Assembly: GCA_041662065.1 (NCBI GenBank)
Contig: JBAZTE010000004.1
Location: 197,620-261,619, forward strand
Length of the DNA: 64,000 nt
Source of the DNA: Bacteroidales bacterium
Lineage (GTDB): Bacteria > Bacteroidota > Bacteroidia > Bacteroidales > UBA12481
Direction: 5' to 3'
Shown here: piece by piece, positions 1-64,000 of the stretch
Numbering within the stretch: position 1 is the stretch's first letter
Layout: every line of letters begins with the position of its first letter
Translations under genes and position numbers: made by a program
Notes under the pieces: generated by a model
Told to the model about the DNA's origin: nothing
The model's database searches: none
What the model saw: only the letters and a program-made list of their open reading frames with translations

Positions 1-1717
1 CGCAATTATTTAGCAATTTCAAAACTCCTTCGGCGTAATTCTGATACTTTTCGCTGATTGGTAGTACGATAGCCTGATCCGGGGTCAGCCAGATGGGGAA
101 CTTCCCGGCAGTGTGTTCAATCAGTACCGCCACAAACCGCTCCATCGATCCGAACGGCGCCCGGTGAATCATCACGGGCCGATGTTTCTGATTGTCCTGT
201 CCAATATACTCTAATTCAAAGCGTTCCGGCAGGTTATAATCCACCTGGATGGTACCCAGCTGCCACTTTCTCCCAATGGCATCCTTCACCATAAAATCGA
301 GCTTCGGTCCGTAAAAGGCAGCCTCGCCCGGAACAGTCACGCTTATCAACCCTTTTTCTTCGGCTACCTCGATAATAGCCTTCTCTGCTTTATCCCAGTT
401 TTCATCCGAGCCGATGTACTTATCGGGAGTATTCTTGTCGCGCAAAGAAATTTGCGTGGTAAAGTCTTTGAAATCAAGTGTTTTAAAGATATAAAGCACG
501 ATGTCGATTACCTTCGAAAACTCTTCCTTGATCTGGTCGGGACGGCAGAAAATATGTGCATCATCCTGGGTAAAGCCTCTCACCCGGGTCAACCCATGGA
601 GTTCACCACTTTGCTCATAGCGGTATACGGTACCGAACTCGGCCAAACGAACCGGCAGGTCTTTATAGGAGCGGGGCTTGTACTTGTAAATCTCACAGTG
701 GTGCGGACAGTTCATGGGTTTCAGCAGAAACTCCTCGCCTTCAACCGGGGTATGGATCGGCTGGAATGAGTCCTTGCCGTATTTGGCATAGTGACCGGAA
801 GTCACATACAACTCCTTTTGTCCGATATGCGGGGTCATCACCCCTTCATACCCATATTCTTTCTGTATTTTTTTCAGGAAGTTTTCCAGGCGCTCCCTCA
901 GTGCGGCACCTTTCGGCAACCACAAGGGCAAACCGCTGCCTACCCGGGCGCTGAAAGTGAACAGCTCCAGGTCGCGGCCCACTTTCCGGTGATCACGCTT
1001 TTTGGCTTCCTCCAGCAATACCAGATATTCATCGAGCATGCTTTTCTTCGGGAAAGTGATGCCGTAAATGCGGGTGAGCTGCTTGCGCTTCTCGTCGCCG
1101 CGCCAGTAAGCGCCGGCCAGACTGACCACCTTGATGGCCTTGATGGGCGAGGTATCCGGCAGGTGAGGCCCGCGGCACAGATCGGTAAACGATCCATGTT
1201 TATAAAGCGTGATGGTTCCGTCTTCCAGATCGCTGATCAGTTCCACCTTGTATTCGTCGCCTTTGGCTTTAAACAGGTCGAGAGCCTCTTTCTTGGTGAT
1301 GTCCTCGCGGTTGAATGCTGATTTTTTTGCCGCCAGCTCGATCATCTTATGCTCGATATCGATTAGCTCATTCTCCGATAAAGCCTTATCTCCGAGGTCG
1401 ATATCATAATAAAAGCCGCTCTCGATAGCCGGACCGATACCGAATTTTGTTCCCGGATAAAGGTTCTCGATCGCTTCAGCCATCAGATGCGCCGATGAGT
1501 GCCAGAAAGCATGCTTGCCCTCGGCATCATCCCACTTGTGCAAACGGATGGTGGAGTCTATATTGATAGGCCGCGTGAGGTCGATCACCTCACCGTTGAC
1601 GGTTATGGCCAGCACTTCTTTGGCCAACTGCGGACTCAGACTCAGCGCGATTTCCAGACCGGTAGTTCCGACGGGGTATTCCTTGACACGGCCATCGGGG
1701 AAAGTTATATTGATCAT
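1..1717 (-). CDS. thrS: threonine--tRNA ligase; the 3' end runs off the left edge of the window
   Basis: I translated the minus strand from the ATG (complement of 1715-1717): [74 protein letters not shown]. This is the ThrRS domain order. It is absent from the ORF track because it is open at the window edge. Confidence 0.95.
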
Positions 1718-1740
1718 AATGAGTGTGTAAGCAGGTTAAA

Positions 1741-1880
1741 ACCCTCAGCCTGAAGGCTGGGGTTAGTATAGTCTATCGATTTAGTCCTATTTCCTATTAT
1801 CATTATTCATAGACAGTTATGGTCAGACCAGCAACGTATGATCGGCAGAGTTCACTAACCCCAGCCTTCAGGCTGGGGGG
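1741..1880. repeat. composite element bounded by two inverted GC hairpin units (CCCyCAGCCTGAAGGCTGGGGTTAGT ... ACTAACCCCAGCCTTCAGGCTGGGG)
   Basis: The hairpins at 1741-1767 and 1843-1880 are in opposite orientation. The motif CGGCAGAGTTCACTAACCCC recurs, reverse-complemented, at 19216-19235. Confidence 0.6.
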
Positions 1881-1938
1881 TGCCGATCGTATGGGAGTAT
1901 ACAGGCATAGGGGCGCAGACCTCAGGCCGGTAAATAAG

Positions 1939-1965
1939 TAACCCCGGACTGAAGCCCGGGGTTAG
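1939..1965. repeat. third hairpin of the same family (TAACCCCGGACTGAAGCCCGGGGTTAG), directly 3' of tRNA-Leu
   Basis: Stem CCCCGG..CCGGGG flanked by TAAC/GTTAG. It abuts the tRNA 3' end at 1966 and may act as a terminator. Confidence 0.5.
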
Positions 1966-2049
1966 TGCCCAGAACAGGAATCGAACCTGCACATCCTTGC
2001 GAATACTAGTCCCTGAAACTAGCGCGTCTACCAATTTCGCCATCTGGGC
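1966..2049 (-). tRNA. tRNA-Leu (anticodon CAG), class II with a long variable arm
   Basis: The reverse complement GCCCAGATGGCGAAATTGGTAGACGCGCTAGTTTCAGGGACTAGTATTCGCAAGGATGTGCAGGTTCGATTCCTGTTCTGGGCA folds as a cloverleaf. Anticodon loop TTCAGGG, T-loop TTCGATT. Confidence 0.9.
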
Positions 2050-2071
2050 GTTTTTCAAAAAGAACGACTCG

Positions 2072-2155
2072 TGCCCAGGACAAGAATCGAACTTGCACAA
2101 CCTTACGATTACATGGCCCTCAACCATGCGCGTCTACCATTTCCGCCACCTGGGC
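2072..2155 (-). tRNA. tRNA-Leu (anticodon GAG), class II
   Basis: Reverse complement GCCCAGGTGGCGGAAATGGTAGACGCGCATGGTTGAGGGCCATGTAATCGTAAGGTTGTGCAAGTTCGATTCTTGTCCTGGGCA. Anticodon loop TTGAGGG. Confidence 0.9.
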
Positions 2156-2184
2156 TAAGGGTGTGCAAAGATAAATATTTTTTG

Positions 2185-3045
2185 TTATTTCCAAAGTGCC
2201 AGCAGATCTTGTACCTGAAAAGATCGGATTTCACTGTCCGAATTCACATAGTCCTCTGCCAGCCGCTCAAGGCAGATCCTGATGAAATGGATATTCGGTC
2301 TTGGTTCATAGTTAGTTGCCTTCAGCGGAAGCGACTGCCGGATCAAAAATGTGGTGATATCATCGCGCGAATGAAGCGACCCTTTATCCCCCGGATTGAT
2401 GTAAAAAAGCACGTCAAAAAGTTCGGGATCGATACTGGCCTCGGTGATCAGCGGCATATCCACATACGCCAGGATCGGGTATTCAGGCATCTCTACCACA
2501 TATACCGGCAGGTCAAGTTCCTGGGCAACAATGGCATACAGCAAAACGAGCGAATGTTCGTTGGCCTTGCCCGATTCCAGCACCCGGTTGATGAAATTAT
2601 TGCCGGCGGATTCAGGATGTTTTTCATTCAGGCGGATCCTCCCTTTATCGAAAAACAACCGGTTAAATACCCTGATTTTCTCAATTGCAGTCAATGATTC
2701 AGATATCTCCAGCCAGATAGCCTCCCTCATGGGCTTGATCATCCGGGTAAACTCCTCCGGTTTCATATCCGGGAACTGGTAGCGCGTCATCAGCCAGGCG
2801 CCATGGATGAGTTTCGGTACACGGCTGCTGAGCCACTCCCTGAACTCCGTTTTTAGTTGCGCGAACTGCAATATCTTGACCAGTTCCTCGATATGCCCGT
2901 GCAGCACCGGCGACAGCGTATCCCGCGCCGCCTGCTCCAGCTCCGGCAGCATGGCAGGCCCCACCTCCAGAATTTTCTGGCTGACAGTCTCGAACACCAC
3001 TTTGTCCGGGTCATCGAGTAACTTTATAAGTGCCTCTTCGTTCAT
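2185..3045 (-). CDS. transglutaminase-like (SirB1/UPF0162, Transglut_core2-type) family protein
   Basis: 286-aa ORF. The segment AGNNFINRVLESGKANEHSLVLLYAIVAQELDLPVYVVEMPEYPILAY resembles the Transglut_core2 core, recognised from memory only. Confidence 0.5.
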   Translation of the reverse strand: MNEEALIKLLDDPDKVVFETVSQKILEVGPAMLPELEQAARDTLSPVLHGHIEELVKILQFAQLKTEFREWLSSRVPKLIHGAWLMTRYQFPDMKPEEFTRMIKPMREAIWLEISESLTAIEKIRVFNRLFFDKGRIRLNEKHPESAGNNFINRVLESGKANEHSLVLLYAIVAQELDLPVYVVEMPEYPILAYVDMPLITEASIDPELFDVLFYINPGDKGSLHSRDDITTFLIRQSLPLKATNYEPRPNIHFIRICLERLAEDYVNSDSEIRSFQVQDLLALWK

Positions 3046-3062
3046 AATTTGTTCGTTAAGAT

Positions 3063-3179
3063 TTGAACGCGGATTATCGCGGGTCCCTTCGGGAGCGCGG
3101 ATTTTCGCAGATTTTTAAAAATTAAAAAGACCCGTCTTAATCCGCGTTGCCGAAGGCATCCGCATAAATCCGCGTTCAA
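3063..3179. repeat. roughly 117-bp imperfect palindromic GCGGAT-rich element, copy A
   Basis: The outer arms TTGAACGCGGATT / AATCCGCGTTCAA are a perfect 13-bp inverted repeat. The right half is about 85% identical by eye to 4715-4768. Confidence 0.6.
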
Positions 3180-3183
3180 TTCT

Positions 3184-4053
3184 TCATACCACCGCATCAA
3201 GCATGTTAGCTATAAGTTTATCAAGTAACGGGTTGTAGTCGCCGATGAAGCTGCCGGCCATGCGGTTGGCGATGATCAGGCAGACCGTGAGCGCATCGTG
3301 GCCCAGGATCTCAGCAAGGCCATAGAGGGCCGACGATTCCATTTCGAAATTGCTGGTTCGCAGTTCCCCGAACCGGAATGCCTGCAGCCGTTCATTCAAA
3401 TCGGGTACCGCCAACGGAGCACGCAGCCGCCGGCCTTGCGGACCATAAAATCCATGCGCGGAAACGGTGATGCCGGCTGTGCTGAACGGTTCAACCAGCT
3501 TCAGCAGCCGCTTCGAACCCTGCACCACGTAAGGTTTCGGTAATTGCTCAGGCCACCGCACCGACTCCAGGAACGATCTTTCAAAACGAGCCCGTAACGT
3601 GTCCGGTGTCCGTTGATAATATTTCATGACCCCATCCAGGCCCACCGACCACACCGATGACACCGCGGTACCTGCCTCAAGGTCGGGCTGCAGTGAACCC
3701 GAGGTGCCGATACGGATCAGGTTCAGCTTGCGTTTAACCGGCTTATCCTGCCTTAAATCCAAATCGATATTGGCCAGCGCATCCAGCTCATTCACCACGA
3801 TATCGATATTGTCGGTACCGATGCCGGTGCTGACCACCATTATTTTATCATGGTGATAATAACCGGAGATGGAGATGAATTCGCGATTCTCCGCGAGCTT
3901 TTCCAAGTTCTCCAGATGCCGCCCCACGAATTCCACCCGGCCCGGATCGCCCACCAGCAGTATGGTATCGGAGATCTGGTCCGGACAGAGCCTCAGATGA
4001 AAAATGGATCCGTCGGGATGTAATATAAGTTCTGATTCGCTGTAGATGGTCAT
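3184..4053 (-). CDS. nucleoside phosphorylase (PNP/UDP family, uridine-phosphorylase-like)
   Basis: 289 aa. Contains LLVGDPGR, IRIGTSGSL and FEMESSALYGLA motifs typical of the PNP_UDP_1 fold. Confidence 0.8.
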   Translation of the reverse strand: MTIYSESELILHPDGSIFHLRLCPDQISDTILLVGDPGRVEFVGRHLENLEKLAENREFISISGYYHHDKIMVVSTGIGTDNIDIVVNELDALANIDLDLRQDKPVKRKLNLIRIGTSGSLQPDLEAGTAVSSVWSVGLDGVMKYYQRTPDTLRARFERSFLESVRWPEQLPKPYVVQGSKRLLKLVEPFSTAGITVSAHGFYGPQGRRLRAPLAVPDLNERLQAFRFGELRTSNFEMESSALYGLAEILGHDALTVCLIIANRMAGSFIGDYNPLLDKLIANMLDAVV

Positions 4054-4162
4054 ATTATGGGTAAATATTCCGAACTAAAATACACAATGCAAAGGCATCA
4101 TGCTCACGCTTGATGAACCTTTTTTCTAATTTTATCGCCAAAATGATTAATTTTTGACCAAT

Positions 4163-4621
4163 ATGATTCAAAGAATACAAACCATTTACCTGCTGATCAG
4201 CCTCATCGCCTGGACCATGCTCTTTTTCTTCCCGTTCATCGGGTTCACCCAGGATGCCGGCGAAGCGTGGAAACTTTATGCCGGCGGCATCAAGGAAGTG
4301 GCTACCGGAAAAGTGCTGATGGTAACCCTGCCGATGGTCATCCTGTTCGTGCTGGTTGAACTGCTGACCCTGTTTTCCGTAATAACCTACAAGCTCAGGG
4401 CCTTCCAATTGAGGCTCACCGTCCTGTCCATGATGCTCCAGATACTATCTTATGGCATTATCGCCTTATATGTCATCCAGGGTAAAAACCTTCTCAACGC
4501 CCATCCCGCACTGCTCTTCTTCTCCGCCATGCCTCTGGTCGCCGCCATCTGCAGCTTCCTCGCCTTCCGCGGCATCCGTCGCGACATGCTTCTGCTGCGA
4601 GGGCTCGATCGGTTGCGGTAA
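4163..4621 (+). CDS. DUF4293-type small membrane protein
   Basis: The MIQRIQTIYLLISLIAW start and four hydrophobic helices are characteristic of a Bacteroidota family. I prefer the ATG at 4163 over the ORF-track start at 4154. Confidence 0.6.
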   Translation: MIQRIQTIYLLISLIAWTMLFFFPFIGFTQDAGEAWKLYAGGIKEVATGKVLMVTLPMVILFVLVELLTLFSVITYKLRAFQLRLTVLSMMLQILSYGIIALYVIQGKNLLNAHPALLFFSAMPLVAAICSFLAFRGIRRDMLLLRGLDRLR

Positions 4622-4655
4622 AATAGATGATGGACGTGGGGAAAATTGATGATGG

Positions 4656-4768
4656 CATGCGGATGACGCGGATGCCTGCGGCAGCGCGGATTAAGACGGA
4701 TTTTTTATTATTTAAAGATCCGCGAAAATCAGCGTTACCGAAGGTACCCGCGTAAATCCGCGTTCCAA
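4656..4768. repeat. GCGGAT-rich palindromic element, copy B
   Basis: Shares ..CGCGGATTAAGACGGATTTTTT.. and ..CCGAAGG.ACCCGCGTAAATCCGCGTTCCAA with copy A. Lies between the convergent genes DUF4293 and pyrI. Confidence 0.6.
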
Positions 4769-4776
4769 TCTTCTTC

Positions 4777-5259
4777 TCAGTGTATCTCCAAATGCTCTGC
4801 GTCAGTAATCTTCTCGCAGTACCTGCACTTTAGCGCCACGGGGCTTTTGTGGACCACATCGAAGCGCGTGACCATCTGCTCGTGATTGCTGATGCACTTG
4901 GGATTCATGCACTTGGCGATGCCGGTGATGGTATCGGGTACCACGACCACCCGCTTTTCAATGACCTCGTAGTCGCGGATGATATTCAGCTTGGCATCCG
5001 GAGCCACCAGTGATATCTTATTGAGGTCCTCATCCTTGAAAAAGATCTCGGCCACCTTGATAATGGCTTTCTTGCCGAGTTTCTTGCTCTCCAGGTTGAA
5101 CCCGAAGGTGACCTGCTGGTCGATCTTGTTGAGACCCAATATATTGATTACGCTGAACAGGCTCTGCGAGGGGATATGGTCGATGACGGTGCCGTTCTTG
5201 ATGGCATTGACTTTCAGTTCTTTCTTGGCTTCCATGGTTGCAGAAATTTTACTTGACAC
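4777..5259 (-). CDS. pyrI: aspartate carbamoyltransferase regulatory subunit
   Basis: [14 protein letters not shown] plus a C-terminal Zn-binding region CxxxxC..CxxC ([18 protein letters not shown]). Lies immediately downstream of pyrB. The start could instead be the internal Met at 5235. Confidence 0.9.
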
Positions 5260-6157
5260 CTAATATTTTCGAAATGATCGCCATCCGGGTATACACCCCG
5301 TTTTGTGCCTGCTGGAAATAATAGGCCTTGGGGTTAGCATCCACATCATAATTGATCTCGTTGACCCTCGGTAGCGGATGCAGAATCTTCATATTGGGTT
5401 TAGTGTTGGCCAGCATGGAATTCCTCAGGATATACACGTTTTTAACTTTCTCATATTCAAGTGGATCGGAGAAGCGTTCTTTCTGTACCCGGGTCATATA
5501 TACGATATCGGCATCGGCCATGTTATCGGCCAAATCCTTGTATTCATGGTATTCAACACCTTTCTTGTCGAGCAAAATCTTGTATTCCTGAGGCATCTTG
5601 AGTTCATCGGGGGCGATGAAAATGAACACCGGGTTGAAATCCGCCATGGCAATCAGCAGCGAATGCACGGTGCGGCCATATTTAAGGTCACCGATCATGC
5701 AGATTTTCAGATTTTCCAGCCGGCCCTGTGTTTTGCGGATGGAATACATGTCGAGCAGCGTCTGTGTGGGGTGCTGATGGGCGCCGTCGCCTGCATTCAC
5801 GATTGGCACGGGCGATACCTCGCTCGCATATTTGGCGCTGCCCTCCAGCGGATGGCGCATCACGATGAGATCGCTGTAATTGGATACCGTGAGGATGGTG
5901 TCTTTCAGCGTTTCCCCTTTGGAGGTGCTCGATGAGGCGGAATCCGAGAAGCCGATCACCCGGCCGCGCAAACGGTTCACGGCCGACTCAAAACTCAGGC
6001 GTGTGCGGGTCGACGGTTCAAAAAACAGGGTGGCCACCACATGTCCTTTCAGGATATCCTGGTTGGGCTTCTTTTCAAATTCAGCTGCAAGGTCCAGGAT
6101 CTGCAGCATCTCATCCTGATTGTAATCAGTGATGGATACAAGGCTTCTTCCTTTCAT
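5249..6157 (-). CDS. pyrB: aspartate carbamoyltransferase catalytic subunit
   Basis: 302 aa with the [17 protein letters not shown] and HPLPR signature motifs. Confidence 0.95.
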
Positions 6158-6271
6158 GGGTCGGTGTTTTTTAAAGCGAAGTTTTGTAAAAATAGCTTAA
6201 CCCCGATGGTTTTGCATTATAAACCTTGGAGATGTTTTAACAATTTTATCCACAACGGCTACGTGGGTATA

Positions 6272-6310
6272 ATCGACAGCAGTGTCATTCCCGCGAAAGC
6301 GGGAACCGCC
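6272..6310. repeat. GC hairpin repeat ATCGAyAG.AGTGTCATyCCCGCGAAAGCGGGrACCGCC (copy 1 of 3)
   Basis: Stem TCCCGC/GCGGGA. About 41 nt match the reverse complement of 14503-14540, and the core also occurs at 16686-16710. Abuts the yigZ stop codon. Confidence 0.65.
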
Positions 6311-6910
6311 TCACGCTGGCAGTATTTTAACCATTTCCACCCTTCCCAATTGCCCAACCAACCCCTCCGCCGCACCCTCTCTGACCTGAACCGTCATCTT
6401 GCAGTCGATCGCGAAATCCTGTGAAATGATTTCAGCTTTCGAATCCTTGATGAGGTGCATGACCTCATTCATGGCCGGGTACTGAAAGGCGATGGAAATG
6501 CGGGTATTGAATGTTTTTTCGATAATAATTGCGGTTTGCAGACTTTCCTTCGCTGCGGTTCGATAAGAGGTAATGAGACCGCCGACCCCAAGCAATATCC
6601 CCCCGAAATACCGGATCACCACGATCAGGACATTGGTGAGTTCATAAGATTGGATTTGTCCGAGTATGGGCTTTCCGGCCGAATTTGCCGGCTCCCCGTC
6701 ATCATTTACTCGGTAACATGTATCCCCCTTGCCGATACGGTATGCATAACAGTGATGCCGCGCATCGTGAAATTCCTTCCGCAAGGCAGCCAGAATATCC
6801 TTCACCTCGTCGACCGATTCCACCGGGTACGCCCGGGCAATAAACCGGCTGCCCTTTGATTTGTAAAGGCCGTCGGAGGGTTGTCGGATGGTTTTGTAGG
6901 TGTCGGACAT
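6311..6910 (-). CDS. YigZ/IMPACT (UPF0029) family protein
   Basis: 199 aa. KGSRFIA..HHCYAYRIG..DDGEP.. matches the IMPACT N-terminal domain pattern. Confidence 0.85.
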   Translation of the reverse strand: MSDTYKTIRQPSDGLYKSKGSRFIARAYPVESVDEVKDILAALRKEFHDARHHCYAYRIGKGDTCYRVNDDGEPANSAGKPILGQIQSYELTNVLIVVIRYFGGILLGVGGLITSYRTAAKESLQTAIIIEKTFNTRISIAFQYPAMNEVMHLIKDSKAEIISQDFAIDCKMTVQVREGAAEGLVGQLGRVEMVKILPA

Positions 6911-6950
6911 AGGTGGGGTAAAGGTAGCGGAAATCGTGAAGCGGAAGAAA

Positions 6951-7001
6951 AGATCGGTGGACGAAGAAGAAGATCGGTGGACGAAAGAAAGATCGGTGGA
7001 C
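6951..7001. repeat. three direct copies of AGATCGGTGGAC spaced 19-20 nt apart
   Basis: Copies at 6951-6962, 6971-6982 and 6990-7001, each preceded by a GAAGAA-like spacer. They lie in the divergent region between yigZ and hicB. Confidence 0.7.
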
Positions 7002-7124
7002 CCGTCACGGCTAGTAGGATTTCTGTTGCAGGAACCGGCTGACTGACCGTGACCTTAAGCAGGAGCTGTCAATCATAACATTGTCTAAAGTATATTCATA
7101 TTAAAATGATGTAGCTTTGTAATC

Positions 7125-7337
7125 ATGAAAACATTGAAATACATAATTTATAAGGAAGGGAAACATTTTGTTTCCCAATGCCTTAACGTTGATATTGCCA
7201 GTTTTGGCAGTACAGTCGAAGAAGCTGCAAGCAATTTAAAGGAGGCGTTGGATTTGTATTTTGAAGATGATTCGGCAAAGCATAAATACAGAAAAATTCA
7301 GGACACTCTTGTTGGTGAATTGAGCATTCGATTTTAA
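7125..7337 (+). CDS. hicB: HicB-family antitoxin (short form)
   Basis: 70 aa. The pattern YKEGKHFVSQCLNVDIASFGSTVEEAASNLKEALDLYFED fits HicB/UPF0150. Its stop overlaps the hicA start (TAATG). Confidence 0.75.
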   Translation: MKTLKYIIYKEGKHFVSQCLNVDIASFGSTVEEAASNLKEALDLYFEDDSAKHKYRKIQDTLVGELSIRF

Positions 7338-7546
7338 TGACTAAACTTCCTTCATCCAGAGAAGTTATTTCGATTTTAGAAAGAAATGGCTTTGTTTTCA
7401 TTAGCCAAAAGGGCAGTCACTTGAAATTTAATAAAGGAGTCTTTACAGTTATCGTTCCTGCGGCACGTAAGGAAATTCCAATCGGAACATATAAATCGAT
7501 CGTTAGACAGTCCGGATTAAGCGAATCCGAATTCCGGAATTATTGA
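7337..7546 (+). CDS. hicA: HicA-family mRNA interferase toxin
   Basis: 69 aa. LPSSREVISILERNGFVFISQKGSHLKF is the YcfA/HicA signature. Confidence 0.85.
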   Translation: MTKLPSSREVISILERNGFVFISQKGSHLKFNKGVFTVIVPAARKEIPIGTYKSIVRQSGLSESEFRNY

Positions 7547-7576
7547 TGTAGAGACGTGCGGTCGCGCGTCTCTACA
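7547..7576. terminator. hairpin TGTAGAGACGTGCG-GT-CGCGCGTCTCTACA between convergent genes
   Basis: Stem of about 13 bp. A related GTAGAGACGTGCC..GGCACGTCTC hairpin occurs at 12279-12300. Confidence 0.5.
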
Positions 7577-7991
7577 TATTATTGCCAAGGTTTTCCAGCA
7601 ATCTATTTGTCTGATCTGCCAGAAATAGCGGTATGTTCAGCAGGCCGCTGTCAAACCGGAGATTCTGAAGAGAGAACCGGATACTTATTGGTGGCTGAAA
7701 TTGTCGCTGATATAGGGTGAGGCTCCTGCTCCTGATGCTTTCACCGGACTTAACCTCCACAGGAATAATATGATTTTTATGCTGTATTAAAAAGTCAACT
7801 TCGGCCTGGTTACCGGAAGTCCAATATCGCGGTATCACCTCAAATTGATTGACCATGCTTTGCAAGATGTAGTTCTCAGAGAGGGAACCCTTGAATTCAG
7901 TAAACAGGCGGTTCCCCTCTTTTGCTTCATGATGTCCCTCTCGATATTCATTTAATCTCATTTTAAGTGCGAATAACGTGATAATTATCAC
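7572..7991 (-). pseudogene. C-terminal fragment of an AAA ATPase with a DUF4143 domain
   Basis: Only about 120 aa of the C-terminal DUF4143-like part are present (..YWTSGNQAEVDFLIQHKNHIIPVEVKSGE..). There is no Walker A/B region upstream. Confidence 0.6.
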
Positions 7992-8033
7992 ATAATTGGC
8001 ATTTATAAGAAAAGATCGTCCCCCGATTTCCCC

Positions 8034-8063
8034 TTGAAATCCCGAATTATCCTGTTAAGTTTG
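8034..8063 (+). promoter_or_regulatory. candidate Bacteroidota-type promoter for rhaT-rhaA
   Basis: TAAGTTTG at 8056-8063 matches the TAnnTTTG -7 consensus, 24 nt before the rhaT ATG. A cTTG lies 19 nt upstream at 8033-8036, which is -33-like. Confidence 0.4.
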
Positions 8064-8086
8064 AAATCTTACAATAACGACCAAAC

Positions 8087-9145
8087 ATGAACGCACTGCT
8101 CGGAGTCATCTTTCATTCGATCGGCGGATTTGCATCCGGAAGTTTTTACATGCCATTCAATAAAGTGAAGGGCTGGGCCTGGGAGAGTTACTGGATTATC
8201 GGCGGATTATTTTCCTGGCTCATCGTGCCGCCGCTGGCCGCCTGGCTCACCGTGCCCGGATTCGCCGAAATCATCGCCGCCACCTCCGGCAGGATCATCT
8301 CAATCACCATCATGATGGGACTTTTGTGGGGAATCGGCGGATTAACATACGGACTCGGCGTTAGGTACTTGGGGATGTCGCTCGGGAATTCCATTATTTT
8401 GGGTTTGTGCTCGGCTTTCGGGGCGCTGGTACCCTCTATATATTATACCATCAACCCGACCGCCGGAAAAATATCTTTCACCGATATGCTGGCTAACCAG
8501 GGCGGACAGCTGGTGCTCATCGGAGTAGCCATCTGCCTGGCCGGTATCGCCATCACGGGTAAGGCCGGGATGATGAAGGAGCGGGAGATCGCCGGCAAGG
8601 AAGGCACCCGAACGGCCGACCAGGAGTTCAGCATCGTCAAAGGATTGATCATCGCCGTAATATCCGGAGTACTTAGCTCATTCTTCAATTTCGGCATCGA
8701 GGCAGGCAAGCCGATGGCCGAAGCAGCCGTAACCGCCGGGTTCAATCCGCTGTTCCAGAATAACGTCACCTTCGTGGTGCTGCTCTGGGGCGGACTCACC
8801 ACCAACCTCATCTGGACCACTATCCTGAACATTAAAAACCGCACCTACGGCAATTATGTCGATAAAGCCAAACCGCTGTTCAATAATTACCTTTTTTCCG
8901 CGATGGCCGGCACCATGTGGTTTATGCAGTTCTTCTTTTACGGGATGGGGGAGAGCAAACTCGGCAACGGCGCCAGCTCCTGGATCCTGCATATGTCGAC
9001 GATCATCCTCACCGCCAACATGTGGGGTATTTACCGTAAGGAATGGAAGGGCGTATCTTCCCCAACCATCCGCACTTTTGTCATCGGAATCGCAGTCATT
9101 ATATTGTCAGTGTTTATTGTCGGGATAGGAAATTCAATCAAATGA
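8087..9145 (+). CDS. rhaT: L-rhamnose/H+ symporter
   Basis: 352 aa, colinear with E. coli RhaT (GGFASGSFYMPFNKVKGWAWESYW.. versus ..[20 protein letters not shown]..). Confidence 0.9.
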   Translation: MNALLGVIFHSIGGFASGSFYMPFNKVKGWAWESYWIIGGLFSWLIVPPLAAWLTVPGFAEIIAATSGRIISITIMMGLLWGIGGLTYGLGVRYLGMSLGNSIILGLCSAFGALVPSIYYTINPTAGKISFTDMLANQGGQLVLIGVAICLAGIAITGKAGMMKEREIAGKEGTRTADQEFSIVKGLIIAVISGVLSSFFNFGIEAGKPMAEAAVTAGFNPLFQNNVTFVVLLWGGLTTNLIWTTILNIKNRTYGNYVDKAKPLFNNYLFSAMAGTMWFMQFFFYGMGESKLGNGASSWILHMSTIILTANMWGIYRKEWKGVSSPTIRTFVIGIAVIILSVFIVGIGNSIK

Positions 9146-10410
9146 GTACAACTGATTTAACGGAAAGGGCTTACGCGATTGCCCGTGAGCAATATGCAAA
9201 GCTTGGGATCGATACCGATCAGGCGATCGCCCGGATGGATGAAGTGGTGGTTTCCCTGCATTGCTGGCAGGCCGATGATGTAGGCGGATTTGAAACGCCC
9301 GATGCCTCCCTTACAGGTGGTGGCATCCAGGCTACCGGCAATTATCCCGGAAAAGCCACTACCATTGAGGAAATGCGAAAGGACCTTGAAAAGGTATTAA
9401 CCTTGCTTCCAGGTAAGTACCGGCTGAGCCTGCACGCATCATACGGCGATTTCCAGAGCAAGCGGGTCGACCGCGACCAGATTGAACCGGCCCATTTTCA
9501 GTCGTGGATCGACTGGTGTAAAAAGATGGGCATCGGGATGGATTTTAACCCGACATTCTTTTCACACCCTAAGGCTGCAGCAGGATTCACTTTATCCTCC
9601 AAAGATGAGGGCATCCGTAAGTTTTGGGTGGAGCATCTGAAGCGATGCCGCAGGATAGCCGCCGAAATGGGAAAACAGGTGGGAACGCCTTGCGTGATGA
9701 ACATCTGGGTGCCAGATGGATCGAAGGATGTCCCCATCAACCGGAACGGACATCGCGCTTTGCTCAAACAATCGCTCGATGAGGCGCTGGCCATCGAATA
9801 TCCGAAAGAACACCTGAAAGATGCACTGGAGAGCAAGCTCTTCGGTATTGGCGCCGAATCGATGACCGTAGGATCCCATGAGTTTTACCTCGGATATGCC
9901 ATCACAAATAATAAATTGATTTGCCTTGATAACGGGCATTTTCACCCCACTGAGCAGGTTGGCGACAAAATCTCCTCCTGCCTGCTGTATGTCGATGAAC
10001 TCCTGCTCCACCTGACCCGTCCGGTCCGTTGGGATTCCGACCACGTGGTCACTCTTAACGAAGATATGCAGATGATTGTCTACGAGATTATTCGTAATAA
10101 CTTCCTCAACCGTGTCCACATCGGGCTCGACTTTTTCGATGCCTCGATCAACAGGCTTGGGGCGTACGTCATTGGCTCGAGAGCGACCAAAAAGGCCTTT
10201 ATGCAGGCATTCTTGGAGCCCACCGCAGATTTACTCGGGATGGAAGAAAAAGGCCAGAATTTCGAGCGCCTGGCGCTCCTCGAAGAACTGAAAACGAAGC
10301 CGTTCGGAGCCGTCTGGGACTATTATTGCCTGAAAGAAGGGGTGCCGGTAGCGGAGGATTATATTGATGAGGTACAAGCCTATGAAAAGGCCGTCCTTTC
10401 AAAACGATAA
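9142..10410 (+). CDS. rhaA: L-rhamnose isomerase
   Basis: From MSTTDL the protein is colinear with E. coli RhaA (HCWQ.DDV.GFE, TGGIQATGNYPGKA, HFHPTE, RPVRWDSDHVV, HIGLDFFDASINR). The ATGA overlaps the rhaT stop. I ignore the ORF-track extension from 9043. Confidence 0.92.
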   Translation: MSTTDLTERAYAIAREQYAKLGIDTDQAIARMDEVVVSLHCWQADDVGGFETPDASLTGGGIQATGNYPGKATTIEEMRKDLEKVLTLLPGKYRLSLHASYGDFQSKRVDRDQIEPAHFQSWIDWCKKMGIGMDFNPTFFSHPKAAAGFTLSSKDEGIRKFWVEHLKRCRRIAAEMGKQVGTPCVMNIWVPDGSKDVPINRNGHRALLKQSLDEALAIEYPKEHLKDALESKLFGIGAESMTVGSHEFYLGYAITNNKLICLDNGHFHPTEQVGDKISSCLLYVDELLLHLTRPVRWDSDHVVTLNEDMQMIVYEIIRNNFLNRVHIGLDFFDASINRLGAYVIGSRATKKAFMQAFLEPTADLLGMEEKGQNFERLALLEELKTKPFGAVWDYYCLKEGVPVAEDYIDEVQAYEKAVLSKR

Positions 10411-10440
10411 TTAACGGATGGGCACCACTTGTTTCTTATC

Positions 10441-10537
10441 TCTTAAATCTAATTTTTGCCTTCTGCCTTTTGCCTTCTGCCCTGGTTCAAGGCATAAGGC
10501 ACAAGGCAGAAGGCAAAAATTAGTTGTAAGATTTAAG
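10441..10537. repeat. hairpin built from opposed heptamer arrays (NTGCCTT)x4 / (AAGGCAN)x4; likely rhaA terminator
   Basis: Left heptads at 10456-10483 and right heptads at 10489-10516, with outer arms TCTTAAATCT / AGATTTAAGA. Confidence 0.65.
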
Positions 10538-10560
10538 AAAAGAAAATAAAAAGTCAACAA

Positions 10561-12279
10561 ATGAGGTATTTCTGTTTCCTTTCGTTTGTTTTAATTAGTT
10601 GCGGTGGTGGCCTTTTCGGTCAGCAGGAGCCCATTGTTCGTAAGCCGGTTACGCCAACGCGTATTGTTTGGATGTCGGATACCACTGGGGCGTTCATCAA
10701 ACATCCAGAATATCTGCTGAGGGTGGGGAACGGACAGGCTGATTTATCCTCGGATAAACTGGTTTATCTGGAGAACAAAGAGGGGCAACGGTCATCGATG
10801 ATCCTGGATTTTGGGAAGGAGCTGCAGGGGGCGATACAGATCATTACGGGGATTACAGGGAGCAAGAAGCCGGTGAAAGTAAGGGTGAGGCTGGGGGAGT
10901 CGGTGTCGGAGACGGGATCGGAGATCGGGGAGGGGAGTACGGCCACGAATGATCATGCCATGCGCGATTTTGAGCTGACGCTGCCGTGGCTGGGGAAGAT
11001 TGAGATGGGCAATTCAGGGTTCCGGTTTGTTCGGATCGATCTGCTGGGGGAGAACAGCACAGCTTGTCTGAAGGAAATCAGCGCGATATCCATTTACCGG
11101 GATATACCATACCTCGGGAGTTTTACCTGTAACGATCCTTTATTGAACAAGATATGGCTGACGGGCGCCTATACCGTGCATCTCAATATGCAGGAATTCC
11201 TGTGGGACGGCATCAAGCGCGACCGGCTGGTGTGGGTGGGCGACATGCATCCGGAGGTGCGGACGATACTCTCGGTTTTCGGCAACAGCGAGGTGATCCC
11301 GAAGAGTCTCGACCAGGTGCGCGACATTACACCGGTCACCGAATGGATGAACGGCATCAGCTCCTATTCGATGTGGTGGGTGATCATACACCGTGACTAC
11401 TACAACCATAACGGCAACCTGGCCTACCTGAAAGAGCAGCAGGTTTATTTAACCGCCCTTTTAATGAAATTCTGTTCGATGGTCGATGAAAACGGGAAGG
11501 AAAAACTCGATGGCAACCGGTTCCTCGACTGGCCCAGCAGTCCGGATAAAGGAGCAGTGGATGCCGGTTACCAGGGGTTGTTATTAATGACATTGAAAGC
11601 CGGTGCCGAGCTGATCGGCATTCTGGGCGACAAAACTACCGAAAAGCTTTGTCTGGATAAGATCAAACCTATGTCGGGCATCACCTTTCCCGAGGTGAAA
11701 TCCAAGCAGGCAGCGGCCTTGATCAGTCTGGCCAACCTCATGCCACCTCTGGAGGCCGACAAGATATTGGCCAAAGACGGAGCCCGGAATGTATCCACTT
11801 TTTACGGCTATTACATGCTACAGGCCAGGGCCAAGGCCGGCAGCTACACCGATGCGCTCAACCTGATCCGTGAATACTGGGGTGGGATGATCAGTCTGGG
11901 TGCCACCACTTTCTGGGAAGACTTCAACATCGACTGGCTAAGCAATGCCGGCCGCATCGATGAACTGCCCAATGGCCGGCAGGTGGATGTCCACAAAACC
12001 TATGGCGATTTCTGTTACAAGGGCTACCGCCACAGCTTCTGTCATGGCTGGGCATCGGGACCCACGGCCTATCTTTCCGAATACGTCCTTGGCGTACATA
12101 TCCTCGAGCCTGGCTGCCGCAATATCCGCATAGAGCCACATATGGGCGACCTTCAATGGGTGGAAGGCACTTACCCAACCCCGTTCGGCGTCATTAAAAT
12201 TCGCCATGAGAAGCAGTTTGATGGTACGGTAAAAACCATATACACCGCCCCAAAAGGTATATTCGTCGAAATTATGTAG
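10561..12279 (+). CDS. GH78-like alpha-L-rhamnosidase-family lipoprotein (six-hairpin glycosidase)
   Basis: 572 aa with a lipobox-like LISCGG. DGIKRDRLVWVGDMH resembles the GH78 D-R-x-x-W-x-G-D motif. C-terminal HGWASGPT. Sits next to rhaTA. Confidence 0.6.
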   Translation: MRYFCFLSFVLISCGGGLFGQQEPIVRKPVTPTRIVWMSDTTGAFIKHPEYLLRVGNGQADLSSDKLVYLENKEGQRSSMILDFGKELQGAIQIITGITGSKKPVKVRVRLGESVSETGSEIGEGSTATNDHAMRDFELTLPWLGKIEMGNSGFRFVRIDLLGENSTACLKEISAISIYRDIPYLGSFTCNDPLLNKIWLTGAYTVHLNMQEFLWDGIKRDRLVWVGDMHPEVRTILSVFGNSEVIPKSLDQVRDITPVTEWMNGISSYSMWWVIIHRDYYNHNGNLAYLKEQQVYLTALLMKFCSMVDENGKEKLDGNRFLDWPSSPDKGAVDAGYQGLLLMTLKAGAELIGILGDKTTEKLCLDKIKPMSGITFPEVKSKQAAALISLANLMPPLEADKILAKDGARNVSTFYGYYMLQARAKAGSYTDALNLIREYWGGMISLGATTFWEDFNIDWLSNAGRIDELPNGRQVDVHKTYGDFCYKGYRHSFCHGWASGPTAYLSEYVLGVHILEPGCRNIRIEPHMGDLQWVEGTYPTPFGVIKIRHEKQFDGTVKTIYTAPKGIFVEIM

Positions 12280-12300
12280 AGACGTGCCGTGGCACGTCTC
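12279..12300. terminator. hairpin GAGACGTGCC-GT-GGCACGTCTC overlapping the stop codon
   Basis: Perfect 10-bp stem. Same family as 7547-7576. Confidence 0.5.
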
Positions 12301-12324
12301 CCTCTGAATCCCGCGAGAGGTGAG

Positions 12325-12456
12325 GCAGTTATCCACAAATTTGCACAAACCAAATCTAAAAAAATTGCACAAATTTTAAGAGCCCCGCAAAGCGGGGCCG
12401 CAATTTGTGTAATTTTCTTTAAAAGAAGAATTTGTGGATAATTTGTGGATAACTGC
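12325..12456. promoter_or_regulatory. inverted-repeat-bounded palindromic element with three perfect DnaA-box 9-mers, upstream of upxY
   Basis: GCAGTTATCCACAAATT at 12325-12341 has its exact reverse complement at 12440-12456. TTATCCACA lies at 12329-12337 and TGTGGATAA at 12433-12441 and 12444-12452. The central hairpin is GCCCCGCAAAGCGGGGC (12382-12398). TAGATTTG (TAnnTTTG) lies on the minus strand at 12351-12358. Confidence 0.55.
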
Positions 12457-12665
12457 TCTAAACTATCATTTTTTTTCTACCCTGAATTTGGAAGTTTAAA
12501 TGATAACTATTATTTTCGTTTCCCGAAGTAGCAAAGCTTCGCAGGCGCCCAAACCTGCAACCAATATGACATTGGTGTTAATCATTAAACGTTGTTTGAA
12601 AAAATATTTCGACTAAAATGAGTAGAATTCCTACTCGTTTTATTATATATTTGCTACAAGAATCT

Positions 12666-13181
12666 ATGCTGACCTTATCGAAAACATATCACTGGTTTGC
12701 TCTTTACACCATGAGCCGGCAGGAGAAGGTGGTTCATTCCGACCTCACGGAGGACGGTTTTGAGTCGTATCTCCCCTTGCTGCGTACTAAACGGAAGTGG
12801 TCCGACCGACTGAAATGGATCGATGAGCCCATGTTCCGGGGGTATGTGTTTGTCAGGGTCAGCAATAAGGAATACTACAAGATCCTGCAGCACCGTGCCG
12901 TACTGAAGTACATTGCCTTCGGCGGCAAGCCCAGTGTAATCCCCGATCATCATATGGAGGCCCTTATGCGGGCATTGAGCGAAAACCTGGATTTCGAGAT
13001 CACCAGCGACCGTTTTAAGCCGGGGCAGGTCGTTTTAGTTACTGCGGGACCCATGTGCGGCTGCAGTGGCGAGATCTTGAAGTACTCAGGTAAAAAGCGG
13101 CTTCTGGTACGGATCGGCGATATCGGATATTCGATGATGGTGGAGATGCCGGCGGGGTGTTTGGAGACTGTGAGACTATGA
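12666..13181 (+). CDS. UpxY-family (NusG-like) transcription antiterminator
   Basis: WFALYT..REK.V...L...G.E.YLPL......WSDR.K....P.F.GYVFV plus a C-terminal KOW-like GQVVLVTAGPMCG. The ORF track starts at 12618, but the Met at 12666 fits family length better. Confidence 0.85.
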   Translation: MLTLSKTYHWFALYTMSRQEKVVHSDLTEDGFESYLPLLRTKRKWSDRLKWIDEPMFRGYVFVRVSNKEYYKILQHRAVLKYIAFGGKPSVIPDHHMEALMRALSENLDFEITSDRFKPGQVVLVTAGPMCGCSGEILKYSGKKRLLVRIGDIGYSMMVEMPAGCLETVRL

Positions 13182-13195
13182 GACTGTGAGACTGT
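13164..13195. repeat. octamer tandem repeat (GAGACTGT)x4 spanning the upxY stop codon
   Basis: Units GAGACTGT, GAGACTAT, GAGACTGT, GAGACTGT. They encode the last five codons (ETVRL) and the TGA at 13179-13181. Confidence 0.75.
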
Positions 13196-13369
13196 AAGAC
13201 AACAATTTGGGGTTATTAAAATATTGTTGAGGTGACAGTACCCATTATGGGACTGAGGTGGCGAAGCTGCAGGAAGGCGACACGAAGCACGGTTGAGTAG
13301 TTGCTGGTAATAAGTGAGTTACGTGCGAAACTTCTTCTCAACTCTGTAACAATTTTCTAAAACAAACCA

Positions 13370-14128
13370 GTGTTCTTCGTTCTTTCCAAGCTGCTTTCGT
13401 TTTTCACCGATCCGGTTTTTTGGATCCTTGGGTGTTTTATTCTTGCGTTCCTGTTGAAGAAGAGATTATGGAAAAGGATCCTCTTTATAAGTGGGATTAG
13501 CCTATTTGTGATTTTGGGAAACGGAGCGCTTATTTCCCTGGCTGAACAGAAGTGGGTTAAAACCATTGTAAACCCTTTGCCATCAGATGTTGTATATGAA
13601 TATGCGCTGATACAAGGTGGATTTGGGGATTTCAATCCATTTACCGGTAAAACCCAAATATTTTCGGAGGCTGAACGTATCATTGAACCCGTCCGCCTCT
13701 ATCGTTTAGGCAGGATTAAGAAGCTATATGTCACGGGTGATAATACTTTTTCAACTTTCAGGTTTCCGGAGTCGAAGGAAGTTTTCATAGCCTACCTGGA
13801 GAGTCTGGGTGTATCTGCGAACGACATTATTCTGGAGGATGTATCATTAAATACCTGGCAGAGTGCACAGCGAACGAAAACGCTCTTGGGTGAGTCGTTT
13901 GACGGCAAGAATAGTTTGCTGGTCACCAGCGCGATACACATGAAACGCACGATTAGATGTTATCGCAAAGCTGGCATCAATCCGCTTCCATTTGCCACAT
14001 CGGTTCCGGTACCCTATAAATTAGATATCACCAATTTCGGATTTGGTTCCAACAATCTGTATCGCTGGAGGAATCTGGTACATGAGTGGGTGGGGATATT
14101 TACGTACCGGATAGCAGGATATATATAA
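13370..14128 (+). CDS. YdcF/DUF218 family protein
   Basis: 252 aa with N-terminal TM helices, LYVTGDN, and SAIHMKR in the DUF218 arrangement. GTG start. Confidence 0.7.
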   Translation: MFFVLSKLLSFFTDPVFWILGCFILAFLLKKRLWKRILFISGISLFVILGNGALISLAEQKWVKTIVNPLPSDVVYEYALIQGGFGDFNPFTGKTQIFSEAERIIEPVRLYRLGRIKKLYVTGDNTFSTFRFPESKEVFIAYLESLGVSANDIILEDVSLNTWQSAQRTKTLLGESFDGKNSLLVTSAIHMKRTIRCYRKAGINPLPFATSVPVPYKLDITNFGFGSNNLYRWRNLVHEWVGIFTYRIAGYI

Positions 14129-14240
14129 TAGCCAATTGTTAACGTCAACGCCGTCGCAGTGATAACAAGAGCACACTTGAATCTTCAACTCGGCATTCGG
14201 AACTCTAAATTCGAATCTCCTCATTCTTACTTCAATAACC

Positions 14241-15488
14241 TTGGACTACCAGCCCATCATCGATTTCATTAAGTCCCTCTATTCGGATAAGCCTGTTATC
14301 GCCTTGCATGAGCCGTCATTTTCCGGCAACGAGAAAAAGTATATGGCCGAGTGCATTGATAGCACCTATGTTTCGTCGGTGGGGCCGTTTGTGGGGAGAT
14401 TTGAAGAGGCGGTGGCGAAGTTTGTAGGGCAGGGTAGAGGTCCCGCCGCAAGCCTCAGTGCGGAGGGGGGGGGTCCTCGCGCGGGCCTCGGTGCTAAGGA
14501 GGGCGGTCCCCGCTTTCGCGGGGATGACACTTCTATCGATGTAAAGGCGGTAGCGTGCGTGAATGGTACGGCAGCATTGCATTTGGCGCTTATGGTAGCG
14601 GGAGTGAAGGCCGGTGATGAGGTGATCACACAACCGCTAAGCTTTATTGCAACCGCCAATCCGATAGTTTATTTAGGAGCCAAACCCATTTTCATTGACG
14701 TTGACTCCGATACTTTGGGAATGAGCCCCATCGCATTACGTGCTTTTCTTGAATCCCGTTTCGGTCGTGAAGCGAAACACGTGAAGCGCGGCGCTAAGCG
14801 CATAGCAGCATGTGTGCCAATGCACACCTTTGGTAACCCATGCCGGATAGATGAAATTGTGGAGGTATGCAACGAATACGGTATTCCAGTTATTGAGGAT
14901 GCGGCAGAAAGCATAGGAAGCTATTATAAAGGACAACACACTGGCACTTTCGGCCTAATGGGCGTATTGAGCTTTAACGGCAACAAAACCATCACCACGG
15001 GCGGGGGAGGGATGATCGTGACGCGTGACGCGAAACTCGTGACGCGGTTAAAACACCTCTCTACGCAGGCCAAAATACCCCATCCGTGGGAATTTGCGCA
15101 CGATGCGATCGGATATAATTATCGTCTGCCTAATATAAACGCGGCCCTTGGACTGGCACAGATGGAAACCATCGAAAGCAAACTCGAATCGAAGCGTTTG
15201 TTGGCAAAAAAATATGCTGATTTCTTTGCTGAAATGGGAATCCCAACCATTCAGGAAATTCCGGGAGTCCGATCGAATTTCTGGCTCAACGGGATGTTCC
15301 TCGAAAACAGTCAACAGCGCAATGAGTTTCTGCAATTAGCTGTCAGCCAGAATGTCCATTGCCGGCCGACCTGGGAACTTCTGCCGACACTGGAGATGTA
15401 CAAGCAATATCAATGCGAGGACATCACAAACGCCAAACTCATAAGCGATACATTGGTCAATATACCCAGCTCTCCTGTTTTTGTTTAA
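14241..15488 (+). CDS. DegT/DnrJ/EryC1/StrS (LegC-like) sugar aminotransferase carrying a 37-codon in-frame repeat insertion
   Basis: LHEPSFSGNEKKYMAECIDSTYVSSVGPFV..FE, NGTAALHLAL, SFNGNKTITTGGGGM. TTG start. The insertion is at 14430-14540. Confidence 0.85.
   Translation: MDYQPIIDFIKSLYSDKPVIALHEPSFSGNEKKYMAECIDSTYVSSVGPFVGRFEEAVAKFVGQGRGPAASLSAEGGGPRAGLGAKEGGPRFRGDDTSIDVKAVACVNGTAALHLALMVAGVKAGDEVITQPLSFIATANPIVYLGAKPIFIDVDSDTLGMSPIALRAFLESRFGREAKHVKRGAKRIAACVPMHTFGNPCRIDEIVEVCNEYGIPVIEDAAESIGSYYKGQHTGTFGLMGVLSFNGNKTITTGGGGMIVTRDAKLVTRLKHLSTQAKIPHPWEFAHDAIGYNYRLPNINAALGLAQMETIESKLESKRLLAKKYADFFAEMGIPTIQEIPGVRSNFWLNGMFLENSQQRNEFLQLAVSQNVHCRPTWELLPTLEMYKQYQCEDITNAKLISDTLVNIPSSPVFV
14430..14540 (+). 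repeat. 111-nt GC-rich repeat block (three GGTCC.CGC-type units) inside the aminotransferase CDS
   Basis: Read as QGRGPAASLSAEGGGPRAGLGAKEGGPRFRGDDTSID. The last unit GGTCCCCGCTTTCGCGGGGATGACACTTCTATCGAT is the reverse complement of the intergenic repeat at 6272-6310. Confidence 0.75.
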
Positions 15489-15543
15489 TTAAATACTGCA
15501 GCACAAACATAATGTTTCTCAAGCATAATTATTATATTTGCTG

Positions 15544-16708
15544 ATGGACTTTGTAAACCGGTCAGTTGAACTTGATCTGCTTAGATCTGCACTGAAGCGC
15601 GAAAATCGACAATTGGTCATCGTGATGGGGCGTCGAAGAATCGGAAAATCCAGGCTGATACGGGAGGTTTTGCGATCAGACGATATATATATGCTTGCAG
15701 ATCAAAGTGATGCTACAATTCAACGAAGCTATTTGGCTTCTGCAGTTGCACCGGTAATACCAGGCTTTAATGAGGTGGTTTACCCAACCTGGGATAGTCT
15801 CCTAAGCCAGTTAAACCGAAGATGCAAAAAGGGAACGCTGATCTGTCTGGATGAATTCCCGTACCTGGTTAAAAGCGCCCCCGAATTGCCCAGTATAATA
15901 CAGCGGCTGACTGATAATCGCGAAGAACTGAATTTTCACCTGATTCTATGCGGCTCTTCTCAACAAATGATGAGCAAATCCGCTGGGTGTTTTGCATGAA
16001 GAGCCGACTCGTCTGTTTCTTGATGATTTGCGCACTACTATTCAGGCCGATTCCCTTCTGAGCGTGATCGGGAATGGTTGCCACCGCCTGTCAGAGATTG
16101 CCGCAAGATTGCAAAAGCCGGCCACCCATCTGAATCACCCTCTGAATACATTAATCGAACTGGGATTTGTCAGACGCGATATTCCATACGGCGAATCAAT
16201 CCGGTCTACCAAGCGCACTTTATACCGCATTTCCGATCCCTTCCTGCGGTTCTATTTCAGGTATGTGTCGCCCAACCGGTCTTTGCTGGTTCTTGATCAT
16301 ACTGGTGCCGTCAATCAGCAGATCAGATCTGGCTTTGCTCATTTTACCGCATCTCAGTGGGAGCAGATTTGCCGCGAGTCCATTCACGGGATCTACCCGG
16401 ATATTTCATGGCTGCCGGCTCAATCCTGGTGGGGAAACGACCGAAACAGCAAACCTCTGGAATTTGATCTGGTCAGCGAAACCGCCGATCGAAAAACCAT
16501 GCTGATCGGAGAATGCAAATGGAGCGATAAGATCAATCCAGAAGCGGTACTCACTGAATTGAAAGAAAAGACCAGCCGACTCCACTGGCTCGAGGGCCGT
16601 AATATACAATATGTATTGTTCACCAAATACCGGCATCCTGGCCCTCCGGAATTGAAAATTGTTAGTGCTGAGGAGGTGGTGAAGTGGTCCCCGCTTTCGC
16701 GGGGATGA
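15544..16708 (+). pseudogene. AAA ATPase (Arch_ATPase type) with DUF234 C-terminus, disrupted near 15990
   Basis: The Walker A GRRRIGKS is in ORF 15538-15999. The wHTH/DUF234-like part (LYRISDPFLRFYFRYV..ECKWS) is in ORF 15992-16708 in another frame. TATATTTG lies at 15533-15540. Confidence 0.65.
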
Positions 16709-16710
16709 CA
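16686..16710 (+). repeat. GC hairpin repeat GGTCCCCGCTTTCGCGGGGATGACA (copy 3)
   Basis: Supplies the last codons (WSPLSRG) and the TGA stop of the ATPase ORF. Confidence 0.7.
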
Positions 16711-16756
16711 GAAAACTTTGTTATATTATTGGTAACTTTGGAGAAAGAAAAAACAA

Positions 16757-17002
16757 ATGGAAGCAATTCACATTGAAATAATTAACCCTAAGGCTAAACG
16801 GATCTTAAAAAGCCTTGAGGAATTAGATCTCATACGAATCAGTAAACCAAAGGATTATGTAAAGGATTTAAAACAACTTCTTGCCAGGTTAAGGTTAAAA
16901 CAAACTGTTAGCTTGTCCTTGGATGAAATCACTGCCGAAGTTGAAGAGTTTAGAGCTGAACGATATGGCGAGAAAAAAAATAGAGCAAACCAAATGCATT
17001 GA
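16757..17002 (+). CDS. small hypothetical protein (81 aa)
   Basis: Clean ORF in an intergenic slot. I recognise no family. Confidence 0.35.
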   Translation: MEAIHIEIINPKAKRILKSLEELDLIRISKPKDYVKDLKQLLARLRLKQTVSLSLDEITAEVEEFRAERYGEKKNRANQMH

Positions 17003-17043
17003 TTATTAAGTGTTTTTGGTTTTAGGCAAGATGAATATCATTC

Positions 17044-18423
17044 ATGAATAAAGAAGAAATTTTACATATCATTAAACAAGGCGAAAGTGAAAGAATAGAG
17101 TTTAAAACTTCTTTCGGTAAAGAAGTTATTGAAAGTATTGTTGCTTTCTCAAATGCAAAAGGTGGGAAAGTAATTGTCGGGGTAAATGATAATAAGAATA
17201 TTGGCGGAATTACTGTTTCTGATGAAAGCATCCAAATTTGGCTGAATCAAATCAAACAGAATACCAATCCGCAAGTTATTCCGGACGTGCAAATTTTTGA
17301 GTTAAACAACAGGAACACTGTTGTTTTCGATGTCATGGAATATCCAATAAAGCCAGTTGCCTACCGAAATAAATACTTCAAACGAATTGCCAATTCGAAC
17401 CATTTAATGAGTCTCGATGAGATTACAAATGAACATCTCAAAACAATAAACAGTAGTTGGGATTTTTATCCGGATCCTAATCACGGTATCGAGCATATTT
17501 CGTCTGAAAAAATCAAACATTTTATCAGTAAAATAGAACAAAGGACTCAAAGCAAAATTGAACTTTCGCCTTTTGATTTCCTTACCAGGTTAGAAATCAT
17601 CCGTAACAATCAACTTTCCTTCGGCGGCTATTTACTGTTTGCAAAAGATTATTGCATGATCAGCGATGTTCAGGTTGGTCGTTTTAAAAGCGAAATAACC
17701 ATTATTGACAGCATCACATTAAACGCCGATTTGCTGACGGAAACCGATGAAATTATCGCTTTCATTAAAAAGCACTTAATGGTTGAATACATCATTACAG
17801 GCGAGCCTCAACGGACCGAACGCTTTGATTATCCTCTCGATGCCATACGCGAAATTGTTATCAATATGATTGTGCATCGCGATTATAGGGATAGTAGTGC
17901 GAGTATTATAAAAATTTTTGACAATCGAATTGAATTTTATAATCCGGGAAACTTATATGGAGGCATAACAATTGAAGACCTGCTTTCAGGAAATTACAGT
18001 TCAAAAACACGAAACAAATTAATAGCAAGGGCATTTAAAGAAATCGGACTGATTGAACGTTACGGTTCTGGAATCATGCGGGTACGCAGAATTTGTAAAG
18101 AGTTTGGCATTAATGAACCGAAATTTGAAGAAATATTTGACGGATTTAAAGTGACTCTCTTCAAACAAAAGCTAAATGTCACAAATGTCGGTAAAGATGT
18201 CGGTAAAGATGTCGGTAAAGATGTCGGTAAAGAGTTGACTGGAAGTATAGCAGAAGTATTTAAGTTAATACATCTTAAGCCAGAGATAACAATTCCTGAA
18301 ATTGCAGTGATTACAAAATACACGCAAAGAACTGTTGAAAGAGATATATCGCACTTAAAAGAGTTAAATTTGATTAAGCGACTTGGAGGTCGAAAAGAGG
18401 GCAAATGGGAGATTGCTCAGTAG
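17044..18423 (+). CDS. AlbA_2 (Schlafen-type divergent AAA) / HATPase_c_4 / C-terminal wHTH protein
   Basis: ESERIEFKTSFGKEVIESIVAFSNAKGGKVIVGV (AlbA_2); a central REIVINMIVHRDY; C-terminal ..TQRTVERDISHLKELNLIKRLG (HTH). Confidence 0.75.
   Translation: MNKEEILHIIKQGESERIEFKTSFGKEVIESIVAFSNAKGGKVIVGVNDNKNIGGITVSDESIQIWLNQIKQNTNPQVIPDVQIFELNNRNTVVFDVMEYPIKPVAYRNKYFKRIANSNHLMSLDEITNEHLKTINSSWDFYPDPNHGIEHISSEKIKHFISKIEQRTQSKIELSPFDFLTRLEIIRNNQLSFGGYLLFAKDYCMISDVQVGRFKSEITIIDSITLNADLLTETDEIIAFIKKHLMVEYIITGEPQRTERFDYPLDAIREIVINMIVHRDYRDSSASIIKIFDNRIEFYNPGNLYGGITIEDLLSGNYSSKTRNKLIARAFKEIGLIERYGSGIMRVRRICKEFGINEPKFEEIFDGFKVTLFKQKLNVTNVGKDVGKDVGKDVGKELTGSIAEVFKLIHLKPEITIPEIAVITKYTQRTVERDISHLKELNLIKRLGGRKEGKWEIAQ
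18187..18234 (+). repeat. 12-nt tandem repeat GTCGGTAAAGAT x4 (VGKD)n in the inter-domain linker
   Basis: Three exact units plus GTCGGTAAAGAG. Confidence 0.8.
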
Positions 18424-18618
18424 ACTCTCCTTAATGCCTTCGATTAAATACAAGGGAATTCGTAGAGTTATTCTTGACACTAATTTCTTGACCTTCAGAA
18501 TTGCAGTTTGAATCAGACGCTGTCAACCGACACTTCGACTCCGCTCAGCGTCCGCAACCGGCACCAATGCTCTCTTCAATTAGCATATTATCATATTAGC
18601 TCATTAGCATATTAAAAA

Positions 18619-19152
18619 ATGCTTGATACTCTCGTTACTAGTAAAACCCGCCTTAAGCTTATCCTGAAATTCTTTCTTAATCCATGCAGTTCTGCGTATC
18701 TGCGTGGGTTAGCCGAGGAGTTCGGGGAGAGCAGTAATGCGGTCCGTTTGGAGCTGAACCGTTTCGAAGAAGCGGGGCTCCTGGAGTCGGAGGCCGACGG
18801 TAATAAGAAATTGTACCGCGCTAACCTGAAACATCCGCTGTATAACGACATCCATAGCATCATCCGCAAAACAATCGGGATCGACCAGATTGTCGTTGAG
18901 GTGGTAGCCAAATTGGGTGATGTGGAGGAGGCTTACATAACCGGCGATTTTGCAGTGGGGAAAAATGGAAAGACTGTTGATATCCTATTGATTGGCACGG
19001 AGATACATAAAGATTTTCTGCTTAAACTGATCGATAAAGCCGAAGCACTCATCAAACGCAAAATACGGTACCTGATTCTCACACCTGCCGAAGCAACTGT
19101 CCACCTCGGGAACGGGAACGGGGCCATGTTGATTTGGCGTAGGGACGCCTAA
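18619..19152 (+). CDS. winged-helix (ArsR-like) transcriptional regulator with a C-terminal nucleotidyltransferase-like domain
   Basis: SSAYLRGLAEEFGESSNAVRLELNRFEEAGLL is an HTH pattern. Lies directly upstream of wza-like genes. Confidence 0.55.
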   Translation: MLDTLVTSKTRLKLILKFFLNPCSSAYLRGLAEEFGESSNAVRLELNRFEEAGLLESEADGNKKLYRANLKHPLYNDIHSIIRKTIGIDQIVVEVVAKLGDVEEAYITGDFAVGKNGKTVDILLIGTEIHKDFLLKLIDKAEALIKRKIRYLILTPAEATVHLGNGNGAMLIWRRDA

Positions 19153-19199
19153 TTGCGTCCATAATGGAGCTTGCACAAAAAGGGAATTGGGACAAAAAG

Positions 19200-19290
19200 C
19201 CCCAGCCTGAAGGCTGGGGTTAGTAAACTCTGCCGAAGTTAACCAAGTCAAATCGACAGACTTCACTAACCCCATGGCTTTAGCCTGGGG
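19200..19290. repeat. second copy of the CCCCAGCCTGAAGGCTGGGGTTAGT composite hairpin element
   Basis: 19200-19235 and 19255-19290 are inverted units homologous to 1741-1880. Confidence 0.65.
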
Positions 19291-19340
19291 ATTGCCCCCC
19301 CTGCGAATTAGTTTATAAAAAGAACATAACAACGTTTTAT

Positions 19341-22300
19341 ATGAAATCACACAATCTCAGAATGCCACTTTATTATATTTTGGCATTGGTTGTATCTTTC
19401 CTTTTGGCAGCATCACCCGCTTTAGAGGCTCAAACCGTTTCACCTGCCATGATGCAAATGGTACAAGGAGAATTGAAAAAACGAGGCCTGACTGAAACGG
19501 AGGTACGCACCAGGTTGCTGCAAAAAGGAATTGATCTGGAGAAGGTTCCTCCGGCTGAGTTGCCTCAATATCAGGCGCGGGTAACCGCAGTATTGGATGA
19601 GCTTGAGGCAGAAAAAAAAGCAGGGGCAAAAACGGCTCCTGTACAAACAGCCACAGGTCAGCCCATCAATATTAATGTCGGGAATACCGGCACGGCAACC
19701 GACTCGACAAAAGTTGCTGCGGTTCCGGTGACCACTCCCAAGGAAGCAGCGGCTGAAGCTTCTCAACGTGTCATTCAAGCGGAAGCGGTGAAAAAAGAAG
19801 GACCTTCAACCATTTACGGTCATTCACTATTCACCGACCATTCTCTGGATGTTTTCCGTACCACCGACGGTGCACAGGCTCCTGACACATACGTACTTGG
19901 CGAAGGAGATGAAATCCACATCTCCATTTTCGGAGCTTCTCAAACTGATATTCAGCAACGGATTTCTCCCGATGGATTCATCCAACCTACCGGAGTCGCC
20001 AAAATATTTCTGAAAGGCTTAGCTCTTGCGCAGGCTCGCGAAGTGATCAAGAAAAATTTATCCGCAGCCTATTTATTCAGAGGAGACCAATTAGCCGTCA
20101 CCATCGTAACCGCCAGAACCATCATGGTCAACGTATTTGGGGAAGCCAGAATAACCGGGGGATTTAATCTGTCAGCGCTTAACTCCGCATTTAACGCCTT
20201 GTCGGCTGCAGGAGGTCCAACCGATATTGGGTCAGTCCGTGAAATTCAGTTGATCCGGGGAAATGAGCGGAAGACCATTGATGTTTACGCTTTTATGAAT
20301 GATCCGGCTATACAGTTTAAATTCGATCTTCAGAATAACGACATTCTGTTCGTTCCGATCATCAAAAAGCTGGTCAGTATTGAAGGTGCAGTTAACAGAC
20401 CCATGTCATATGAAATGCTGGCCAGCGAAACGCTGACCGACCTGATTCGATTTGCCGGCGGATTAAAGATGAACGTTTATCCCGATTTCGTGCAAATCCA
20501 ACGGTATGTTAACGGGGAAGAGAAATTGATGGAGTGGAATCTGTCAGAAGTCAGTTCCGGTAAAATTCAGGTACCGCTATTGAATGGAGATGTCATTCGC
20601 ATTAAATCAGTCGGAAAACCCATGGATCAATATGTGGATGTAGAAGGTAGTGTCTACTACCCGGGTCGTTTCGACTTGTTGGCAAATCCAACCCTTAGCA
20701 GCCTGCTCAAAAAAGCCAAACCAACGTATCAGGCTAAAACAGATATCCTGTTTGTTGAACGTACCCGGCCCGATGAAACGGTTGAATTACTGACATTGCC
20801 TTTCCCGGAAACAGAAACCGGGGCAAATGATTTTGTGCTTCAAGCCCGTGATCGCATTCGTATTATGGATCAGGCAACTTATCGCGATGTGTCTACCATC
20901 ATCGTGACCGGACAGGTTCGGCAACCTTTCGAAAAAACCTTTTCACTAACCGATCGCCTTACCGTGAAAGAAGCCATCGAACTGGCCGGCGGTTTAAAAA
21001 ACAGTGCTTATCCAATAGCCTATATATTGAGACGCAACCTGTTCAACCCGGTTGAAATGAAGTACATCCGCATCGAATTAAGTAGTTCTGATGGTTTTCA
21101 GTTACAACCAGGTGACCAACTTAATATTTTCGACAATACCAGTTTTACCGATGTTGGCGAAGTCAGCGTTTTGGGTGCCGTAAGACAGCCGTTTAAAAAG
21201 ACATTTGCCGTTACCGACCGGCTTACTATTAAACAGGCTATCGAGATTGCAGGTGGCGTAAAAGCCACCGTTTACCCTGTTGCCTATATTTTCAGACGTA
21301 ACCTGATCAACCCGGTCGAAGTGAAATACATCCGAATCGATTTGAGCCTGGCTGACAACATGGAACTGCAAGCAGGGGACCAACTGAATATCTATGACAA
21401 TACCACTTACACTAATGTTGGTGAGTTAACGGTATTTGGAGCTGTTAAAAACCCGAATGGTTTTACGTATGATCCTTCAATGACCGTTCGTGATCTCCTG
21501 ACCAATGCCGGTGGATTCAACGTTGGAGCGGCTTTCGATAGGGTAGAGGTCTTCCGCCTCATTTTCTCTACAACAGAGAAGACAAAACTCGAATTGATCA
21601 CCCTGCAGGTGGATTCAAGCTACCAGGTTGTAAGTCCGAAGGATTTTAAACTGCAACCTTATGACCAGGTCATTGTCCGATTGACTCCTGAATTTACCCT
21701 GGGTCGTACCGTTGAACTTTCCGGTCAGGTGAAATACCCCGGCAAGTATGTGTTAGAATCCAAACAAACAACGTTCAGCGATGTCGTTATCATGGCAGGC
21801 GGTTTGCTCGATGATGCCGATCCGTATGGCACCAGGTTGTTTCGTACTTACAACAACCGTGGTAATATCAGCATGAACCTGAGGGCGGCAATGACTCATA
21901 AAGGTAATATCTCTAAAAACCCGATCCTGTTCGAAGGAGATGTAATCAATATCAATCGCCTTGAAAATACCGTATCCATCCTTGAGAACGGTACCCGCAT
22001 GGCACAATATTCGGTTAATCCGGAAAACCATGCGATCAGAAATATCGTTTTTCAGGGACCGAACTCGGCAGCTTGGTACATACGGAATTATGCAGGTGGT
22101 TTTTTGAAGGAAGCCGACCGCAACAGTGTCACCGTAACTCTTCCCAATAATCAAATGGTATCCACCAAGCGGTTTTTATTTTTCAGGGACTATCCTACGG
22201 TGAAATCCGGATCAACGATTACGCTGCAAATGAAACCGCCAAAAGTAGAAACAGCACCGGCAGAAAAAAAGAAAGTTGACTGGGACGCCATCTGGACTAA

Positions 22301-22361
22301 AACTTTAGCATTTTCGACAACCATGGTCACTCTCTTAGTATTATACACACAGCTCAAATAA
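19341..22361 (+). CDS. polysaccharide export outer-membrane protein, Wza-like with multiple SLBB domains (copy 1)
   Basis: 1006 aa with a signal peptide, a Poly_export-like YVLGEGDEIHISIFG, repeated SLBB modules and a C-terminal hydrophobic helix. Confidence 0.85.
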   Translation: MKSHNLRMPLYYILALVVSFLLAASPALEAQTVSPAMMQMVQGELKKRGLTETEVRTRLLQKGIDLEKVPPAELPQYQARVTAVLDELEAEKKAGAKTAPVQTATGQPININVGNTGTATDSTKVAAVPVTTPKEAAAEASQRVIQAEAVKKEGPSTIYGHSLFTDHSLDVFRTTDGAQAPDTYVLGEGDEIHISIFGASQTDIQQRISPDGFIQPTGVAKIFLKGLALAQAREVIKKNLSAAYLFRGDQLAVTIVTARTIMVNVFGEARITGGFNLSALNSAFNALSAAGGPTDIGSVREIQLIRGNERKTIDVYAFMNDPAIQFKFDLQNNDILFVPIIKKLVSIEGAVNRPMSYEMLASETLTDLIRFAGGLKMNVYPDFVQIQRYVNGEEKLMEWNLSEVSSGKIQVPLLNGDVIRIKSVGKPMDQYVDVEGSVYYPGRFDLLANPTLSSLLKKAKPTYQAKTDILFVERTRPDETVELLTLPFPETETGANDFVLQARDRIRIMDQATYRDVSTIIVTGQVRQPFEKTFSLTDRLTVKEAIELAGGLKNSAYPIAYILRRNLFNPVEMKYIRIELSSSDGFQLQPGDQLNIFDNTSFTDVGEVSVLGAVRQPFKKTFAVTDRLTIKQAIEIAGGVKATVYPVAYIFRRNLINPVEVKYIRIDLSLADNMELQAGDQLNIYDNTTYTNVGELTVFGAVKNPNGFTYDPSMTVRDLLTNAGGFNVGAAFDRVEVFRLIFSTTEKTKLELITLQVDSSYQVVSPKDFKLQPYDQVIVRLTPEFTLGRTVELSGQVKYPGKYVLESKQTTFSDVVIMAGGLLDDADPYGTRLFRTYNNRGNISMNLRAAMTHKGNISKNPILFEGDVININRLENTVSILENGTRMAQYSVNPENHAIRNIVFQGPNSAAWYIRNYAGGFLKEADRNSVTVTLPNNQMVSTKRFLFFRDYPTVKSGSTITLQMKPPKVETAPAEKKKVDWDAIWTKTLAFSTTMVTLLVLYTQLK

Positions 22362-22426
22362 TCAGTTGGTCCAATATTTATTCGTGCTAATCTGGGTATA
22401 ATTCTTTATTCTTTAACTTTTATAAA

Positions 22427-23536
22427 ATGACCGAACAACAGATACAACCAGTTATGGAAAACGAGGACGAAATAGACTTGCTTAAACTGGTCAAAACTAT
22501 TTGGAACGGACGTAAAACCCTTTTGATTTCACTTTTTGCCGGAACCATTCTGGGAGTCTTCATAGCAAGGTATTCACCTAAAGAATACACGGCTACGACA
22601 GTCATGGTGCCACAAACTGGCGCCAGAGGTCAGTCTCAACTGGGTGGATTGGCTGCATTGGCAGGTTTGAGCCTTAATAGTGAGCAAAGTTCAGAATTAT
22701 CCCCATTCATTTACCCCACCATTGTAAGGAGCATACCTTTCAAACTTGAATTGATGAATGCTCTAATCAAGTGCAGTGATTTTAAACAACCAGTTTCACT
22801 TTTTGACTATTACAGCAGAAAACGGAAACCGTCGATAATTGGTGCGGTAAAAAAATATACCATCGGACTTCCTGGTGTTATTATCGGTGCTTTCAAAAGA
22901 AAACAAAAGGAATTGGTACTCCCAAATGTTTCATCTAATGACCTCATTCATCTTACCGGAGCTCAAAATGCTGTAAAGAATGCGTTGGATGGAGCTATTT
23001 CATTGGAGATAAGTTCAAAGCAAGGTTTGATTACACTTAATGTTCGAATGGCTGAAGCTTTGGCCGCAGCTCAAGTTGCGCAAATAGCACAAAGTTTGCT
23101 TCAACGTTACATCACCGAATTCAGGATAAAAAAGGCCCAAGCCGACCTTGATTTCATTCAGGAGCGTTACATAGTAGCCAAGGCCGAAGCAGAAAAATAC
23201 CAAGTCAATGTGGCGCTAAATACAGACCGTTCTAAGAATTTTACCAGCAGTTTGCCCCAGGTTGAAAACGCCAGAACCCTAACCTTGTACTCTATTGCCA
23301 GCAGTGTTTTCCAGGATTTGGCAAGACAACTCGAGCAAGCCAAAATTCAGGTTAAAAAAGACACACCCGTGTTTACTATCATTGAACCGGTTAGCATACC
23401 GATTACGACATCCAAACCACAAAAAGTCAAGATAATATCGATCTGGGTATTTTTAGGTGGTATGGTCGGTCTGGGATGGATTTTCGGAAAGCATTATCTT
23501 CCTGGCTTGCGAAAAAAATGGTCAGAAGTTGAATAA
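22427..23536 (+). CDS. Wzz-type chain-length determinant protein without a kinase domain (copy 1)
   Basis: 369 aa with N- and C-terminal TM helices, a coiled-coil middle and a PxxP-like C-terminus (EPVSIPITTSKP). Confidence 0.8.
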   Translation: MTEQQIQPVMENEDEIDLLKLVKTIWNGRKTLLISLFAGTILGVFIARYSPKEYTATTVMVPQTGARGQSQLGGLAALAGLSLNSEQSSELSPFIYPTIVRSIPFKLELMNALIKCSDFKQPVSLFDYYSRKRKPSIIGAVKKYTIGLPGVIIGAFKRKQKELVLPNVSSNDLIHLTGAQNAVKNALDGAISLEISSKQGLITLNVRMAEALAAAQVAQIAQSLLQRYITEFRIKKAQADLDFIQERYIVAKAEAEKYQVNVALNTDRSKNFTSSLPQVENARTLTLYSIASSVFQDLARQLEQAKIQVKKDTPVFTIIEPVSIPITTSKPQKVKIISIWVFLGGMVGLGWIFGKHYLPGLRKKWSEVE

Positions 23537-23573
23537 CTTGCAACTTGCAACCTGCAACCTGCAACCTGCAACA
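23537..23573 (+). repeat. GCAACCN heptamer array (about 5 units)
   Basis: CTTGCAA CTTGCAA CCTGCAA CCTGCAA CCTGCAA starts on the base after the wzz stop. Confidence 0.85.
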
Positions 23574-23581
23574 CTCTTACT

Positions 23582-25936
23582 ATGAAATATAAATACTTCT
23601 TATTAGCCCTCCTTCTCCTTGGAGCGCTCTCTTTCCCGCAATTCTCTCCGGCGCAGGAAATACAGAACGTAAAAGTCTCTGAGCTCACCGATGCCCAGAT
23701 CAAGCAATTGATGTCGGAGGTTTCGAAGCTTGGGATGTCGATGGAGGATGCGGCTGCACTGGCAAAGATGCGGGGTGCAACCGATGCACAGATCAAGGAT
23801 CTGATGGGACGAATTCTGACCATGAATCAGGCAAAGGAGAAAGACAGCACTCTGACGAACAAGGCTCAAGGCTCAAGGCTCAAGAATGAAGATTTAATGA
23901 AGAAAGAGAGGATAGGTAAGAAAGAGAAGAAAGAGGTGGATTCAATCGGAGTTGAGCGGAGGATCTTCGGTTTCGATTTGTTTAATAATGAGAACCTTAC
24001 TTTTGAACCCAGTGTAAACATCCAGACTCCCAAAGAGTATGTCATTGGTATCGGGGATGAGTTCATCATAAACATCTGGGGAGGATCCGAAGCACTTTAC
24101 CAATCAAAGGTGGACAAGAACGGCGCTATTCAGATTCCACAGATCGGGCCGATCTACGTGAACGGATTGTCCTATGAGGTGGCTGAATCCTTGATTCGCA
24201 AACGCCTGGCCAGTATTCACAACGGATTGGCAGGACTCAATCCCAATACTTATGCCATCGTTAATCTCGGTGGTCTTCGAAGTATTCAGATTACCGTGGT
24301 GGGCGATGTCATGACCCCTGGTACCTATACGTTACCGGCAACAGCGTCGCTCTTCAATGCCTTATACCAATCGGGTGGCCCCAATAAAACAGGTTCCTTC
24401 CGGGACATCCGGTTGATTCGAAATGGAAAGATATTGAGACACATAGATATTTACAATTTCCTGGTCAATGCCGATGCAACCGATAATATTCCATTGCGGG
24501 ACCAGGATGTAGTCTTTATTCCCACCTATCAAAAACGGGTCAGTGCCGATGGAGAATTCCTGCGTAATGGACTTTTTGAAATGAAAGGTCAGGAAACGCT
24601 TGGTGACCTGATTCATTTTACAGGCGGATTCACCAATAAAGCATTTCAATTCCAGGTAGCTGTCAATCGCAGAACTTCAACCGAAATGAAATTGCAGGAT
24701 ATCGATCCCGCAAGTTGGGGAAGTTTTGTCATGGAAAACGGGGATTCGGTAAAAGTGGGGAACATTCTGGACCGTTATGCTAACCGGGTTAAGATCGGGG
24801 GAGCCGTATTCCGTCCGGGTACGTTCGAACTGGTGAATGGCATGACGCTTCTTGATTTGATCACTAAAGCCGGAGGACTAAAGGAAGATGCCTACCTCAA
24901 CCGGGGCCAGATTCTCCGGTTAAAGGATAACGGCGATACGTTGTCAGTTGCTTTTGATGTGGCCAGTGTTTCTGCAGGAATTGAAACCGTTCCGTTATTT
25001 CGCGAAGACTCGGTATCCATAAAAACGGGTGTGGAATTGCGCGAAGAATATTATGTTGAAATACAGGGAGAAGTGAATAATCCGGGCGAGAAATCCTATT
25101 ACGATAATATGACGGTTCAGGATTTGGTATACCTGGCAGGAGGGTTTAAGGAGAGCGCCGATGTTAACGTGATCGAAATCGCCAGACGCCTGACTCATGA
25201 TGAAGCTGCTATACTGAGTGATTCGCTGGGTCATGTATTCACCGTCAGCGTACCCAGAGATTTAAAACCCGGGACCGATGATTCCAGATTTATTCTACGA
25301 CCATTTGATCTCGTATCGGTTAGAAAGGCTCAGGGTTACAGGGATCAGGGAAGTGTTGCTGTATCGGGTGAAGTACTCTATGCCGGTTATTATTCAATAA
25401 AGAGCAGGCAAAACCGGATCAGCGACCTGATCAAATGGTCAGGTGGACTGACCCCCGATGCCTATGTGGATGCAGCCAGACTATATAAAACAGATTCGAT
25501 TCCGGTTGGGATTGACCTTAAAAAGATATTGATTGATCACGGCAGCCGGCTGAATATGATTCTGGATCCAGGGGATTCCCTGTATATTCCCAAACAGCCG
25601 CAAATAGTCAATATCGTTGGTCAGGTACAAAAACCCTTTGCAAATACCTTTATTCCGAATAAGGGAGTCAAGTATTATGTTAAAAATGCAGGGGGATGGG
25701 CAGAATCTCCGGCTAAAAGAAGCATTTACGTGACCTATCCGGACGGGAGTTCCGACAACACCCGGACTTTTATCGTCCATCGTTATCCTCCGATCAAGCC
25801 AGGAAGTACAATCGTCATACCAAAAGAACCCGTAAAACCTCCTAAACCCGACAGAACAGCCGTCTGGCTGGCACTGGCCAGTACCATGTCTTCTATTGCA
25901 CTGACACTGGTGACGATATTGAATTTGACGAAGTAG
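23582..25936 (+). CDS. polysaccharide export protein, Wza-like with SLBB domains (copy 2)
   Basis: 784 aa with a signal peptide, YVIGIGDEFIINIWG, SLBB modules and a C-terminal helix. Confidence 0.85.
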   Translation: MKYKYFLLALLLLGALSFPQFSPAQEIQNVKVSELTDAQIKQLMSEVSKLGMSMEDAAALAKMRGATDAQIKDLMGRILTMNQAKEKDSTLTNKAQGSRLKNEDLMKKERIGKKEKKEVDSIGVERRIFGFDLFNNENLTFEPSVNIQTPKEYVIGIGDEFIINIWGGSEALYQSKVDKNGAIQIPQIGPIYVNGLSYEVAESLIRKRLASIHNGLAGLNPNTYAIVNLGGLRSIQITVVGDVMTPGTYTLPATASLFNALYQSGGPNKTGSFRDIRLIRNGKILRHIDIYNFLVNADATDNIPLRDQDVVFIPTYQKRVSADGEFLRNGLFEMKGQETLGDLIHFTGGFTNKAFQFQVAVNRRTSTEMKLQDIDPASWGSFVMENGDSVKVGNILDRYANRVKIGGAVFRPGTFELVNGMTLLDLITKAGGLKEDAYLNRGQILRLKDNGDTLSVAFDVASVSAGIETVPLFREDSVSIKTGVELREEYYVEIQGEVNNPGEKSYYDNMTVQDLVYLAGGFKESADVNVIEIARRLTHDEAAILSDSLGHVFTVSVPRDLKPGTDDSRFILRPFDLVSVRKAQGYRDQGSVAVSGEVLYAGYYSIKSRQNRISDLIKWSGGLTPDAYVDAARLYKTDSIPVGIDLKKILIDHGSRLNMILDPGDSLYIPKQPQIVNIVGQVQKPFANTFIPNKGVKYYVKNAGGWAESPAKRSIYVTYPDGSSDNTRTFIVHRYPPIKPGSTIVIPKEPVKPPKPDRTAVWLALASTMSSIALTLVTILNLTK
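23860..23884 (+). repeat. heptamer array (CAAGGCT)x3.5 inside wza copy 2
   Basis: CAAGGCTCAAGGCTCAAGGCTCAAG is read as (K)AQGSRLK. Confidence 0.8.
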
Positions 25937-25952
25937 GGAAGAGGGGGAGGAT

Positions 25953-26036
25953 GCGGGTTGCTGGTTGCTGGTTGCTGGTTGCTGGTTGCTGGTTGCAAGT
26001 TGCTGGTTGCAAGTTGCGGGTTGCTGGTTGTGGGTT
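25953..26036 (-). repeat. GCAACCN heptamer array, complement orientation (about 12 units)
   Basis: GCGGGTTGCTGGTTGCTGG...GTTGTGGGTT. Ends at the stop codon of the four-helix-bundle gene. Confidence 0.9.
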
Positions 26037-26400
26037 AGGTACGCCAGTTGTCTTCGACGTATTGGATGAAGTTATTTATTTGCTTACCAAGACCTTCATA
26101 TTCTGATATTAACTCATCAATTGGGTGTTGTTCAAAATGCAGAATATTTATCAAGTCCAACTGCGACATGGATTCATCACATGACGCTTGGGCAAAAATG
26201 AGATATCTTATAAATTCCATTTTGTACCGTCTCCGACCATAACCTTCGGCGATATTATCCTTAATGCTTTTAGATGATCTCCGAACCTGACTCCCCTGCT
26301 CATACATTTCATATTTAGGTAATGTCATGGTCATATGATGAACACGAATGGCCAGATTAAAAGCCTTTTGGTAAATCTCCAAATCTCTAAAACTTTTCAT
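26035..26400 (-). CDS. four-helix-bundle protein (23S rRNA intervening-sequence protein family)
   Basis: MKSFRDLEIYQKAFNLAIRVHHMT..LPKYEMYEQGSQVRRSSKSIKDNIAEGYGRR is the family signature. The ORF-track N-terminal extension to 26505 only translates the repeat array. Confidence 0.85.
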   Translation of the reverse strand: MKSFRDLEIYQKAFNLAIRVHHMTMTLPKYEMYEQGSQVRRSSKSIKDNIAEGYGRRRYKMEFIRYLIFAQASCDESMSQLDLINILHFEQHPIDELISEYEGLGKQINNFIQYVEDNWRT

Positions 26401-26413
26401 AGTATCTATTTTT

Positions 26414-26458
26414 AACCTGCAACCAGCAACCAGCAACCAGCAACCCGCAACCAGCAAC
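26414..26458 (+). repeat. GCAACCN heptamer array (about 6.5 units)
   Basis: AACCTGCAACCAGCAACCAGCAACCAGCAACCCGCAACCAGCAAC, inverted relative to 25953-26036. Confidence 0.9.
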
Positions 26459-26486
26459 AATATATAGACGCTAAATCCTGCCTCCA

Positions 26487-27569
26487 ATGGAAAAATCCCC
26501 ACCAAATCAAATCGACCTTTTCTCGATAGCCAAAACCTTGTGGCAGGGTCGGAAAACGGTCTTGTTATGGGTTATGATTGTTGTGATTGTTGGTTTGGTA
26601 ATTGCATTCTCCAGCCCCCGCGTTTACACAGCACGGACTGTTATGGTGCCGCAGGTGCAGTCGAAGAGTTCGGGCCTGGGGAGCCTGGGGAGTTTGGGAG
26701 GATTAGCGGCGATGGCCGGGATAAATCTGAGTAATCTGAATGCAGGCACAGAGGATATTTCACCGTTGGTGTATCCTGAGATTGTAAGAAGTTATTCGTT
26801 CCAGAAAGAAATTATGTATACACCACTCACCTGGAGATCGGTTGGTATGCCGGTCAGTTTGGTTGAGTATGTGCAGAAGTATCAGAGAATCGGATTATTT
26901 GGCAAGGTCAAGAAGGCCATTTTCAGGCTGCCGCGGACGGTTAAATCATGGTTTGCCAGGGAAGAAAGACCGATGGTTGCCGCTGCCGGTGATTCTTTAA
27001 CCCGGATCAGCGAAAACGAACAGGAATTGTGGGATGACATGTCTGAATCCCTGACCTTAAGCGTGGATAAGAAGAATGGTTTTATCACACTCACGGCATT
27101 GGGCCCCGAACCTCTGGTGACGGCCCAAATTGCCGATAAGGCAATGAACCTGCTGCAATCGAGGATCACGGAATTCCGCATCGAAAAGGCCCGGGAGAAC
27201 CTGAATTTCATACAGGGACGTTTCGATGACAAGAAAAAGGAATTTCAATCCACCCAGGATCGTCTGGCCCGCTTCCGCGACGGAAACCAGGGCATGAACT
27301 CCAACCGGGTGAAAACCGAGGAGGACCGTTTGCAAAGTGAATACCAGCTGGCATTCACGGTTTATTCGGAATTGGCAAAACAACTCGAGAGCGCTAAAAT
27401 TTCAGTAAAGGAGGACACCCCCGTTTTTTCAATCATCGAATCGGTTATTGTTCCGGTTAATCCTTCGAAGCCCAGGAAACTGGTGATTCTTATGTTTAGC
27501 TTCCTTTTGGGTGGTTTTTTAGGTATTGGTTTCCTGTTTGCCAAACAGCATTGGAACGAAGCAACCTGA
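26487..27569 (+). CDS. Wzz-type chain-length determinant protein (copy 2)
   Basis: 360 aa, colinear with 22427-23536 (..RKT.L......G...A..SP..YTA.TVMVPQ.. and ..ITEFRI.KA...L.FIQ.R..). Roughly one-third identical by eye. Confidence 0.8.
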   Translation: MEKSPPNQIDLFSIAKTLWQGRKTVLLWVMIVVIVGLVIAFSSPRVYTARTVMVPQVQSKSSGLGSLGSLGGLAAMAGINLSNLNAGTEDISPLVYPEIVRSYSFQKEIMYTPLTWRSVGMPVSLVEYVQKYQRIGLFGKVKKAIFRLPRTVKSWFAREERPMVAAAGDSLTRISENEQELWDDMSESLTLSVDKKNGFITLTALGPEPLVTAQIADKAMNLLQSRITEFRIEKARENLNFIQGRFDDKKKEFQSTQDRLARFRDGNQGMNSNRVKTEEDRLQSEYQLAFTVYSELAKQLESAKISVKEDTPVFSIIESVIVPVNPSKPRKLVILMFSFLLGGFLGIGFLFAKQHWNEAT

Positions 27570-27573
27570 CGTG

Positions 27574-28833
27574 ATGAGTCAATTCCGTTCAGGCATTGTT
27601 GGAAAGATTCGCCGGCATGGGGGTATTATCCAGAATTTTTCCTACCTGTCTGTCATCCAGCTGGTTAATCTCCTGGTAACCCTGGCAACCTATCCTTTTC
27701 TAATCCGGGTGCTCGGAAAGGAAGTGTTCGGATTGGTGGTGTACGCGCAGGCGATCATAACCTATCTGGTTGTACTCATCAGTTTCGGATTCCAGATCAG
27801 TGCAACACGGGAAGTTTCCATTCACCGGAATGATCCACGGAAGCTTAATGAGATATTCAGCAGTGTTCTGATTTTAAAGGGTTTATTATTCCTCGCTTCC
27901 GTTGGCCTGTTATTCCTGATAACCTTATTCATCCCGCAGGCCCGTGAACATAAGGTTCTTTTCCTTCTGAGCATGTTTACCTGCTTTTATGAGTTTATCT
28001 TTCCTTTCTGGTTTTTCCAGGGGATCGAAAAGATGGGTTATCTGACCCTCATAACCCTCATAACCAAACTAACTTTCTTTATCCTGATATTCCTGTTCAT
28101 CCGCAGCAAAAAAGACTATCTGCTGGTACCCCTGTTTAATGGGATCGGGTCGGTTCTTGCCGGTGTTATTTCCATCTGGATTGCGGTGGTCCGTGAAAAA
28201 GTCCGTTTCAGTTTCCAGCCATTCCATCGTCTTTGGCACTACTTTCGGGAAAGCAGCGCCCTCTTTGTTTCGAATTTCGCCAATCAGGTTTATGTAAATG
28301 CCAATAAAGTAATCGTAGGACTTTCATTGGGTATGGGAGAGGTCGCCCTGTATGATCTGGCAGAAAAGATCGTCCTGGCCATGAAAATCCCTCAAAACAT
28401 GTTGAATCAGGCGATTTTCCCAAAAATAATCAAGGAGCGCAATGTGGCATTTTCGAAAAAAATTCTCCTGTATTCCATGGTTGGCCAGGCAGCTTTTTTC
28501 TTTCTTATAGTCTTAACGTCTTCGGTCTTAGTTCTTCTTCTCGGTGGCAGGGAAATGTCGCAATCTACCGGTTTGTTACGCCTGTTGGCCTTAACCGTTC
28601 CCGTTAATGCAATCAGCAGCTTCCTTGGAATCCAGTTCCTTGTGGCGCATGGATTTAAAAGACTCTATACGAGGGTCATCGTTTTGTCGGTCGTGTTGTA
28701 TGCTTTGATGTGCACCGGGTTATGGGTAAATGGTTCAATAAGCCTGATTTCGGTTATCCTGGCTACCATCGCGACTGAAGTATTTGGTTTGGTTGCGATG
28801 ATGGTTATGGTGGGGAGGAGGAGGTTGGGGTGA
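27574..28833 (+). CDS. wzx: Wzx-type oligosaccharide flippase (copy 1)
   Basis: About 420 aa with 12 or more hydrophobic helices. N-terminal NFSYLSVIQLVNLLVTLATYPFLIRVLG is typical of the polysaccharide-biosynthesis (Wzx) family. Confidence 0.8.
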   Translation: MSQFRSGIVGKIRRHGGIIQNFSYLSVIQLVNLLVTLATYPFLIRVLGKEVFGLVVYAQAIITYLVVLISFGFQISATREVSIHRNDPRKLNEIFSSVLILKGLLFLASVGLLFLITLFIPQAREHKVLFLLSMFTCFYEFIFPFWFFQGIEKMGYLTLITLITKLTFFILIFLFIRSKKDYLLVPLFNGIGSVLAGVISIWIAVVREKVRFSFQPFHRLWHYFRESSALFVSNFANQVYVNANKVIVGLSLGMGEVALYDLAEKIVLAMKIPQNMLNQAIFPKIIKERNVAFSKKILLYSMVGQAAFFFLIVLTSSVLVLLLGGREMSQSTGLLRLLALTVPVNAISSFLGIQFLVAHGFKRLYTRVIVLSVVLYALMCTGLWVNGSISLISVILATIATEVFGLVAMMVMVGRRRLG

Positions 28834-28836
28834 AGT

Positions 28837-28890
28837 GGGTTGCGGGTTGCAAGTTGCTGGTTGCAAGTTGCTGGTTGCTGGTTGCTGGTT
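28837..28890 (-). repeat. GCAACCN heptamer array, complement orientation (about 8 units)
   Basis: GGGTTGCGGGTTGCAAGTTGCTGGTTGCAAGTTGCTGGTTGCTGGTTGCTGGTT, starting 4 nt after the wzx stop. Confidence 0.9.
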
Positions 28891-28940
28891 AGACAAGGCA
28901 TTCAGTGGGATAATTTGTGAAATAATTCAGGTCATTTTTT

Positions 28941-30269
28941 GTGTCAATTAGTGGAAGTAATTCTGTCCGTTGGCTGAAGAATGTCAACCCTGCAGAATGG
29001 GTTGATTTCCTGCTGATCAGCTATTTGTATTGGGTGGCGTTCGAGTGGACCATTCTTTCGAGGTTGGGGAATTACGGACTGATACAGGTGATCAGGAATA
29101 CGGTTGATCTGATTCCGATTGTCCTTTTACTGATCAGTATCATTGTTCTGAATCCAAAATTCAAAAGCCCTGAACTCAGGATATTCTCCGGTTTCGCCTT
29201 AATCATCATACTTTCGGCGATATCCTTGATTCTTGAGAGTACTGGGATCGCTCCTGTAACCGGCTATATCGGTGTTACAGTAAGATTTGTTCCGCTCATT
29301 GTTCTGGTCAGGTATACCAGCGTTGATTTTCAGCGGAAGTTGTTTAGTCAGGTAAGGATCATTTACTGGCTGCTCGCTGGACTCGGCCTGCTGAGTTTGT
29401 TCGGCAAAGATTGGTTCAACGGTCTTTTCCTGCCTTCGGTGGATGTTTTCGGTGAGGTAGTACCCACCACCTACAAGGATCCGGGAATAGGTGCCACGTT
29501 TATCAATACCGTAGAATTTGCCTTCTTTCTTCTCGGTCTTACGATTATCTATCTGGAGGGATCGCAATCAAAAAGGGAAAAGCTCTTTGTCAGCCTTCTG
29601 TCTTTTGTCTTATGTCTTTTGTCTTTCTCCATAGCTTCTGTCTTAGGTCTTTTTCTCATCTTCTTCCTCCGCAGTACCCGGAAAGTACTGGTAGCCACGG
29701 TTTTTACCGGATTGCTCATCATCGCTTTCCTGTTTTTCAATGGTTTTATCGTCCAGCTGCTCGGGATGGATATAAAATACTGGATTGAAATCTCGTCCGA
29801 GTTCAACCGGTTGGGCTACCTGACAAAAGTGTTCCCGGAGTTTTTGCACGGAGGCTTCAAGGATCTGTTCCTGGGAATGGGTTATGATGCCGGAGTGGTT
29901 GACCTGAAGTTGGCCAACTACCACAACACTCCGTTCGTGATGATCAACAACGAGAATAACCTGAAGTACCTGAAAGATGTATATTGGCTATCCATCCTGA
30001 TCGTCCAGGGATTCATCGCGTTCATTACCACTTTCTATATCCTGGTATCCGTTTGGATGGGCGCCGGGCGTGAAGGATCCGAAGCAAACTACCGGGCAGT
30101 AAAAATTTTTATTCTTTTGGCTTTATTCCTGGGGATGTTTAACCAGATTCTGGATATGAAAGCTTTTTCCTTTTGTTTCTGGCTGATGGCCGGAATGGCA
30201 CTGAATAAACCGGCTATTCTGACAGAGATATCGTTTGTTAAAACCCGTTTGTCGGGTGAAACCGCATGA
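28941..30269 (+). CDS. O-antigen polymerase/ligase-like (Wzy-type) polytopic membrane protein
   Basis: 442 aa with about 11 TM helices and a larger loop. Located between wzx and glycosyltransferases. GTG start. Confidence 0.55.
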   Translation: MSISGSNSVRWLKNVNPAEWVDFLLISYLYWVAFEWTILSRLGNYGLIQVIRNTVDLIPIVLLLISIIVLNPKFKSPELRIFSGFALIIILSAISLILESTGIAPVTGYIGVTVRFVPLIVLVRYTSVDFQRKLFSQVRIIYWLLAGLGLLSLFGKDWFNGLFLPSVDVFGEVVPTTYKDPGIGATFINTVEFAFFLLGLTIIYLEGSQSKREKLFVSLLSFVLCLLSFSIASVLGLFLIFFLRSTRKVLVATVFTGLLIIAFLFFNGFIVQLLGMDIKYWIEISSEFNRLGYLTKVFPEFLHGGFKDLFLGMGYDAGVVDLKLANYHNTPFVMINNENNLKYLKDVYWLSILIVQGFIAFITTFYILVSVWMGAGREGSEANYRAVKIFILLALFLGMFNQILDMKAFSFCFWLMAGMALNKPAILTEISFVKTRLSGETA

Positions 30270-31624
30270 AGAGACTGAAAGTACTGGTTTCAGCCCATGA
30301 ATTATCGCCATACCAGGGCTCCGAATGTGCAGTCGGGTGGAACCTGGTTACCCGGATAGCCCGTTATCACGACGTTACAGTTCTGTATGCGCGTGGCAGC
30401 CAGTTTTTCCCGGATGCTTACGAAACGGCCATCAGGAATTATTATACAGAGAACAAAAACGAGTTTAACATAAAATTTATTGCAGTTCCGCAACCCGATA
30501 CCACACTCTGGCTGGCAGCGATAAACAAGCGGATATCCAGGAACAGCTCCAGTATCGGCGTACCGTTTCTCTACTTCATCGGTTACCGGCTGTGGCAAAA
30601 AAGCGCCTACCGCATGGCCAAAACACAGGAACCATTTGACATCATCCATCATTTAACGTCCGTAACATTCAGAGAACCGGGTTATTTGTGGAGATTGCCA
30701 GTGCCCTTCGTATGGGGTCCAACGGGTGGAACCACAAATATTCCTATTCGTTTTTATCCGTTTATTGGGATCCGTGCTGCCAGTCATGAAGCTTTCCGTG
30801 CGATAACCAACCGACTGACACTTTGGTTCAGTTACAAGATTAGCCGGGCGATGAAAAAAAGCTCGCTGATCTACGCTTTTTCAGCGGAGGATCAGGCCTT
30901 GTTTCAAAGGAGGATGGTGAAGAGGGTGGAGGTGATGCTGGAGACCGGATGCGGGGAGGATGATGCAAGTTCCAATCAACCAGCAACCAGCAACCAGCAA
31001 CCTGCAACTTCCAATCATCTCCGCGTCCTCTGGTGCGGACGGTTGGTCAACTCTAAAGCGCTGGATATTTTACTTAAGGCCCTGGCAGGAGATCAGGATT
31101 TGATGAATCGGGTAAAGCTCACTATTGTGGGCGACGGTCCTTTGCGCAGTAAGTATGAAAAGCTGATCAAAAAGCTCTTCCCTCCAACCTGTAACCCGCA
31201 ACCTGCAACAAATATCTCTTTCACCGGCTGGCTCCCAAGGGATCAGGTAGTCCGCTGCATGAGGCAATCCGATGTGCTGGTCCATACCAGTTATCGGGAG
31301 GGTACCTCACACGTGATCCTTGAGGCACTATCTGCCGGCTTACCGGTAATCTGTCACGACATCAGTGGCATTTCCATCGCTGTGACCGGGGAATGCGGAA
31401 TCAAGGTTCCTTTAGTATCCTATAAAAAGAGCGTTCTCGGTTTCCGCGACGCGATTAGGGTTGCTAGTTGCAAGTTGCAAGATGCAAGTTGCTCCACACA
31501 AACTGCAACCGGCAACCTGCAACCTGCAACAAATCTCCGCTCGGGTGCCCTGAACAGGGCAAAAGAACTCTCCTGGGACTCGCTGGCCGAACGCATCTCC
31601 ACCGCTTATAATGATCTGCAATGA
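30266..31624 (+). CDS. GT4-family glycosyltransferase carrying three in-frame heptamer arrays
   Basis: GT-B layout. C-terminal domain ..VLWCGRLVNSKALDILLKAL.., ..SYREGTSHVILEALSAGLPVICHD.. (E-x7-E region). Confidence 0.8.
   Translation: MKRLKVLVSAHELSPYQGSECAVGWNLVTRIARYHDVTVLYARGSQFFPDAYETAIRNYYTENKNEFNIKFIAVPQPDTTLWLAAINKRISRNSSSIGVPFLYFIGYRLWQKSAYRMAKTQEPFDIIHHLTSVTFREPGYLWRLPVPFVWGPTGGTTNIPIRFYPFIGIRAASHEAFRAITNRLTLWFSYKISRAMKKSSLIYAFSAEDQALFQRRMVKRVEVMLETGCGEDDASSNQPATSNQQPATSNHLRVLWCGRLVNSKALDILLKALAGDQDLMNRVKLTIVGDGPLRSKYEKLIKKLFPPTCNPQPATNISFTGWLPRDQVVRCMRQSDVLVHTSYREGTSHVILEALSAGLPVICHDISGISIAVTGECGIKVPLVSYKKSVLGFRDAIRVASCKLQDASCSTQTATGNLQPATNLRSGALNRAKELSWDSLAERISTAYNDLQ
30969..31016 (+). 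repeat. GCAACCN array flanked by the 9-nt direct repeat TTCCAATCA, inside GT4 gene 1
   Basis: TTCCAATCA at 30969-30977 and 31008-31016. The 30 nt between is ACCAGCAACCAGCAACCAGCAACCTGCAAC. One repeat copy plus the array is 39 nt. Confidence 0.8.
31184..31210 (+). repeat. short GCAACCN array inside GT4 gene 1
   Basis: CCAACCTGTAACCCGCAACCTGCAACA is read as PTCNPQPAT. Confidence 0.7.
31458..31531. repeat. inverted pair of heptamer arrays (potential hairpin) inside GT4 gene 1
   Basis: GGGTTGCTAGTTGCAAGTTGCAAGATGCAAGTTGC (31458-31493) faces CTGCAACCGGCAACCTGCAACCTGCAACA (31503-31531). Read as VASCKLQDASCSTQTATGNLQPAT. Confidence 0.75.
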
Positions 31625-32871
31625 AGGTTCTCCTCATTAACAGGAATGACTTTGTGGATGGGGGAGCGGACCGGGTGTTTCTGAATACGTTTGATTTGTT
31701 GCAGGTTGCAGGTTGCGGGTTGCAGGTTGAGAAGTTTACAAGGGAAGATGTCGGGATGGAGACAATAGTTGATCCCCGCTCCTTATCAGTCTGGAAAAAG
31801 TTGCTGCATGTCAGAGACTATCTGTATAACCGTCGGGTGGCAGGTTGTCTGGATCGCAAAATCCAGGTGTTTCGTCCGGATGTGGCACATGTGCACCTGT
31901 TTTACGGGACCCTGTCAACCTCCATTTTAAAGGTTCTAAAAAAGAAAAAAGTACCGGTTGTCCTTACCGTACATGATTACCGGTTGCTTTGTCCGGCAAA
32001 TGCCATGCTCGACCGCCACGGACACATCTGTGAAAAGTGCTATAGAACAAAATATTATCAGTGTTTTATTAAACGGTGCTCCGGGGGAAATCTGTTTTTC
32101 AGCACAGTGATCATGCTGGAAGCCTACCTGAGAAAATGGATGTATAAACCAATAAAATTGATCGATCGCTTTATTTTCGTCAGTGATTTTAGCCGCAACA
32201 AGCATATTGAATTCGATCCGCGGTATATGGCAAAATCCATCCGGCTCTACAACATGGCCGACGAAAAACCTGGTATAATTCCAATAAAGGGTGACTATCT
32301 CCTCTTCTATGGAAGAATATCAAAGGAAAAAGGCCTGTTAACCCTGATCGAAGCAGTTAAAAACATTCAAGTAAAACTGATCATCGCCGGCCGCGGCCCT
32401 CAGGAAGAGGAAATAAAAAGACTGATAGACTATAAGACTATAAGACCCGCAACCAACAACCCGCAACCCGCAACCCGCAACCAGCAACCCGCAACCAGCA
32501 CCATCGACTTTGCCGGCTTCCTCTCAGGCAGCGAACTCGGGCAATTGATCCTTGGCTGCTCATTCGTGGTAGTTCCCTCGGAATGGTATGAAAACAATCC
32601 CATGACGGTGGTTGAGGCCTTCGCGCTGGGCAAGCCGGTCATCGGATCGCGGATCGGGGGGATACCCGAATTGGTAACTTCTGAAACCGGTTTTTTATTC
32701 GAACCCGGTAATCCTCTCTCACTGGCGGAGGCAATTGAAAAAGCTGTCAATCTATCCACAGAAAAATATAAAATGATGAGTGTTTCCTGCCGCGAATTTG
32801 CCAACATGAACTTTGACCGCAGGAAACATCTGGAACAACTTACCGGGATTTACCAACAAGTTGTGAATTGA
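31621..32871 (+). CDS. GT4-family glycosyltransferase carrying two in-frame heptamer arrays
   Basis: GGADRVF.., YGRISKEKG, PSEWYENNPMTVVEAFALGKPVIGSRIGGIPELV (E-x7-E). Confidence 0.85.
   Translation: MKVLLINRNDFVDGGADRVFLNTFDLLQVAGCGLQVEKFTREDVGMETIVDPRSLSVWKKLLHVRDYLYNRRVAGCLDRKIQVFRPDVAHVHLFYGTLSTSILKVLKKKKVPVVLTVHDYRLLCPANAMLDRHGHICEKCYRTKYYQCFIKRCSGGNLFFSTVIMLEAYLRKWMYKPIKLIDRFIFVSDFSRNKHIEFDPRYMAKSIRLYNMADEKPGIIPIKGDYLLFYGRISKEKGLLTLIEAVKNIQVKLIIAGRGPQEEEIKRLIDYKTIRPATNNPQPATRNQQPATSTIDFAGFLSGSELGQLILGCSFVVVPSEWYENNPMTVVEAFALGKPVIGSRIGGIPELVTSETGFLFEPGNPLSLAEAIEKAVNLSTEKYKMMSVSCREFANMNFDRRKHLEQLTGIYQQVVN
31696..31729 (-). repeat. GCAACCN array (complement orientation) inside GT4 gene 2
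   Basis: GTTGCAGGTTGCAGGTTGCGGGTTGCAGGTTG is read as LQVAGCGLQVE. Confidence 0.8.
32446..32502 (+). repeat. GCAACCN array (about 8 units) inside GT4 gene 2, preceded by a GACTATAA x2 octamer repeat
   Basis: CCGCAACCAACAACCCGCAACCCGCAACCCGCAACCAGCAACCCGCAACCAGCACC is read as RPATNNPQPATRNQQPATST. Confidence 0.85.
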
Positions 32872-32873
32872 CC

Positions 32874-33566
32874 ATGAAGCGCCTGATCAACACTATTGTC
32901 CGTAAGCTCGGAAGATCCGGCTACCGGTTGGATGACCATATCTCTTCTTACAGTCTTCTGGTCTTATTAGTCTCAAAGTCTTGCCAGCTGGTCCGGGGTT
33001 TGTGCCTCAAGGCTACGCTGAAAAAATCATCCGGACTGCTCTTTGTGGGCAGAAGATGCCGGATCAGGTACCGACACCTGATCACAACCGGAAAAACGCT
33101 GACTCTGGGTGATTATGTTGAAATCAATGCCCTCTCAAAAGCGGGGGTTCACCTGGGCGACAATGTGTCCATACTGAAAGGAACAATCATAGAATGTACC
33201 GGGGTCATGCGTAACCTGGGTGAAGGACTGACGATCGGGAACAATGTTGGGATCGCGCAGAACGGTTTTATCCAGGTCAGGGGGAAGGTGGTGATCGGCG
33301 ACAACGTCATTTTCGGACCGAATGTTTCCGTTTTCTCGGAGAATCACGTATTTGACAATCCGGATATCCCGGTTTCCATTCAGGGGGAGACCCGAAAAGG
33401 AGTCACCATTGAGGAAGGTGCCTGGATCGGCACCCGTGCTGTGATCCTCGACGGCGTAACGGTAGGCAGGAACAGCATTGTGGCCGCCGGGAGTATAGTC
33501 ACACGCGACGTGCCTGCATACACCGTGGTGGGCGGAGTGCCGGCGAAAGTACTTAGAAGCAGATAG
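32874..33566 (+). CDS. left-handed beta-helix (hexapeptide-repeat) O-acetyltransferase
   Basis: Hexapeptide repeats GDNV.I..G..I.., IGNNVGI, IGDNVIFGPNV, IGTRAVILDGVTVG, with C-terminal VGGVPAKV. Confidence 0.8.
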   Translation: MKRLINTIVRKLGRSGYRLDDHISSYSLLVLLVSKSCQLVRGLCLKATLKKSSGLLFVGRRCRIRYRHLITTGKTLTLGDYVEINALSKAGVHLGDNVSILKGTIIECTGVMRNLGEGLTIGNNVGIAQNGFIQVRGKVVIGDNVIFGPNVSVFSENHVFDNPDIPVSIQGETRKGVTIEEGAWIGTRAVILDGVTVGRNSIVAAGSIVTRDVPAYTVVGGVPAKVLRSR

Positions 33567-33614
33567 TTGCTAGTTGCTAGTTGCTAGTTCAACCAGCAAC
33601 CAGCAACCCGCAAC
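33567..33614. terminator. imperfect hairpin formed by (GTTGCTA)x3 facing (CAACCAG/C)x3.5
   Basis: Starts on the base after the TAG stop. The arms pair with about one mismatch per heptad. There is no T-tract, so terminator function is uncertain. Confidence 0.45.
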
Positions 33615-33637
33615 AAAAAGACCTCTAACACACTATC

Positions 33638-34531
33638 ATGAAACGAATCTACATCGCCGGATGCGGTGGTATGCTGGGTGATGCATTTTATGTGCGGTTT
33701 AAAGATACGTACAAGCTGAAATGCACCGACATCGATGTGAATTCCGACTGGCTTTCTTTCCTGGATTTCAGGGATTTGGAGGCCTACCGGAAAGATGTCA
33801 GGGAATTCAGGCCGGATTATCTGTTTCATTTGGGAGCGTATACTGACCTGGAGTATTGCGAAATGAATCCGGATGACACCTATCGTACAAACACTGAGGC
33901 AGTTGCGAATGCCGTTATAATCGCCAACGAACTGGATATCCCTTTGCTGTATATCAGCACTGCCGGGATCTTCGACGGCAAAAAGGATGTATATGATGAT
34001 TGGGATCTTCCCAATCCGATTGGTGTATATGCCCGGTCGAAGTATCTGGGAGAAAGGCATGTGGTGGAAAATGTTGAGAAACATCTGGTTTGCCGCGCCG
34101 GCTGGATGATGGGAGGTGGCCCGGGGAAGGATAAGAAATTCATCGGAAAACTGATGAGGCAGATCGGGGAGGGGAGCCAGGAACTGTTTATCGTGACGGA
34201 TAAGGATGGAACACCGACTTTTACCCATGATTTTGCCCTGAACGTGAAGGAACTCATCGAAAAGGAGCGCTGGGGGCTGTATAATATGGCCTGCGAAGGT
34301 TTTACCAGCCGGATGGAGGTTGCACAGGAACTGATCAGGTTACTGAACCTCCGGGAGAAGATTACCATCACCCCTGTTTCCTCGGATTACTACCGGGGAA
34401 CCTATTTTGCCCAGCGCCCTCCGAGTGAGCGCCTGGTAAACCGTAAACTGAGGAATCTCGGACTGAACCGCATGCGTAACTGGAGGATCGCACTGAAGGA
34501 TTATCTCGATAATCACTATTACGGGAATTGA
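33638..34531 (+). CDS. RmlD-like NAD(P)-dependent sugar reductase (SDR family)
   Basis: IYIAGCGGMLG (Rossmann fold), YARSKYLGE (YxxxK), about 297 aa as in dTDP-4-dehydrorhamnose reductases. Confidence 0.7.
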   Translation: MKRIYIAGCGGMLGDAFYVRFKDTYKLKCTDIDVNSDWLSFLDFRDLEAYRKDVREFRPDYLFHLGAYTDLEYCEMNPDDTYRTNTEAVANAVIIANELDIPLLYISTAGIFDGKKDVYDDWDLPNPIGVYARSKYLGERHVVENVEKHLVCRAGWMMGGGPGKDKKFIGKLMRQIGEGSQELFIVTDKDGTPTFTHDFALNVKELIEKERWGLYNMACEGFTSRMEVAQELIRLLNLREKITITPVSSDYYRGTYFAQRPPSERLVNRKLRNLGLNRMRNWRIALKDYLDNHYYGN

Positions 34532-34536
34532 GGACG

Positions 34537-35592
34537 ATGCGGAAAATCGCCATTATCGGATCTCACGGAATATATGCCAATTATGGCGGTTGGGACGAAC
34601 TGGTCCGGAATCTTGCCGAACGGAAACCGGAAGATCTGCAATACATCATCTTTAATTCGGCCGGCTATCCTGCTCAAAAAGAACCTCCTGATGGAGTAAG
34701 CATCCGGCAGTTGAAATTCAGGGCCGATGGATACCAGGGTCTGTTTTACGATTTCTGGTCGATCCTGGTCTGCTGGCGGAAAGCAAATACCCTGCTGCTC
34801 CTGGGCGCCCAGGGAATTCCACTGGCCGCTTTTCTGCGCCTGTTTCGCAAATTCAGGATAGTCGCCAATGCCGGCGGATTCGAATGGGAGCGGCCGAAAT
34901 TCGGTTTTTTTCTTAAACGATATCTGAAGTGGTGTTTCAATCTGAGCATGCGATACGCCGATACTGTTATCCTGGATAACCCCCATTACCGGAATTTTCT
35001 ACCCGAAAAGGTGAAGGCTGATGTCAAAGTTATACCCTATGGCGGTGAAATCGATACCAGCCTGGAAGTGAATGAAGGATTACTCGAAAAATACCCGTTT
35101 CTGGACAAGCCCTATTTTCTATCGGTCAGCCGCCCATTAAAGGATAATCAGCTGGAGGAGCTGTGCAGCAGCTTTATTGGATCGGACCACACACTGGTGC
35201 TGATTTCGAATTTTTCCAGCACTCCCTACGGGATATCGGTATTGAAGAAGTACAGGAGTATCGGTAACCTGATACTGATCAACGGGCTCTATGTGAAGCC
35301 GGAACTCGACCTCATCCGCCGGAAATGCAAGGCCTATATCCATACCCATACACTCTGCGGAACCGCACCTTCATTGGTTGAGATGATAATCGCCCAAAGG
35401 CCGGTCCTTTCGGTCGATAACCCCCAAAACAGGAACACCCTTCGGGAGGAAGGGTTTTTCTATAAATCCTTTACACAGGTTCACGAATTGATTAACAACG
35501 ATTCCGATCTGTCGCGGTACATTCCCCCGAAAGAGCTCTGCGACCGGTATCAATGGAGTACTATCGTTGCTGAATATGAATCAACCTTCTGA
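34537..35592 (+). CDS. DUF1972-type GT4 glycosyltransferase
   Basis: N-terminal KIAIIGSHGIYANYGGWDELVRNLAE matches the DUF1972 pattern (IIG.RGIPA.YGGFET). Confidence 0.7.
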   Translation: MRKIAIIGSHGIYANYGGWDELVRNLAERKPEDLQYIIFNSAGYPAQKEPPDGVSIRQLKFRADGYQGLFYDFWSILVCWRKANTLLLLGAQGIPLAAFLRLFRKFRIVANAGGFEWERPKFGFFLKRYLKWCFNLSMRYADTVILDNPHYRNFLPEKVKADVKVIPYGGEIDTSLEVNEGLLEKYPFLDKPYFLSVSRPLKDNQLEELCSSFIGSDHTLVLISNFSSTPYGISVLKKYRSIGNLILINGLYVKPELDLIRRKCKAYIHTHTLCGTAPSLVEMIIAQRPVLSVDNPQNRNTLREEGFFYKSFTQVHELINNDSDLSRYIPPKELCDRYQWSTIVAEYESTF

Positions 35593-36628
35593 TAAAAAGA
35601 AAATCCTGATCACCGGCGCCTATGGTTTCGTTGGCACTAATCTTTTGAAGGAGTTATGCAATGATTATCAATTAATTGCCCTTGACCTGGAATCCACCTC
35701 ACCCCCAACCCCCTCTCCCGCGCTCCCTTCGGTCACGGGAGAGGGGAAGGAGCCCTATTCAGACTTCTTCTCTTGGCAGGATCTGGATTCCATCCCCTGG
35801 GATACCCTCGACACCATCATCCACCTGGCTGGAAAGGCCCACGATACACGAAACATTGCTGATGAAAAGGAGTACTTTGAAGTCAATGTCGGGCTGACGG
35901 AAAAAATCGCTGAACGGTTTCAAAACTCGACTGCCCGTAAACTGATCTGTTTCAGCTCAGTAAAAGCAGTCGCCGATTCTTTTCCGGAAGGATTCTTAAC
36001 CGAAGAGACAACCCCGGCTCCAACCACGCCATACGGCCGATCCAAACTCGCCGCCGAGAAAATACTTCTGCAACCCGCAACCCGCAACCAACAACCTGCA
36101 ACCTGCAACCTGCAACCTGCAACCAGCAACCAGCAACCTGCAACCCGCAACCTCCTCTACCTCCTCCGCCCCTGCATGATCCACGGCCCCGGCAACAAAG
36201 GCAACCTGAACGAACTCGTCCGGTTTGTAAAAACAGGACTTCCCTGGCCGCTGGGCGCTTTTGAAAACCAGCGTTCCTTCACTTCAATTGCCAATTTGGT
36301 TTTTGTAATCAGGCAACTGATCGATAAGGAGATAGAGCCGGGCATTTACCAGGTGGCCGACGATGAACCGCTTTCAACGAATGAATTGATCAGGATGATT
36401 GCGTACTCGATGGGTAAAAGAGCGCGGATAATGAAACTTCCACCGGGTTTGATCAGGGGGCTGGCCCGATTGGGCGACCGTTTACCTTTTCCCCTGAACA
36501 GTGAACGTCTGCAGAAACTCACTGAATCCTACCGGGTCTCGAATCAGAAACTGAAAAATGCCCTCGGCATCGAACGAATGCCCGTAACCGCTGCCGAGGG
36601 GATGAGAAATACTCTTAAAACATTTTAG
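35576..36628 (+). CDS. NAD-dependent epimerase/dehydratase with two in-frame repeat insertions
   Basis: ILITGAYGFVGTNL, YGRSKLAAE (YxxxK), LRPCMIHGPG. Precedes the initiating sugar transferase. Confidence 0.8.
   Translation: MNQPSDKKKILITGAYGFVGTNLLKELCNDYQLIALDLESTSPPTPSPALPSVTGEGKEPYSDFFSWQDLDSIPWDTLDTIIHLAGKAHDTRNIADEKEYFEVNVGLTEKIAERFQNSTARKLICFSSVKAVADSFPEGFLTEETTPAPTTPYGRSKLAAEKILLQPATRNQQPATCNLQPATSNQQPATRNLLYLLRPCMIHGPGNKGNLNELVRFVKTGLPWPLGAFENQRSFTSIANLVFVIRQLIDKEIEPGIYQVADDEPLSTNELIRMIAYSMGKRARIMKLPPGLIRGLARLGDRLPFPLNSERLQKLTESYRVSNQKLKNALGIERMPVTAAEGMRNTLKTF
35710..35746 (+). repeat. GC hairpin CCCCTCTCCCG-N15-CGGGAGAGGGG inside the epimerase CDS
   Basis: Perfect 11-bp stem. Translated as part of ..TPSPALPSVTGEGKE.. 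Confidence 0.75.
36069..36152 (+). repeat. GCAACCN array, exactly 12 units (84 nt = 28 codons), inside the epimerase CDS
   Basis: Units counted by hand. Read as LQPATRNQQPATCNLQPATSNQQPATRN. Confidence 0.9.
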
Positions 36629-37315
36629 ATGAAGAGGTCATTTGACATTGTAATAAGTTTTCTCGCGATGGTCGTGGCTCTTCCTTTCATGATCCCGGTG
36701 ATGATCATTCTTAAACTGACCGGAGAGCACTATGTGTTCTATCGCCAGGCACGGGTCGGGCAACACGGGAAGAGCTTCAGGATGTATAAATTCTCCACCA
36801 TGCTGCTTAAGAGCCCCGAACTGCTCAGTGGCGACATCACACTCAGGAAAGATCCGCGGGTACTGCCTTTCGGCCGCTTTCTGAGGATCACCAAGATCAA
36901 TGAGATCCCTCAACTGATCAATGTGTTTAAGGGAGATATGTCATTGGTGGGTCCGCGGCCGATGCCCCCGGCTAATTTCAGCTTTTATACCCCCGGGGCT
37001 CAGGCGATGATCCTGAAACTTCAGCCCGGCATGACGGGTGTCGGGACCATCATCTTCCGGGAGGAGGAAGAGATGCTGGCCTCCAGCCCGCTGGGCCCCG
37101 AAGAGACTCACCGCCAATGGATGAGCCCGCACAAGGCCCGCCTCGAAGAATGGTACCTGAACAATCGCTCGCTTTGGGTCGATCTGAAAATCCTGTTCCT
37201 GACCCTCTGGGTGATACCATTCAAGGACAGCGCGCTGCCGTACCGGGTACTGAAGGGGCTGCCAGAGTTTCCGGGGGAGCTGAGAAAGGCGGCTGGCAAT
37301 GGGCGTGGCAATTAG
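36629..37315 (+). CDS. initiating phosphoglycosyl (bacterial sugar) transferase, small PglC/WbaP-C-terminal type
   Basis: KRSFDIV.S......LPF, RVG..GK.F.MYKF.TM, DPRV..FGRFLR...I.E.PQL.NV..G.MSLVGPRP. Confidence 0.9.
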   Translation: MKRSFDIVISFLAMVVALPFMIPVMIILKLTGEHYVFYRQARVGQHGKSFRMYKFSTMLLKSPELLSGDITLRKDPRVLPFGRFLRITKINEIPQLINVFKGDMSLVGPRPMPPANFSFYTPGAQAMILKLQPGMTGVGTIIFREEEEMLASSPLGPEETHRQWMSPHKARLEEWYLNNRSLWVDLKILFLTLWVIPFKDSALPYRVLKGLPEFPGELRKAAGNGRGN

Positions 37316-37460
37316 AGGTTGCGATTGTTATGATGGTTGTGATTGTTATGATAGTTATGATGGTTATGATGGTATGACCCAACCACAACAACCACAACAA
37401 CCATAACCACCATAACAACCATAACCACCATAACAACCATAACCACCACAACAACCACAA
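37316..37460. repeat. roughly 145-nt imperfect hairpin built from opposed 9-mer arrays (GTTATGATG-like / CAACCATAA-like)
   Basis: Left arm of about 7 units (37316-37378), right arm of about 9 units (37380-37460). Starts right after the TAG stop and ends 9 nt before the next GTG start. Confidence 0.8.
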
Positions 37461-37469
37461 CTTCTCTCC

Positions 37470-38900
37470 GTGCTCTCCAAATACCTCTACAACCTCCTCT
37501 TCATCCTCAGTAACATCCTGTTCCCGGTAGTCACCTTTTCCTGGGCAGCGCGGGTTCTGGGGCCGGAAGGGATTGGAAAAGTGCAGGTGGTGCTCAATTT
37601 CGCCCAGTATTTTGTTCTGATCGCCGCCCTGGGAATACCGGCATACGGGATGAGGGAGGTGGCCAAAGTGGTTGGGGACCCTACCAAACTCTCCAGACTG
37701 TTTTCCGAACTTTTAGTGATCAACCTGTTGACGACATTCGTTCTTTGTACCATTTATTTTATTGTTATATCATCAATCGGGTGGTTTCAACCGGATATCC
37801 ATCTTTATTATTTAGGAGGTGCCCTCGTTCTATCCGGTTTTCTAACCATCGACTGGTTTTATACCGGATCGGAACAGTTCAGATACCTATCGCTGAGGTC
37901 AGTGATAATAAAATCAATTTCCCTTGTTGCCCTGATTCTATTTGTGAGAACACCGCATGACCTGATTATCTATCTGTTTATCAATGTTCTGGCTACCATT
38001 ACGACCAATTTATGGAATCTGTTGAACCTGCCGGTGAAAATAAAGATCAGGTTGCGGAAACTGGAGTTGCGAAAGCACATGCCGGGTCTGCTGATTCTCT
38101 TTGGAACTACCCTGGTAATCAGCATGTATACCGTTATGGATATTTTGTTACTGGGGTTCCTGACAGATAACCGGTCGGTGGGTTTCTACACGGCGGCTAT
38201 CAAGATCAGCAAGATCATGATTCCGCTGATTGCCTCACTGGGAGTGGTGCTGATACCGAAAATTACAAGGAGTCTGGCCGAAGACGATATGAAATCCCTG
38301 AACACATTGACCGGCCAATCCTTTGCTTTCATCTGTTTGCTGGGCGTGCCGGTTTCGGCAGGTTTGCTGGTGTTTGCGCCTGAGATCATGCTCCTCTTTT
38401 CAGGATCAGGATTTACTGAAGCGATACCTGTCATGCAGATGACGTCCGCACTGGCATTGATCATCGGACTCGGGCACTTGTTCGGCCTGCAACTTTTAGT
38501 CCCGGGAGGTTATGAAAAGAAGTACCTGTATGCCACGATTCTGGGCATGATTACCAGCCTGGTTATCAATCTTACACTAATCCCTGTTATCCGTGAGAAG
38601 GGAGCAGCATTGGCCATTGTCCTCAGTGAGGCAGTGGTAACCGGGATGGCCTGGTATTACGTAAAAAAACTTTTACCTCTGAAATTCAACTGGTCCCTGA
38701 TACTAAATGCCGTCCTGGCCTGCCTGGTTTTTATTCCGGTTGCCATTCTGTTACGGAAATTAATTCCCGGACCGGTTCTGCGATTGACATTGGCAGTAGT
38801 TGTTTCTGCCGGGTTCTATTTTCTGATCCAGATAGCGGTTTTCCGGGAAAAACATGTCCGGGAGGCGGCCCTCCTGCTGGTAAACAACTGGTTAAGATAA
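37470..38900 (+). CDS. wzx: Wzx-type flippase (copy 2)
   Basis: 476 aa, polytopic. The N-terminal pattern ..ILFPVVTFSWAARVLGPEGIGKV is typical of the polysaccharide-biosynthesis/MOP family. GTG start. Confidence 0.75.
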   Translation: MLSKYLYNLLFILSNILFPVVTFSWAARVLGPEGIGKVQVVLNFAQYFVLIAALGIPAYGMREVAKVVGDPTKLSRLFSELLVINLLTTFVLCTIYFIVISSIGWFQPDIHLYYLGGALVLSGFLTIDWFYTGSEQFRYLSLRSVIIKSISLVALILFVRTPHDLIIYLFINVLATITTNLWNLLNLPVKIKIRLRKLELRKHMPGLLILFGTTLVISMYTVMDILLLGFLTDNRSVGFYTAAIKISKIMIPLIASLGVVLIPKITRSLAEDDMKSLNTLTGQSFAFICLLGVPVSAGLLVFAPEIMLLFSGSGFTEAIPVMQMTSALALIIGLGHLFGLQLLVPGGYEKKYLYATILGMITSLVINLTLIPVIREKGAALAIVLSEAVVTGMAWYYVKKLLPLKFNWSLILNAVLACLVFIPVAILLRKLIPGPVLRLTLAVVVSAGFYFLIQIAVFREKHVREAALLLVNNWLR

Positions 38901-38904
38901 TCTG

Positions 38905-39900
38905 ATGATTCCGGACGTTTCGGTCATTATTGTCAATTTTAATACGGAGGATTACCTGGTTGAGTGCATCGGCTCGGTATTCGAACAGACCGGGAGCCGG
39001 CAAGTTGAAATTATCGTCGTGGATAATGCCTCCGACGTGGATCCCTCAGCAAAGATCACGGCTATTTATCCACACGTCAGGATGATCCGGAATACGATGA
39101 ACCGGGGATTCGGTGCCGCCAACAATACCGGCGCCGCTGAGGCAAGAGGGAAATTCCTGTTTTTTTTGAATCCGGATACCGTTCTGCTGAACGACAGTAT
39201 CGGGATCTTCCATCGATTTATGAATTCCGATAATAGAACTGACCGGGTGGTTGCTTGTGGGGGGAACCTGGTCAGATCGGACAAATCCCCGGCTCCTGCC
39301 TGGGGTAATCTTCCAACCCTCAGCTTGCTGTTCAGCGACTTGGGATTCAGAAAGTTATATAAAAATTATTATGAAAGCCGGTTGGCCACCAACGGTTACT
39401 GCAATTCTCAAGAAGACAGACCGGTACCATACATTGCCGGGGCCGACCTGTTCATACGGAAAGATATATTCCTCAAGCTAGGCGGATTCAGTGAACAGTA
39501 CTTCATGTATTTTGAGGATGCGGATCTCGGTTACCGGCTGAAACGGGAAGGATATAAAACATACCTGTTGCCGGAAGCTAAAATCCTTCATCATGAAAGT
39601 CTGAGTACCAGGAATGGCAACGGATTCAATTACCGGAAATATGAATTGCTGGAAAAAAGCAAATATCTCTATTTCAAAAAAAATCACGGTTTTATCGCGG
39701 CTCATGTCGCAAAAGATTTACAATTGATCTCTCTTCTTGTCTACGCTATTGCTCATCGTTTAGCTAACGTGCAACTTGCAACCAGCAACCCGCAACCAGC
39801 AACCCGCAACCCGCATCCTGTAACCCGCAACCCGCATCCTGTAACCAGCAACCCGCAACCCGCAACCCGCAACCTTTTGAAAATCACCCTCGATGCCTGA
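38905..39900 (+). CDS. GT2-family glycosyltransferase with a heptamer-array C-terminal tail
   Basis: VSVIIVNFNT, VVDNASDV, FLNPDT (DxD region), YFMYFEDADLGYR. Confidence 0.85.
   Translation: MIPDVSVIIVNFNTEDYLVECIGSVFEQTGSRQVEIIVVDNASDVDPSAKITAIYPHVRMIRNTMNRGFGAANNTGAAEARGKFLFFLNPDTVLLNDSIGIFHRFMNSDNRTDRVVACGGNLVRSDKSPAPAWGNLPTLSLLFSDLGFRKLYKNYYESRLATNGYCNSQEDRPVPYIAGADLFIRKDIFLKLGGFSEQYFMYFEDADLGYRLKREGYKTYLLPEAKILHHESLSTRNGNGFNYRKYELLEKSKYLYFKKNHGFIAAHVAKDLQLISLLVYAIAHRLANVQLATSNPQPATRNPHPVTRNPHPVTSNPQPATRNLLKITLDA
39770..39874 (+). repeat. GCAACCN array, exactly 15 units (105 nt = 35 codons), forming the GT2 C-terminus
   Basis: Units counted by hand, including the variants CGCATCC/TGTAACC. 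Read as (V)QLATSNPQPATRNPHPVTRNPHPVTSNPQPATRN. Confidence 0.9.
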
Positions 39901-41020
39901 TATCAGAGTCAAACGCATTCTTCTGATTTTCGGCACACGGCCCGAAGCAATCAAGATGGCCCCGCTGGTGATGGAGTTTGCCAGGCACAAAGATCTCTTT
40001 GAAACCCGGGTATGCGTTACGGCCCAGCACCGGCAGATGCTCGATCAGGTACTTGATTTTTTTCAGATCAACCCGGACTACGATCTCAACATCATGAAAA
40101 CGGATCAGGAGCCTGCAGACGTTGCAGCTTCCGTTTTAACCGCATTAAGGCCTGTTTTTAACGATTTCAAGCCCGATTATGTAATGGTCCAGGGTGATAC
40201 CACTTCAGCAGTCGCGGCTGCCCTGGCCGCTTTTTACGAGGGTATTCCGGTGTGCCATGTCGAGGCGGGTTTACGGACCCACACGAATAAATTGCCTTTC
40301 CCCGAGGAGATGAACCGTCAACTGATCAGCCGTATGGCGGATTGGAACTTTGCACCGACCGACACTTCCAAAGAAAACCTGACCCGGGAGAATATTCCGG
40401 AAACCACAATCCTTGTATCCGGGAATACCGTGGTTGATGCACTTTTGTGGACTTTAAAGCGAGCCGAGTCAGAAGCTGGAGAAGAGGTATCGGGTATCAG
40501 GTATCAGGTTTCGGGAAAACCGTTTATCCTTGTAACAGGACACAGAAGGGAGAATTTAGGAGAGGGCATCGACCATATCTGCGAGGTATTGGCCGAACTG
40601 GCGCGTACCAGCGAGTATGACATTGTTTACCCGGTGCATCTGAATCCTAAGGTTCATGACCCGGTTTATGCCCGCCTGCAAGGAATCGATGGGATTCATT
40701 TGATTCCACCTGTTTCCTATCCGGCCTTTGTCTGGTTGATGAAAGAATGCCTGTTCATACTAACCGACAGCGGAGGGATCCAGGAAGAGGCCCCCGCCCT
40801 CGGCAAACAGGTACTCGTTATGCGTGAAGCCACCGAACGGCCGGAAGCATTGGAAAGCGGAATGGTAAAGCTGATTGGAACCGACCCCCGGAGAATCATT
40901 TCGGAATGCCGTTCGCTCATCGGTGAACCAGATACCACCTTTGCGCAGTCCGCGGGAAGTAATCCTTTCGGAAACGGGGATGCGGCACGGAGAATCGTCA
41001 ATTTTATGATGGAACTATGA
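39893..41020 (+). CDS. wecB: UDP-N-acetylglucosamine 2-epimerase (non-hydrolysing type)
   Basis: ILLIFGTRPEAIKMAPLV, TAQHRQMLDQVL, VQGDTTS, HVEAGLRT, TDSGGIQEEAP. Confidence 0.9.
   Translation: MPDIRVKRILLIFGTRPEAIKMAPLVMEFARHKDLFETRVCVTAQHRQMLDQVLDFFQINPDYDLNIMKTDQEPADVAASVLTALRPVFNDFKPDYVMVQGDTTSAVAAALAAFYEGIPVCHVEAGLRTHTNKLPFPEEMNRQLISRMADWNFAPTDTSKENLTRENIPETTILVSGNTVVDALLWTLKRAESEAGEEVSGIRYQVSGKPFILVTGHRRENLGEGIDHICEVLAELARTSEYDIVYPVHLNPKVHDPVYARLQGIDGIHLIPPVSYPAFVWLMKECLFILTDSGGIQEEAPALGKQVLVMREATERPEALESGMVKLIGTDPRRIISECRSLIGEPDTTFAQSAGSNPFGNGDAARRIVNFMMEL
40486..40513 (+). repeat. heptamer array (GGTATCR)x4 inside wecB
   Basis: GGTATCG GGTATCA GGTATCA GGTTTCG is read as (E)VSGIRYQVSG. 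Confidence 0.8.
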
Positions 41021-42108
41021 GCTATATAGCTTTTGTCTCAACGTTTCCGAACGAAACGAATATGCGGGATGGTTATTTCCGGAGGGTCCATCATGTCGAC
41101 CAGGTATTCCGCGATGAAAACCGGATTCACCTGGACATCCGGTTTGGGAGAAACCTGGTAAAAAAGATCGATCGCAGGGACGACCGGATGAAGGTGATGC
41201 ATCTGAATGCCTTCCTCCATTTTTTCCTGATCTGGTCGGTATTGAAGAAATCAGGCGTTGTTTATATCCATTCCATAGCCAAGATTCCCTGCGTCCTCGT
41301 CCAGTTGATGATACTGAAACGCCGGGTCCCTCTGGTGCTTGATTTGCATGGGGTTATGGTGGATGAGCGGAGGCTGGCCGGGCATGCATTGGGGGCTCTT
41401 TTTTATTCGCAGGTTGAGAAGTTTTGTTTCCGCTGGTGCCGTTTAACGGTGAATGTTTCGGAGGTGATGAAGAATCATTTCCGCGATAAATACCCCGGAT
41501 ACAAAGGCGAGGCGCTGGTATTCCCTGCCAACTCAAACGAAACCGTCGACGTGAATGAGGATCCCATTGCACAGGAAGCCGTCAGCAGGCAATTGGGATT
41601 CAGTCCCGGAGATGTCATATTCCTTTACAGCGGCAATTGTCAGAAGTGGCAAAATGTGGACCTGATGATGGAGATCATCAAAAAGCATACAGCCGGCAAT
41701 TATAAATTCCTCATCCTGAGCGGACAGAAGAACCGGTTTGAAAAACTGATACACCACCACCGGATCAGCGAGGACTCCATCCGGGTACTTTCCGTCAAAC
41801 CCGAAGATCTGTGGAAATACTATCAGATCGCCCATTACGGGTTCATCCTGCGCGATGATATCCTGGTCAACCGGGTGGCTAATCCGACCAAGCTGGCCGA
41901 GTACCTGCAATACGGGATCACGCCGGTAGTCAAGCTCGCGGAGATCGGGGACTATGATCAGTATGGGTATGAATATATCCGCTTCAAGGACTTGAATATA
42001 GGACTGATTGCCAGAAAGAGCAGTAAAAATAGGGAGGTATACCGGCTTATCAACCAACAATACAGAAACGAAGTTGTCAGGGTGTCAGTACATAGGTTAC
42101 TTAGTTAG
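41017..42108 (+). CDS. probable GT-B fold glycosyltransferase
   Basis: 363 aa with a two-domain alpha/beta pattern (..VIFLYSGNCQKWQNVDLMMEII.., ..NPTKLAEYLQYGITPVV). Family not recognised with certainty. Confidence 0.45.
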   Translation: MSYIAFVSTFPNETNMRDGYFRRVHHVDQVFRDENRIHLDIRFGRNLVKKIDRRDDRMKVMHLNAFLHFFLIWSVLKKSGVVYIHSIAKIPCVLVQLMILKRRVPLVLDLHGVMVDERRLAGHALGALFYSQVEKFCFRWCRLTVNVSEVMKNHFRDKYPGYKGEALVFPANSNETVDVNEDPIAQEAVSRQLGFSPGDVIFLYSGNCQKWQNVDLMMEIIKKHTAGNYKFLILSGQKNRFEKLIHHHRISEDSIRVLSVKPEDLWKYYQIAHYGFILRDDILVNRVANPTKLAEYLQYGITPVVKLAEIGDYDQYGYEYIRFKDLNIGLIARKSSKNREVYRLINQQYRNEVVRVSVHRLLS

Positions 42109-42172
42109 GGGACAAAAGTCTCTTTTACAAAATACGTTGTAGCTCATTACATTAATAATTTTATAGAAAAAG

Positions 42173-43123
42173 ATGAAAAATCGATTTGGGCTGGTGGGCG
42201 CTGCGGGTTATATCGCGCCACGACATATGAAAGCCATTAAGGATACCGGTAATGATTTAGTTGCAGCTCTTGATCCTAACGATAGTGTTGGAATAATCGA
42301 CTCCTATTTCCCCAATACGGATTTTTTCATTGAACCTGAGAGGTTTGATAGACATTTATACAAATTGAGAAGGACTGGATATCCAATTGATTATATTTCA
42401 ATTTGCTCTCCTAATTATCTTCATGATGCACATATCAGGATGGTATTACGGAATGGTGCGAATGCTATTTGTGAGAAACCGATCGCGCTGAATCCCTGGA
42501 ATATCGACGCGCTACAGGAGGTTGAAGCGGATACAAAGCAACGAGTGTTCACCATGCTTCAACTCCGGCTTCATCCGGCTATCTTGAAGCTAAAAAAGGA
42601 GATTGAAGAATCCCCACATGATAAAGTCTTCGATGTTGACCTTCTCTACATCGCTTCGCGAGGAAAATGGTATCACTATTCCTGGAAAGGAGATGTCAAA
42701 AAATCTGGCGGGGTGGCAACCAATATCGGGGTTCATTTTTACGATATGCTGCATTTTGTTTTTGGCGAAGTGAAACTTAACGTGGTGCACTACCGTGACG
42801 ATCAAAAAGTGGCAGGATATTTGGAATATCAACGTGCACGAGTCCGGTGGTTCCTTTCAGTGGATGCCAACGACCTCCCTGAAAGCGCCCGCCTAAAAGG
42901 CCAGCGCACTCATCGGTCAATTATCATTGATGGACAGGAAATCGAGTTTTCGGATGGATTCACCGACTTGCACACCCGGGTGTATGAAGACATCCTTTCA
43001 GGGGGCGGTTTTGGACTAGAGACCAACCGGGTCGCCATTCAAACGGTATCGGATATCCGTAAAAAGACGCCAATAGGAATGAAGGGTGAGTATCATCCGC
43101 ATTTGAAGTTGATTTTACGATGA
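42173..43123 (+). CDS. Gfo/Idh/MocA oxidoreductase, WbpB/WlbA-like (UDP-GlcNAcA 3-oxidase type)
   Basis: FGLVGAAGYIAPRHMKAIKDTGN, ICSPNYLH, EKP.., and C-terminal FSDGFTDLHTRVYEDILSGGGFGLE, as I recall for WbpB homologues. Confidence 0.75.
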   Translation: MKNRFGLVGAAGYIAPRHMKAIKDTGNDLVAALDPNDSVGIIDSYFPNTDFFIEPERFDRHLYKLRRTGYPIDYISICSPNYLHDAHIRMVLRNGANAICEKPIALNPWNIDALQEVEADTKQRVFTMLQLRLHPAILKLKKEIEESPHDKVFDVDLLYIASRGKWYHYSWKGDVKKSGGVATNIGVHFYDMLHFVFGEVKLNVVHYRDDQKVAGYLEYQRARVRWFLSVDANDLPESARLKGQRTHRSIIIDGQEIEFSDGFTDLHTRVYEDILSGGGFGLETNRVAIQTVSDIRKKTPIGMKGEYHPHLKLILR

Positions 43124-43154
43124 GTGTCAGGATTTGCTAACATCCAGTATTATT

Positions 43155-43174
43155 CTGATTGTCTTGTCAATCAG
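43155..43174 (+). terminator. small hairpin CTGATTG-N6-CAATCAG followed by AAATTTT
   Basis: 7-bp stem, 32 nt after the stop at 43123. Weak. Confidence 0.3.
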
Positions 43175-43201
43175 AAATTTTGAACCAATACAATATTGCC
43201 A

Positions 43202-44065
43202 ATGATGATAAATAGTCAGCCAGAACAAGAGTCTTGGGATCTTGTTCTAACGCCGAAAAAGGCAGTCTTTGATCTTCAATTGGGTCAAATCTGGCGTTAC
43301 CGTGACCTGCTCATGTTGTTTGTTAGGAGAGACATTGTTTCATTTTACAAACAAACCATTTTAGGCCCGGTTTGGTTTTTTATTCAGCCAGTCTTCACCA
43401 CCATCATTTTTACCTTTGTTTTTGGCAAACTGGCCGGCCTCTCAACTGACGGTCTGCCTCAGCCGCTATTCTATCTGGCTGGCATCACCGGTTGGAATTA
43501 TTTTGCGGATTGTTTGACAAAAACTTCAACAACTTTTAGGGATAATGCTGCTATCTTTGGTAAGGTGTATTTTCCAAGGATCATAAGTCCTTTGAGTATT
43601 ATAATTTCCAACCTGCTCAAATTCGCCATTCAAATGCTGTTGTTTGTTGGGATGGCTGTTTTTTATCTGTTTAAAGGGGTAACGATGACAACCGGTTTGG
43701 AATTAATATTATTCCCTATTTTTGTCATATTAATGGCCATGCAGGGACTCGGATTGGGTATGATGATTACAGCCATGACCACCAAGTACCGAGACCTATC
43801 CTACCTGGTAACCTTCGGCGTTCAACTCATGATGTACACTACCACGGTTATATATCCCTTATCCAGTATAAGCGGGAAAATGTATTGGATCGTTGCTCTG
43901 AATCCTATGACATTTATCATCGAGGGCATTAAGGCATGCACTCTCGGTGTAGGTATTCTTACTCCGCAGACCTTTTTATATTCCTCCATTGTCAGTGTGG
44001 TGCTTTTTGGACTGGGAATTTTGATTTTTAACAAGGTGGAAAAGAAATTTATAGATACCATTTGA
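43202..44065 (+). CDS. wzm: ABC-2 type polysaccharide exporter permease
   Basis: About 287 aa with six TM helices. LL..FV.RD....YKQT.LGP.W...QP is typical of Wzm/TagG/KpsM. Confidence 0.85.
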   Translation: MMINSQPEQESWDLVLTPKKAVFDLQLGQIWRYRDLLMLFVRRDIVSFYKQTILGPVWFFIQPVFTTIIFTFVFGKLAGLSTDGLPQPLFYLAGITGWNYFADCLTKTSTTFRDNAAIFGKVYFPRIISPLSIIISNLLKFAIQMLLFVGMAVFYLFKGVTMTTGLELILFPIFVILMAMQGLGLGMMITAMTTKYRDLSYLVTFGVQLMMYTTTVIYPLSSISGKMYWIVALNPMTFIIEGIKACTLGVGILTPQTFLYSSIVSVVLFGLGILIFNKVEKKFIDTI

Positions 44066-44066
44066 T

Positions 44067-45365
44067 ATGTCTTTAGTTATTAAGGTTGAAAATCTCTCCA
44101 AGGCCTATCAAATTGGGCAATTTGGCACAGGAACTCTTTCCCAAGATCTCAAACGCTGGTGGGCATTGTCAAGGGGAAAGGAAGATCCTTTCTTAAGAAT
44201 CGGAGAAACCAACGATCGCTCCAAGAAAGGTGAGAGCAACATCGTTTGGAGTTTGAGGGGACTGAATTTTGAAATTGAACAGGGCGAAGCGATTGGAATC
44301 ATTGGAAAGAATGGTGCCGGTAAAAGTACGTTACTTAAGATTCTCAGTCAGGTGACAACCCCCACTACCGGCAAAGTCAAAATGAAAGGCCGCGTGGCCA
44401 GTCTGCTTGAAGTTGGGACGGGTTTTCATCCGGAACTCACAGGAAGAGAAAACATCTTCTTAAACGGTGCGATCCTTGGGATGCGAAAAGATGAAATTAC
44501 TCGTAAGTTTGATGAAATCGTTAGTTTCTCAGGTGTGGAACGATATATCGATACACCTGTTAAACGCTATTCTTCAGGTATGTATGTTCGATTGGCATTT
44601 GCTGTTGCAGCACACCTGGAAAGCGAAATACTTGTTGTGGATGAAGTTCTTGCTGTTGGCGATGCGGAATTTCAAAAGAAGTGCATTGGTAAAATGGGGG
44701 ACATCAGCCAATCTGAAGGGCGCACTGTTTTATTTGTCAGTCATAACATGTCATCAGTTAAAGCGCTTTGTGGTAAGTCCATCTTATTGAAAAACGGACA
44801 GGTTGAGCTAATTGATGATTCCGAGCGGGTAATTGATTATTATTTAAACGGACAGGTCAATAATCTTAACGGAATAATTCCCCTAGATTATCCACGAAAA
44901 CATTCAAAAAATCAAACCAGATTTAATTCTATCAAATTATTGAACAACAAACACGAATTAAGTTCAACATTTTACTTCAGAGAGAAAATCAGCTTTGAGA
45001 TAGATTTTACAGCCCTTGAAGATTTAGATGATATGGTATTTGTGGTGCTTATCACTAATATTGAAGGAAATCCATTGATCTATTCGGATTCTTTTCATAG
45101 AAGATTTAATGGCTTTAAAATAACAAAAGGTTCGCACCTCATAAGTGGTTTTTTTGAAACGAAATTGTTGCCGGGAAGTTATAACATTTCACTTGCATGC
45201 TCTCGGACACTGGATGGATTAACATATGAAATGATTGAGCAAGTTTTTGAATTTGACATATTAAGACAAGCCGGTACGGAGATTGTTTCAGATTATAAGT
45301 GGAATGTAATCCATGGCTTCGTTGTCGACTCATCGGAAATGGAAATATCTAAAACAAATTTATGA
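44067..45365 (+). CDS. wzt: ABC polysaccharide exporter ATPase with a C-terminal carbohydrate-binding-type domain
   Basis: Walker A GKNGAGKST, signature YSSGM, Walker B ILVVDE, then a beta-rich extension of about 180 aa, as in Wzt. Confidence 0.9.
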   Translation: MSLVIKVENLSKAYQIGQFGTGTLSQDLKRWWALSRGKEDPFLRIGETNDRSKKGESNIVWSLRGLNFEIEQGEAIGIIGKNGAGKSTLLKILSQVTTPTTGKVKMKGRVASLLEVGTGFHPELTGRENIFLNGAILGMRKDEITRKFDEIVSFSGVERYIDTPVKRYSSGMYVRLAFAVAAHLESEILVVDEVLAVGDAEFQKKCIGKMGDISQSEGRTVLFVSHNMSSVKALCGKSILLKNGQVELIDDSERVIDYYLNGQVNNLNGIIPLDYPRKHSKNQTRFNSIKLLNNKHELSSTFYFREKISFEIDFTALEDLDDMVFVVLITNIEGNPLIYSDSFHRRFNGFKITKGSHLISGFFETKLLPGSYNISLACSRTLDGLTYEMIEQVFEFDILRQAGTEIVSDYKWNVIHGFVVDSSEMEISKTNL

Positions 45366-46342
45366 ATATCAATGGATCGAAAATTCTTGTCATAGGCGGC
45401 GCTGGTTTTATCGGGAGCTTCGTGGTATCTGAACTACTCAAGGAAAATGTGGCCGCAGTGGTGGTTTACGACAACTTCACCAGAGGCAAAATAGGTAACC
45501 TGACTGAGCAACTCAACGATCCTCGCTGCACTATTTTTCCTGACGGTGGGGATATACGCGATCTTGACGTTCTTGACGCTGCAATAAAAGGTAAGGATTA
45601 TGTGATTAGCCTTGCAGCCATGTGGTTATTGCATTGTAAGGATTATCCCAGAACGGCTTTTGAGGTAAATATTACCGGTACTTTTAATGTACTTGAAGCT
45701 TGTGTTAAGCATAATATTAAAAAACTGGTCTGGTCATCCTCTGCATCGGTATATGGGGACGCAGTTGAGCTTCCCATGACCGAAAGTCATCCATTTACTA
45801 ATAAAAACTTTTATGGTGCCACGAAAATTGCTGGTGAAGCTATGGCAACTGCGTTCAATGATCGATATAGCCTTCCTGTTATTGGTCTTCGATATATGAA
45901 CGTTTATGGACCTCACCAGGACCAGACTGCTGCCTACACTGGAGTGATACCCATTATGCTTAACAAGATTGAGGCGAACGAGTCACCCGTGATTAATGGT
46001 GATGGTAGTCAGGCCTATGATTTCATTTATGTGGAAGATGTTGCCCGCTGTAATGTGCTAGCCCTAAAAAGTGAGGTGAATTTCGGCATTTATAATGTAG
46101 GCACCGAAGTGCAAACTTCCATAAGGGAGCTTTGTAACCTTATTCTTGAGCTTAAATCTTCACTGGTAAAGGTTACCTACAAACCCTATTCTGCCGATGA
46201 TGCAAGGGCATTGGTCCAAAATCGCATAGGCTCACGAGCTAAAGCTGAAAAAGAACTCAGTTTCAAGTACAAGTTCGAATTAAAGGCGGGGCTTCAAAAA
46301 CTTTGCGAGTGGCGTATTGCTACAGGTCTAGACAGGCGATAA
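45362..46342 (+). CDS. NAD-dependent epimerase/dehydratase (extended SDR)
   Basis: ILVIGGAGFIGS, SSSASVYG, YGATKIAGE (YxxxK). Confidence 0.8.
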   Translation: MNINGSKILVIGGAGFIGSFVVSELLKENVAAVVVYDNFTRGKIGNLTEQLNDPRCTIFPDGGDIRDLDVLDAAIKGKDYVISLAAMWLLHCKDYPRTAFEVNITGTFNVLEACVKHNIKKLVWSSSASVYGDAVELPMTESHPFTNKNFYGATKIAGEAMATAFNDRYSLPVIGLRYMNVYGPHQDQTAAYTGVIPIMLNKIEANESPVINGDGSQAYDFIYVEDVARCNVLALKSEVNFGIYNVGTEVQTSIRELCNLILELKSSLVKVTYKPYSADDARALVQNRIGSRAKAEKELSFKYKFELKAGLQKLCEWRIATGLDRR

Positions 46343-46477
46343 ATAATGTTTTTAAAAAATATCACTTTTATGAACTTACCCAAAGCGGTTTCATTTCTGT
46401 GTGCTGGAACCTGTTTTTTGACAACATCAGAAAAGATCTAGGTTTAACAATTTATCTTAGTTAATTAAATATAAAAG

Positions 46478-47581
46478 ATGAAAATTCCCCTTATCAAGCC
46501 TTATATCACAGAGGACATTAAGAAAAGAGTGCTGGACGTACTGGACAGCGGATACTTGACTGAAGGTCCTGTAACTCAGGAGTTTGAGAAAGTGTTTGCA
46601 TCCTATGTGAATGCAAAACATGCTATCGCGGTAACTTCTTGCACAACCGGCCTTGAAATTGCACTCAGAGCAATGGGAATTGGACAAGGTGATGAAGTAA
46701 TAGTACCTGATTATACTTACCCTGCAACAGCTTCTGTTGTGACTATTGTTGGGGCTCACTGTGTTATTGTGGATGTGGATGCCTCAAATATGCTGATTGA
46801 TTATGATGCCATTGAGAAAGCCATAACCCCCAAAACAAAAGCTATTATTCCGGTTTCGCTTTTTGGTAATCCTTTGGACTATGATAGATTGAATCAAATC
46901 AAAGAAAAGCACAATTTATATATTCTGGAAGATGCGGCTTGTTCAATTGGAGCCGAATACAAAGCGGAGAAAGTGGGTATTTTTGCTGATATTACAGTTT
47001 TCAGTTTACATCCAAGGAAGTTCATAACCACCGGTGAAGGAGGCATGATTACAACAGAAAATGATGCATGGGCCGAATGGATGAATTCTTATAAGCATTT
47101 CGGTATGGCTATAAACAATACTTCGAGAGAAGGTATCCGGTTTGATATTGTCGGGACAAATTATAAACTCACTAATTTTCAGTCAGCCATTGGTTTAGGT
47201 CAGATGGAACACATTGATGACCTTCTGCAAAGGAGAAGATTTCTTGCTTCAAGATATAACAACCAGTTTGGACATGTTTCAGGTATTAAACTGCCAACAG
47301 TTGTTAATGATGGGAGGCACTCCTTCCAATCCTACTGTATCTTGACCCCCTTGAGGGATAAAATCATGAATACGCTGAGACAACAAGGATTGGAGGTTCA
47401 GATAGGAACATACGCCTTACATATGCACCCTGCTTTCCAAAACGCCCAATCCTTTACCCATTCAGGTGATTTCAAAGGAAGTATTGCATCATTTAATCAT
47501 TGTCTTACTCTACCCTTGTTCCATGATTTATCAGAAACCGAACAAGACTACTTGATTAACAAAGTACTAGAATTTATCTAA
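46478..47581 (+). CDS. DegT/DnrJ/EryC1/StrS sugar aminotransferase
   Basis: LTEGPV...[42 protein letters not shown] (PLP lysine region). Confidence 0.9.
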   Translation: MKIPLIKPYITEDIKKRVLDVLDSGYLTEGPVTQEFEKVFASYVNAKHAIAVTSCTTGLEIALRAMGIGQGDEVIVPDYTYPATASVVTIVGAHCVIVDVDASNMLIDYDAIEKAITPKTKAIIPVSLFGNPLDYDRLNQIKEKHNLYILEDAACSIGAEYKAEKVGIFADITVFSLHPRKFITTGEGGMITTENDAWAEWMNSYKHFGMAINNTSREGIRFDIVGTNYKLTNFQSAIGLGQMEHIDDLLQRRRFLASRYNNQFGHVSGIKLPTVVNDGRHSFQSYCILTPLRDKIMNTLRQQGLEVQIGTYALHMHPAFQNAQSFTHSGDFKGSIASFNHCLTLPLFHDLSETEQDYLINKVLEFI

Positions 47582-47582
47582 T

Positions 47583-49460
47583 ATGTGTGGAATTGTTGGA
47601 GTTTTTAATCTTGATGGCAAGCACTTTTTGTTGAGTAATCTCGTCAGGATGGCGGAGACCATGAACCACCGCGGACCGGACGGTAAAGGTTTTTACGTTA
47701 AAGAGAACATAGCCCTAGGCCATAAACGATTGTCAATTTTGGACCTCAGCGAAAAGGGTGCACAACCAATGACCTCCAAGGATGGACATTGGGTGGTTAT
47801 TTTTAATGGTTGCATTTACAATTACCTTGAAATCAAGCTGGAATTAAAAGAGAAGGGGCATTCTTTTGTATCAAATAGTGATACTGAAGTCATTACTGAA
47901 GGACTTTCTGAATACGGCCCTGCCATTTTTGAGAGATTTAATGGCATGTTTGCCATTGGTGCTTGGAATACAGAGGAAAAAGCACTCTATCTAAGTCGTG
48001 ACCGTTTTGGTGTAAAGCCACTTTATTATTGGTTTAATGGAGCAACAATTGTGTTTGCCTCTGAGATTAAGGCTATATTAAAACATCCTGATTATCACAT
48101 TGATGTTGACCTTGGGGCATTAAATGAGTATTTTACATTTCAAAACCTTTTTACTTATCGAACTCTATTCAAAGATATAGCTCTACTACCACAAGCAAAT
48201 ACTATTCGGGTTGATAGTAGAAGTGTTTTTGTAAAACATCGTTCCTGGTGGGATTATAATTTCTCTAAACCGGAAGAGAAAATGACCTTTGAGGAAGCTC
48301 GCTCTGGAACGTTGCGATTGTTTAAACAAGCCGTTCAGCGTCAAATGATTGCGGATGTACCAGTTGGCTCCTATCTTTCAGGGGGCATGGATTCGGGTTC
48401 AATTACAGCAGTAGCTTCTCGCCTTACTGATCGTTTATCTACATTTACCTGTGGTTTTGATATGAGTACCGTATCAGGAAGGGAATCCAATTTTGATGAA
48501 CGCAGAGATGCCGAGCTAATGGCAAGCTATTTTAATACTGAACATTTTGAACAGGTAATAAATGCTGGGGATATACGTTGGTCTTTGCCAAAAGTGGTAT
48601 ATCATTTGGAGGATCTTCGGGTAGGTATGTCCTATCCCCATTATTACATTTCTCGTCTGGCTTCCCGATTTGTAAAGGTATGCTTACAAGGAACCGGTGG
48701 TGACGAACTTTTTGGAGGTTATCCCTGGCGTTATTATCATGTTTTTGATTCTATCTCACAGAAAAACTTTTTTGATTCTTATTACGGATTTTGGCAACGA
48801 TTAGTTCCAGATGACCTTAAAAGTGAGTTGTTTACTTCCTTAGTATTCAAACAAATTGACCTTAAGGAACCAAGAACCATTTTTGAAAGAGTTTTTACTT
48901 TCAATGATAAGTTAAAATACGAACGGCCTGAAGATTATATACAGAACTCACTATACTTTGAAATAAAAACATTTCTACACGGTTTGTTAATTGTCGGCGA
49001 TAAACTCTCCATGGCTAATGGGCTCGAAGAACGTTTCCCCTTTTTGGACAATGACTTGGTGGATTTTGCAATGAAAATTCCTGTTAAGCATAAGCTAGGG
49101 AGGTTGGAACACGAGATTAAAAGGATAGACGAAAATATGTCCAGAAAAAAAACGAAATATCATGAATATGACGATGGAAAGAATGTTTTGAGGAAAGCTA
49201 TGCAGGAATTGATACCTGAACAAATTATTAACCGGAATAAGCAAGGCTTTTCTGCACCTGACGAAAGTTGGTATCGTGGTGAGAATGCCGCCTATGTGAA
49301 GGAAATATTGATAAACCGTAAAACTGTTTGTGCGGATTTTATTAATCAAGATTACATTAAAAAAATTGTTACGGAACATACTAGCTTGGGAAGAAACCAC
49401 CGCCTCTTGATATGGAGTTTTTTGAATTTTGAAATGTGGACGAAGACGTTTCTATATTAA
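47583..49460 (+). CDS. asparagine synthase (glutamine-hydrolysing)-like amidotransferase, copy 1
   Basis: N-terminal MCGI nucleophile, HRGPDG, and the PP-loop SGGMDS. Confidence 0.9.
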   Translation: MCGIVGVFNLDGKHFLLSNLVRMAETMNHRGPDGKGFYVKENIALGHKRLSILDLSEKGAQPMTSKDGHWVVIFNGCIYNYLEIKLELKEKGHSFVSNSDTEVITEGLSEYGPAIFERFNGMFAIGAWNTEEKALYLSRDRFGVKPLYYWFNGATIVFASEIKAILKHPDYHIDVDLGALNEYFTFQNLFTYRTLFKDIALLPQANTIRVDSRSVFVKHRSWWDYNFSKPEEKMTFEEARSGTLRLFKQAVQRQMIADVPVGSYLSGGMDSGSITAVASRLTDRLSTFTCGFDMSTVSGRESNFDERRDAELMASYFNTEHFEQVINAGDIRWSLPKVVYHLEDLRVGMSYPHYYISRLASRFVKVCLQGTGGDELFGGYPWRYYHVFDSISQKNFFDSYYGFWQRLVPDDLKSELFTSLVFKQIDLKEPRTIFERVFTFNDKLKYERPEDYIQNSLYFEIKTFLHGLLIVGDKLSMANGLEERFPFLDNDLVDFAMKIPVKHKLGRLEHEIKRIDENMSRKKTKYHEYDDGKNVLRKAMQELIPEQIINRNKQGFSAPDESWYRGENAAYVKEILINRKTVCADFINQDYIKKIVTEHTSLGRNHRLLIWSFLNFEMWTKTFLY

Positions 49461-49473
49461 GAGAATTATCAAT

Positions 49474-50454
49474 ATGGAAAAGTATCAAGTAATTAGAAAT
49501 GGCCAGACATATTTGCTGGATGAAATTCTTCCTAATATAATCCCGGGATTCTCTGAATACAAATTCGATCAATACTATTTATACCCTTCAAAAAGCAAAA
49601 ATAATTGGGAATCCTTTTTAATTGAAAGAATTAAAGTTCATCTAGCAATTTCTGAAAATGAAATAATTTATTTCTTCGATCAAAATCAAGCATGTTTAAT
49701 TGGGGTTAGATTTTCCGAATGGGATAAAACACATTTCGGTTTGGCTATTGCCCATGTTACAATTTTTTACCATACTGGTGGATATTCCAAGCAAAGTATT
49801 TCTGGAATACTCAGAAGTTTAATGAAAATTTTCCAAATAAGATCTGTAGGTTTTGTATCCATAAGAATAAATGGTGATGACTTGGATTTCATACACGCTT
49901 TTGAAAATGCGGGTTTTAGCTATTTCGAAAATGTAATATGGCCTATTAAAATGCGTCCTCAAGAACTTATATTGCAACCTGATGAAATCAGGTTAATAAA
50001 AGAAAACGAATTGCCAATAGTACAGGGAATAGCCTCAAATTTCCAGTACCAACGTGGTCATTATCATTGTGAAAAAGCTTTTGATATACAAAAAGTTAAT
50101 TCCATGTATGCAAAATGGGTAACCTCCGCATGGGAAAGGAAAGAAAATATCATTGTAATTCAGCACGACGGTCAAGTAGCAGGATATTTTATTTCAGCGA
50201 TTGATGAAAAATTATCAAAGGTTCTTGGGTATAAATATGGTAGAATGAAATCACTTGCACTTGATGGATCTTTTCGCGGCTTCGGGTTAGGGAAAAGACT
50301 ATTTAATGGAACTTGCCAAGTACTTTTCACCCAAGGTGCGGAAATAATAGATTCAGGTTATTCAACTAAAAATCACATTTCTGCAAAACTGCATTCTCAA
50401 TCTGGATTTTATTCAGTGTACGAAGAAGTAACCTTACATAAATGGTTACGATAA
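49474..50454 (+). CDS. GNAT-type N-acetyltransferase with an uncharacterised N-terminal half
   Basis: The C-terminal region ..VAGYFISA..LALDGSFRGFGLGKRLF.. fits GNAT motif A (R/Q-x-x-G-x-G/A). Confidence 0.5.
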   Translation: MEKYQVIRNGQTYLLDEILPNIIPGFSEYKFDQYYLYPSKSKNNWESFLIERIKVHLAISENEIIYFFDQNQACLIGVRFSEWDKTHFGLAIAHVTIFYHTGGYSKQSISGILRSLMKIFQIRSVGFVSIRINGDDLDFIHAFENAGFSYFENVIWPIKMRPQELILQPDEIRLIKENELPIVQGIASNFQYQRGHYHCEKAFDIQKVNSMYAKWVTSAWERKENIIVIQHDGQVAGYFISAIDEKLSKVLGYKYGRMKSLALDGSFRGFGLGKRLFNGTCQVLFTQGAEIIDSGYSTKNHISAKLHSQSGFYSVYEEVTLHKWLR

Positions 50455-50466
50455 CAGTGTATTTCT

Positions 50467-51189
50467 ATGTATGATTTTGGTAACATTAGAGATATTAAGG
50501 TTCAAGAACCGGAATCATGGACAAAAAAAATGTTTATCACCATAGATATTGATTGGTGCTGTGATGAGATTTTAAAATATTGCATTGATTTAATTGAAGA
50601 AAACGATATTTGTGCAACATGGTTTATTACGCATGAAACTTCACTATTACAGCGGTTAAGAGAAAATCCACATTTTGAAATAGGAATTCATCCCAACTAT
50701 AATCCGCTTCTGAAAGGCAACTTTCAATATGGAAGTAATAGTAGAACTGTTATTAAGCATTTTATGGACATAGTTCCTGAAGCTGTTTCTGTAAGGTCGC
50801 ATTCATTAACGCAAAGTTCAAGTTTTTATAATGATTACCAAGATTTGGGTTTAAAATTTGATTGTAATGAGTTCATGCCTTTTTATTCCGGTATTTGTCT
50901 CAAACCTTACACATTATGGAATACTAATATTATAAGGGTACCTTATTTTTGGGAAGATGATGTTGTTTGTCAGTTAGCTTATACTAAAATTGAGGAAACA
51001 TTTTCAACCACTGGTTTGAAGATCTATGATTTTCATCCTATTCACATTTTTTTGAACAGCGAAAATTTGCATCGCTACGAACAGACAAGACATCTTCATC
51101 ACAAACCTGATGAACTGTCACTATATAAAAATGATGGAGTGGGAATAAGAACTCAGTTATTAAGACTTTTATCATTGGCTCATAGGTGA
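50467..51189 (+). CDS. polysaccharide-deacetylase-like protein (WbmS-like, low confidence)
   Basis: FITIDIDWCCDE, ATWFITH, EIGIHPNYN resemble the NodB-like/WbmS pattern, from memory. Confidence 0.4.
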   Translation: MYDFGNIRDIKVQEPESWTKKMFITIDIDWCCDEILKYCIDLIEENDICATWFITHETSLLQRLRENPHFEIGIHPNYNPLLKGNFQYGSNSRTVIKHFMDIVPEAVSVRSHSLTQSSSFYNDYQDLGLKFDCNEFMPFYSGICLKPYTLWNTNIIRVPYFWEDDVVCQLAYTKIEETFSTTGLKIYDFHPIHIFLNSENLHRYEQTRHLHHKPDELSLYKNDGVGIRTQLLRLLSLAHR

Positions 51190-51253
51190 TATTAATATTG
51201 CAAAGCAAGCAACCGTATTATTATTGTATAGTTTTCATGATGAATAAAGTAAA

Positions 51254-52177
51254 ATGTTAAAAGTTGCGATCATCGGACGAAGTGAAATAATGTATGATAT
51301 TGCTTTGAAATTAGAAGAAGCAGGCCACCTTATTGTATGCATTATCACTGCAAAAGAGGCACCCGAATACTCGGTCAAAGCTAATGACTTTTATGATTTG
51401 GCTAAGGTCTTAAATGTCCCCTTTGCTCAATCAGCTGATATCCTTAAATATAAGGAATTGATACACAATTCATCAGCAGACATTGGAGTAAGCATCAATT
51501 TTTCAGGTATTATACCTGGATCAATTACTTCTATGTTTCCTTTTGGTATCCTCAATGCACATGGTGGTGATTTGCCTCGTTACCGTGGAAATGCCTGTCA
51601 AGCTTGGGCGATTTTGAATGGTGAGGATAAAATCGGCTTGTGTATCCATCGCATGATTGGTGGTGAACTCGATAGTGGAGACATCATTGCTCGTGAATAC
51701 CTCCCTATCGATTACAACACCAAGGTTACTGATGTATGGGAATGGTTTAAGCGACGAATACCAGCACTTTTTGTGCAAGCAGTAAATCAACTTTCTATTG
51801 ACCCAGCATTTGTTTTGGAAATTCAGTCGAAAGACCCGAAAGATGCGCACCATTGTTATCCGCGTTTGCCAGAAGATGGCCGGATTGTTTGGCGGCAATC
51901 TGCATTATCGGTATTACGTCTGATAAACGCTTCCAACAAACCTTATGCCGGCGCGGTCTGTGACTTTGAGAGGCAACAGTTTATCATTTGGGATGCGGAA
52001 TTGGTGGAGGAGTTCGAGAATTTCTGCGCCGTTCCAGGGCAGATCACCCGAATCGGTAATGGGTTTGTTGAGGTGGCTTGTGGTGAGGGGAAAATCAGGA
52101 TTTTGTCAGCGGAATATGGTGGCGAGGTGTCAAGTCCGAATGTCTGGATCAAGTCAATTAGAAAACGTCTCACATGA
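51254..52177 (+). CDS. formyltransferase-family protein (sugar N-formyltransferase/Fmt-like)
   Basis: NAHGGDLPRYRGNACQAWAILNGEDKIGLCIHRM..ELDSGDII matches the N.H.SLLP.YRG .. H .. D.G catalytic pattern. Confidence 0.8.
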   Translation: MLKVAIIGRSEIMYDIALKLEEAGHLIVCIITAKEAPEYSVKANDFYDLAKVLNVPFAQSADILKYKELIHNSSADIGVSINFSGIIPGSITSMFPFGILNAHGGDLPRYRGNACQAWAILNGEDKIGLCIHRMIGGELDSGDIIAREYLPIDYNTKVTDVWEWFKRRIPALFVQAVNQLSIDPAFVLEIQSKDPKDAHHCYPRLPEDGRIVWRQSALSVLRLINASNKPYAGAVCDFERQQFIIWDAELVEEFENFCAVPGQITRIGNGFVEVACGEGKIRILSAEYGGEVSSPNVWIKSIRKRLT

Positions 52178-53553
52178 TTTTCATTGAAAACCAACCCATA
52201 AATCGTCAAGCAAACCACCAGGATTTTACGGTTGATGCCTATCGTCAACTCATCAATCTAGCTTTGGCTTCTTACCAGCCGGCAGATTATCAGGCGATAC
52301 CTTGGGGCCAGAGGTTTATTCTTTGGCGCCACGACTGTGATTATTCTTTGAATCGCTCACTGGATTTGGCAAGGATCGAGGCAGATGAAGGTATTAAATC
52401 GACCTTTTTTGTTAATCCTCACTGCGAGTTCTATAATTTATTGGAGAGTGGCCAACTCGCACTGATAAAAGAAATTGCCCGACTCGGCCATGATATCGGA
52501 TTGCATTTTGACGCTACCTTTTACGCCACAGCATTAGAGCGTGAACTGCATGAGCAGGTATCTCGAGAGGCCGATCTTCTTGAGCAATTCTTTGGTATCA
52601 GACCCGCTGCATTCAGCTTTCATAACCCCTCTAATTTTCATCTGACCTGCGAGGCGGAAACATACGGTGGATTGGTGAACTGTTATTCAAAGCGCCTTAA
52701 GACGGAAGTGTCCTATTGCTCTGATTCAAATGGCTATTGGCGTTTTCGGCGTTTATACGATGTGCTCTCCGATGCAAAAGATTCCTACCTGCAGGTGCTC
52801 ACGCATCCTGGTTGGTGGCAGGACAAACCAATGCCACCTAGGCAACGTATTTTCCGCTCAGCTTACGGCAGAGCCAAGGCCACAATGGGCCTCTACGACC
52901 AGATTCTTGAAACCTATAGGCGTGAAAATCTTGCGGGAGCGGCCCAGGTGATCAACTTCCTTAAGCCCATCAACCCAAGGCTCTTTGAACTCTGCGACTA
53001 CCTCTGGAACACTGAGCAGTTTCAGGCTCTATTTATCGAACTGTGGGGCCTCCACGAAAGCCAGATTAAAGCATTATGCAATTCAATGATAACTATGGAA
53101 TGGAAAATTCCTGACAGTGAGATAAATGTTTTTTTTAATGAATCCAAATTAGAAATTGATGGCTGGCAAATTTTTAACGTCACTTTTGGTGTTATTTGGC
53201 AACAAGTTACTGGTCACAAGGATTCGGATCATTTAGAATGGATCAATGTTAGAAATCAATTGATTCGTGGAGGAACAACCATGGAGGGATTTTGTCTGGA
53301 AGATGGATGTGTTTACCTGTGTGATGTAATTAAAACAGTAGCTAAGTGGGGACGGAAACAGCATTTCCATTACGATGGTCTTGGTTACAATAGCTCGATT
53401 GGCATTGCAAAGTGTGGAATAGCAGACGAAGTAAAAAAAGAGGAGGGTGAAAAGATAGTTGATAAAAACCAGCAGTTTATAATGCAAAGGTGGAGTGAGT
53501 ATAAAGCTGTTATTAGGAAGGTTAGTGACCAAAATAGATTACTTTTACGTTAA
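52174..53553 (+). CDS. polysaccharide-deacetylase-like N-terminal domain fused to an unrecognised C-terminal half of about 200 aa
   Basis: WRHDCDYSLNRSLDLARIEADEGIKSTFFV, GHDIGLHFD. I recognise no motif in the C-terminal half. Confidence 0.4.
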   Translation: MIFIENQPINRQANHQDFTVDAYRQLINLALASYQPADYQAIPWGQRFILWRHDCDYSLNRSLDLARIEADEGIKSTFFVNPHCEFYNLLESGQLALIKEIARLGHDIGLHFDATFYATALERELHEQVSREADLLEQFFGIRPAAFSFHNPSNFHLTCEAETYGGLVNCYSKRLKTEVSYCSDSNGYWRFRRLYDVLSDAKDSYLQVLTHPGWWQDKPMPPRQRIFRSAYGRAKATMGLYDQILETYRRENLAGAAQVINFLKPINPRLFELCDYLWNTEQFQALFIELWGLHESQIKALCNSMITMEWKIPDSEINVFFNESKLEIDGWQIFNVTFGVIWQQVTGHKDSDHLEWINVRNQLIRGGTTMEGFCLEDGCVYLCDVIKTVAKWGRKQHFHYDGLGYNSSIGIAKCGIADEVKKEEGEKIVDKNQQFIMQRWSEYKAVIRKVSDQNRLLLR

Positions 53554-53605
53554 GTTTGCACTTTGAAAATATCCAAGTATTCCTTTACTCCATCACCTAA
53601 GTTTG
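53551..53605 (+). promoter_or_regulatory. two TAAGTTTGCA boxes (TAnnTTTG -7-like) upstream of the LbH acyltransferase gene
   Basis: TAAGTTTG at 53551-53558 and 53598-53605, in a 144-nt intergenic gap. There is no good -33 box. Confidence 0.3.
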
Positions 53606-53697
53606 CATTAGAGAACCTGTTAATAATTAGAATTCTTATCATATTATCATCAAACAATTTTATCAGCGCATAGATATTATTTAAAGAGGTCAAGAAT

Positions 53698-54603
53698 ATG
53701 TTAAATACACCTGTTTCAAAACTAATTTCTGTTATCCCAGATGTGGTCTCTATTTTGGGTGACTATTCTTCAATTTCAATAAATTCCGTAATGCCAATAG
53801 GGGAAGCGGATGAAAATTCGCTGTCATGGATTCGAGCCGATATTGTTAATAAAATTGAAATAGCAAACTCAACAAAAGCAGGATTAGTAATCTGTGAAGA
53901 ATCAGGAGATATCGATTTTTCTATTTACGCCACGAATAAGAAATGTTTTGTTATTACAAAGAATGCTAAACTCGCTGTGATTAGAATTGTAGAACTCATT
54001 TATCCAAAACAAAAGAGCGGAATACATGAAAGCGTAGTAATTGCCTCAAATGCAAGAATTGGTCTGAATGTTACTATTGGTCCTAATTCAAATATTGGCG
54101 ATTCGTTTATAGGAGACAATGTAAAAATAGGTATGAATTGCATAATACATGATCGAGTTTGCATAAGTAATGGTGCTTTCATTCATGATAATTCAATAAT
54201 TGGTGGTGAAGGATTTAATTATGTTAAAGATAATCTCGGTATTTCTATAAAATTTCCATATATAGGTGGTGTGGAAATTGGCAGTAATGTAGAAATTGGC
54301 TCATTTAGTTATATTAGTTCTGGCGTTCTTGGAAAAACAAAAATTGATTCTGGTGCTAAAATTGGTCAATATTGTTATATTGGGGGTAATGTGTTTATTG
54401 GACTAAATACTCATATTAGGACTCGATCAACGATATGCGGTAGTGCTAAGGTAGGGACTGAGGTAATGATAGCACCTGCTGTAACAATTAGAGATGACAT
54501 CTCAATAGGTAATAATTCCATTATTGGGATGGGATCAATTGTTACCAAAAATGTTCCTTCCGGAGAAACATGGTATGGAAATCCCGCAACAAAAAGAAAA
54601 TAA
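53698..54603 (+). CDS. LpxD-like left-handed beta-helix N-acyltransferase
   Basis: 301 aa. An N-terminal non-repeat domain is followed by many hexapeptide repeats (IG.N..IG, IGDNVKIG, IGSNVEIG). Confidence 0.75.
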   Translation: MLNTPVSKLISVIPDVVSILGDYSSISINSVMPIGEADENSLSWIRADIVNKIEIANSTKAGLVICEESGDIDFSIYATNKKCFVITKNAKLAVIRIVELIYPKQKSGIHESVVIASNARIGLNVTIGPNSNIGDSFIGDNVKIGMNCIIHDRVCISNGAFIHDNSIIGGEGFNYVKDNLGISIKFPYIGGVEIGSNVEIGSFSYISSGVLGKTKIDSGAKIGQYCYIGGNVFIGLNTHIRTRSTICGSAKVGTEVMIAPAVTIRDDISIGNNSIIGMGSIVTKNVPSGETWYGNPATKRK

Positions 54604-54605
54604 GA

Positions 54606-55739
54606 ATGAAGAAGAGTATTATTTTTTTGACTCCTGATTATCACTGTTCCTTTTTTTACAGGGATGAGTTAAGAAAACTTGGCTGGAAAGCAGATATTTT
54701 TGTCCCTGCCTGGTACCCTCTAAAACTACTGTACTCCAAAAAGGATATAATAACAAATCATAGGGAATTAAGCAATAAAAATAATCTAATTTATCATATT
54801 AAAAATTTCTATAAATATAAATACTTTTTTTTCTATGGAGGGCTAGAGCAGTATTCTGTAATTATGTATATTTTTCATCGTATATTCTATCATCATTATT
54901 TAAGTAGAATATTTAATTATCCAAAATTTAGAATAGAACTATCGTTGGCTAAGTTGTTGAGAATAAAAATAATATACCTTCCAACAGGAGTGCCTGATGA
55001 AGATATGCCCCATATACTTGAAAAATTAGGAAATGAGGAAACTGGACTTAAATTCGAAGATTCGAAAAAAATGAAAAGGATCTTTAAAGTTATAAGAAGA
55101 TATTCAGACCTCAACATTGGACAAGGTACATTTAACTCAAGTCAATTTAAAGCAAGACATATCAAGTATAAATCAATAGATCTAAATCTTTGGCACCCAA
55201 ATATAAAAATACCTGATGATTACAAATTGCCCCAAACGAAAAACCTAAGGATTCTTCATTCAAGCATGTTCTCTGATGAGCGTATCAAAAAGCATGGTGG
55301 AGATATCAAAGGATCATTCTTTGTACAAAAAGCTGTCGAAAAATTAAAAGATGAAGGTTATAATATTGAGTTCCTCTTTATCAAAGACGTTTCATCGAAT
55401 CAGATGAGATTCCTTCAGGTCCAAGCTGACATCGTTGTTGAACAATTAATAAGAGGTTGGTGGGGATCAACCGGAGTAGAGACCATGGCTTTGGGCAAGC
55501 CTGTTGTTTGTTATTTAAGGCCAGAATGGAAGGAGTTTTTTTTCAAAACGTTTCCCGAATATGATGAGCTTCCTATAGTTGAAGCGAATAAAGTGAATAT
55601 CTATGATGTATTAAAGAATCTGGTGGAGGATGAGCAATTCAGAATAAATGCGGGAAGAAAATCTAGAGAATTTGCCGAAAGACATTTTAATCCAGAAACC
55701 AATGCAAAGGAATTGGAAGGGATTCTTTTAAAATTATAA
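54606..55739 (+). CDS. probable GT-B/CgeB-like glycosyltransferase
   Basis: C-terminal ..GWWGSTGVETMALGKPVVCYL.. is typical of GT-B C-terminal domains. The N-terminus is not recognised. Confidence 0.45.
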   Translation: MKKSIIFLTPDYHCSFFYRDELRKLGWKADIFVPAWYPLKLLYSKKDIITNHRELSNKNNLIYHIKNFYKYKYFFFYGGLEQYSVIMYIFHRIFYHHYLSRIFNYPKFRIELSLAKLLRIKIIYLPTGVPDEDMPHILEKLGNEETGLKFEDSKKMKRIFKVIRRYSDLNIGQGTFNSSQFKARHIKYKSIDLNLWHPNIKIPDDYKLPQTKNLRILHSSMFSDERIKKHGGDIKGSFFVQKAVEKLKDEGYNIEFLFIKDVSSNQMRFLQVQADIVVEQLIRGWWGSTGVETMALGKPVVCYLRPEWKEFFFKTFPEYDELPIVEANKVNIYDVLKNLVEDEQFRINAGRKSREFAERHFNPETNAKELEGILLKL

Positions 55740-55754
55740 TGTTAATTGTAGATT

Positions 55755-57677
55755 ATGTGTGGTATTGCTGGTATTAAATACTTAATAGATTCTAAGCAGG
55801 AATTGCATCACCACTTAATGGTGATGGGCGAATTGATAAAACATCGCGGCCCGGATGGCAGCGGAGTTTGGGTTCATGAATCCAATCAGGTGGGGTTTGC
55901 ACATCAAAGATTGAGCATCATCGATTTATCTGAGAATGCCAGTCAGCCCATGACCGACCATGAGGGAAATTGGATCGTTTACAATGGTGAAATCTATAAT
56001 TACAGGGAAGTTCGGGATGAGTTAGGGAAGGAATTTTTTCGGACACAATCGGATACGGAAGTTATTTTGCATGCTTACCGAAGATGGGGGAAAGGTTGTG
56101 TAAGCAAGTTTAGGGGCATGTTCGCTTTTGCCATCTGGGATGAAAAAGAGCAGATACTGTTTTGCGCCAGAGATCACTTTGGCATTAAGCCATTTTACTA
56201 TACTGTAATTAATCATACATTTTACTTTGCTTCGGAAATCAAAGCACTACTTCCATTCCTGGATTCCATCAGAACGGATATTGAGGGGCTGAAAGATTAC
56301 CTGACCTTCCAACTATGTCTTGGGGAAAAAACACTTTTCGAAGGAGTGAAAGAATTGCTTCCAGCTCATTGGATGACAATAAATGCTTCAGAAATAAAAA
56401 TCAACAAGTATTGGGAAGTATACTTTGAGCCCGATTATTCAAGAACCAGCTTTTATTTTGAAGAGAAACTAAGGGAGCTTTTAGAAGATTCGATAAAGGT
56501 TCACTTGCGAAGTGACGTACCTGTCGGATCGTATATAAGTGGTGGCCTGGACTCCAGTGCAATTGCCTCCATTGCATCAAACCATCAGAATCTTGGAGAT
56601 ATGATGGGATTCACTGGAAAATTTTCAGAATATGGGCCGCAATTTGATGAGAGTCGATACGCGCAATTGATCGCCGATGAAAAGAAGTTCCTCCTCAAAA
56701 CCATTGATATTAAAGCACAAGATTTTATCCAGAATATTCAAAAGGTCATCTATCACCTGGATTATCCTGTCGCAGGACCTGGGTCTTTCCCTCAATTCAT
56801 GGTTTCAAAACTGGCAGCTAAGGATAGAAAAGTGGTGTTGGGAGGTCAGGGTGGGGATGAGATATTTGGTGGATACACCCGTTATTTAATAGCATATTTC
56901 GAACAATGCATCAAAGCAGCCATCGATGGATCTTCAAACAATGGAAATTTCGTGGTTACCTACGAATCCATCATCCCGAATTTGGTTGCATTGCAAAACT
57001 ATAAACCTATGTTACGCCAATTTTGGAGTGAGGGTTTATTCGAAAGTATGGACAGGCGATACTTTCAATTGATTAACCGTGCTCCAGACCTGGGTGACGA
57101 AATTCGTTGGGATTGCCTCGAACCCTACTCCGCGCGGCAAACCTTTTCAGCAATATTCAATGGTCAAAATGTTAAAAAGGAGTCCTATTTCGACTTGATG
57201 ACCCATTTCGATTTCAAAACACTACTTCCGGGGTTGCTGCAAGTGGAAGATCGCATGAGCATGGCCCATGGATTGGAATCAAGGGTGCCCTTGCTCGATA
57301 GAGCAATTGTCGAATTAGCGGCGACTATTCCTGCGGATATCAAGTTCAAAAATGGGAATATGAAGCATATTCTCAAACAGGTCGTGAGGCCATGGCTGCC
57401 TAAAGAAATCTTTGAAAGAAAAGACAAAATGGGTTTTCCGACCCCATTCAATGACTGGATCAAAGGAGAAGCCGGGGAATTTGTATTCGACATTTTGGGA
57501 TCACAAGCGGCCCTCAACAGAGATATCATTGATAACCGAAAAGTACTGGAGAAGCTTGACAAAGAAAGTCATTATGGAAGAAAAATTTGGGGTCTGTTAA
57601 GTTTGGAACTATGGAATCAGGAGTTTATTGATAAAGGACAAATGTTTAAAAATTATCTAAATAGAAATTACGAATGA
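55755..57677 (+). CDS. asparagine synthase-like amidotransferase, copy 2
   Basis: MCGIAG, HRGPDG, and the PP-loop SGGLDSS. Confidence 0.9.
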   Translation: MCGIAGIKYLIDSKQELHHHLMVMGELIKHRGPDGSGVWVHESNQVGFAHQRLSIIDLSENASQPMTDHEGNWIVYNGEIYNYREVRDELGKEFFRTQSDTEVILHAYRRWGKGCVSKFRGMFAFAIWDEKEQILFCARDHFGIKPFYYTVINHTFYFASEIKALLPFLDSIRTDIEGLKDYLTFQLCLGEKTLFEGVKELLPAHWMTINASEIKINKYWEVYFEPDYSRTSFYFEEKLRELLEDSIKVHLRSDVPVGSYISGGLDSSAIASIASNHQNLGDMMGFTGKFSEYGPQFDESRYAQLIADEKKFLLKTIDIKAQDFIQNIQKVIYHLDYPVAGPGSFPQFMVSKLAAKDRKVVLGGQGGDEIFGGYTRYLIAYFEQCIKAAIDGSSNNGNFVVTYESIIPNLVALQNYKPMLRQFWSEGLFESMDRRYFQLINRAPDLGDEIRWDCLEPYSARQTFSAIFNGQNVKKESYFDLMTHFDFKTLLPGLLQVEDRMSMAHGLESRVPLLDRAIVELAATIPADIKFKNGNMKHILKQVVRPWLPKEIFERKDKMGFPTPFNDWIKGEAGEFVFDILGSQAALNRDIIDNRKVLEKLDKESHYGRKIWGLLSLELWNQEFIDKGQMFKNYLNRNYE

Positions 57678-58603
57678 AATATTTAAAAGCAATAGCCTCC
57701 ATGATCATAAATGATTTAAGACAAAATAAAAAAAGATCAGCTGCCAGGAAAGGTTCTGCTGCTTATTGGACTTCTCATATGGTGGCTGATGAGACGTTTA
57801 AGGATCGTGAATCATCCTTAGATCATTTTCATTGGAGGAATGCCCAGTATCCCGGTTATATTGAATTGATGCCTGTTTCAGGCTATGATAACAAGGTAAT
57901 TGTTGATTACGGATGTGGACCAGGTAATGATTTGGTTGGATTTACAGAATTCTCGAAACCCCAAAAGTTATATGGTTTAGATGTATCAAAAACTGCTTTA
58001 ATTGCCTCTGAAAAGCGTTTAAAATTGCATAGAGGGAAAATAGATTTGATACATATTGAAGAAAACGAAAATAAAATACCGCTTCCTGACAAATCTGTTG
58101 ATTTGATTCATAGTTCAGGTGTCCTGCATCATTGTAAGAATTTAGATGCAATTCTTATGGAGTTTTATCGAATTTTAAAGGACGATGGACAAATTCAAAT
58201 AATGATTTACAATTACGATAGTTTATGGTTACATTTATATACTGCGTACATGCATCAAATTGAACGTAATTTATATGCAGATTTAGATATACGAAAAGCT
58301 TTTAAACATACTACAGACGGACCCGATTGCCCTATATCAAAATGTTATAAGTCTGATGAATTTACATCCTATGTTGAACAATTCGGTTTCATAGGGAAGC
58401 TTAAAGGGGTATCCATTTCACTAACAGAGTTATCCATATTACCAAAGAGATTTGATGCTATTCAAAATAGGAAACTACCACGAGAACATCGGGAGTTTTT
58501 GAGTGAGATCATTTTTGATGAAAAAGGTTGGCCACTTTACAAGAATCAAGTGGCAGGTATTGATTCGTGTTTTAGTTTAAAAAAGAAACAGAAAAAAGAA
58601 TGA
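57674..58603 (+). CDS. class I SAM-dependent methyltransferase
   Basis: Motif I VIVDYGCGPGNDL; motif II region VDLIHSSGVLHH. Confidence 0.8.
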   Translation: MKYLKAIASMIINDLRQNKKRSAARKGSAAYWTSHMVADETFKDRESSLDHFHWRNAQYPGYIELMPVSGYDNKVIVDYGCGPGNDLVGFTEFSKPQKLYGLDVSKTALIASEKRLKLHRGKIDLIHIEENENKIPLPDKSVDLIHSSGVLHHCKNLDAILMEFYRILKDDGQIQIMIYNYDSLWLHLYTAYMHQIERNLYADLDIRKAFKHTTDGPDCPISKCYKSDEFTSYVEQFGFIGKLKGVSISLTELSILPKRFDAIQNRKLPREHREFLSEIIFDEKGWPLYKNQVAGIDSCFSLKKKQKKE

Positions 58604-59535
58604 AAGTAATCATTACAGGTGGTCTTGGACAAATTGGATCACACATTGCGGAAATGCTCCTGGAGCGGGGGGATCAAGTTCTGGTTATTGATAACCTAGC
58701 AACTGGAAGAAAAGAACACCTACATAGCTATCCGAATCTTCAATTAGTGGTTGATACTATTGCCAAAAGAGAAATGGTATTCAGCCTGACGGAAGAATTC
58801 CAACCGGATGTCATTGTGCATACTGCTGCTTCATATAAAGATCCGGATGATTGGTATAACGATACTCTAACCAATTGTGTTGGAGGAGCAAACATCGTAC
58901 AAGCTGCTAAAACTTTCAGAGTAAAGCGATTTATTTATTTCCAGACGGCCCTGTGTTATGGTCAGAAACCACAGGAGCAACCGATCACATTCAAACATCC
59001 TCGTATTCCTTCCGGAAGCAGTTATGCCATAACCAAGACAACAAATGAATTGTTTGTTGAACTGTCTGGTATCGATTATGTAACATTCCGTCTTGCCAAT
59101 GTAATAGGACCCAGGAACGTCGCCGGTCCATTGCCAATATTCTACCAAAGGCTGAAAGACGGCAAAAAATGTTTTGTAACCAGGTCACGTCGCGATTTTG
59201 TCTTTGTGAAAGATCTTGCAAAAACGGTTCTCAAAGCTTGCGATGGTACTGGGTATGGTGTATACCATTTCTCAACCGGCAATGACGTTTCTATTAAAGA
59301 GCTCTATGATGCTGTAGTCAAAGCCATGGGTTTTACTGAATACCCTGAACCGGAAATCAAAGACATCGGCCCGGATGATGTATTCTCCATTCTGTTAGAT
59401 CCGTCAAGAACTTATACCGATTTTGGGAGGATTGATTTCACGCCCATAGAAACAACGGTTGCGGAGGCTATACAATACTATAAAACCTACGGTACACTTG
59501 GAGAATACACACATTTACGCGAAGAAAAGAACTAA
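58600..59535 (+). CDS. NAD-dependent epimerase/dehydratase (SDR), tandem paralogue 1
   Basis: VIITGGLGQIGSH, YAITKT (YxxxK). Confidence 0.85.
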   Translation: MKVIITGGLGQIGSHIAEMLLERGDQVLVIDNLATGRKEHLHSYPNLQLVVDTIAKREMVFSLTEEFQPDVIVHTAASYKDPDDWYNDTLTNCVGGANIVQAAKTFRVKRFIYFQTALCYGQKPQEQPITFKHPRIPSGSSYAITKTTNELFVELSGIDYVTFRLANVIGPRNVAGPLPIFYQRLKDGKKCFVTRSRRDFVFVKDLAKTVLKACDGTGYGVYHFSTGNDVSIKELYDAVVKAMGFTEYPEPEIKDIGPDDVFSILLDPSRTYTDFGRIDFTPIETTVAEAIQYYKTYGTLGEYTHLREEKN

Positions 59536-59540
59536 GATAG

Positions 59541-60467
59541 ATGAGATTACTAATTACCGGAGGCGCCGGATGCCTTGGATCAAATTTGATTGAGCGTTAT
59601 CTGCCCCAAGACCATGAAATATGTGTCATCGACAATTTTGCTACAGGCAAACGGGAAGTAGTTCCGGAGGTGAACGGTCTCAATTTGGTTGAAGGTTCGG
59701 TTAGCGATATGAAATTAGTGTTTGATGTCTTTGAGCATTTTAGGCCTGACATTGTCATTCATAGTGCAGCTTCTTACAAGTATCCGACAGCATGGGGGGA
59801 AGATACCTCCACCAATGTCCTGGGATCTATTCATATCGCAAAGGCAGCGGAGAAGTTCAAAGTACAAAAAATCATCAACTTTCAAACTGCACTGTGCTAT
59901 GGTCGACCGGCGAAAGTACCCATTCCGATTGATCATCCGACGGCTCCGTTTACAAGTTATGGGATTTCTAAAACGGCCGGTGAAGCCTATCTGATGAAAA
60001 GTGGATTGCCAGTCATATCCCTCCGTTTAGCGAACATTTGCGCTCCTCGACTAGCCATTGGACCCATTCCAACATTCTATAAACGTCTGAAGGCAGGTCA
60101 AAATTGTTTTTGCAGCGATACCATACGTGATTTTCTGGACATTCATGATTTTTATTCGTTGATGGACAGGATTTTATTTGCCAGTGATCAACTGGGTATT
60201 TATAATGTTTCGACGGGTGTAGGGAATTCAATCCTGGATGTACTCAATACAGTTGCGGAGTATCTCAAAATGAATGTATCGGAAGTTCCGATAGTTCCAC
60301 CTGGTGCAGACGATGTACCCAAAGTTGTTCTTGATCCCTCCGCTACGGAGCGGGTGTTTAATTGGAAAGCTGATATCGATTTTAAAAAGACTATTATAAA
60401 CCAGCTGGAATGGTACGATAAATATGGAGTGAACGATATCTTCAGCCATCTGGCCGGATCGAAGTGA
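59541..60467 (+). CDS. NAD-dependent epimerase/dehydratase (SDR), tandem paralogue 2
   Basis: LLITGGAGCLGSN, YGISKT. Colinear with 58600-59535 (..VIDNFATGKRE.., ..FQTALCYG..). Confidence 0.85.
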   Translation: MRLLITGGAGCLGSNLIERYLPQDHEICVIDNFATGKREVVPEVNGLNLVEGSVSDMKLVFDVFEHFRPDIVIHSAASYKYPTAWGEDTSTNVLGSIHIAKAAEKFKVQKIINFQTALCYGRPAKVPIPIDHPTAPFTSYGISKTAGEAYLMKSGLPVISLRLANICAPRLAIGPIPTFYKRLKAGQNCFCSDTIRDFLDIHDFYSLMDRILFASDQLGIYNVSTGVGNSILDVLNTVAEYLKMNVSEVPIVPPGADDVPKVVLDPSATERVFNWKADIDFKKTIINQLEWYDKYGVNDIFSHLAGSK

Positions 60468-60482
60468 TTAAAAAAGACATAT

Positions 60483-61559
60483 ATGATATTAACAAACTCT
60501 AAAATACTCATAGTAGGTGGAGCAGGTTTTGTCGGAAGTAACCTGGCGCATCACTTACTGGACCTTCATGCTCCACAAAGCGTATGGATCATTGATAACC
60601 TGCTTTCATCAGATATTTCCAATGTACCAAACGACTCGAGGGTAAACTTCGTTTTCGGATCTATTGCTAACGACAAGATATTGAACGCTCTACCGACGAA
60701 CCTTGATGTGGTCTTTCATTTGGCGTGTTACCACGGAAATCAGTCTTCAATAGCTGATCCTTTGGCTGATCACGCAAACAACACTGTCACCAGTCTGAAG
60801 CTCTTCGATTTGCTAAAGGGTTTTAAGAATCTCAAAAAGGTTGTATATGCAGCTGCTGGTTGCGCAGTAGCTGAAAAGACCTTCGGTGACGCGAAGCCAA
60901 CATCTGAAGATGCGCCTGTTTCTTTATTTCATGATAGCCCTTATTCCATATCTAAGCTAATCGGTGAGATGTATGGAAACTATTACTTTCGGCAATATGG
61001 ATTTCCTTTCGTAAAGGCACGTTTTCAGAATGTATATGGCCCAAGGGAAATTTTAGGTGCTGGAAGATGGCGGGGCACACCTCATACGATTTGGCGTAAT
61101 GTTATACCCACCTTCATTTGGAAGTCATTGCATGGTGAAGCCTTACCGCTCGATAATGCAGGTAATGCAAGTCGAGATTTTATTTTTGTGGAGGATATTG
61201 TACGCGGATTAATTGCATGTATTGAGTACGGTGAGCCAGGGCAAGCCTATAATCTTGCTACGGGGGTTGAGACCAATATGCTTGAGTTAGCAAACAGGAT
61301 CAATGTCATTACTGGCAACAAATCTTCGGTTTACCTTCGACCGGCCCGAGATTGGGATCGATCTGGTAAACGATTTGGTGCGACTGAAAAGTCGCGAGAC
61401 AAACTTGGTTTCGTTACGGAAACAGATATCCAGAAAGGTTTAGAAAGAACAGTAGAATGGACAAGAGTGAATCAGAAGCTAATCGAGAGAACCATAGCAA
61501 ATCATGATCTAATTATGGCACAACTCAATAGAGATTCACGGCAAAGCGAGAAAACATGA
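60483..61559 (+). CDS. NAD-dependent epimerase/dehydratase (SDR), tandem paralogue 3 (longer)
   Basis: ILIVGGAGFVGSN, YSISKLIGE. Confidence 0.85.
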   Translation: MILTNSKILIVGGAGFVGSNLAHHLLDLHAPQSVWIIDNLLSSDISNVPNDSRVNFVFGSIANDKILNALPTNLDVVFHLACYHGNQSSIADPLADHANNTVTSLKLFDLLKGFKNLKKVVYAAAGCAVAEKTFGDAKPTSEDAPVSLFHDSPYSISKLIGEMYGNYYFRQYGFPFVKARFQNVYGPREILGAGRWRGTPHTIWRNVIPTFIWKSLHGEALPLDNAGNASRDFIFVEDIVRGLIACIEYGEPGQAYNLATGVETNMLELANRINVITGNKSSVYLRPARDWDRSGKRFGATEKSRDKLGFVTETDIQKGLERTVEWTRVNQKLIERTIANHDLIMAQLNRDSRQSEKT

Positions 61560-62626
61560 AAATTGCCACAATTGTCGGCGCACGTCCCCAGTTTATTAAA
61601 GCCGCAGTAGTTTCAAGGGTGATACGTGATACGGATGGTATTGATGAAAAACTGATCCATACCGGGCAGCATTTCGACACCAATATGTCGGACGTATTTT
61701 TCGATGAGCTCGACATTCGCATGCCGGATTATAACCTTGGTATTGGCGGAGGCACTCACGGCCAGAATACGGGACGCATGATTGAGGCTATTGAAAATGT
61801 GTTGATCGAACTTCGCCCGGAGAAAGTGCTCGTTTATGGTGACACCGACTCAACCCTTGCCGGGGCACTCGCAGCCGCAAAGCTGCATATTCCTATAGCA
61901 CATGTCGAGTCGGGGTTGCGCTCGTTCAATCGGCGCATGCCCGAAGAAATAAACCGAGTGTTGACAGATCATGCCGCCGACTTGCTCTTTGCTCCAACCG
62001 ATACCTCTGTACTTAATCTGAGAAATGAAGGAATAGATGCGGGGAAGGTATATCAAGTTGGCGATGTGATGTACGATGCAACACTTTTCTACTGCAATCG
62101 CACCAGGCGTCCACCGAGTTTTGAGGGATTTTCAGAGAATTTTGTGCTTTGTACGATTCACCGTGCTGAAAACACTGACGATATCTTACGCTTGAATCGA
62201 ATTCTAGATGCTCTTAGTACAATTTCTTCTGAGTATACGGTCATCCTTCCAATTCACCCGAGAACAGCTGGTGTGATAAAAAAAATGCCACAAACCAAGA
62301 AAAATTCCAATTTTAAGATTATTGAACCTATGGGATTTCTGGAAATGCAATGGTTATTACAACATTGTAAAGTCGTTATAACAGATAGTGGAGGGGTTCA
62401 GAAAGAGGCTTATTTTCACCAAAAGCCATGTGTGACGATTCGTGATGAAACGGAGTGGGTGGAATTAATAAGGTTAGGTGTTAACAAATTAGCGCCACCT
62501 TTGGCGAATAATAATATTCTCGATTGCTTTTATTCAATGCTGAATAAGACCATCCAAAATGATCATTCACTCTATGGTAAAGGTGATGCAGGATGGCAAA
62601 TAGTTGGATTACTTTCTAATGAATAA
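61556..62626 (+). CDS. UDP-N-acetylglucosamine 2-epimerase family, second copy (WbpI/WecB-like)
   Basis: IVGARPQFIKAA, HTGQH, YGDTDSTLAGALAA, HVESGLRS, TDSGGVQKEA. Confidence 0.9.
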   Translation: MKIATIVGARPQFIKAAVVSRVIRDTDGIDEKLIHTGQHFDTNMSDVFFDELDIRMPDYNLGIGGGTHGQNTGRMIEAIENVLIELRPEKVLVYGDTDSTLAGALAAAKLHIPIAHVESGLRSFNRRMPEEINRVLTDHAADLLFAPTDTSVLNLRNEGIDAGKVYQVGDVMYDATLFYCNRTRRPPSFEGFSENFVLCTIHRAENTDDILRLNRILDALSTISSEYTVILPIHPRTAGVIKKMPQTKKNSNFKIIEPMGFLEMQWLLQHCKVVITDSGGVQKEAYFHQKPCVTIRDETEWVELIRLGVNKLAPPLANNNILDCFYSMLNKTIQNDHSLYGKGDAGWQIVGLLSNE

Positions 62627-62685
62627 TACAATTTAGTTAGCCAAAACTTTGTTAAGAATCCACCAATCTAAGAGGGAATTTAAAC

Positions 62686-63984
62686 TTGAATAGAGAGCTA
62701 CAAATACTTGTTTTGCACGGCATGGGCCCCAAAAAAGGATGGTTTTCTGGGATTGCCGATACTGAGCTGATGTTCCCGAAATACGATAGAAAAAATAGAT
62801 ACTTGGTTCATAACTGTTATTTGAATCCACCAACAGTGCTTCAGAAATCAGAATTTGATGGCGTTTTGATTATGTCCACTTTTTTAGATAAAATAGTCGG
62901 GAATGGATTAAATAGTAAATTCTCAAAGAGATATGATTTTTTAAAGAAATTCGATTGTGTGAAAATCGCTTTTCCTCAGGATGATTATTGGTACTCCGAG
63001 GTGCGAGACACATTTTACGTCGATTGGGGTATTGACCGAGTTTACCCTGTAATTTCACCTGAATCATGGGATGAATTGATTCCAAGATTCTTAGCGACTG
63101 GAAAATCTGTAAAGCAAGGTTATACATGTTATGTTACTGATTATATTCGAAAAGCTCAATCGTTATCAAAACCATGGAATGATCGTAAGAATTGGGTTGT
63201 CTATCGTGCAACAAAGATACCCAAAGCCCCAAATCAATTTGGTATTATTAAAGGCATAATTGGTGAACGTTTCAAGGATGCACTTAAAGATAAAACCATT
63301 GGTAGCATTGATATATCTACTGATCCCAGGAAAATAATTAATGGCGACAATTGGATATGTTTTGTTTCAAATTCCAGATCAATTCTTGGAAGTAATAGTG
63401 GAAGCAGTGTATTGCTTCGTAATCATACTGTATTTAAAGAAATAAATGATTACAAACTTGCAAACCCAATTGCGAACCTTATTGAGGTTGAAGAAAAAGT
63501 AATCCACGAAAATGACAGAAATAAAAATTATACAGCGATATCACCTAGGAATCTGGAAGCTGCCTCATTAGGAACGCTTCAATTATTAGTTCCAGGACCT
63601 TATAGTGGGATGCTTAAACCATATATACATTATGTACCATTAATTGAGGATTGCTCTAATATTGATGAAGTACTGTCGTACCTAAATGATGAAAAGAAAG
63701 CTCTGAAAATTGTCGAGCTTTGTCGGGAAAATCTTCTGAATATGCCGGAACTTCAGGTTGAATCTCTGATAAAAGAAATTATAACACTTATTGGATCAAA
63801 AGCAACTGAAGACACTTCGCAAAATTCACGATTATGCTTTAACAAAGCTGAAAGAAAATTTCATAGGAACATTATGTATCAAATGATGATGCGACCAGTG
63901 AGACAGTTATCGCGTGCTATAATAATGTGTATTTTCCCTAAAAAAATATTAGCTAGAGTGATTGAATATAGGAATAGACAATAA
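62686..63984 (+). CDS. hypothetical protein, possibly a CgeB-like glycosyltransferase
   Basis: 432 aa with a TTG start. ISPRNLEAASLGTLQLLVPG resembles the Glyco_trans_1_2 (CgeB) C-terminal pattern. Weak. Confidence 0.35.
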   Translation: MNRELQILVLHGMGPKKGWFSGIADTELMFPKYDRKNRYLVHNCYLNPPTVLQKSEFDGVLIMSTFLDKIVGNGLNSKFSKRYDFLKKFDCVKIAFPQDDYWYSEVRDTFYVDWGIDRVYPVISPESWDELIPRFLATGKSVKQGYTCYVTDYIRKAQSLSKPWNDRKNWVVYRATKIPKAPNQFGIIKGIIGERFKDALKDKTIGSIDISTDPRKIINGDNWICFVSNSRSILGSNSGSSVLLRNHTVFKEINDYKLANPIANLIEVEEKVIHENDRNKNYTAISPRNLEAASLGTLQLLVPGPYSGMLKPYIHYVPLIEDCSNIDEVLSYLNDEKKALKIVELCRENLLNMPELQVESLIKEIITLIGSKATEDTSQNSRLCFNKAERKFHRNIMYQMMMRPVRQLSRAIIMCIFPKKILARVIEYRNRQ

Positions 63985-64000
63985 TTAAGAATGTCTATAT

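Follow-up and report, generated by a model that had tools for sequence, protein, structure and literature searches.

A partly degenerate heptamer array in the linker of a Bacteroidales glycosyltransferase gene, and the probable origin of its 9-nt bracket

In the 64,000-nt stretch of Bacteroidales DNA analysed here (the window), a heptamer repeat, at 30964-31019 on the + strand, lies within a GT4 glycosyltransferase gene and is bracketed by two copies of a short direct repeat. This segment is probably an old, partly degenerate, in-frame NGCAACC (GCAACCN) microsatellite in the linker of the enzyme, which has been driven by slippage and whose bracket is a duplicated pair of its own units.

A bracket made of array units

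The initial annotation had reported a 9-nt direct repeat at 30969-31016, on either side of a heptamer array. The repeat is indeed there, with each coordinate given one base too low: on the + strand TTCCAATCA occurs twice, at 30970-30978 and 31009-31017, and the - strand holds one further copy (40872-40880), i.e. three in the window against 1.4 expected, which by itself is unremarkable. The array between the two copies, ACCAGCAACCAGCAACCAGCAACCTGCAAC (30 nt, 30979-31008), matches the original description, and so does the frame, the spacing of 39 nt (13 codons) preserving it within an intact ORF. The match between the copies is longer than first noted, since TGCAAGTTCCAATCA (30964-30978, +) and TGCAACTTCCAATCA (31003-31017, +), which contain the left and right 9-mers, respectively, agree at 14/15 positions, the extended form of the repeat being TGCAA[G/C]TTCCAATCA.

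The core array (30978-31005, +), which Tandem Repeats Finder also picks up (row 30977-31008: period 7, 4.6 copies, 96% matches) and which encodes part of SNQPATSNQQPAT, consists of three AACCAGC units (30978-30998) followed by AACCTGC (30999-31005); only these three units are identical, after which come variants. The right bracket continues in core register, as AACTTCC (31006-31012) and AATCATC (31013-31019), each of which matches the unit at 5/7 positions. The left bracket equally consists of two degenerate heptamer units, TGCAAGT and TCCAATC, which are 3-4 nt out of core register, and the register break at the left junction, TCCAATC/AACC/AGCAACC, measures 3 nt, i.e. one codon.

Both copies are thus built as one degenerate two-unit block, TGCAA[G/C]T-TCCAATC-A, i.e. 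TGCAA[G/C]TTCCAATC. With ≤2 mismatches allowed, the 15-mer also matches TGCAACTTGCAACCA (13/15 identical) at 39770, where a genuine 14-unit array starts, and the arrays at 23540 and 39771 both open with GCAACTT GCAACC. Relative to TGCAACT-TGCAACC, two substitutions (G>C and C>T) are common to both blocks. Since the 15-mer resembles the start of an array and the blocks can be read as units, the bracket is array material, each copy being composed of one TGCAAsT and one TCCAATC unit. Heptamers thus account for all of 30964-31019, interrupted once by the one-codon break in register. The insert (30979-31008) consists simply of heptamers in direct orientation and lacks inverted termini and fixed ends. 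RNA folding at the site is not better than that of shuffles (z -1.3), and the only Rfam hits in the window are two tRNAs, no known RNA family matching the site.

The host gene, its linker and its orthologues

The host gene (30266-31624, +) is an intact ORF for a 452-aa glycosyltransferase of the GT4 family (GT-B fold), as judged from synteny and from its Pfam matches (PF00534 Glycos_transf_1, PF13692 Glyco_trans_1_4 and PF20706 GT4-conflict). A protein of a Bacteroidales MAG that is annotated as a GT4 matches its product at 100% identity, and the gene belongs to a polysaccharide cluster (Wzz/flippase/polymerase/GT4/GT4/acetyltransferase) that is syntenic with three other loci (L001, L002 and L003). 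Codons 234-251, ASSNQPATSNQQPATSNH (30965-31018, +), correspond to a heptamer-derived interdomain linker, predicted to be disordered, whose limits follow from AlphaFold2 and from Pfam, which places the start of the C-terminal domain at about residue 242-253. The linker, hereafter site 1, follows the last strand of the N-terminal domain and precedes E252-257, the first beta-strand of the C-terminal Rossmann domain. In the AlphaFold2 model, which was built on a 21-sequence alignment and is confident (mean pLDDT 86.7, pTM 0.85), only the three stretches that arrays encode (residues 234-246, 311-313 and 415-419) fall below a pLDDT of 50. By this model, the array sites are permissive loops and the loop encoded at site 1 is predicted to be disordered.

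The second in-gene array (31181-31209, +), of the CCTGCAA type, encodes PPTCNPQPATN in the 311-313 loop, at a position that is common to the orthologues and to the paralogous GT4 gene next door. The third site (31460-31530, +), which corresponds to the 415-419 stretch, is made of opposed arrays, GTTGCAA (31460-31492) and CAACCTG (31499-31530), and gives a predicted hairpin within the ORF (-30.4 kcal/mol, z -3.6). Since 7 and 3 are coprime, a forward array gives one and the same heptapeptide in any frame, ATSNQQP and variants, with a hydrophilic, linker-like character. The idea that GCAACCN is special for being free of stop codons in all six frames was dropped, as 50% of all heptamers share this property.

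Among 5.8 billion proteins, the nearest relatives of the GT4 protein are P0002 and P0003 (69% and 66% amino-acid identity), which sit in the syntenic loci L002 and L003, respectively; besides the identical protein, none in this set is closer than P0002. A scan of genome contigs for close relatives gave 82 pattern matches, of which 0 were confirmed. P0007 (locus L125) is 55% identical. In a protein alignment of 21 homologues, the closer orthologues share low-complexity inserts at these three loops, and none of the distant ones has any. The codon alignment of site 1 reveals CCGATAC-type heptamers in P0002 and CCGACAA-type heptamers in P0003. When the linker is cut into 7-nt blocks from the conserved downstream L-W-C/V-G codons, the site-1 arrays of the window, P0002, P0003 and P0007 all share one 7-nt register, and three such agreements would arise by chance with a probability of ~(1/7)^3. 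The five in-gene array sites of the two adjoining GT4 genes are all kept in position in L002 and L003. Judged from these alignments, all the array sites appear to be old, and the site-1 array either predates the divergences or was re-created at precisely the same place and register.

These comparisons bear directly on the proposal, made in the initial annotation, that the array was inserted and duplicated its target. The orthologues offer no empty site with a single TTCCAATCA; P0002, P0003 and P0007 all carry heptamer arrays there instead, in the same linker and register, which by the annotation's own test speaks against an insertion. TCCAATC, the core of the right 9-mer in the window, aligns with the last unit of P0007 (TGCAACC), P0003 (GACAACC) and P0002 (GATAACA). 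The right-hand copy is therefore a degenerate end unit that belongs to the array itself and not to a target. The linker measures 75 nt in the window versus 54 nt in P0002 and P0003, the additional 21 nt being three units or seven codons, and the 5' half of the P0007 linker holds an inverted array.

Other copies of the locus are uniform. A metagenome scan for an empty-site or length variant, anchored on the right 9-mer and the sequence downstream, retrieved one contig with the identical allele (L004, JGI Ga0172379), whose arrays are unchanged and which agrees with the window at 99.96% over 2,534 nt. L001 (Logan SRR18595301), like L004 an assembly from the same organism, is identical to the window over 9.7 kb, arrays included, and a comparison of assemblies (not reads) found no length variants at arrays between the window and either of them.

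The site is one of many. The window contains 22 period-7 arrays, and at least 16 arrays with GCAAC cores at 7-nt spacing (11 on the + strand and 5 on the - strand) all lie at 23.5-40 kb, that is, 16 or more sites of one unit family within 17 kb; no GCAAC-type arrays occur in the low-GC part of the window (42-64 kb). The 23.5-40 kb region is a polysaccharide locus encoding Wzz, a Wza-like exporter, a flippase, a polymerase-like membrane protein, two GT4 enzymes, a hexapeptide acetyltransferase, epimerases and a GT2. Arrays are found both between and within genes (three sites in this GT4, two in the next, one in an epimerase and one in the GT2), and all arrays in all genes are in frame. Higher-order periods of 14 or 21 nt are seen in several other arrays of the window, and L003 has more arrays of the GCAACCN unit family.

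Flanking repeats elsewhere and the origin of the bracket

Arrays of this kind are widespread. A scan of genome contigs for GCAACCNGCAACCNGCAACCNGCAAC returned at least 120 stretches, and among the matches listed are Bacteroidota, Acidobacteriota, Verrucomicrobiota, Planctomycetota, Chloroflexota, Desulfobacterota-type MAGs, Gemmatimonadota, Streptomyces, Vibrio and Moorena. Together, the window, L002, L003 and the listed loci (the window plus 122 loci) provided 334 period-7 arrays. The initial annotation had seen no comparable flanking repeats at other arrays, which holds for the other 21 in the window, and had suggested looking for flanking duplications elsewhere; over the 334 arrays, the distribution of near matches is that of the null, with 39 flush flank matches of ≥7/9 (39 expected) and 7 of ≥8/9 (5.9 expected). 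Perfect flush 9/9 brackets are nominally enriched (3/334 versus ~0.3 expected), the three cases being the window, L005 and L074. The L005 bracket, ACCGCTCCT, is clean and intergenic, just 3' of the stop codon of an ABC-2 permease gene in a Lysobacterales MAG, and the L074 bracket, ACTCCTCGC, from a Gemmatimonadaceae MAG, is partly made of array units. A looser test, based on the longest common substring ≤20 nt from either end, found no general signal in 46 and then 315 arrays. As a class, heptamer arrays carry no target-site duplications, and the small 9/9 excess comes from three cases.

The other reading put forward in the initial annotation, a duplication generated by slippage, fits best, the linker being longer than in two orthologues by whole units and higher-order periods being present nearby. 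The course of events, slippage as their cause included, is inferred as follows. The array would change through replication slippage and multi-unit duplication, selection retaining only those length changes that preserve the frame; the 14/21-nt periods of neighbouring arrays show that multi-unit events are routine here. The right block would be the ancestral 3' end of the array, and the left block its duplicate at the 5' edge, which may be (i) the relic of an older two-unit higher-order repeat, the middle of which was overwritten by expansion of AACCAGC, or (ii) the product of slipped or misaligned copying. The one-codon register break at the left junction would make the spacing 39 nt instead of 42, and the pure AACCAGC core would be younger than the degenerate blocks at its edges.

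Several observations sit uneasily with slippage. Its weak point is that 39 is not a multiple of 7, so that an additional register break of one codon must be assumed, and a plain tandem duplication would copy all 39 nt, of which only 15 are repeated. Owing to the 69% identity of the nearest orthologue, the stepwise history of the array is beyond reconstruction. The inverted array of P0007 shows that non-slippage events do occur in this linker, and the nominal excess of perfect 9-nt flush brackets is a further counterpoint. It is still conceivable, strictly speaking, that arrays arrived independently at one permissive site. Two simpler duplication schemes were also considered: a simple 39-nt tandem duplication is ruled out by the repetition of just 15/39 nt, and an 18-nt tandem duplication followed by a 21-nt expansion gains no extra support, the match stopping at 15 nt.

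An unlikely alternative, although the one that survives best, is a templated insertion that needs no mobile element and would arise when the copying strand switches template (microhomology-mediated, FoSTeS/MMBIR-like). The nascent strand would exit after TTCCAATCA, copy ~24-30 nt from another GCAACCN array and return when its TGCAA end pairs with the TGCAA found 10 nt upstream of the exit, after which TTCCAATCA would be recopied. This would account exactly for the repeat-insert-repeat geometry and, at one junction, for a repeat that extends into TGCAA, a stretch of microhomology with the heptamer unit. Many possible donor arrays are close by, products of strand switching (opposed arrays, palindromes) are present in the P0007 linker and at site 3, and the few perfect flush brackets, including the clean intergenic one in L005, point the same way. 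However, the right copy and the units that precede it are in orthologue register and so look ancestral, and a linker stripped of the insert and one repeat would fall 18 nt short of that in P0002/P0003 and have no array. Moreover, no donor with the AAAT unit order exists within the 64-kb window, the proposed re-annealing end has a G/C mismatch, and near-perfect brackets are not enriched, unlike what decaying footprints would give.

Slightly harder to accept is plain coincidence, in which two low-complexity, heptamer-derived flanks would share a 9-mer by chance. Under a loose test (a 9-nt match anywhere ≤20 nt from the two ends of an array), the null P is ~0.003-0.006 per array, or roughly 0.07-0.13 over the window's 22 period-7 arrays; the flanks come from the same unit family, which raises the odds of a match, and the bracket was picked out in a scan of the whole 64-kb window for oddities. 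Against this, a perfect 9-nt bracket that is flush and out of register has a null P of ~0.001 per array (in-register matches being excluded and null positions repeat-masked), and the flush 14/15 match is expected only ~0.02 times among 334 arrays. This figure makes coincidence, which the initial annotation had allowed for, unlikely, and because of it we treat the bracket as a real duplication. In addition, the derived substitutions common to both copies argue for copying, not for independent decay.

It is a long shot, related to template switching, that GCAACCN arrays in general are seeded by copy-and-insert, i.e. by template switching onto an existing array, with fresh insertions leaving a short, often 9-nt duplication. 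If this were true, the brackets in the window, L005 and L074 would be rare young footprints, and this would explain why a single unit family dominates a genome and is met again in at least ten phyla.

Very improbable is a contingency locus, in which gain or loss of a 7-nt unit would switch the glycosyltransferase on and off by frameshifting, the bracket being incidental. Haemophilus influenzae has documented switches based on heptanucleotide and other simple repeats (PMC2651432, PMC8262952). The present array, with a unit that is not a multiple of three, is located in the gene of a surface-polysaccharide glycosyltransferase, and arrays cluster in the polysaccharide locus (23.5-40 kb). Yet there are only three perfect units, all in-gene arrays are in frame, as are the differences between orthologues, L001 (9.7 kb) and L004 (2.5 kb) are identical to the window at every array that they cover, and the same arrays also occupy intergenic regions.

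Weakest of all, and hardly credible, is a target-site duplication left by a transposase- or integrase-driven, MITE-like element carrying the array: the geometry and the dispersal of one unit family over so many sites in 17 kb would suit it, and 9 nt is a common length for target duplications, but the insert has neither terminal inverted repeats nor fixed ends, arrays vary in length and unit composition, 331/334 have no bracket with near matches at the null, orthologues have arrays in the same register and no empty site, and the presumed target is itself made of array units.

Comparison with known repeat systems

Cyanobacterial STRR sequences are dispersed heptanucleotide repeats. Heptamer repeats are reported to be generally over-represented in bacteria, polymerase slippage having been proposed as the cause, and GGGAATC repeats are known from Xanthomonas (PMC4692102), while arrays of the TAACTGA heptamer are dispersed in Beggiatoaceae, Cyanobacteria and five Bacteroidetes, some of them within ORFs and at the periphery of proteins (PMC4679880). 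Repeat-driven switches in glycosyltransferase genes have been described in Haemophilus and Pasteurella (PMC2651432, PMC9176279). It is the first group, the dispersed heptanucleotide repeats (STRR, TAACTGA, GGGAATC), that the present arrays resemble most extensively: (i) head-to-tail 7-nt units of one family with variable positions, (ii) many short arrays (2-14 copies here) on both strands, (iii) sometimes opposed pairs able to form hairpins, (iv) length and sequence that differ between relatives at conserved positions and (v) occasional presence in ORFs, at peripheral or non-domain parts of proteins. They differ in that GCAACCN is stop-free in all six frames, in that unusually many arrays are in-gene, in frame and in enzyme loops, and in that their positions (and, at site 1, the register) are kept among orthologues down to ~55% identity, whereas the known families lie mostly between genes and TAACTGA, in forward orientation, does not allow read-through.

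The likeness to other systems is more limited. As in the simple sequence repeat (SSR) contingency loci of LOS and capsule glycosyltransferases in Haemophilus, Neisseria and Pasteurella, a non-triplet unit lies in the ORF of a surface-polysaccharide glycosyltransferase and slippage is presumed (PMC2651432, PMC9176279); however, the tract here is short and imperfect, it is in a mid-gene linker and not near the 5' end, there is no length polymorphism between assemblies, orthologue differences are in frame and the arrays act as variable linkers, not as on/off switches. With the target-site duplications of IS elements and MITEs, the site shares geometry only, a 9-nt direct repeat flanking a repetitive insert, and it has no terminal inverted repeats, constant insert, empty site or brackets at other arrays of the window, its own bracket being made from the unit of the insert. 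As in microsatellites and minisatellites, a pure AACCAGC core lies between degenerate units with the same variant block at both edges, 14/21-nt higher-order periods are found nearby and length changes by whole units, although the 3-nt register break between left block and core and the limits that reading-frame selection sets on changes are unlike them.

As an insertion footprint the bracket fails, so that the specific finding is of little weight and the case is an ordinary one; it is the dense in-gene arrays across a polysaccharide locus that are mildly to moderately interesting. They provide a clear example of a non-triplet (7-nt) microsatellite that is stable inside enzyme genes, where it would persist because it is confined to disordered loops and because its length steps preserve the frame, with array positions (and the register at site 1) conserved across orthologues while the sequence of the unit drifts. 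This has a bearing on the origin of low-complexity linkers in bacterial proteins, and it explains assembly breaks and possible chimeras at arrays, as L004 ends in one and P0004 looks rearranged. The poorly understood heptamer repeats of bacteria thereby gain a case from Bacteroidales and a unit of wide distribution, GCAACCN. Among known systems, then, the present case is a further dispersed heptanucleotide repeat, notable for its dense in-frame arrays within genes and for the conservation of their positions.

Array sites in the GT4 paralogue and homologues

The second GT4 gene of the window (31621-32871) carries a heptamer array (32445-32500) in the loop ahead of the strand with the motif ...F[TA]G[WF]L. 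Since this loop is the structural equivalent of site 2 in the first GT4, arrays occupy the same loop not only among orthologues but also among paralogues. In P0007, the orthologue of the first GT4 that is encoded at L125 8001-9587, the interdomain linker before VLWVG contains an inverted array and then a direct one, together forming a near-palindrome (GTTGCAAGTTGCAGG...CCTGCAACCTGCAAC) whose direct half shares its 7-nt register with the window's array. This pairing of inverted and direct arrays shows that strand switching takes place at the linker site.

In P0004, a GT4 homologue on a 2.3-kb Logan contig, the segment normally lying between array sites 1 and 2, which corresponds to the start of the C-terminal domain, appears at site 3 instead (columns 290-600 of alignment A1). 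Either the heptamer arrays within this gene have recombined with each other, or the displacement is a de Bruijn assembly error that runs through the arrays. As for assembly breaks, the independent metagenome contig L004 (Ga0172379_10084242) terminates within the array at window 31181-31209, as would be expected if short-read assemblies tend to break at heptamer arrays.

Opposed arrays and other repeat elements

Site 3 of the first GT4 consists of opposed heptamer arrays inside the ORF (31460-31530), GTTGCAA x4.7 and then CAACCTG x4.6, which in fold computation form a stable hairpin with an energy of -30.4 kcal/mol (z -3.6). The residues that they encode (415-419) form a disordered loop in the predicted structure (pLDDT <50). 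At site 3 of the orthologue P0003 (L003 ~11250-11330), a GC-rich palindrome (CCCCCTCTCCCG ... CGGGAGAGGGGG) adjoins the heptamer array inside the ORF; this loop thus seems to tolerate a repeat element of a second kind.

Opposed tandem arrays are also found in two intergenic regions of the window, with 9/18-nt units at 37317-37461 (GGTTGTGAT / CAACCATAA) and heptamers at 10457-10515 (TGCCTTC / CAAGGCA); these may be hairpin or terminator-like elements. The 106-nt repeat scored by Tandem Repeats Finder at 1965-2155 (- strand) is a pair of tandem tRNA-Leu genes, with anticodons CAG and GAG.

Flush 9-nt brackets

Perfect 9-nt direct repeats abutting both array ends were found at 3 of the 334 arrays in the window, L002, L003 and the loci listed, against ~0.3 expected, while imperfect flush brackets showed no excess among the same arrays. 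Besides the array in the window, these are an intergenic array in a Lysobacterales MAG (L005 5369-5414, bracketed by ACCGCTCCT) and one in a Gemmatimonadaceae MAG (L074 3382-3421, bracketed by ACTCCTCGC).

Density and spread of the arrays

The longest arrays of the window are both in frame: 12 units inside a NAD-dependent epimerase domain (36068-36153), and 14 units in a GT2 gene, at its C-terminal end (39771-39874), the latter extending as far as the start of a UDP-GlcNAc 2-epimerase gene that overlaps there. All GCAAC-type arrays of the window lie within the first polysaccharide cluster (23500-40000, GC 0.45-0.51) and none in the adjoining low-GC stretch (42000-64000, GC 0.34-0.42), which suggests that these two regions differ in origin or age; the ORFs of the low-GC stretch are co-directional on the + strand, as in the cluster. 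Among the matches listed (L005-L124, the loci from the genome contig scan), most loci have one array per 8 kb, compared with 16 in 17 kb in the window, and the genomes with GCAACCN arrays span at least ten phyla.

Follow-up and report, generated by a model that had tools for sequence, protein, structure and literature searches.

Two classes of repetitive DNA are translated within two loops of an intact epimerase gene in a Bacteroidales polysaccharide operon

Introduction

Rickettsia palindromic elements (RPEs) are about 100–150 bp long, have family consensus sequences and are specific to Rickettsia. They are reportedly the classic case of selfish palindromic DNA carried in frame within protein-coding genes, as described by Ogata and colleagues in 2000. 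In the contingency loci of Haemophilus, Neisseria and Campylobacter, tracts of a non-triplet unit lie within the ORFs of surface polysaccharide genes, and a change by one unit shifts the frame and truncates the product.

The G/C-rich triplex motifs of the TM-ECO family were described in 2015 (PMC4666352) and had earlier been named BoxC and, by Maher and colleagues, PIT elements. Their published consensus, CCCTCNCCC-N3-6-GGGNGAGGG-N3-GGGNGAGGG, places one pyrimidine block and two purine blocks on one strand. All 23 copies in Escherichia coli K-12 are intergenic, and E. coli strains show more rearrangement in the loci around these dispersed motifs than at control sites (PMC4666352). Heptamer repeats are abundant and partly intragenic in bacteria (PMC4679880; PMC4692102), and heptanucleotide long simple-sequence repeats (LSSRs) of bacteria have been described (Mrazek 2007, as cited in PMC4679880). 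Related heptanucleotide repeats include cyanobacterial STRR, TAACTGA, GGGAATC and GGGGAYT, and the intragenic share ranges from 7–11% in Xanthomonas to about 32% in Nostoc (PMC4692102).

The window analysed here, a 64-kb stretch of DNA from a Bacteroidales bacterium, contains a polysaccharide operon in which a single epimerase gene carries both kinds of DNA, a three-block triplex motif at site 1 and a heptamer array at site 2 (Table 1).

Table 1. Positions of the repeats and of the genes that carry or adjoin them in the window.
Feature	Position	Strand	Basis and details
Intergenic GCAACCN arrays at operon gene junctions	23535..33614	not single	23535-23572; 26414-26458; reverse complement, 25952-26030 and 28838-28890; adjacent inverted pair, 33564-33589 / 33590-33614
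121-aa four-helix-bundle protein gene, '23S rRNA intervening sequence protein' type	26038..26400	-	Pfam PF05635, E 1.2e-26
Four translated GCAACCN arrays in GT4 glycosyltransferase gene 30266-31624	30977..31530	+	Repeat finding, ORFs; 30977-31008, 31181-31209, adjacent inverted pair 31460-31492 / 31499-31530
Two translated arrays in second GT4 gene 31621-32871	31698..32500	+	Repeat finding, ORFs; 31698-31729 (reverse orientation, reads VAGCGLQV) and 32445-32500 (reads PATNNPQPATRNQQPATS)
NAD-dependent epimerase/dehydratase gene, extended SDR, 350 aa, intact	35576..36628	+	Pfam, AlphaFold2, Foldseek, 120-homologue alignment
Three-block intrastrand triplex motif, BoxC/PIT/TM-like, 50 nt, site 1, loop after strand beta2	35697..35746	-	Sequence and published consensus
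Hairpin CCCCTCTCCCG-N15-CGGGAGAGGGG, perfect 11-bp stem, core of the triplex motif	35710..35746		Sequence
Twelve GCAACCN units, 84 nt, 28 codons, site 2	36069..36152	+	Sequence, Tandem Repeats Finder
C-terminal tail encoded by GT2 glycosyltransferase gene 38905-39900, about 15 units	39771..39874	+	Repeats, ORFs

Structure of the epimerase

The epimerase matches Pfam Epimerase PF01370 with an E value of 1.5e-23, and a search of NCBIfam returned no equivalog reaching its cut-off, which leaves the enzyme without a substrate assignment. Its N-terminal glycine motif, TGAYGFVG, has the TGxxGxxG form, and the Ser/Tyr/Lys triad is formed by Ser127, Tyr153 and Lys157 (Tyr153-x3-Lys157), which occupy invariant columns across 120 homologues. 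Together with a two-domain Rossmann fold, these features are those of an extended SDR, and they bear out the first-pass annotation, made from the sequence of the window, that the Rossmann and catalytic motifs are intact. The AlphaFold2 model of the protein with both segments has a mean pLDDT of 87.5 and a pTM of 0.88. Its core is confident, and low pLDDT is mainly limited to residues 41-60 and 171-190, which are the two inserts. The block-mean pLDDT is 47–67 in the former (site 1) and 52–55 in the latter (site 2), and both regions are modelled as coil. Foldseek comparison of the model with the PDB retrieves UDP-sugar 4-epimerases and dehydratases (E ~1e-18), the best solved relative being MoeE5 (E 1.9e-15). 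Natural insert-free homologues in the alignment (A3) served as the comparison for a protein lacking both segments. Sequence and model point to an intact, working-looking extended-SDR sugar-nucleotide epimerase, which would be expected to be enzymatically active.

That the inserts reflect assembly errors, or that the gene is dead and held open by stop-free repeats, is extremely improbable. Short-read contigs do break inside arrays, as in L249, which runs from 26420 to 36120 and has both its ends within arrays, and (GCAACCN)n contains no stop codon in any of the six frames. However, separate assemblies agree through the whole gene, about 160 codons downstream of the site 2 array are in frame with all conserved residues present, and the orthologues are kept as full-length genes in syntenic operons.

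A triplex motif at site 1

A hairpin with a perfect 11-bp stem had been reported in frame at site 1, and its exact coordinates are confirmed by the sequence. It is, however, more than a plain hairpin. A third block, CCTCACCCCC, lies at 35697-35706, 2 nt upstream of the hairpin, and extends it to a 50-nt three-block element whose minus strand reads CCCCTCTCCCG-N15-CGGGAGAGGGGG-TT-GGGGGTGAGG and which is translated as ..STSPPTPSPALPSVTGEG.. in the epimerase frame. The element agrees with TM-ECO/BoxC in its three blocks and in their order (CCCTCTCCC, GGGAGAGGG and GGGTGAGG(G)), one pyrimidine and two purine blocks on one strand, and its third block matches the published consensus, on which the link to BoxC/TM rests, at 8 of 9 positions. 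When 5,426 E. coli genomes were searched for the element by BLAST, the outcome, a single 23-nt match (E = 6), was uninformative. The first loop is 15 nt long here and 11–15 nt in the triplex copies of relatives, whereas it is 3–6 nt in the consensus; the second loop is 2–6 nt depending on the register, compared with about 3 nt. The element also differs from TM-ECO, which has been catalogued in Proteobacteria and is intergenic in E. coli K-12, in that its host belongs to the Bacteroidales and in that it lies inside an ORF and is translated.

TM-ECO is a dispersed multi-copy family tied to local sequence instability, and short-loop copies of the motif are abundant in metagenomes. Among the matches listed, at least 142 copies occur in 120 metagenome stretches, with up to four per contig, and most have 7–8 nt between the 8-nt blocks of the scan pattern. 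On metagenome contigs, triplex motifs lie in frame in Pfam-verified genes for HsdM, HolB, NuoG, MnmA, AceE, a GHMP kinase and NuoN; the copies in the first five indicate the same read-through in diverse uncultured bacteria. The copy number is one in the window and three in 12 kb of a related locus, L003. The site 1 hairpin is one of three perfect hairpins with a stem of at least 11 bp in the 64 kb, and no second copy of it was found in the window either with up to one mismatch or with the looser pattern CCCTCNCC-N3-25-GGNGAGGG, which occurs once against 0.00 expected.

RPEs resemble the site 1 element in that palindromic DNA is read through as an extra surface-exposed peptide and the host protein survives. 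The element differs from them in its length of 50 nt, its G/C-rich BoxC-type blocks, its Bacteroidales host and its sharing of a gene with a tandem array. Identity with RPEs was rejected, in-frame behaviour being the only feature in common.

The site 1 copy is not a private hit of this gene. Orthologous copies are present in two relatives, in which protein identity is 72% and 68%. The copy common to these relatives makes it an old element, and it would have been inserted before the lineage split from the two sequenced relatives. Its conservation is unexpectedly strong at the nucleotide level. The site 1 segment is 92–94% identical to the two orthologues, compared with 73–74% for the rest of the gene, and the share of identical codons among conserved residues is 88–93% in the segment and 51–52% elsewhere (Fisher p 0.002–0.004). 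Such conservation points to either nucleotide-level constraint or recent homogenisation. The motif looks constrained far beyond what neutral passenger DNA would be, which counts against a neutral-passenger explanation of this site.

The motif may accordingly be kept by selection as a nucleic-acid structure, acting as a replication or recombination hot spot or as an mRNA pause or processing signal, and this explanation is a credible minority view, if an improbable one. In both orthologues, conservation at synonymous sites is far higher within the 52-nt segment than in the remainder of the gene, the stem is still perfect (11 bp in the window, 13 bp in L002), and as RNA the hairpin is stable (-27.8 kcal/mol, z = -2.8), with none of 200 shuffles equally stable. 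Repeats are heaped beside triplex motifs at site 2 of L003, which fits the reported instability (PMC4666352). On the other hand, the orthologues available for comparison are two only, loop sequences differ in other copies of the family, and the site 1 copy of L003 is split by a nested hairpin while the gene still reads through. The E. coli motifs showed neither promoter nor terminator activity, no stable triplex was detected in vivo, and RNA does not form triplexes of the purine-motif kind (PMC4666352). A consensus scan detected neither an intrinsic terminator nor a promoter at the hairpin, and there is no T-run after the stem. An Rfam scan of the whole window returned two tRNAs only.

A heptamer array at site 2

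The twelve in-frame GCAACCN units described at site 2 are confirmed by Tandem Repeats Finder (36068-36153, 12.3 copies, 88% matches). They are read as LQPATRNQQPATCNLQPATSNQQPATRNL in the stretch that links the Tyr-x3-Lys helix to the LRPCMIHGPGN strand, at the end of that helix remote from the catalytic Tyr. A gain or loss of three units keeps the frame, and a gain or loss of one or two units yields truncated products of 198–231 aa.

The heptamer is not peculiar to the epimerase. Three further genes of the operon are translated through arrays of it, and several intergenic gaps are filled by it. About 15 GCAACCN arrays, on both strands, lie between 23.5 and 39.9 kb. The window contains 72 matches to the dimer GCAACCNGCAACC, where 0.27 would be expected, and all of them fall between 23540 and 39874, that is, in 16 kb of the window. 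These arrays have the hallmarks of LSSRs, namely long head-to-tail arrays of a 5–11-nt unit with the same unit at many places. As in other heptanucleotide LSSRs, the units number 4–15 per array, and the arrays are dispersed, mostly at gene junctions, often in inverted pairs and partly intragenic. They differ from other LSSRs in that GCAACCN is stop-free in any frame, in that the arrays crowd together in a single polysaccharide operon and are translated in four genes, and in that they sit at loops also occupied in homologues. In a contig scan, runs of at least four GCAACCN units were found in at least 120 stretches from many phyla, and among the matches listed 32 of 120 lie inside long ORFs.

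The other translated arrays vary among relatives as well. The GT4 gene with four arrays, in which Pfam Glycos_transf_1 covers residues 242-370, has an orthologue in L003 that lacks all four. At the position of the first array in the second GT4 gene, the L003 orthologue has GGTATCA units in place of GGTTGCA, and the L005 orthologue of the GT2 gene carries other heptamers (GTTATCG, AACCGAC) in its C-terminal part. Two arrays in L003 share the same altered unit, GATACC for GCAACC. Slippage within single arrays is insufficient to explain this common change, and exchange between arrays is needed.

A contingency switch, in which slipped-strand gain or loss of 7-nt units would toggle the epimerase and the three array-bearing glycosyltransferases and so produce a combinatorial surface polysaccharide, is possible but unlikely. 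The site 2 array is a tract within an ORF in which a change of unit number shifts the frame, the 7-nt unit is not a multiple of three, and four perfect CAACCTG units stand in a row within it. The truncated products would lack the substrate-binding half, arrays are present in four genes of one polysaccharide operon, and surface-glycan genes are the classic home of repeat-driven switching (PMC4666352, PMC4692102). However, L001 and the window, separated by a single base over 2.7 kb, agree on 12 units at site 2, and L249 does not differ from L250 in any of nine further arrays. The lack of length variants in L001, L249 and L250 is a weak test, as these are consensus assemblies that hide minority variants and some may share a sample of origin; of the closest protein clusters, P0001-P0006, each contains one member sequence. 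In contrast to the known contingency loci, the arrays here are imperfect, lie in mid-gene loops rather than near the N-terminus and consist of a repeat abundant outside coding DNA; the same arrays occur in intergenic gaps and C-terminal tails, where the frame is irrelevant. Furthermore, homologues of the epimerase place hairpins and 8-mers in the same loop.

Genes of the 23S rRNA intervening sequence type beside the arrays

The gene for a protein of the 23S rRNA intervening sequence (IVS) type is bracketed by inverted GCAACCN arrays 8 and 14 nt from its ends. In the 1.63 Mb examined, each of the six genes of this type has 7- or 8-nt arrays no farther than 60 nt from one end or the other, and four are flanked by them on both sides. 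A literature search for IVS-protein genes flanked by tandem repeats gave nothing relevant. The arrays may come from this gene or have it as a partner, and the tight clustering in 16 kb together with the flanking of IVS-protein genes may indicate a seeding more specific than random slippage. A stronger version is rather doubtful. According to it, the arrays would be inverted-repeat arms of 23S rRNA IVS-like cassettes with a four-helix-bundle gene of the 23S_rRNA_IVP or bAvd-like kind, spreading through the operon into tolerant ORF loops such as site 2. The unit specific to each genome, GCAACC here and in L003 GATACC at the same two orthologous places, would then be kept by exchange between arrays or by the cassette protein.

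Both loops in the epimerase family

The first-pass annotation looked to repeat-free homologues for comparison. Such homologues do define minimal loops, of 13 aa at site 1 in 101 of 120 sequences and of 16 aa at site 2 in 33 of 120, against 28 aa and 35 aa in the window epimerase, but site 2 is far from generally empty. In the other 87 (72%) it is filled by differing, unrelated low-complexity inserts derived from repeats, which reach up to 119 aa. The heptamer array is missing from the 33 with the minimal loop, and the rest contain other repeats. The inserts add 3 to 103 aa, and in composition they simply follow the repeat present in the local DNA. On a neighbour-joining tree, Fitch parsimony puts the minimum number of gain or loss events at three for site 1 and at 17 for site 2. 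One loop of this SDR subfamily, site 2, is shown by these data to be an insertion hot spot across the family.

The occupants also change places. The window epimerase has the triplex motif at site 1 and heptamers at site 2, whereas in L005 site 1 is occupied by TCACGCG heptamers and site 2 by the triplex motif, so that repeat classes swap sites between relatives. L003 carries the triplex motif at both sites, accompanied at site 2 by GATACCY heptamers, and L002 combines the motif at site 1 with two ATCCCGGC hairpins at site 2. Farther afield, site 2 contains TCAACAG x13 in L247, a 21-nt unit of three heptamers x15 in L246 and 8-mers/24-mers in L248, and in all three loci identical or related units are also scattered in the vicinity.

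Enlargement of site 2 in 72% of close homologues might suggest that selection acts on the inserts as parts of the protein, and that the enzyme needs them as flexible linkers or interaction loops, for example for docking on the membrane-bound initiating sugar transferase (Bac_transf) encoded directly 3' of the epimerase. This is very unlikely. The inserts are unrelated between homologues in sequence and length and follow the local DNA repeat, the minimal loop suffices in the 33 homologues that have it, and both regions are coil with low pLDDT in the model.

The family data also qualify the statement that two repeat families hit the gene independently. Both segments are extra, they belong to two classes and the frame is intact, but the site 1 copy is not private to this gene, the heptamer is not peculiar to it, and their meeting in one gene is not a coincidence, because both loops tolerate such DNA across the family.

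A model for the accumulation of repeats

The explanation that is likely to be correct is that slippage-prone or non-B repetitive DNA builds up wherever proteins tolerate it, and that two surface loops of the epimerase absorbed it harmlessly. The inserts are probably tolerated by-products of repeat-rich DNA with no new function. The site 2 array probably grew by replication slippage and may also be exchanging sequence with the other GCAACCN arrays of the operon. Because (GCAACCN)n is stop-free in six frames, array lengths that keep the frame would persist as a disordered loop rich in Gln, Pro, Ala, Thr and Asn, and those that leave the frame would truncate the enzyme and be purged by selection or be transient at best. 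The loops, site 2 above all, would thus be tolerant places of the enzyme family that are filled by each genome's own repeat.

Implications

BoxC/PIT/TM motifs have so far been treated as intergenic oddities of Proteobacteria; here such a motif is translated in a Bacteroidales enzyme. Annotators and structure predictors should expect low-complexity inserts at site 2 and should not call pseudogenes on their account. The origin and role of bacterial heptanucleotide repeats has been a question since the description of the cyanobacterial STRR repeats, and the locus offers two handles on it, the concerted change of unit in orthologous arrays and the consistent link to IVS-protein cassettes. If phase variation did operate in this operon, it would constitute a combinatorial glycan switch in an environmental Bacteroidales bacterium, unlike the invertible promoters known in gut Bacteroides. 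For the enzyme family, the site 2 loop of this SDR subfamily appears to be a sink for the tandem repeat of the host genome.

The epimerase gene and its two tolerant loops

The epimerase gene of the polysaccharide operon is most likely functional. The first-pass annotation described a gene in which a hairpin with an 11-bp stem and a GCAACCN array are both read through and the Rossmann and catalytic motifs stay intact. The ORF and its sequence bear this out: the glycine motif TGAYGFVG, Ser127 and Tyr153-x3-Lys157 are present, and Ser127, Tyr153 and Lys157 are invariant in an alignment of 120 homologues. An identical protein from a metagenome-assembled genome (MAG) is named 'NAD-dependent epimerase/dehydratase family protein [Bacteroidales bacterium]' in the source database. 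An NCBIfam search gave no equivalog at or above its cut-off, and so no substrate is assigned; the Foldseek neighbours of the AlphaFold2 model are UDP-sugar 4-epimerases and dehydratases. The model is confident nearly throughout (mean pLDDT 87.5, pTM 0.88). The blocks of lowest pLDDT, both coil, are residues 41-60 (means 47 and 67) and 171-190 (52 and 55), and milder dips occur at 91-100 (76) and 131-140 (68). Site 1 is the loop after strand beta2. Site 2, the loop between the Tyr-x3-Lys helix and the LRPCMIHGPGN strand, starts at the C-terminal end of that helix (152-165 in the model); judging from the model and the general SDR fold, this end would point away from the catalytic Tyr at the helix start.

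The alignment with homologues proposed in the first-pass annotation covered the 120 closest (305-431 aa). At site 1, 101 of them have the minimal loop of 13 aa, compared with 28 aa in the window protein. The minimal site 2 loop of 16 aa occurs in only 33/120; the loop is 35 aa long in the window protein and reaches 119 aa among the remaining 87. The site 2 inserts are mutually unrelated low-complexity peptides of varying length, many with a 7- or 8-residue period (VNSQQST, TLNSEPE, ERGRDGET). With the core sequences placed on a neighbour-joining tree, parsimony requires at least 3 changes at site 1 and at least 17 at site 2.

In the DNA of three syntenic orthologues (L002, L003 and L005), repeat classes trade places between the two sites. 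The window has the triplex motif (see below) at site 1 and twelve GCAACCN units at site 2. L002 combines the triplex motif at site 1 with two ATCCCGGC-N4-GCCGGGAT hairpins at site 2. In L003 the site 1 triplex motif has an additional hairpin nested in it, and site 2 contains a degenerate version of the L002 hairpin, a triplex motif, five GATACCY units and one GCAACCT unit; a third triplex motif lies in an apparently non-coding place. L005 has 3.7 TCACGCG units at site 1, without net change in loop length, and a triplex motif at site 2. More distant homologues carry at site 2 thirteen TCAACAG units (L247), fifteen copies of a 21-nt unit of three heptamers (L246), or 8-mers and 24-mers (L248), and each of these loci has identical or related units dispersed through it. 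A decayed, internally deleted partial epimerase copy 1.3 kb upstream of the intact L247 gene retains 14 TCAACAG units versus 13 in the intact copy.

The earlier view that two unrelated repeats struck one gene independently holds for the two repeat kinds and the preserved frame; it is modified in that the hairpin is part of a three-block triplex motif. From these comparisons, the two repeats appear to share one gene because it has two tolerant loops, site 2 being a hot spot.

Coordinates of the features discussed (locus named where it is not the window)
Feature	Coordinates	Strand	Details
Epimerase ORF	35576-36628	+	350 aa; Pfam Epimerase PF01370, E 1.5e-23; one array
Hairpin CCCCTCTCCCG-N15-CGGGAGAGGGG	35710-35746		inside epimerase ORF; perfect 11-bp stem
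Third block CCTCACCCCC	35697-35706		2 nt upstream of hairpin left arm
Epimerase array	36068-36153		12.3 GCAACCN units, read as 28 codons
Compared site 2 arrays	36069-36152; L003 10617-10663
Compared second GT4 arrays	31698-31729; L003 5861-5896
First GT4 gene	30266-31624		four arrays, including adjacent inverted pair
Second GT4 gene	31621-32871		two arrays, one in reverse orientation
GT2 gene			one array, in C-terminal tail
GT4 domain arrays	31181-31209; 32445-32500		ahead of ..ISFTGWL / ..IDFAGFL
IVS-protein gene	26038-26400	-	121 aa; PF05635, E 1.2e-26; within intergenic gap 25937-26486
Other IVS-protein genes	L112 4887-5249; L026 1201-1539; L086 2-88; L246 628-1002; L248 8102-8464
L246 arrays	85-592; 4888-4933		intergenic, about 72 heptamer units (AAGTCGG / GAGGTCGG types); AACCAGC (GCAACCA)
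L003 third triplex motif	L003 12250-12295
Decayed epimerase copy	L247 8229-8665
TonB-dependent-receptor-like ORF	L224 3380-5575	-	contig of 41% GC
Inverted pair of other heptamer	10454-10515		TGCCTTC / CAAGGCA; hairpin with perfect 14-bp stem; outside polysaccharide operon
Adjacent inverted 9-nt arrays	37317-37373; 37380-37461		GGTTGTGAT.. / CAACCATAA..; after sugar-transferase gene
9-mers (CAACAACCA)	L005 3633-3672		end of orthologous sugar-transferase gene
12-nt tandem repeat ATGTCGGTAAAG	18185-18233		x4.1, 100% matches
Two tandem tRNA genes	1966-2049; 2072-2155	-	reported by Tandem Repeats Finder as 106-nt repeat

A translated and conserved triplex motif

The epimerase hairpin is one of three perfect hairpins in the 64-kb window whose stem reaches 11 bp or more, and its folding energy as RNA (-27.8 kcal/mol) is equalled by 0/200 shuffles. 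Read on the minus strand, the whole element is CCCCTCTCCCG-N15-CGGGAGAGGGGG-TT-GGGGGTGAGG. A full-text search with the block sequences led to Holder et al. 2015 (PMC4666352), who described a G/C-rich intrastrand triplex motif, CCCTCNCCC-N3-6-GGGNGAGGG-N3-GGGNGAGGG, formerly called BoxC and then PIT, and counted 3610 copies across 262 proteobacterial genomes. Triplex formation was seen in vitro, but no stable triplex in vivo; the motif acted neither as promoter nor as terminator, and motif-bearing loci are more rearranged than control sites among E. coli strains (PMC4666352). All three blocks are present in the window element, but its first loop is 15 nt long instead of N3-6, and it is therefore treated as a putative long-loop variant of this BoxC/PIT/TM family. 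In E. coli K-12 each of the 23 copies is intergenic (PMC4666352), whereas the window element is translated inside an ORF.

A metagenome scan with the pattern CCTCACCCC-N2-6-CCCTCTCC-N6-30-GGAGAGGG found at least 142 copies in at least 120 stretches. Among the matches listed, 39 copies lie inside long ORFs, and Pfam domain matches that enclose the copy or lie on either side of it confirm eight of these as lying in real genes (HsdM, HolB, NuoG, MnmA, AceE, GHMP kinase, NuoN and TonB-dependent receptor), so that translated triplex motifs are widespread in uncultured bacteria. The L224 receptor-like ORF seemingly contains two translated triplex-motif-like segments (..sltpspvgragegw.. and HLTPALSKSGEG).

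The segment 35695-35746 is identical at 49/52 positions to L002 and at 48/52 to the L003 orthologue (92-94%), compared with 73-74% over the remainder of the gene (binomial p 2e-4 and 6e-4). Identical codons among conserved residues amount to 88-93% in the triplex segment versus 51-52% outside (Fisher p 0.004 and 0.002). The other copies within L003 differ from its site 1 copy more than orthologous site 1 copies differ from one another. Together, these comparisons argue for constraint on the nucleotide sequence rather than within-genome homogenisation.

Heptamer arrays in the polysaccharide operon

The dimer pattern GCAACCNGCAACC has 72 matches in the window, where 0.27 would be expected; they form about 15 arrays on both strands. 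All occurrences fall within 23540-39874, a plus-strand polysaccharide operon for Wza- and Wzz-like proteins, flippases, a polymerase-like protein, two GT4 enzymes, an acetyltransferase, an RmlD-like protein, a DUF1972 glycosyltransferase, the epimerase, an initiating sugar transferase, a GT2 enzyme and a UDP-GlcNAc 2-epimerase. Six arrays lie at gene junctions, and the remaining ones fall inside four genes, where they are translated. Whatever the base at N, (GCAACCN)n is free of stop codons in all six frames. Each GT4 paralogue has an array in its Glycos_transf_1 domain just ahead of apparently the same F-x-G strand, and this would be a further repeat-tolerant loop.

Abundant heptanucleotide repeats are already known in bacteria; for GGGAATC and GGGGAYT, the intragenic share is 7-11% in Xanthomonas and about 32% in Nostoc (PMC4692102). 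GCAACCN runs of at least four units were found in at least 120 genome stretches from many phyla; among the 120 listed, 66 are apparently intergenic and 32 lie in long ORFs.

The IVS-protein gene, which encodes a four-helix bundle of the '23S rRNA intervening sequence protein' type, has inverted GCAACCN arrays at distances of 8 and 14 nt from its ends. In each of the six such genes in the 1.63 Mb examined, at least one end has an array of 7- or 8-nt units no more than 60 nt away, and in four both ends do, in a small, partly biased sample (three of the six came from the array scan, and many loci were chosen for arrays). The 640 kb of triplex-motif loci yielded no IVS-protein gene, and a search of the accessible literature found no description of this link. 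The 72-unit array of L246 adjoins its IVS-protein gene, and the GCAACCA array lies in the same locus.

GCAACC units of the window correspond to GATACC in L003 at two orthologous places, epimerase site 2 and the N-terminal end of the second GT4 gene. In the window and in L003 alike, the site 2 array has a GCAACCT unit at its 3' border. The same change at two orthologous arrays suggests unit turnover together with exchange between arrays.

Probable passive retention and possible phase variation

Computed products of the epimerase gene are 343 or 357 aa long when the array changes by three units, and 198-231 aa long, without the substrate-binding half, when it changes by one or two. Because such changes truncate the enzyme, the array is conceivable as a frameshift switch for phase variation, but this is unlikely. 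Over 2.7 kb L001 and the window differ at a single base, and yet their arrays are identical; nine other arrays in L249 and L250 are identical to those of the window, and the closest protein clusters have a single member sequence each. No array-length variant was seen in these contigs and clusters, which is weak evidence against phase variation since consensus assemblies hide minority alleles. These short-read contigs of the window organism (L249 corresponds to 26420-36120) begin and end inside heptamer arrays; the arrays thus fragment assemblies, and unit numbers in MAGs deserve caution.

Passive retention is the best-supported reading of the repeats in the operon. Slippage-prone, non-B-forming DNA would multiply in the polysaccharide operon and be kept where it is harmless, at gene junctions, in C-terminal tails and in disordered loops, and within ORFs only array lengths that keep the frame would persist. 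This leaves unexplained the unusual conservation of the triplex segment, the consistent flanking of IVS-protein genes by arrays and the concerted unit change. Each of the two repeats belongs to a known repeat kind or is a variant of one. Their context is new: a BoxC/PIT/TM-type motif that is conserved and read in frame as protein, and one SDR loop that is a family-wide sink for tandem repeats.
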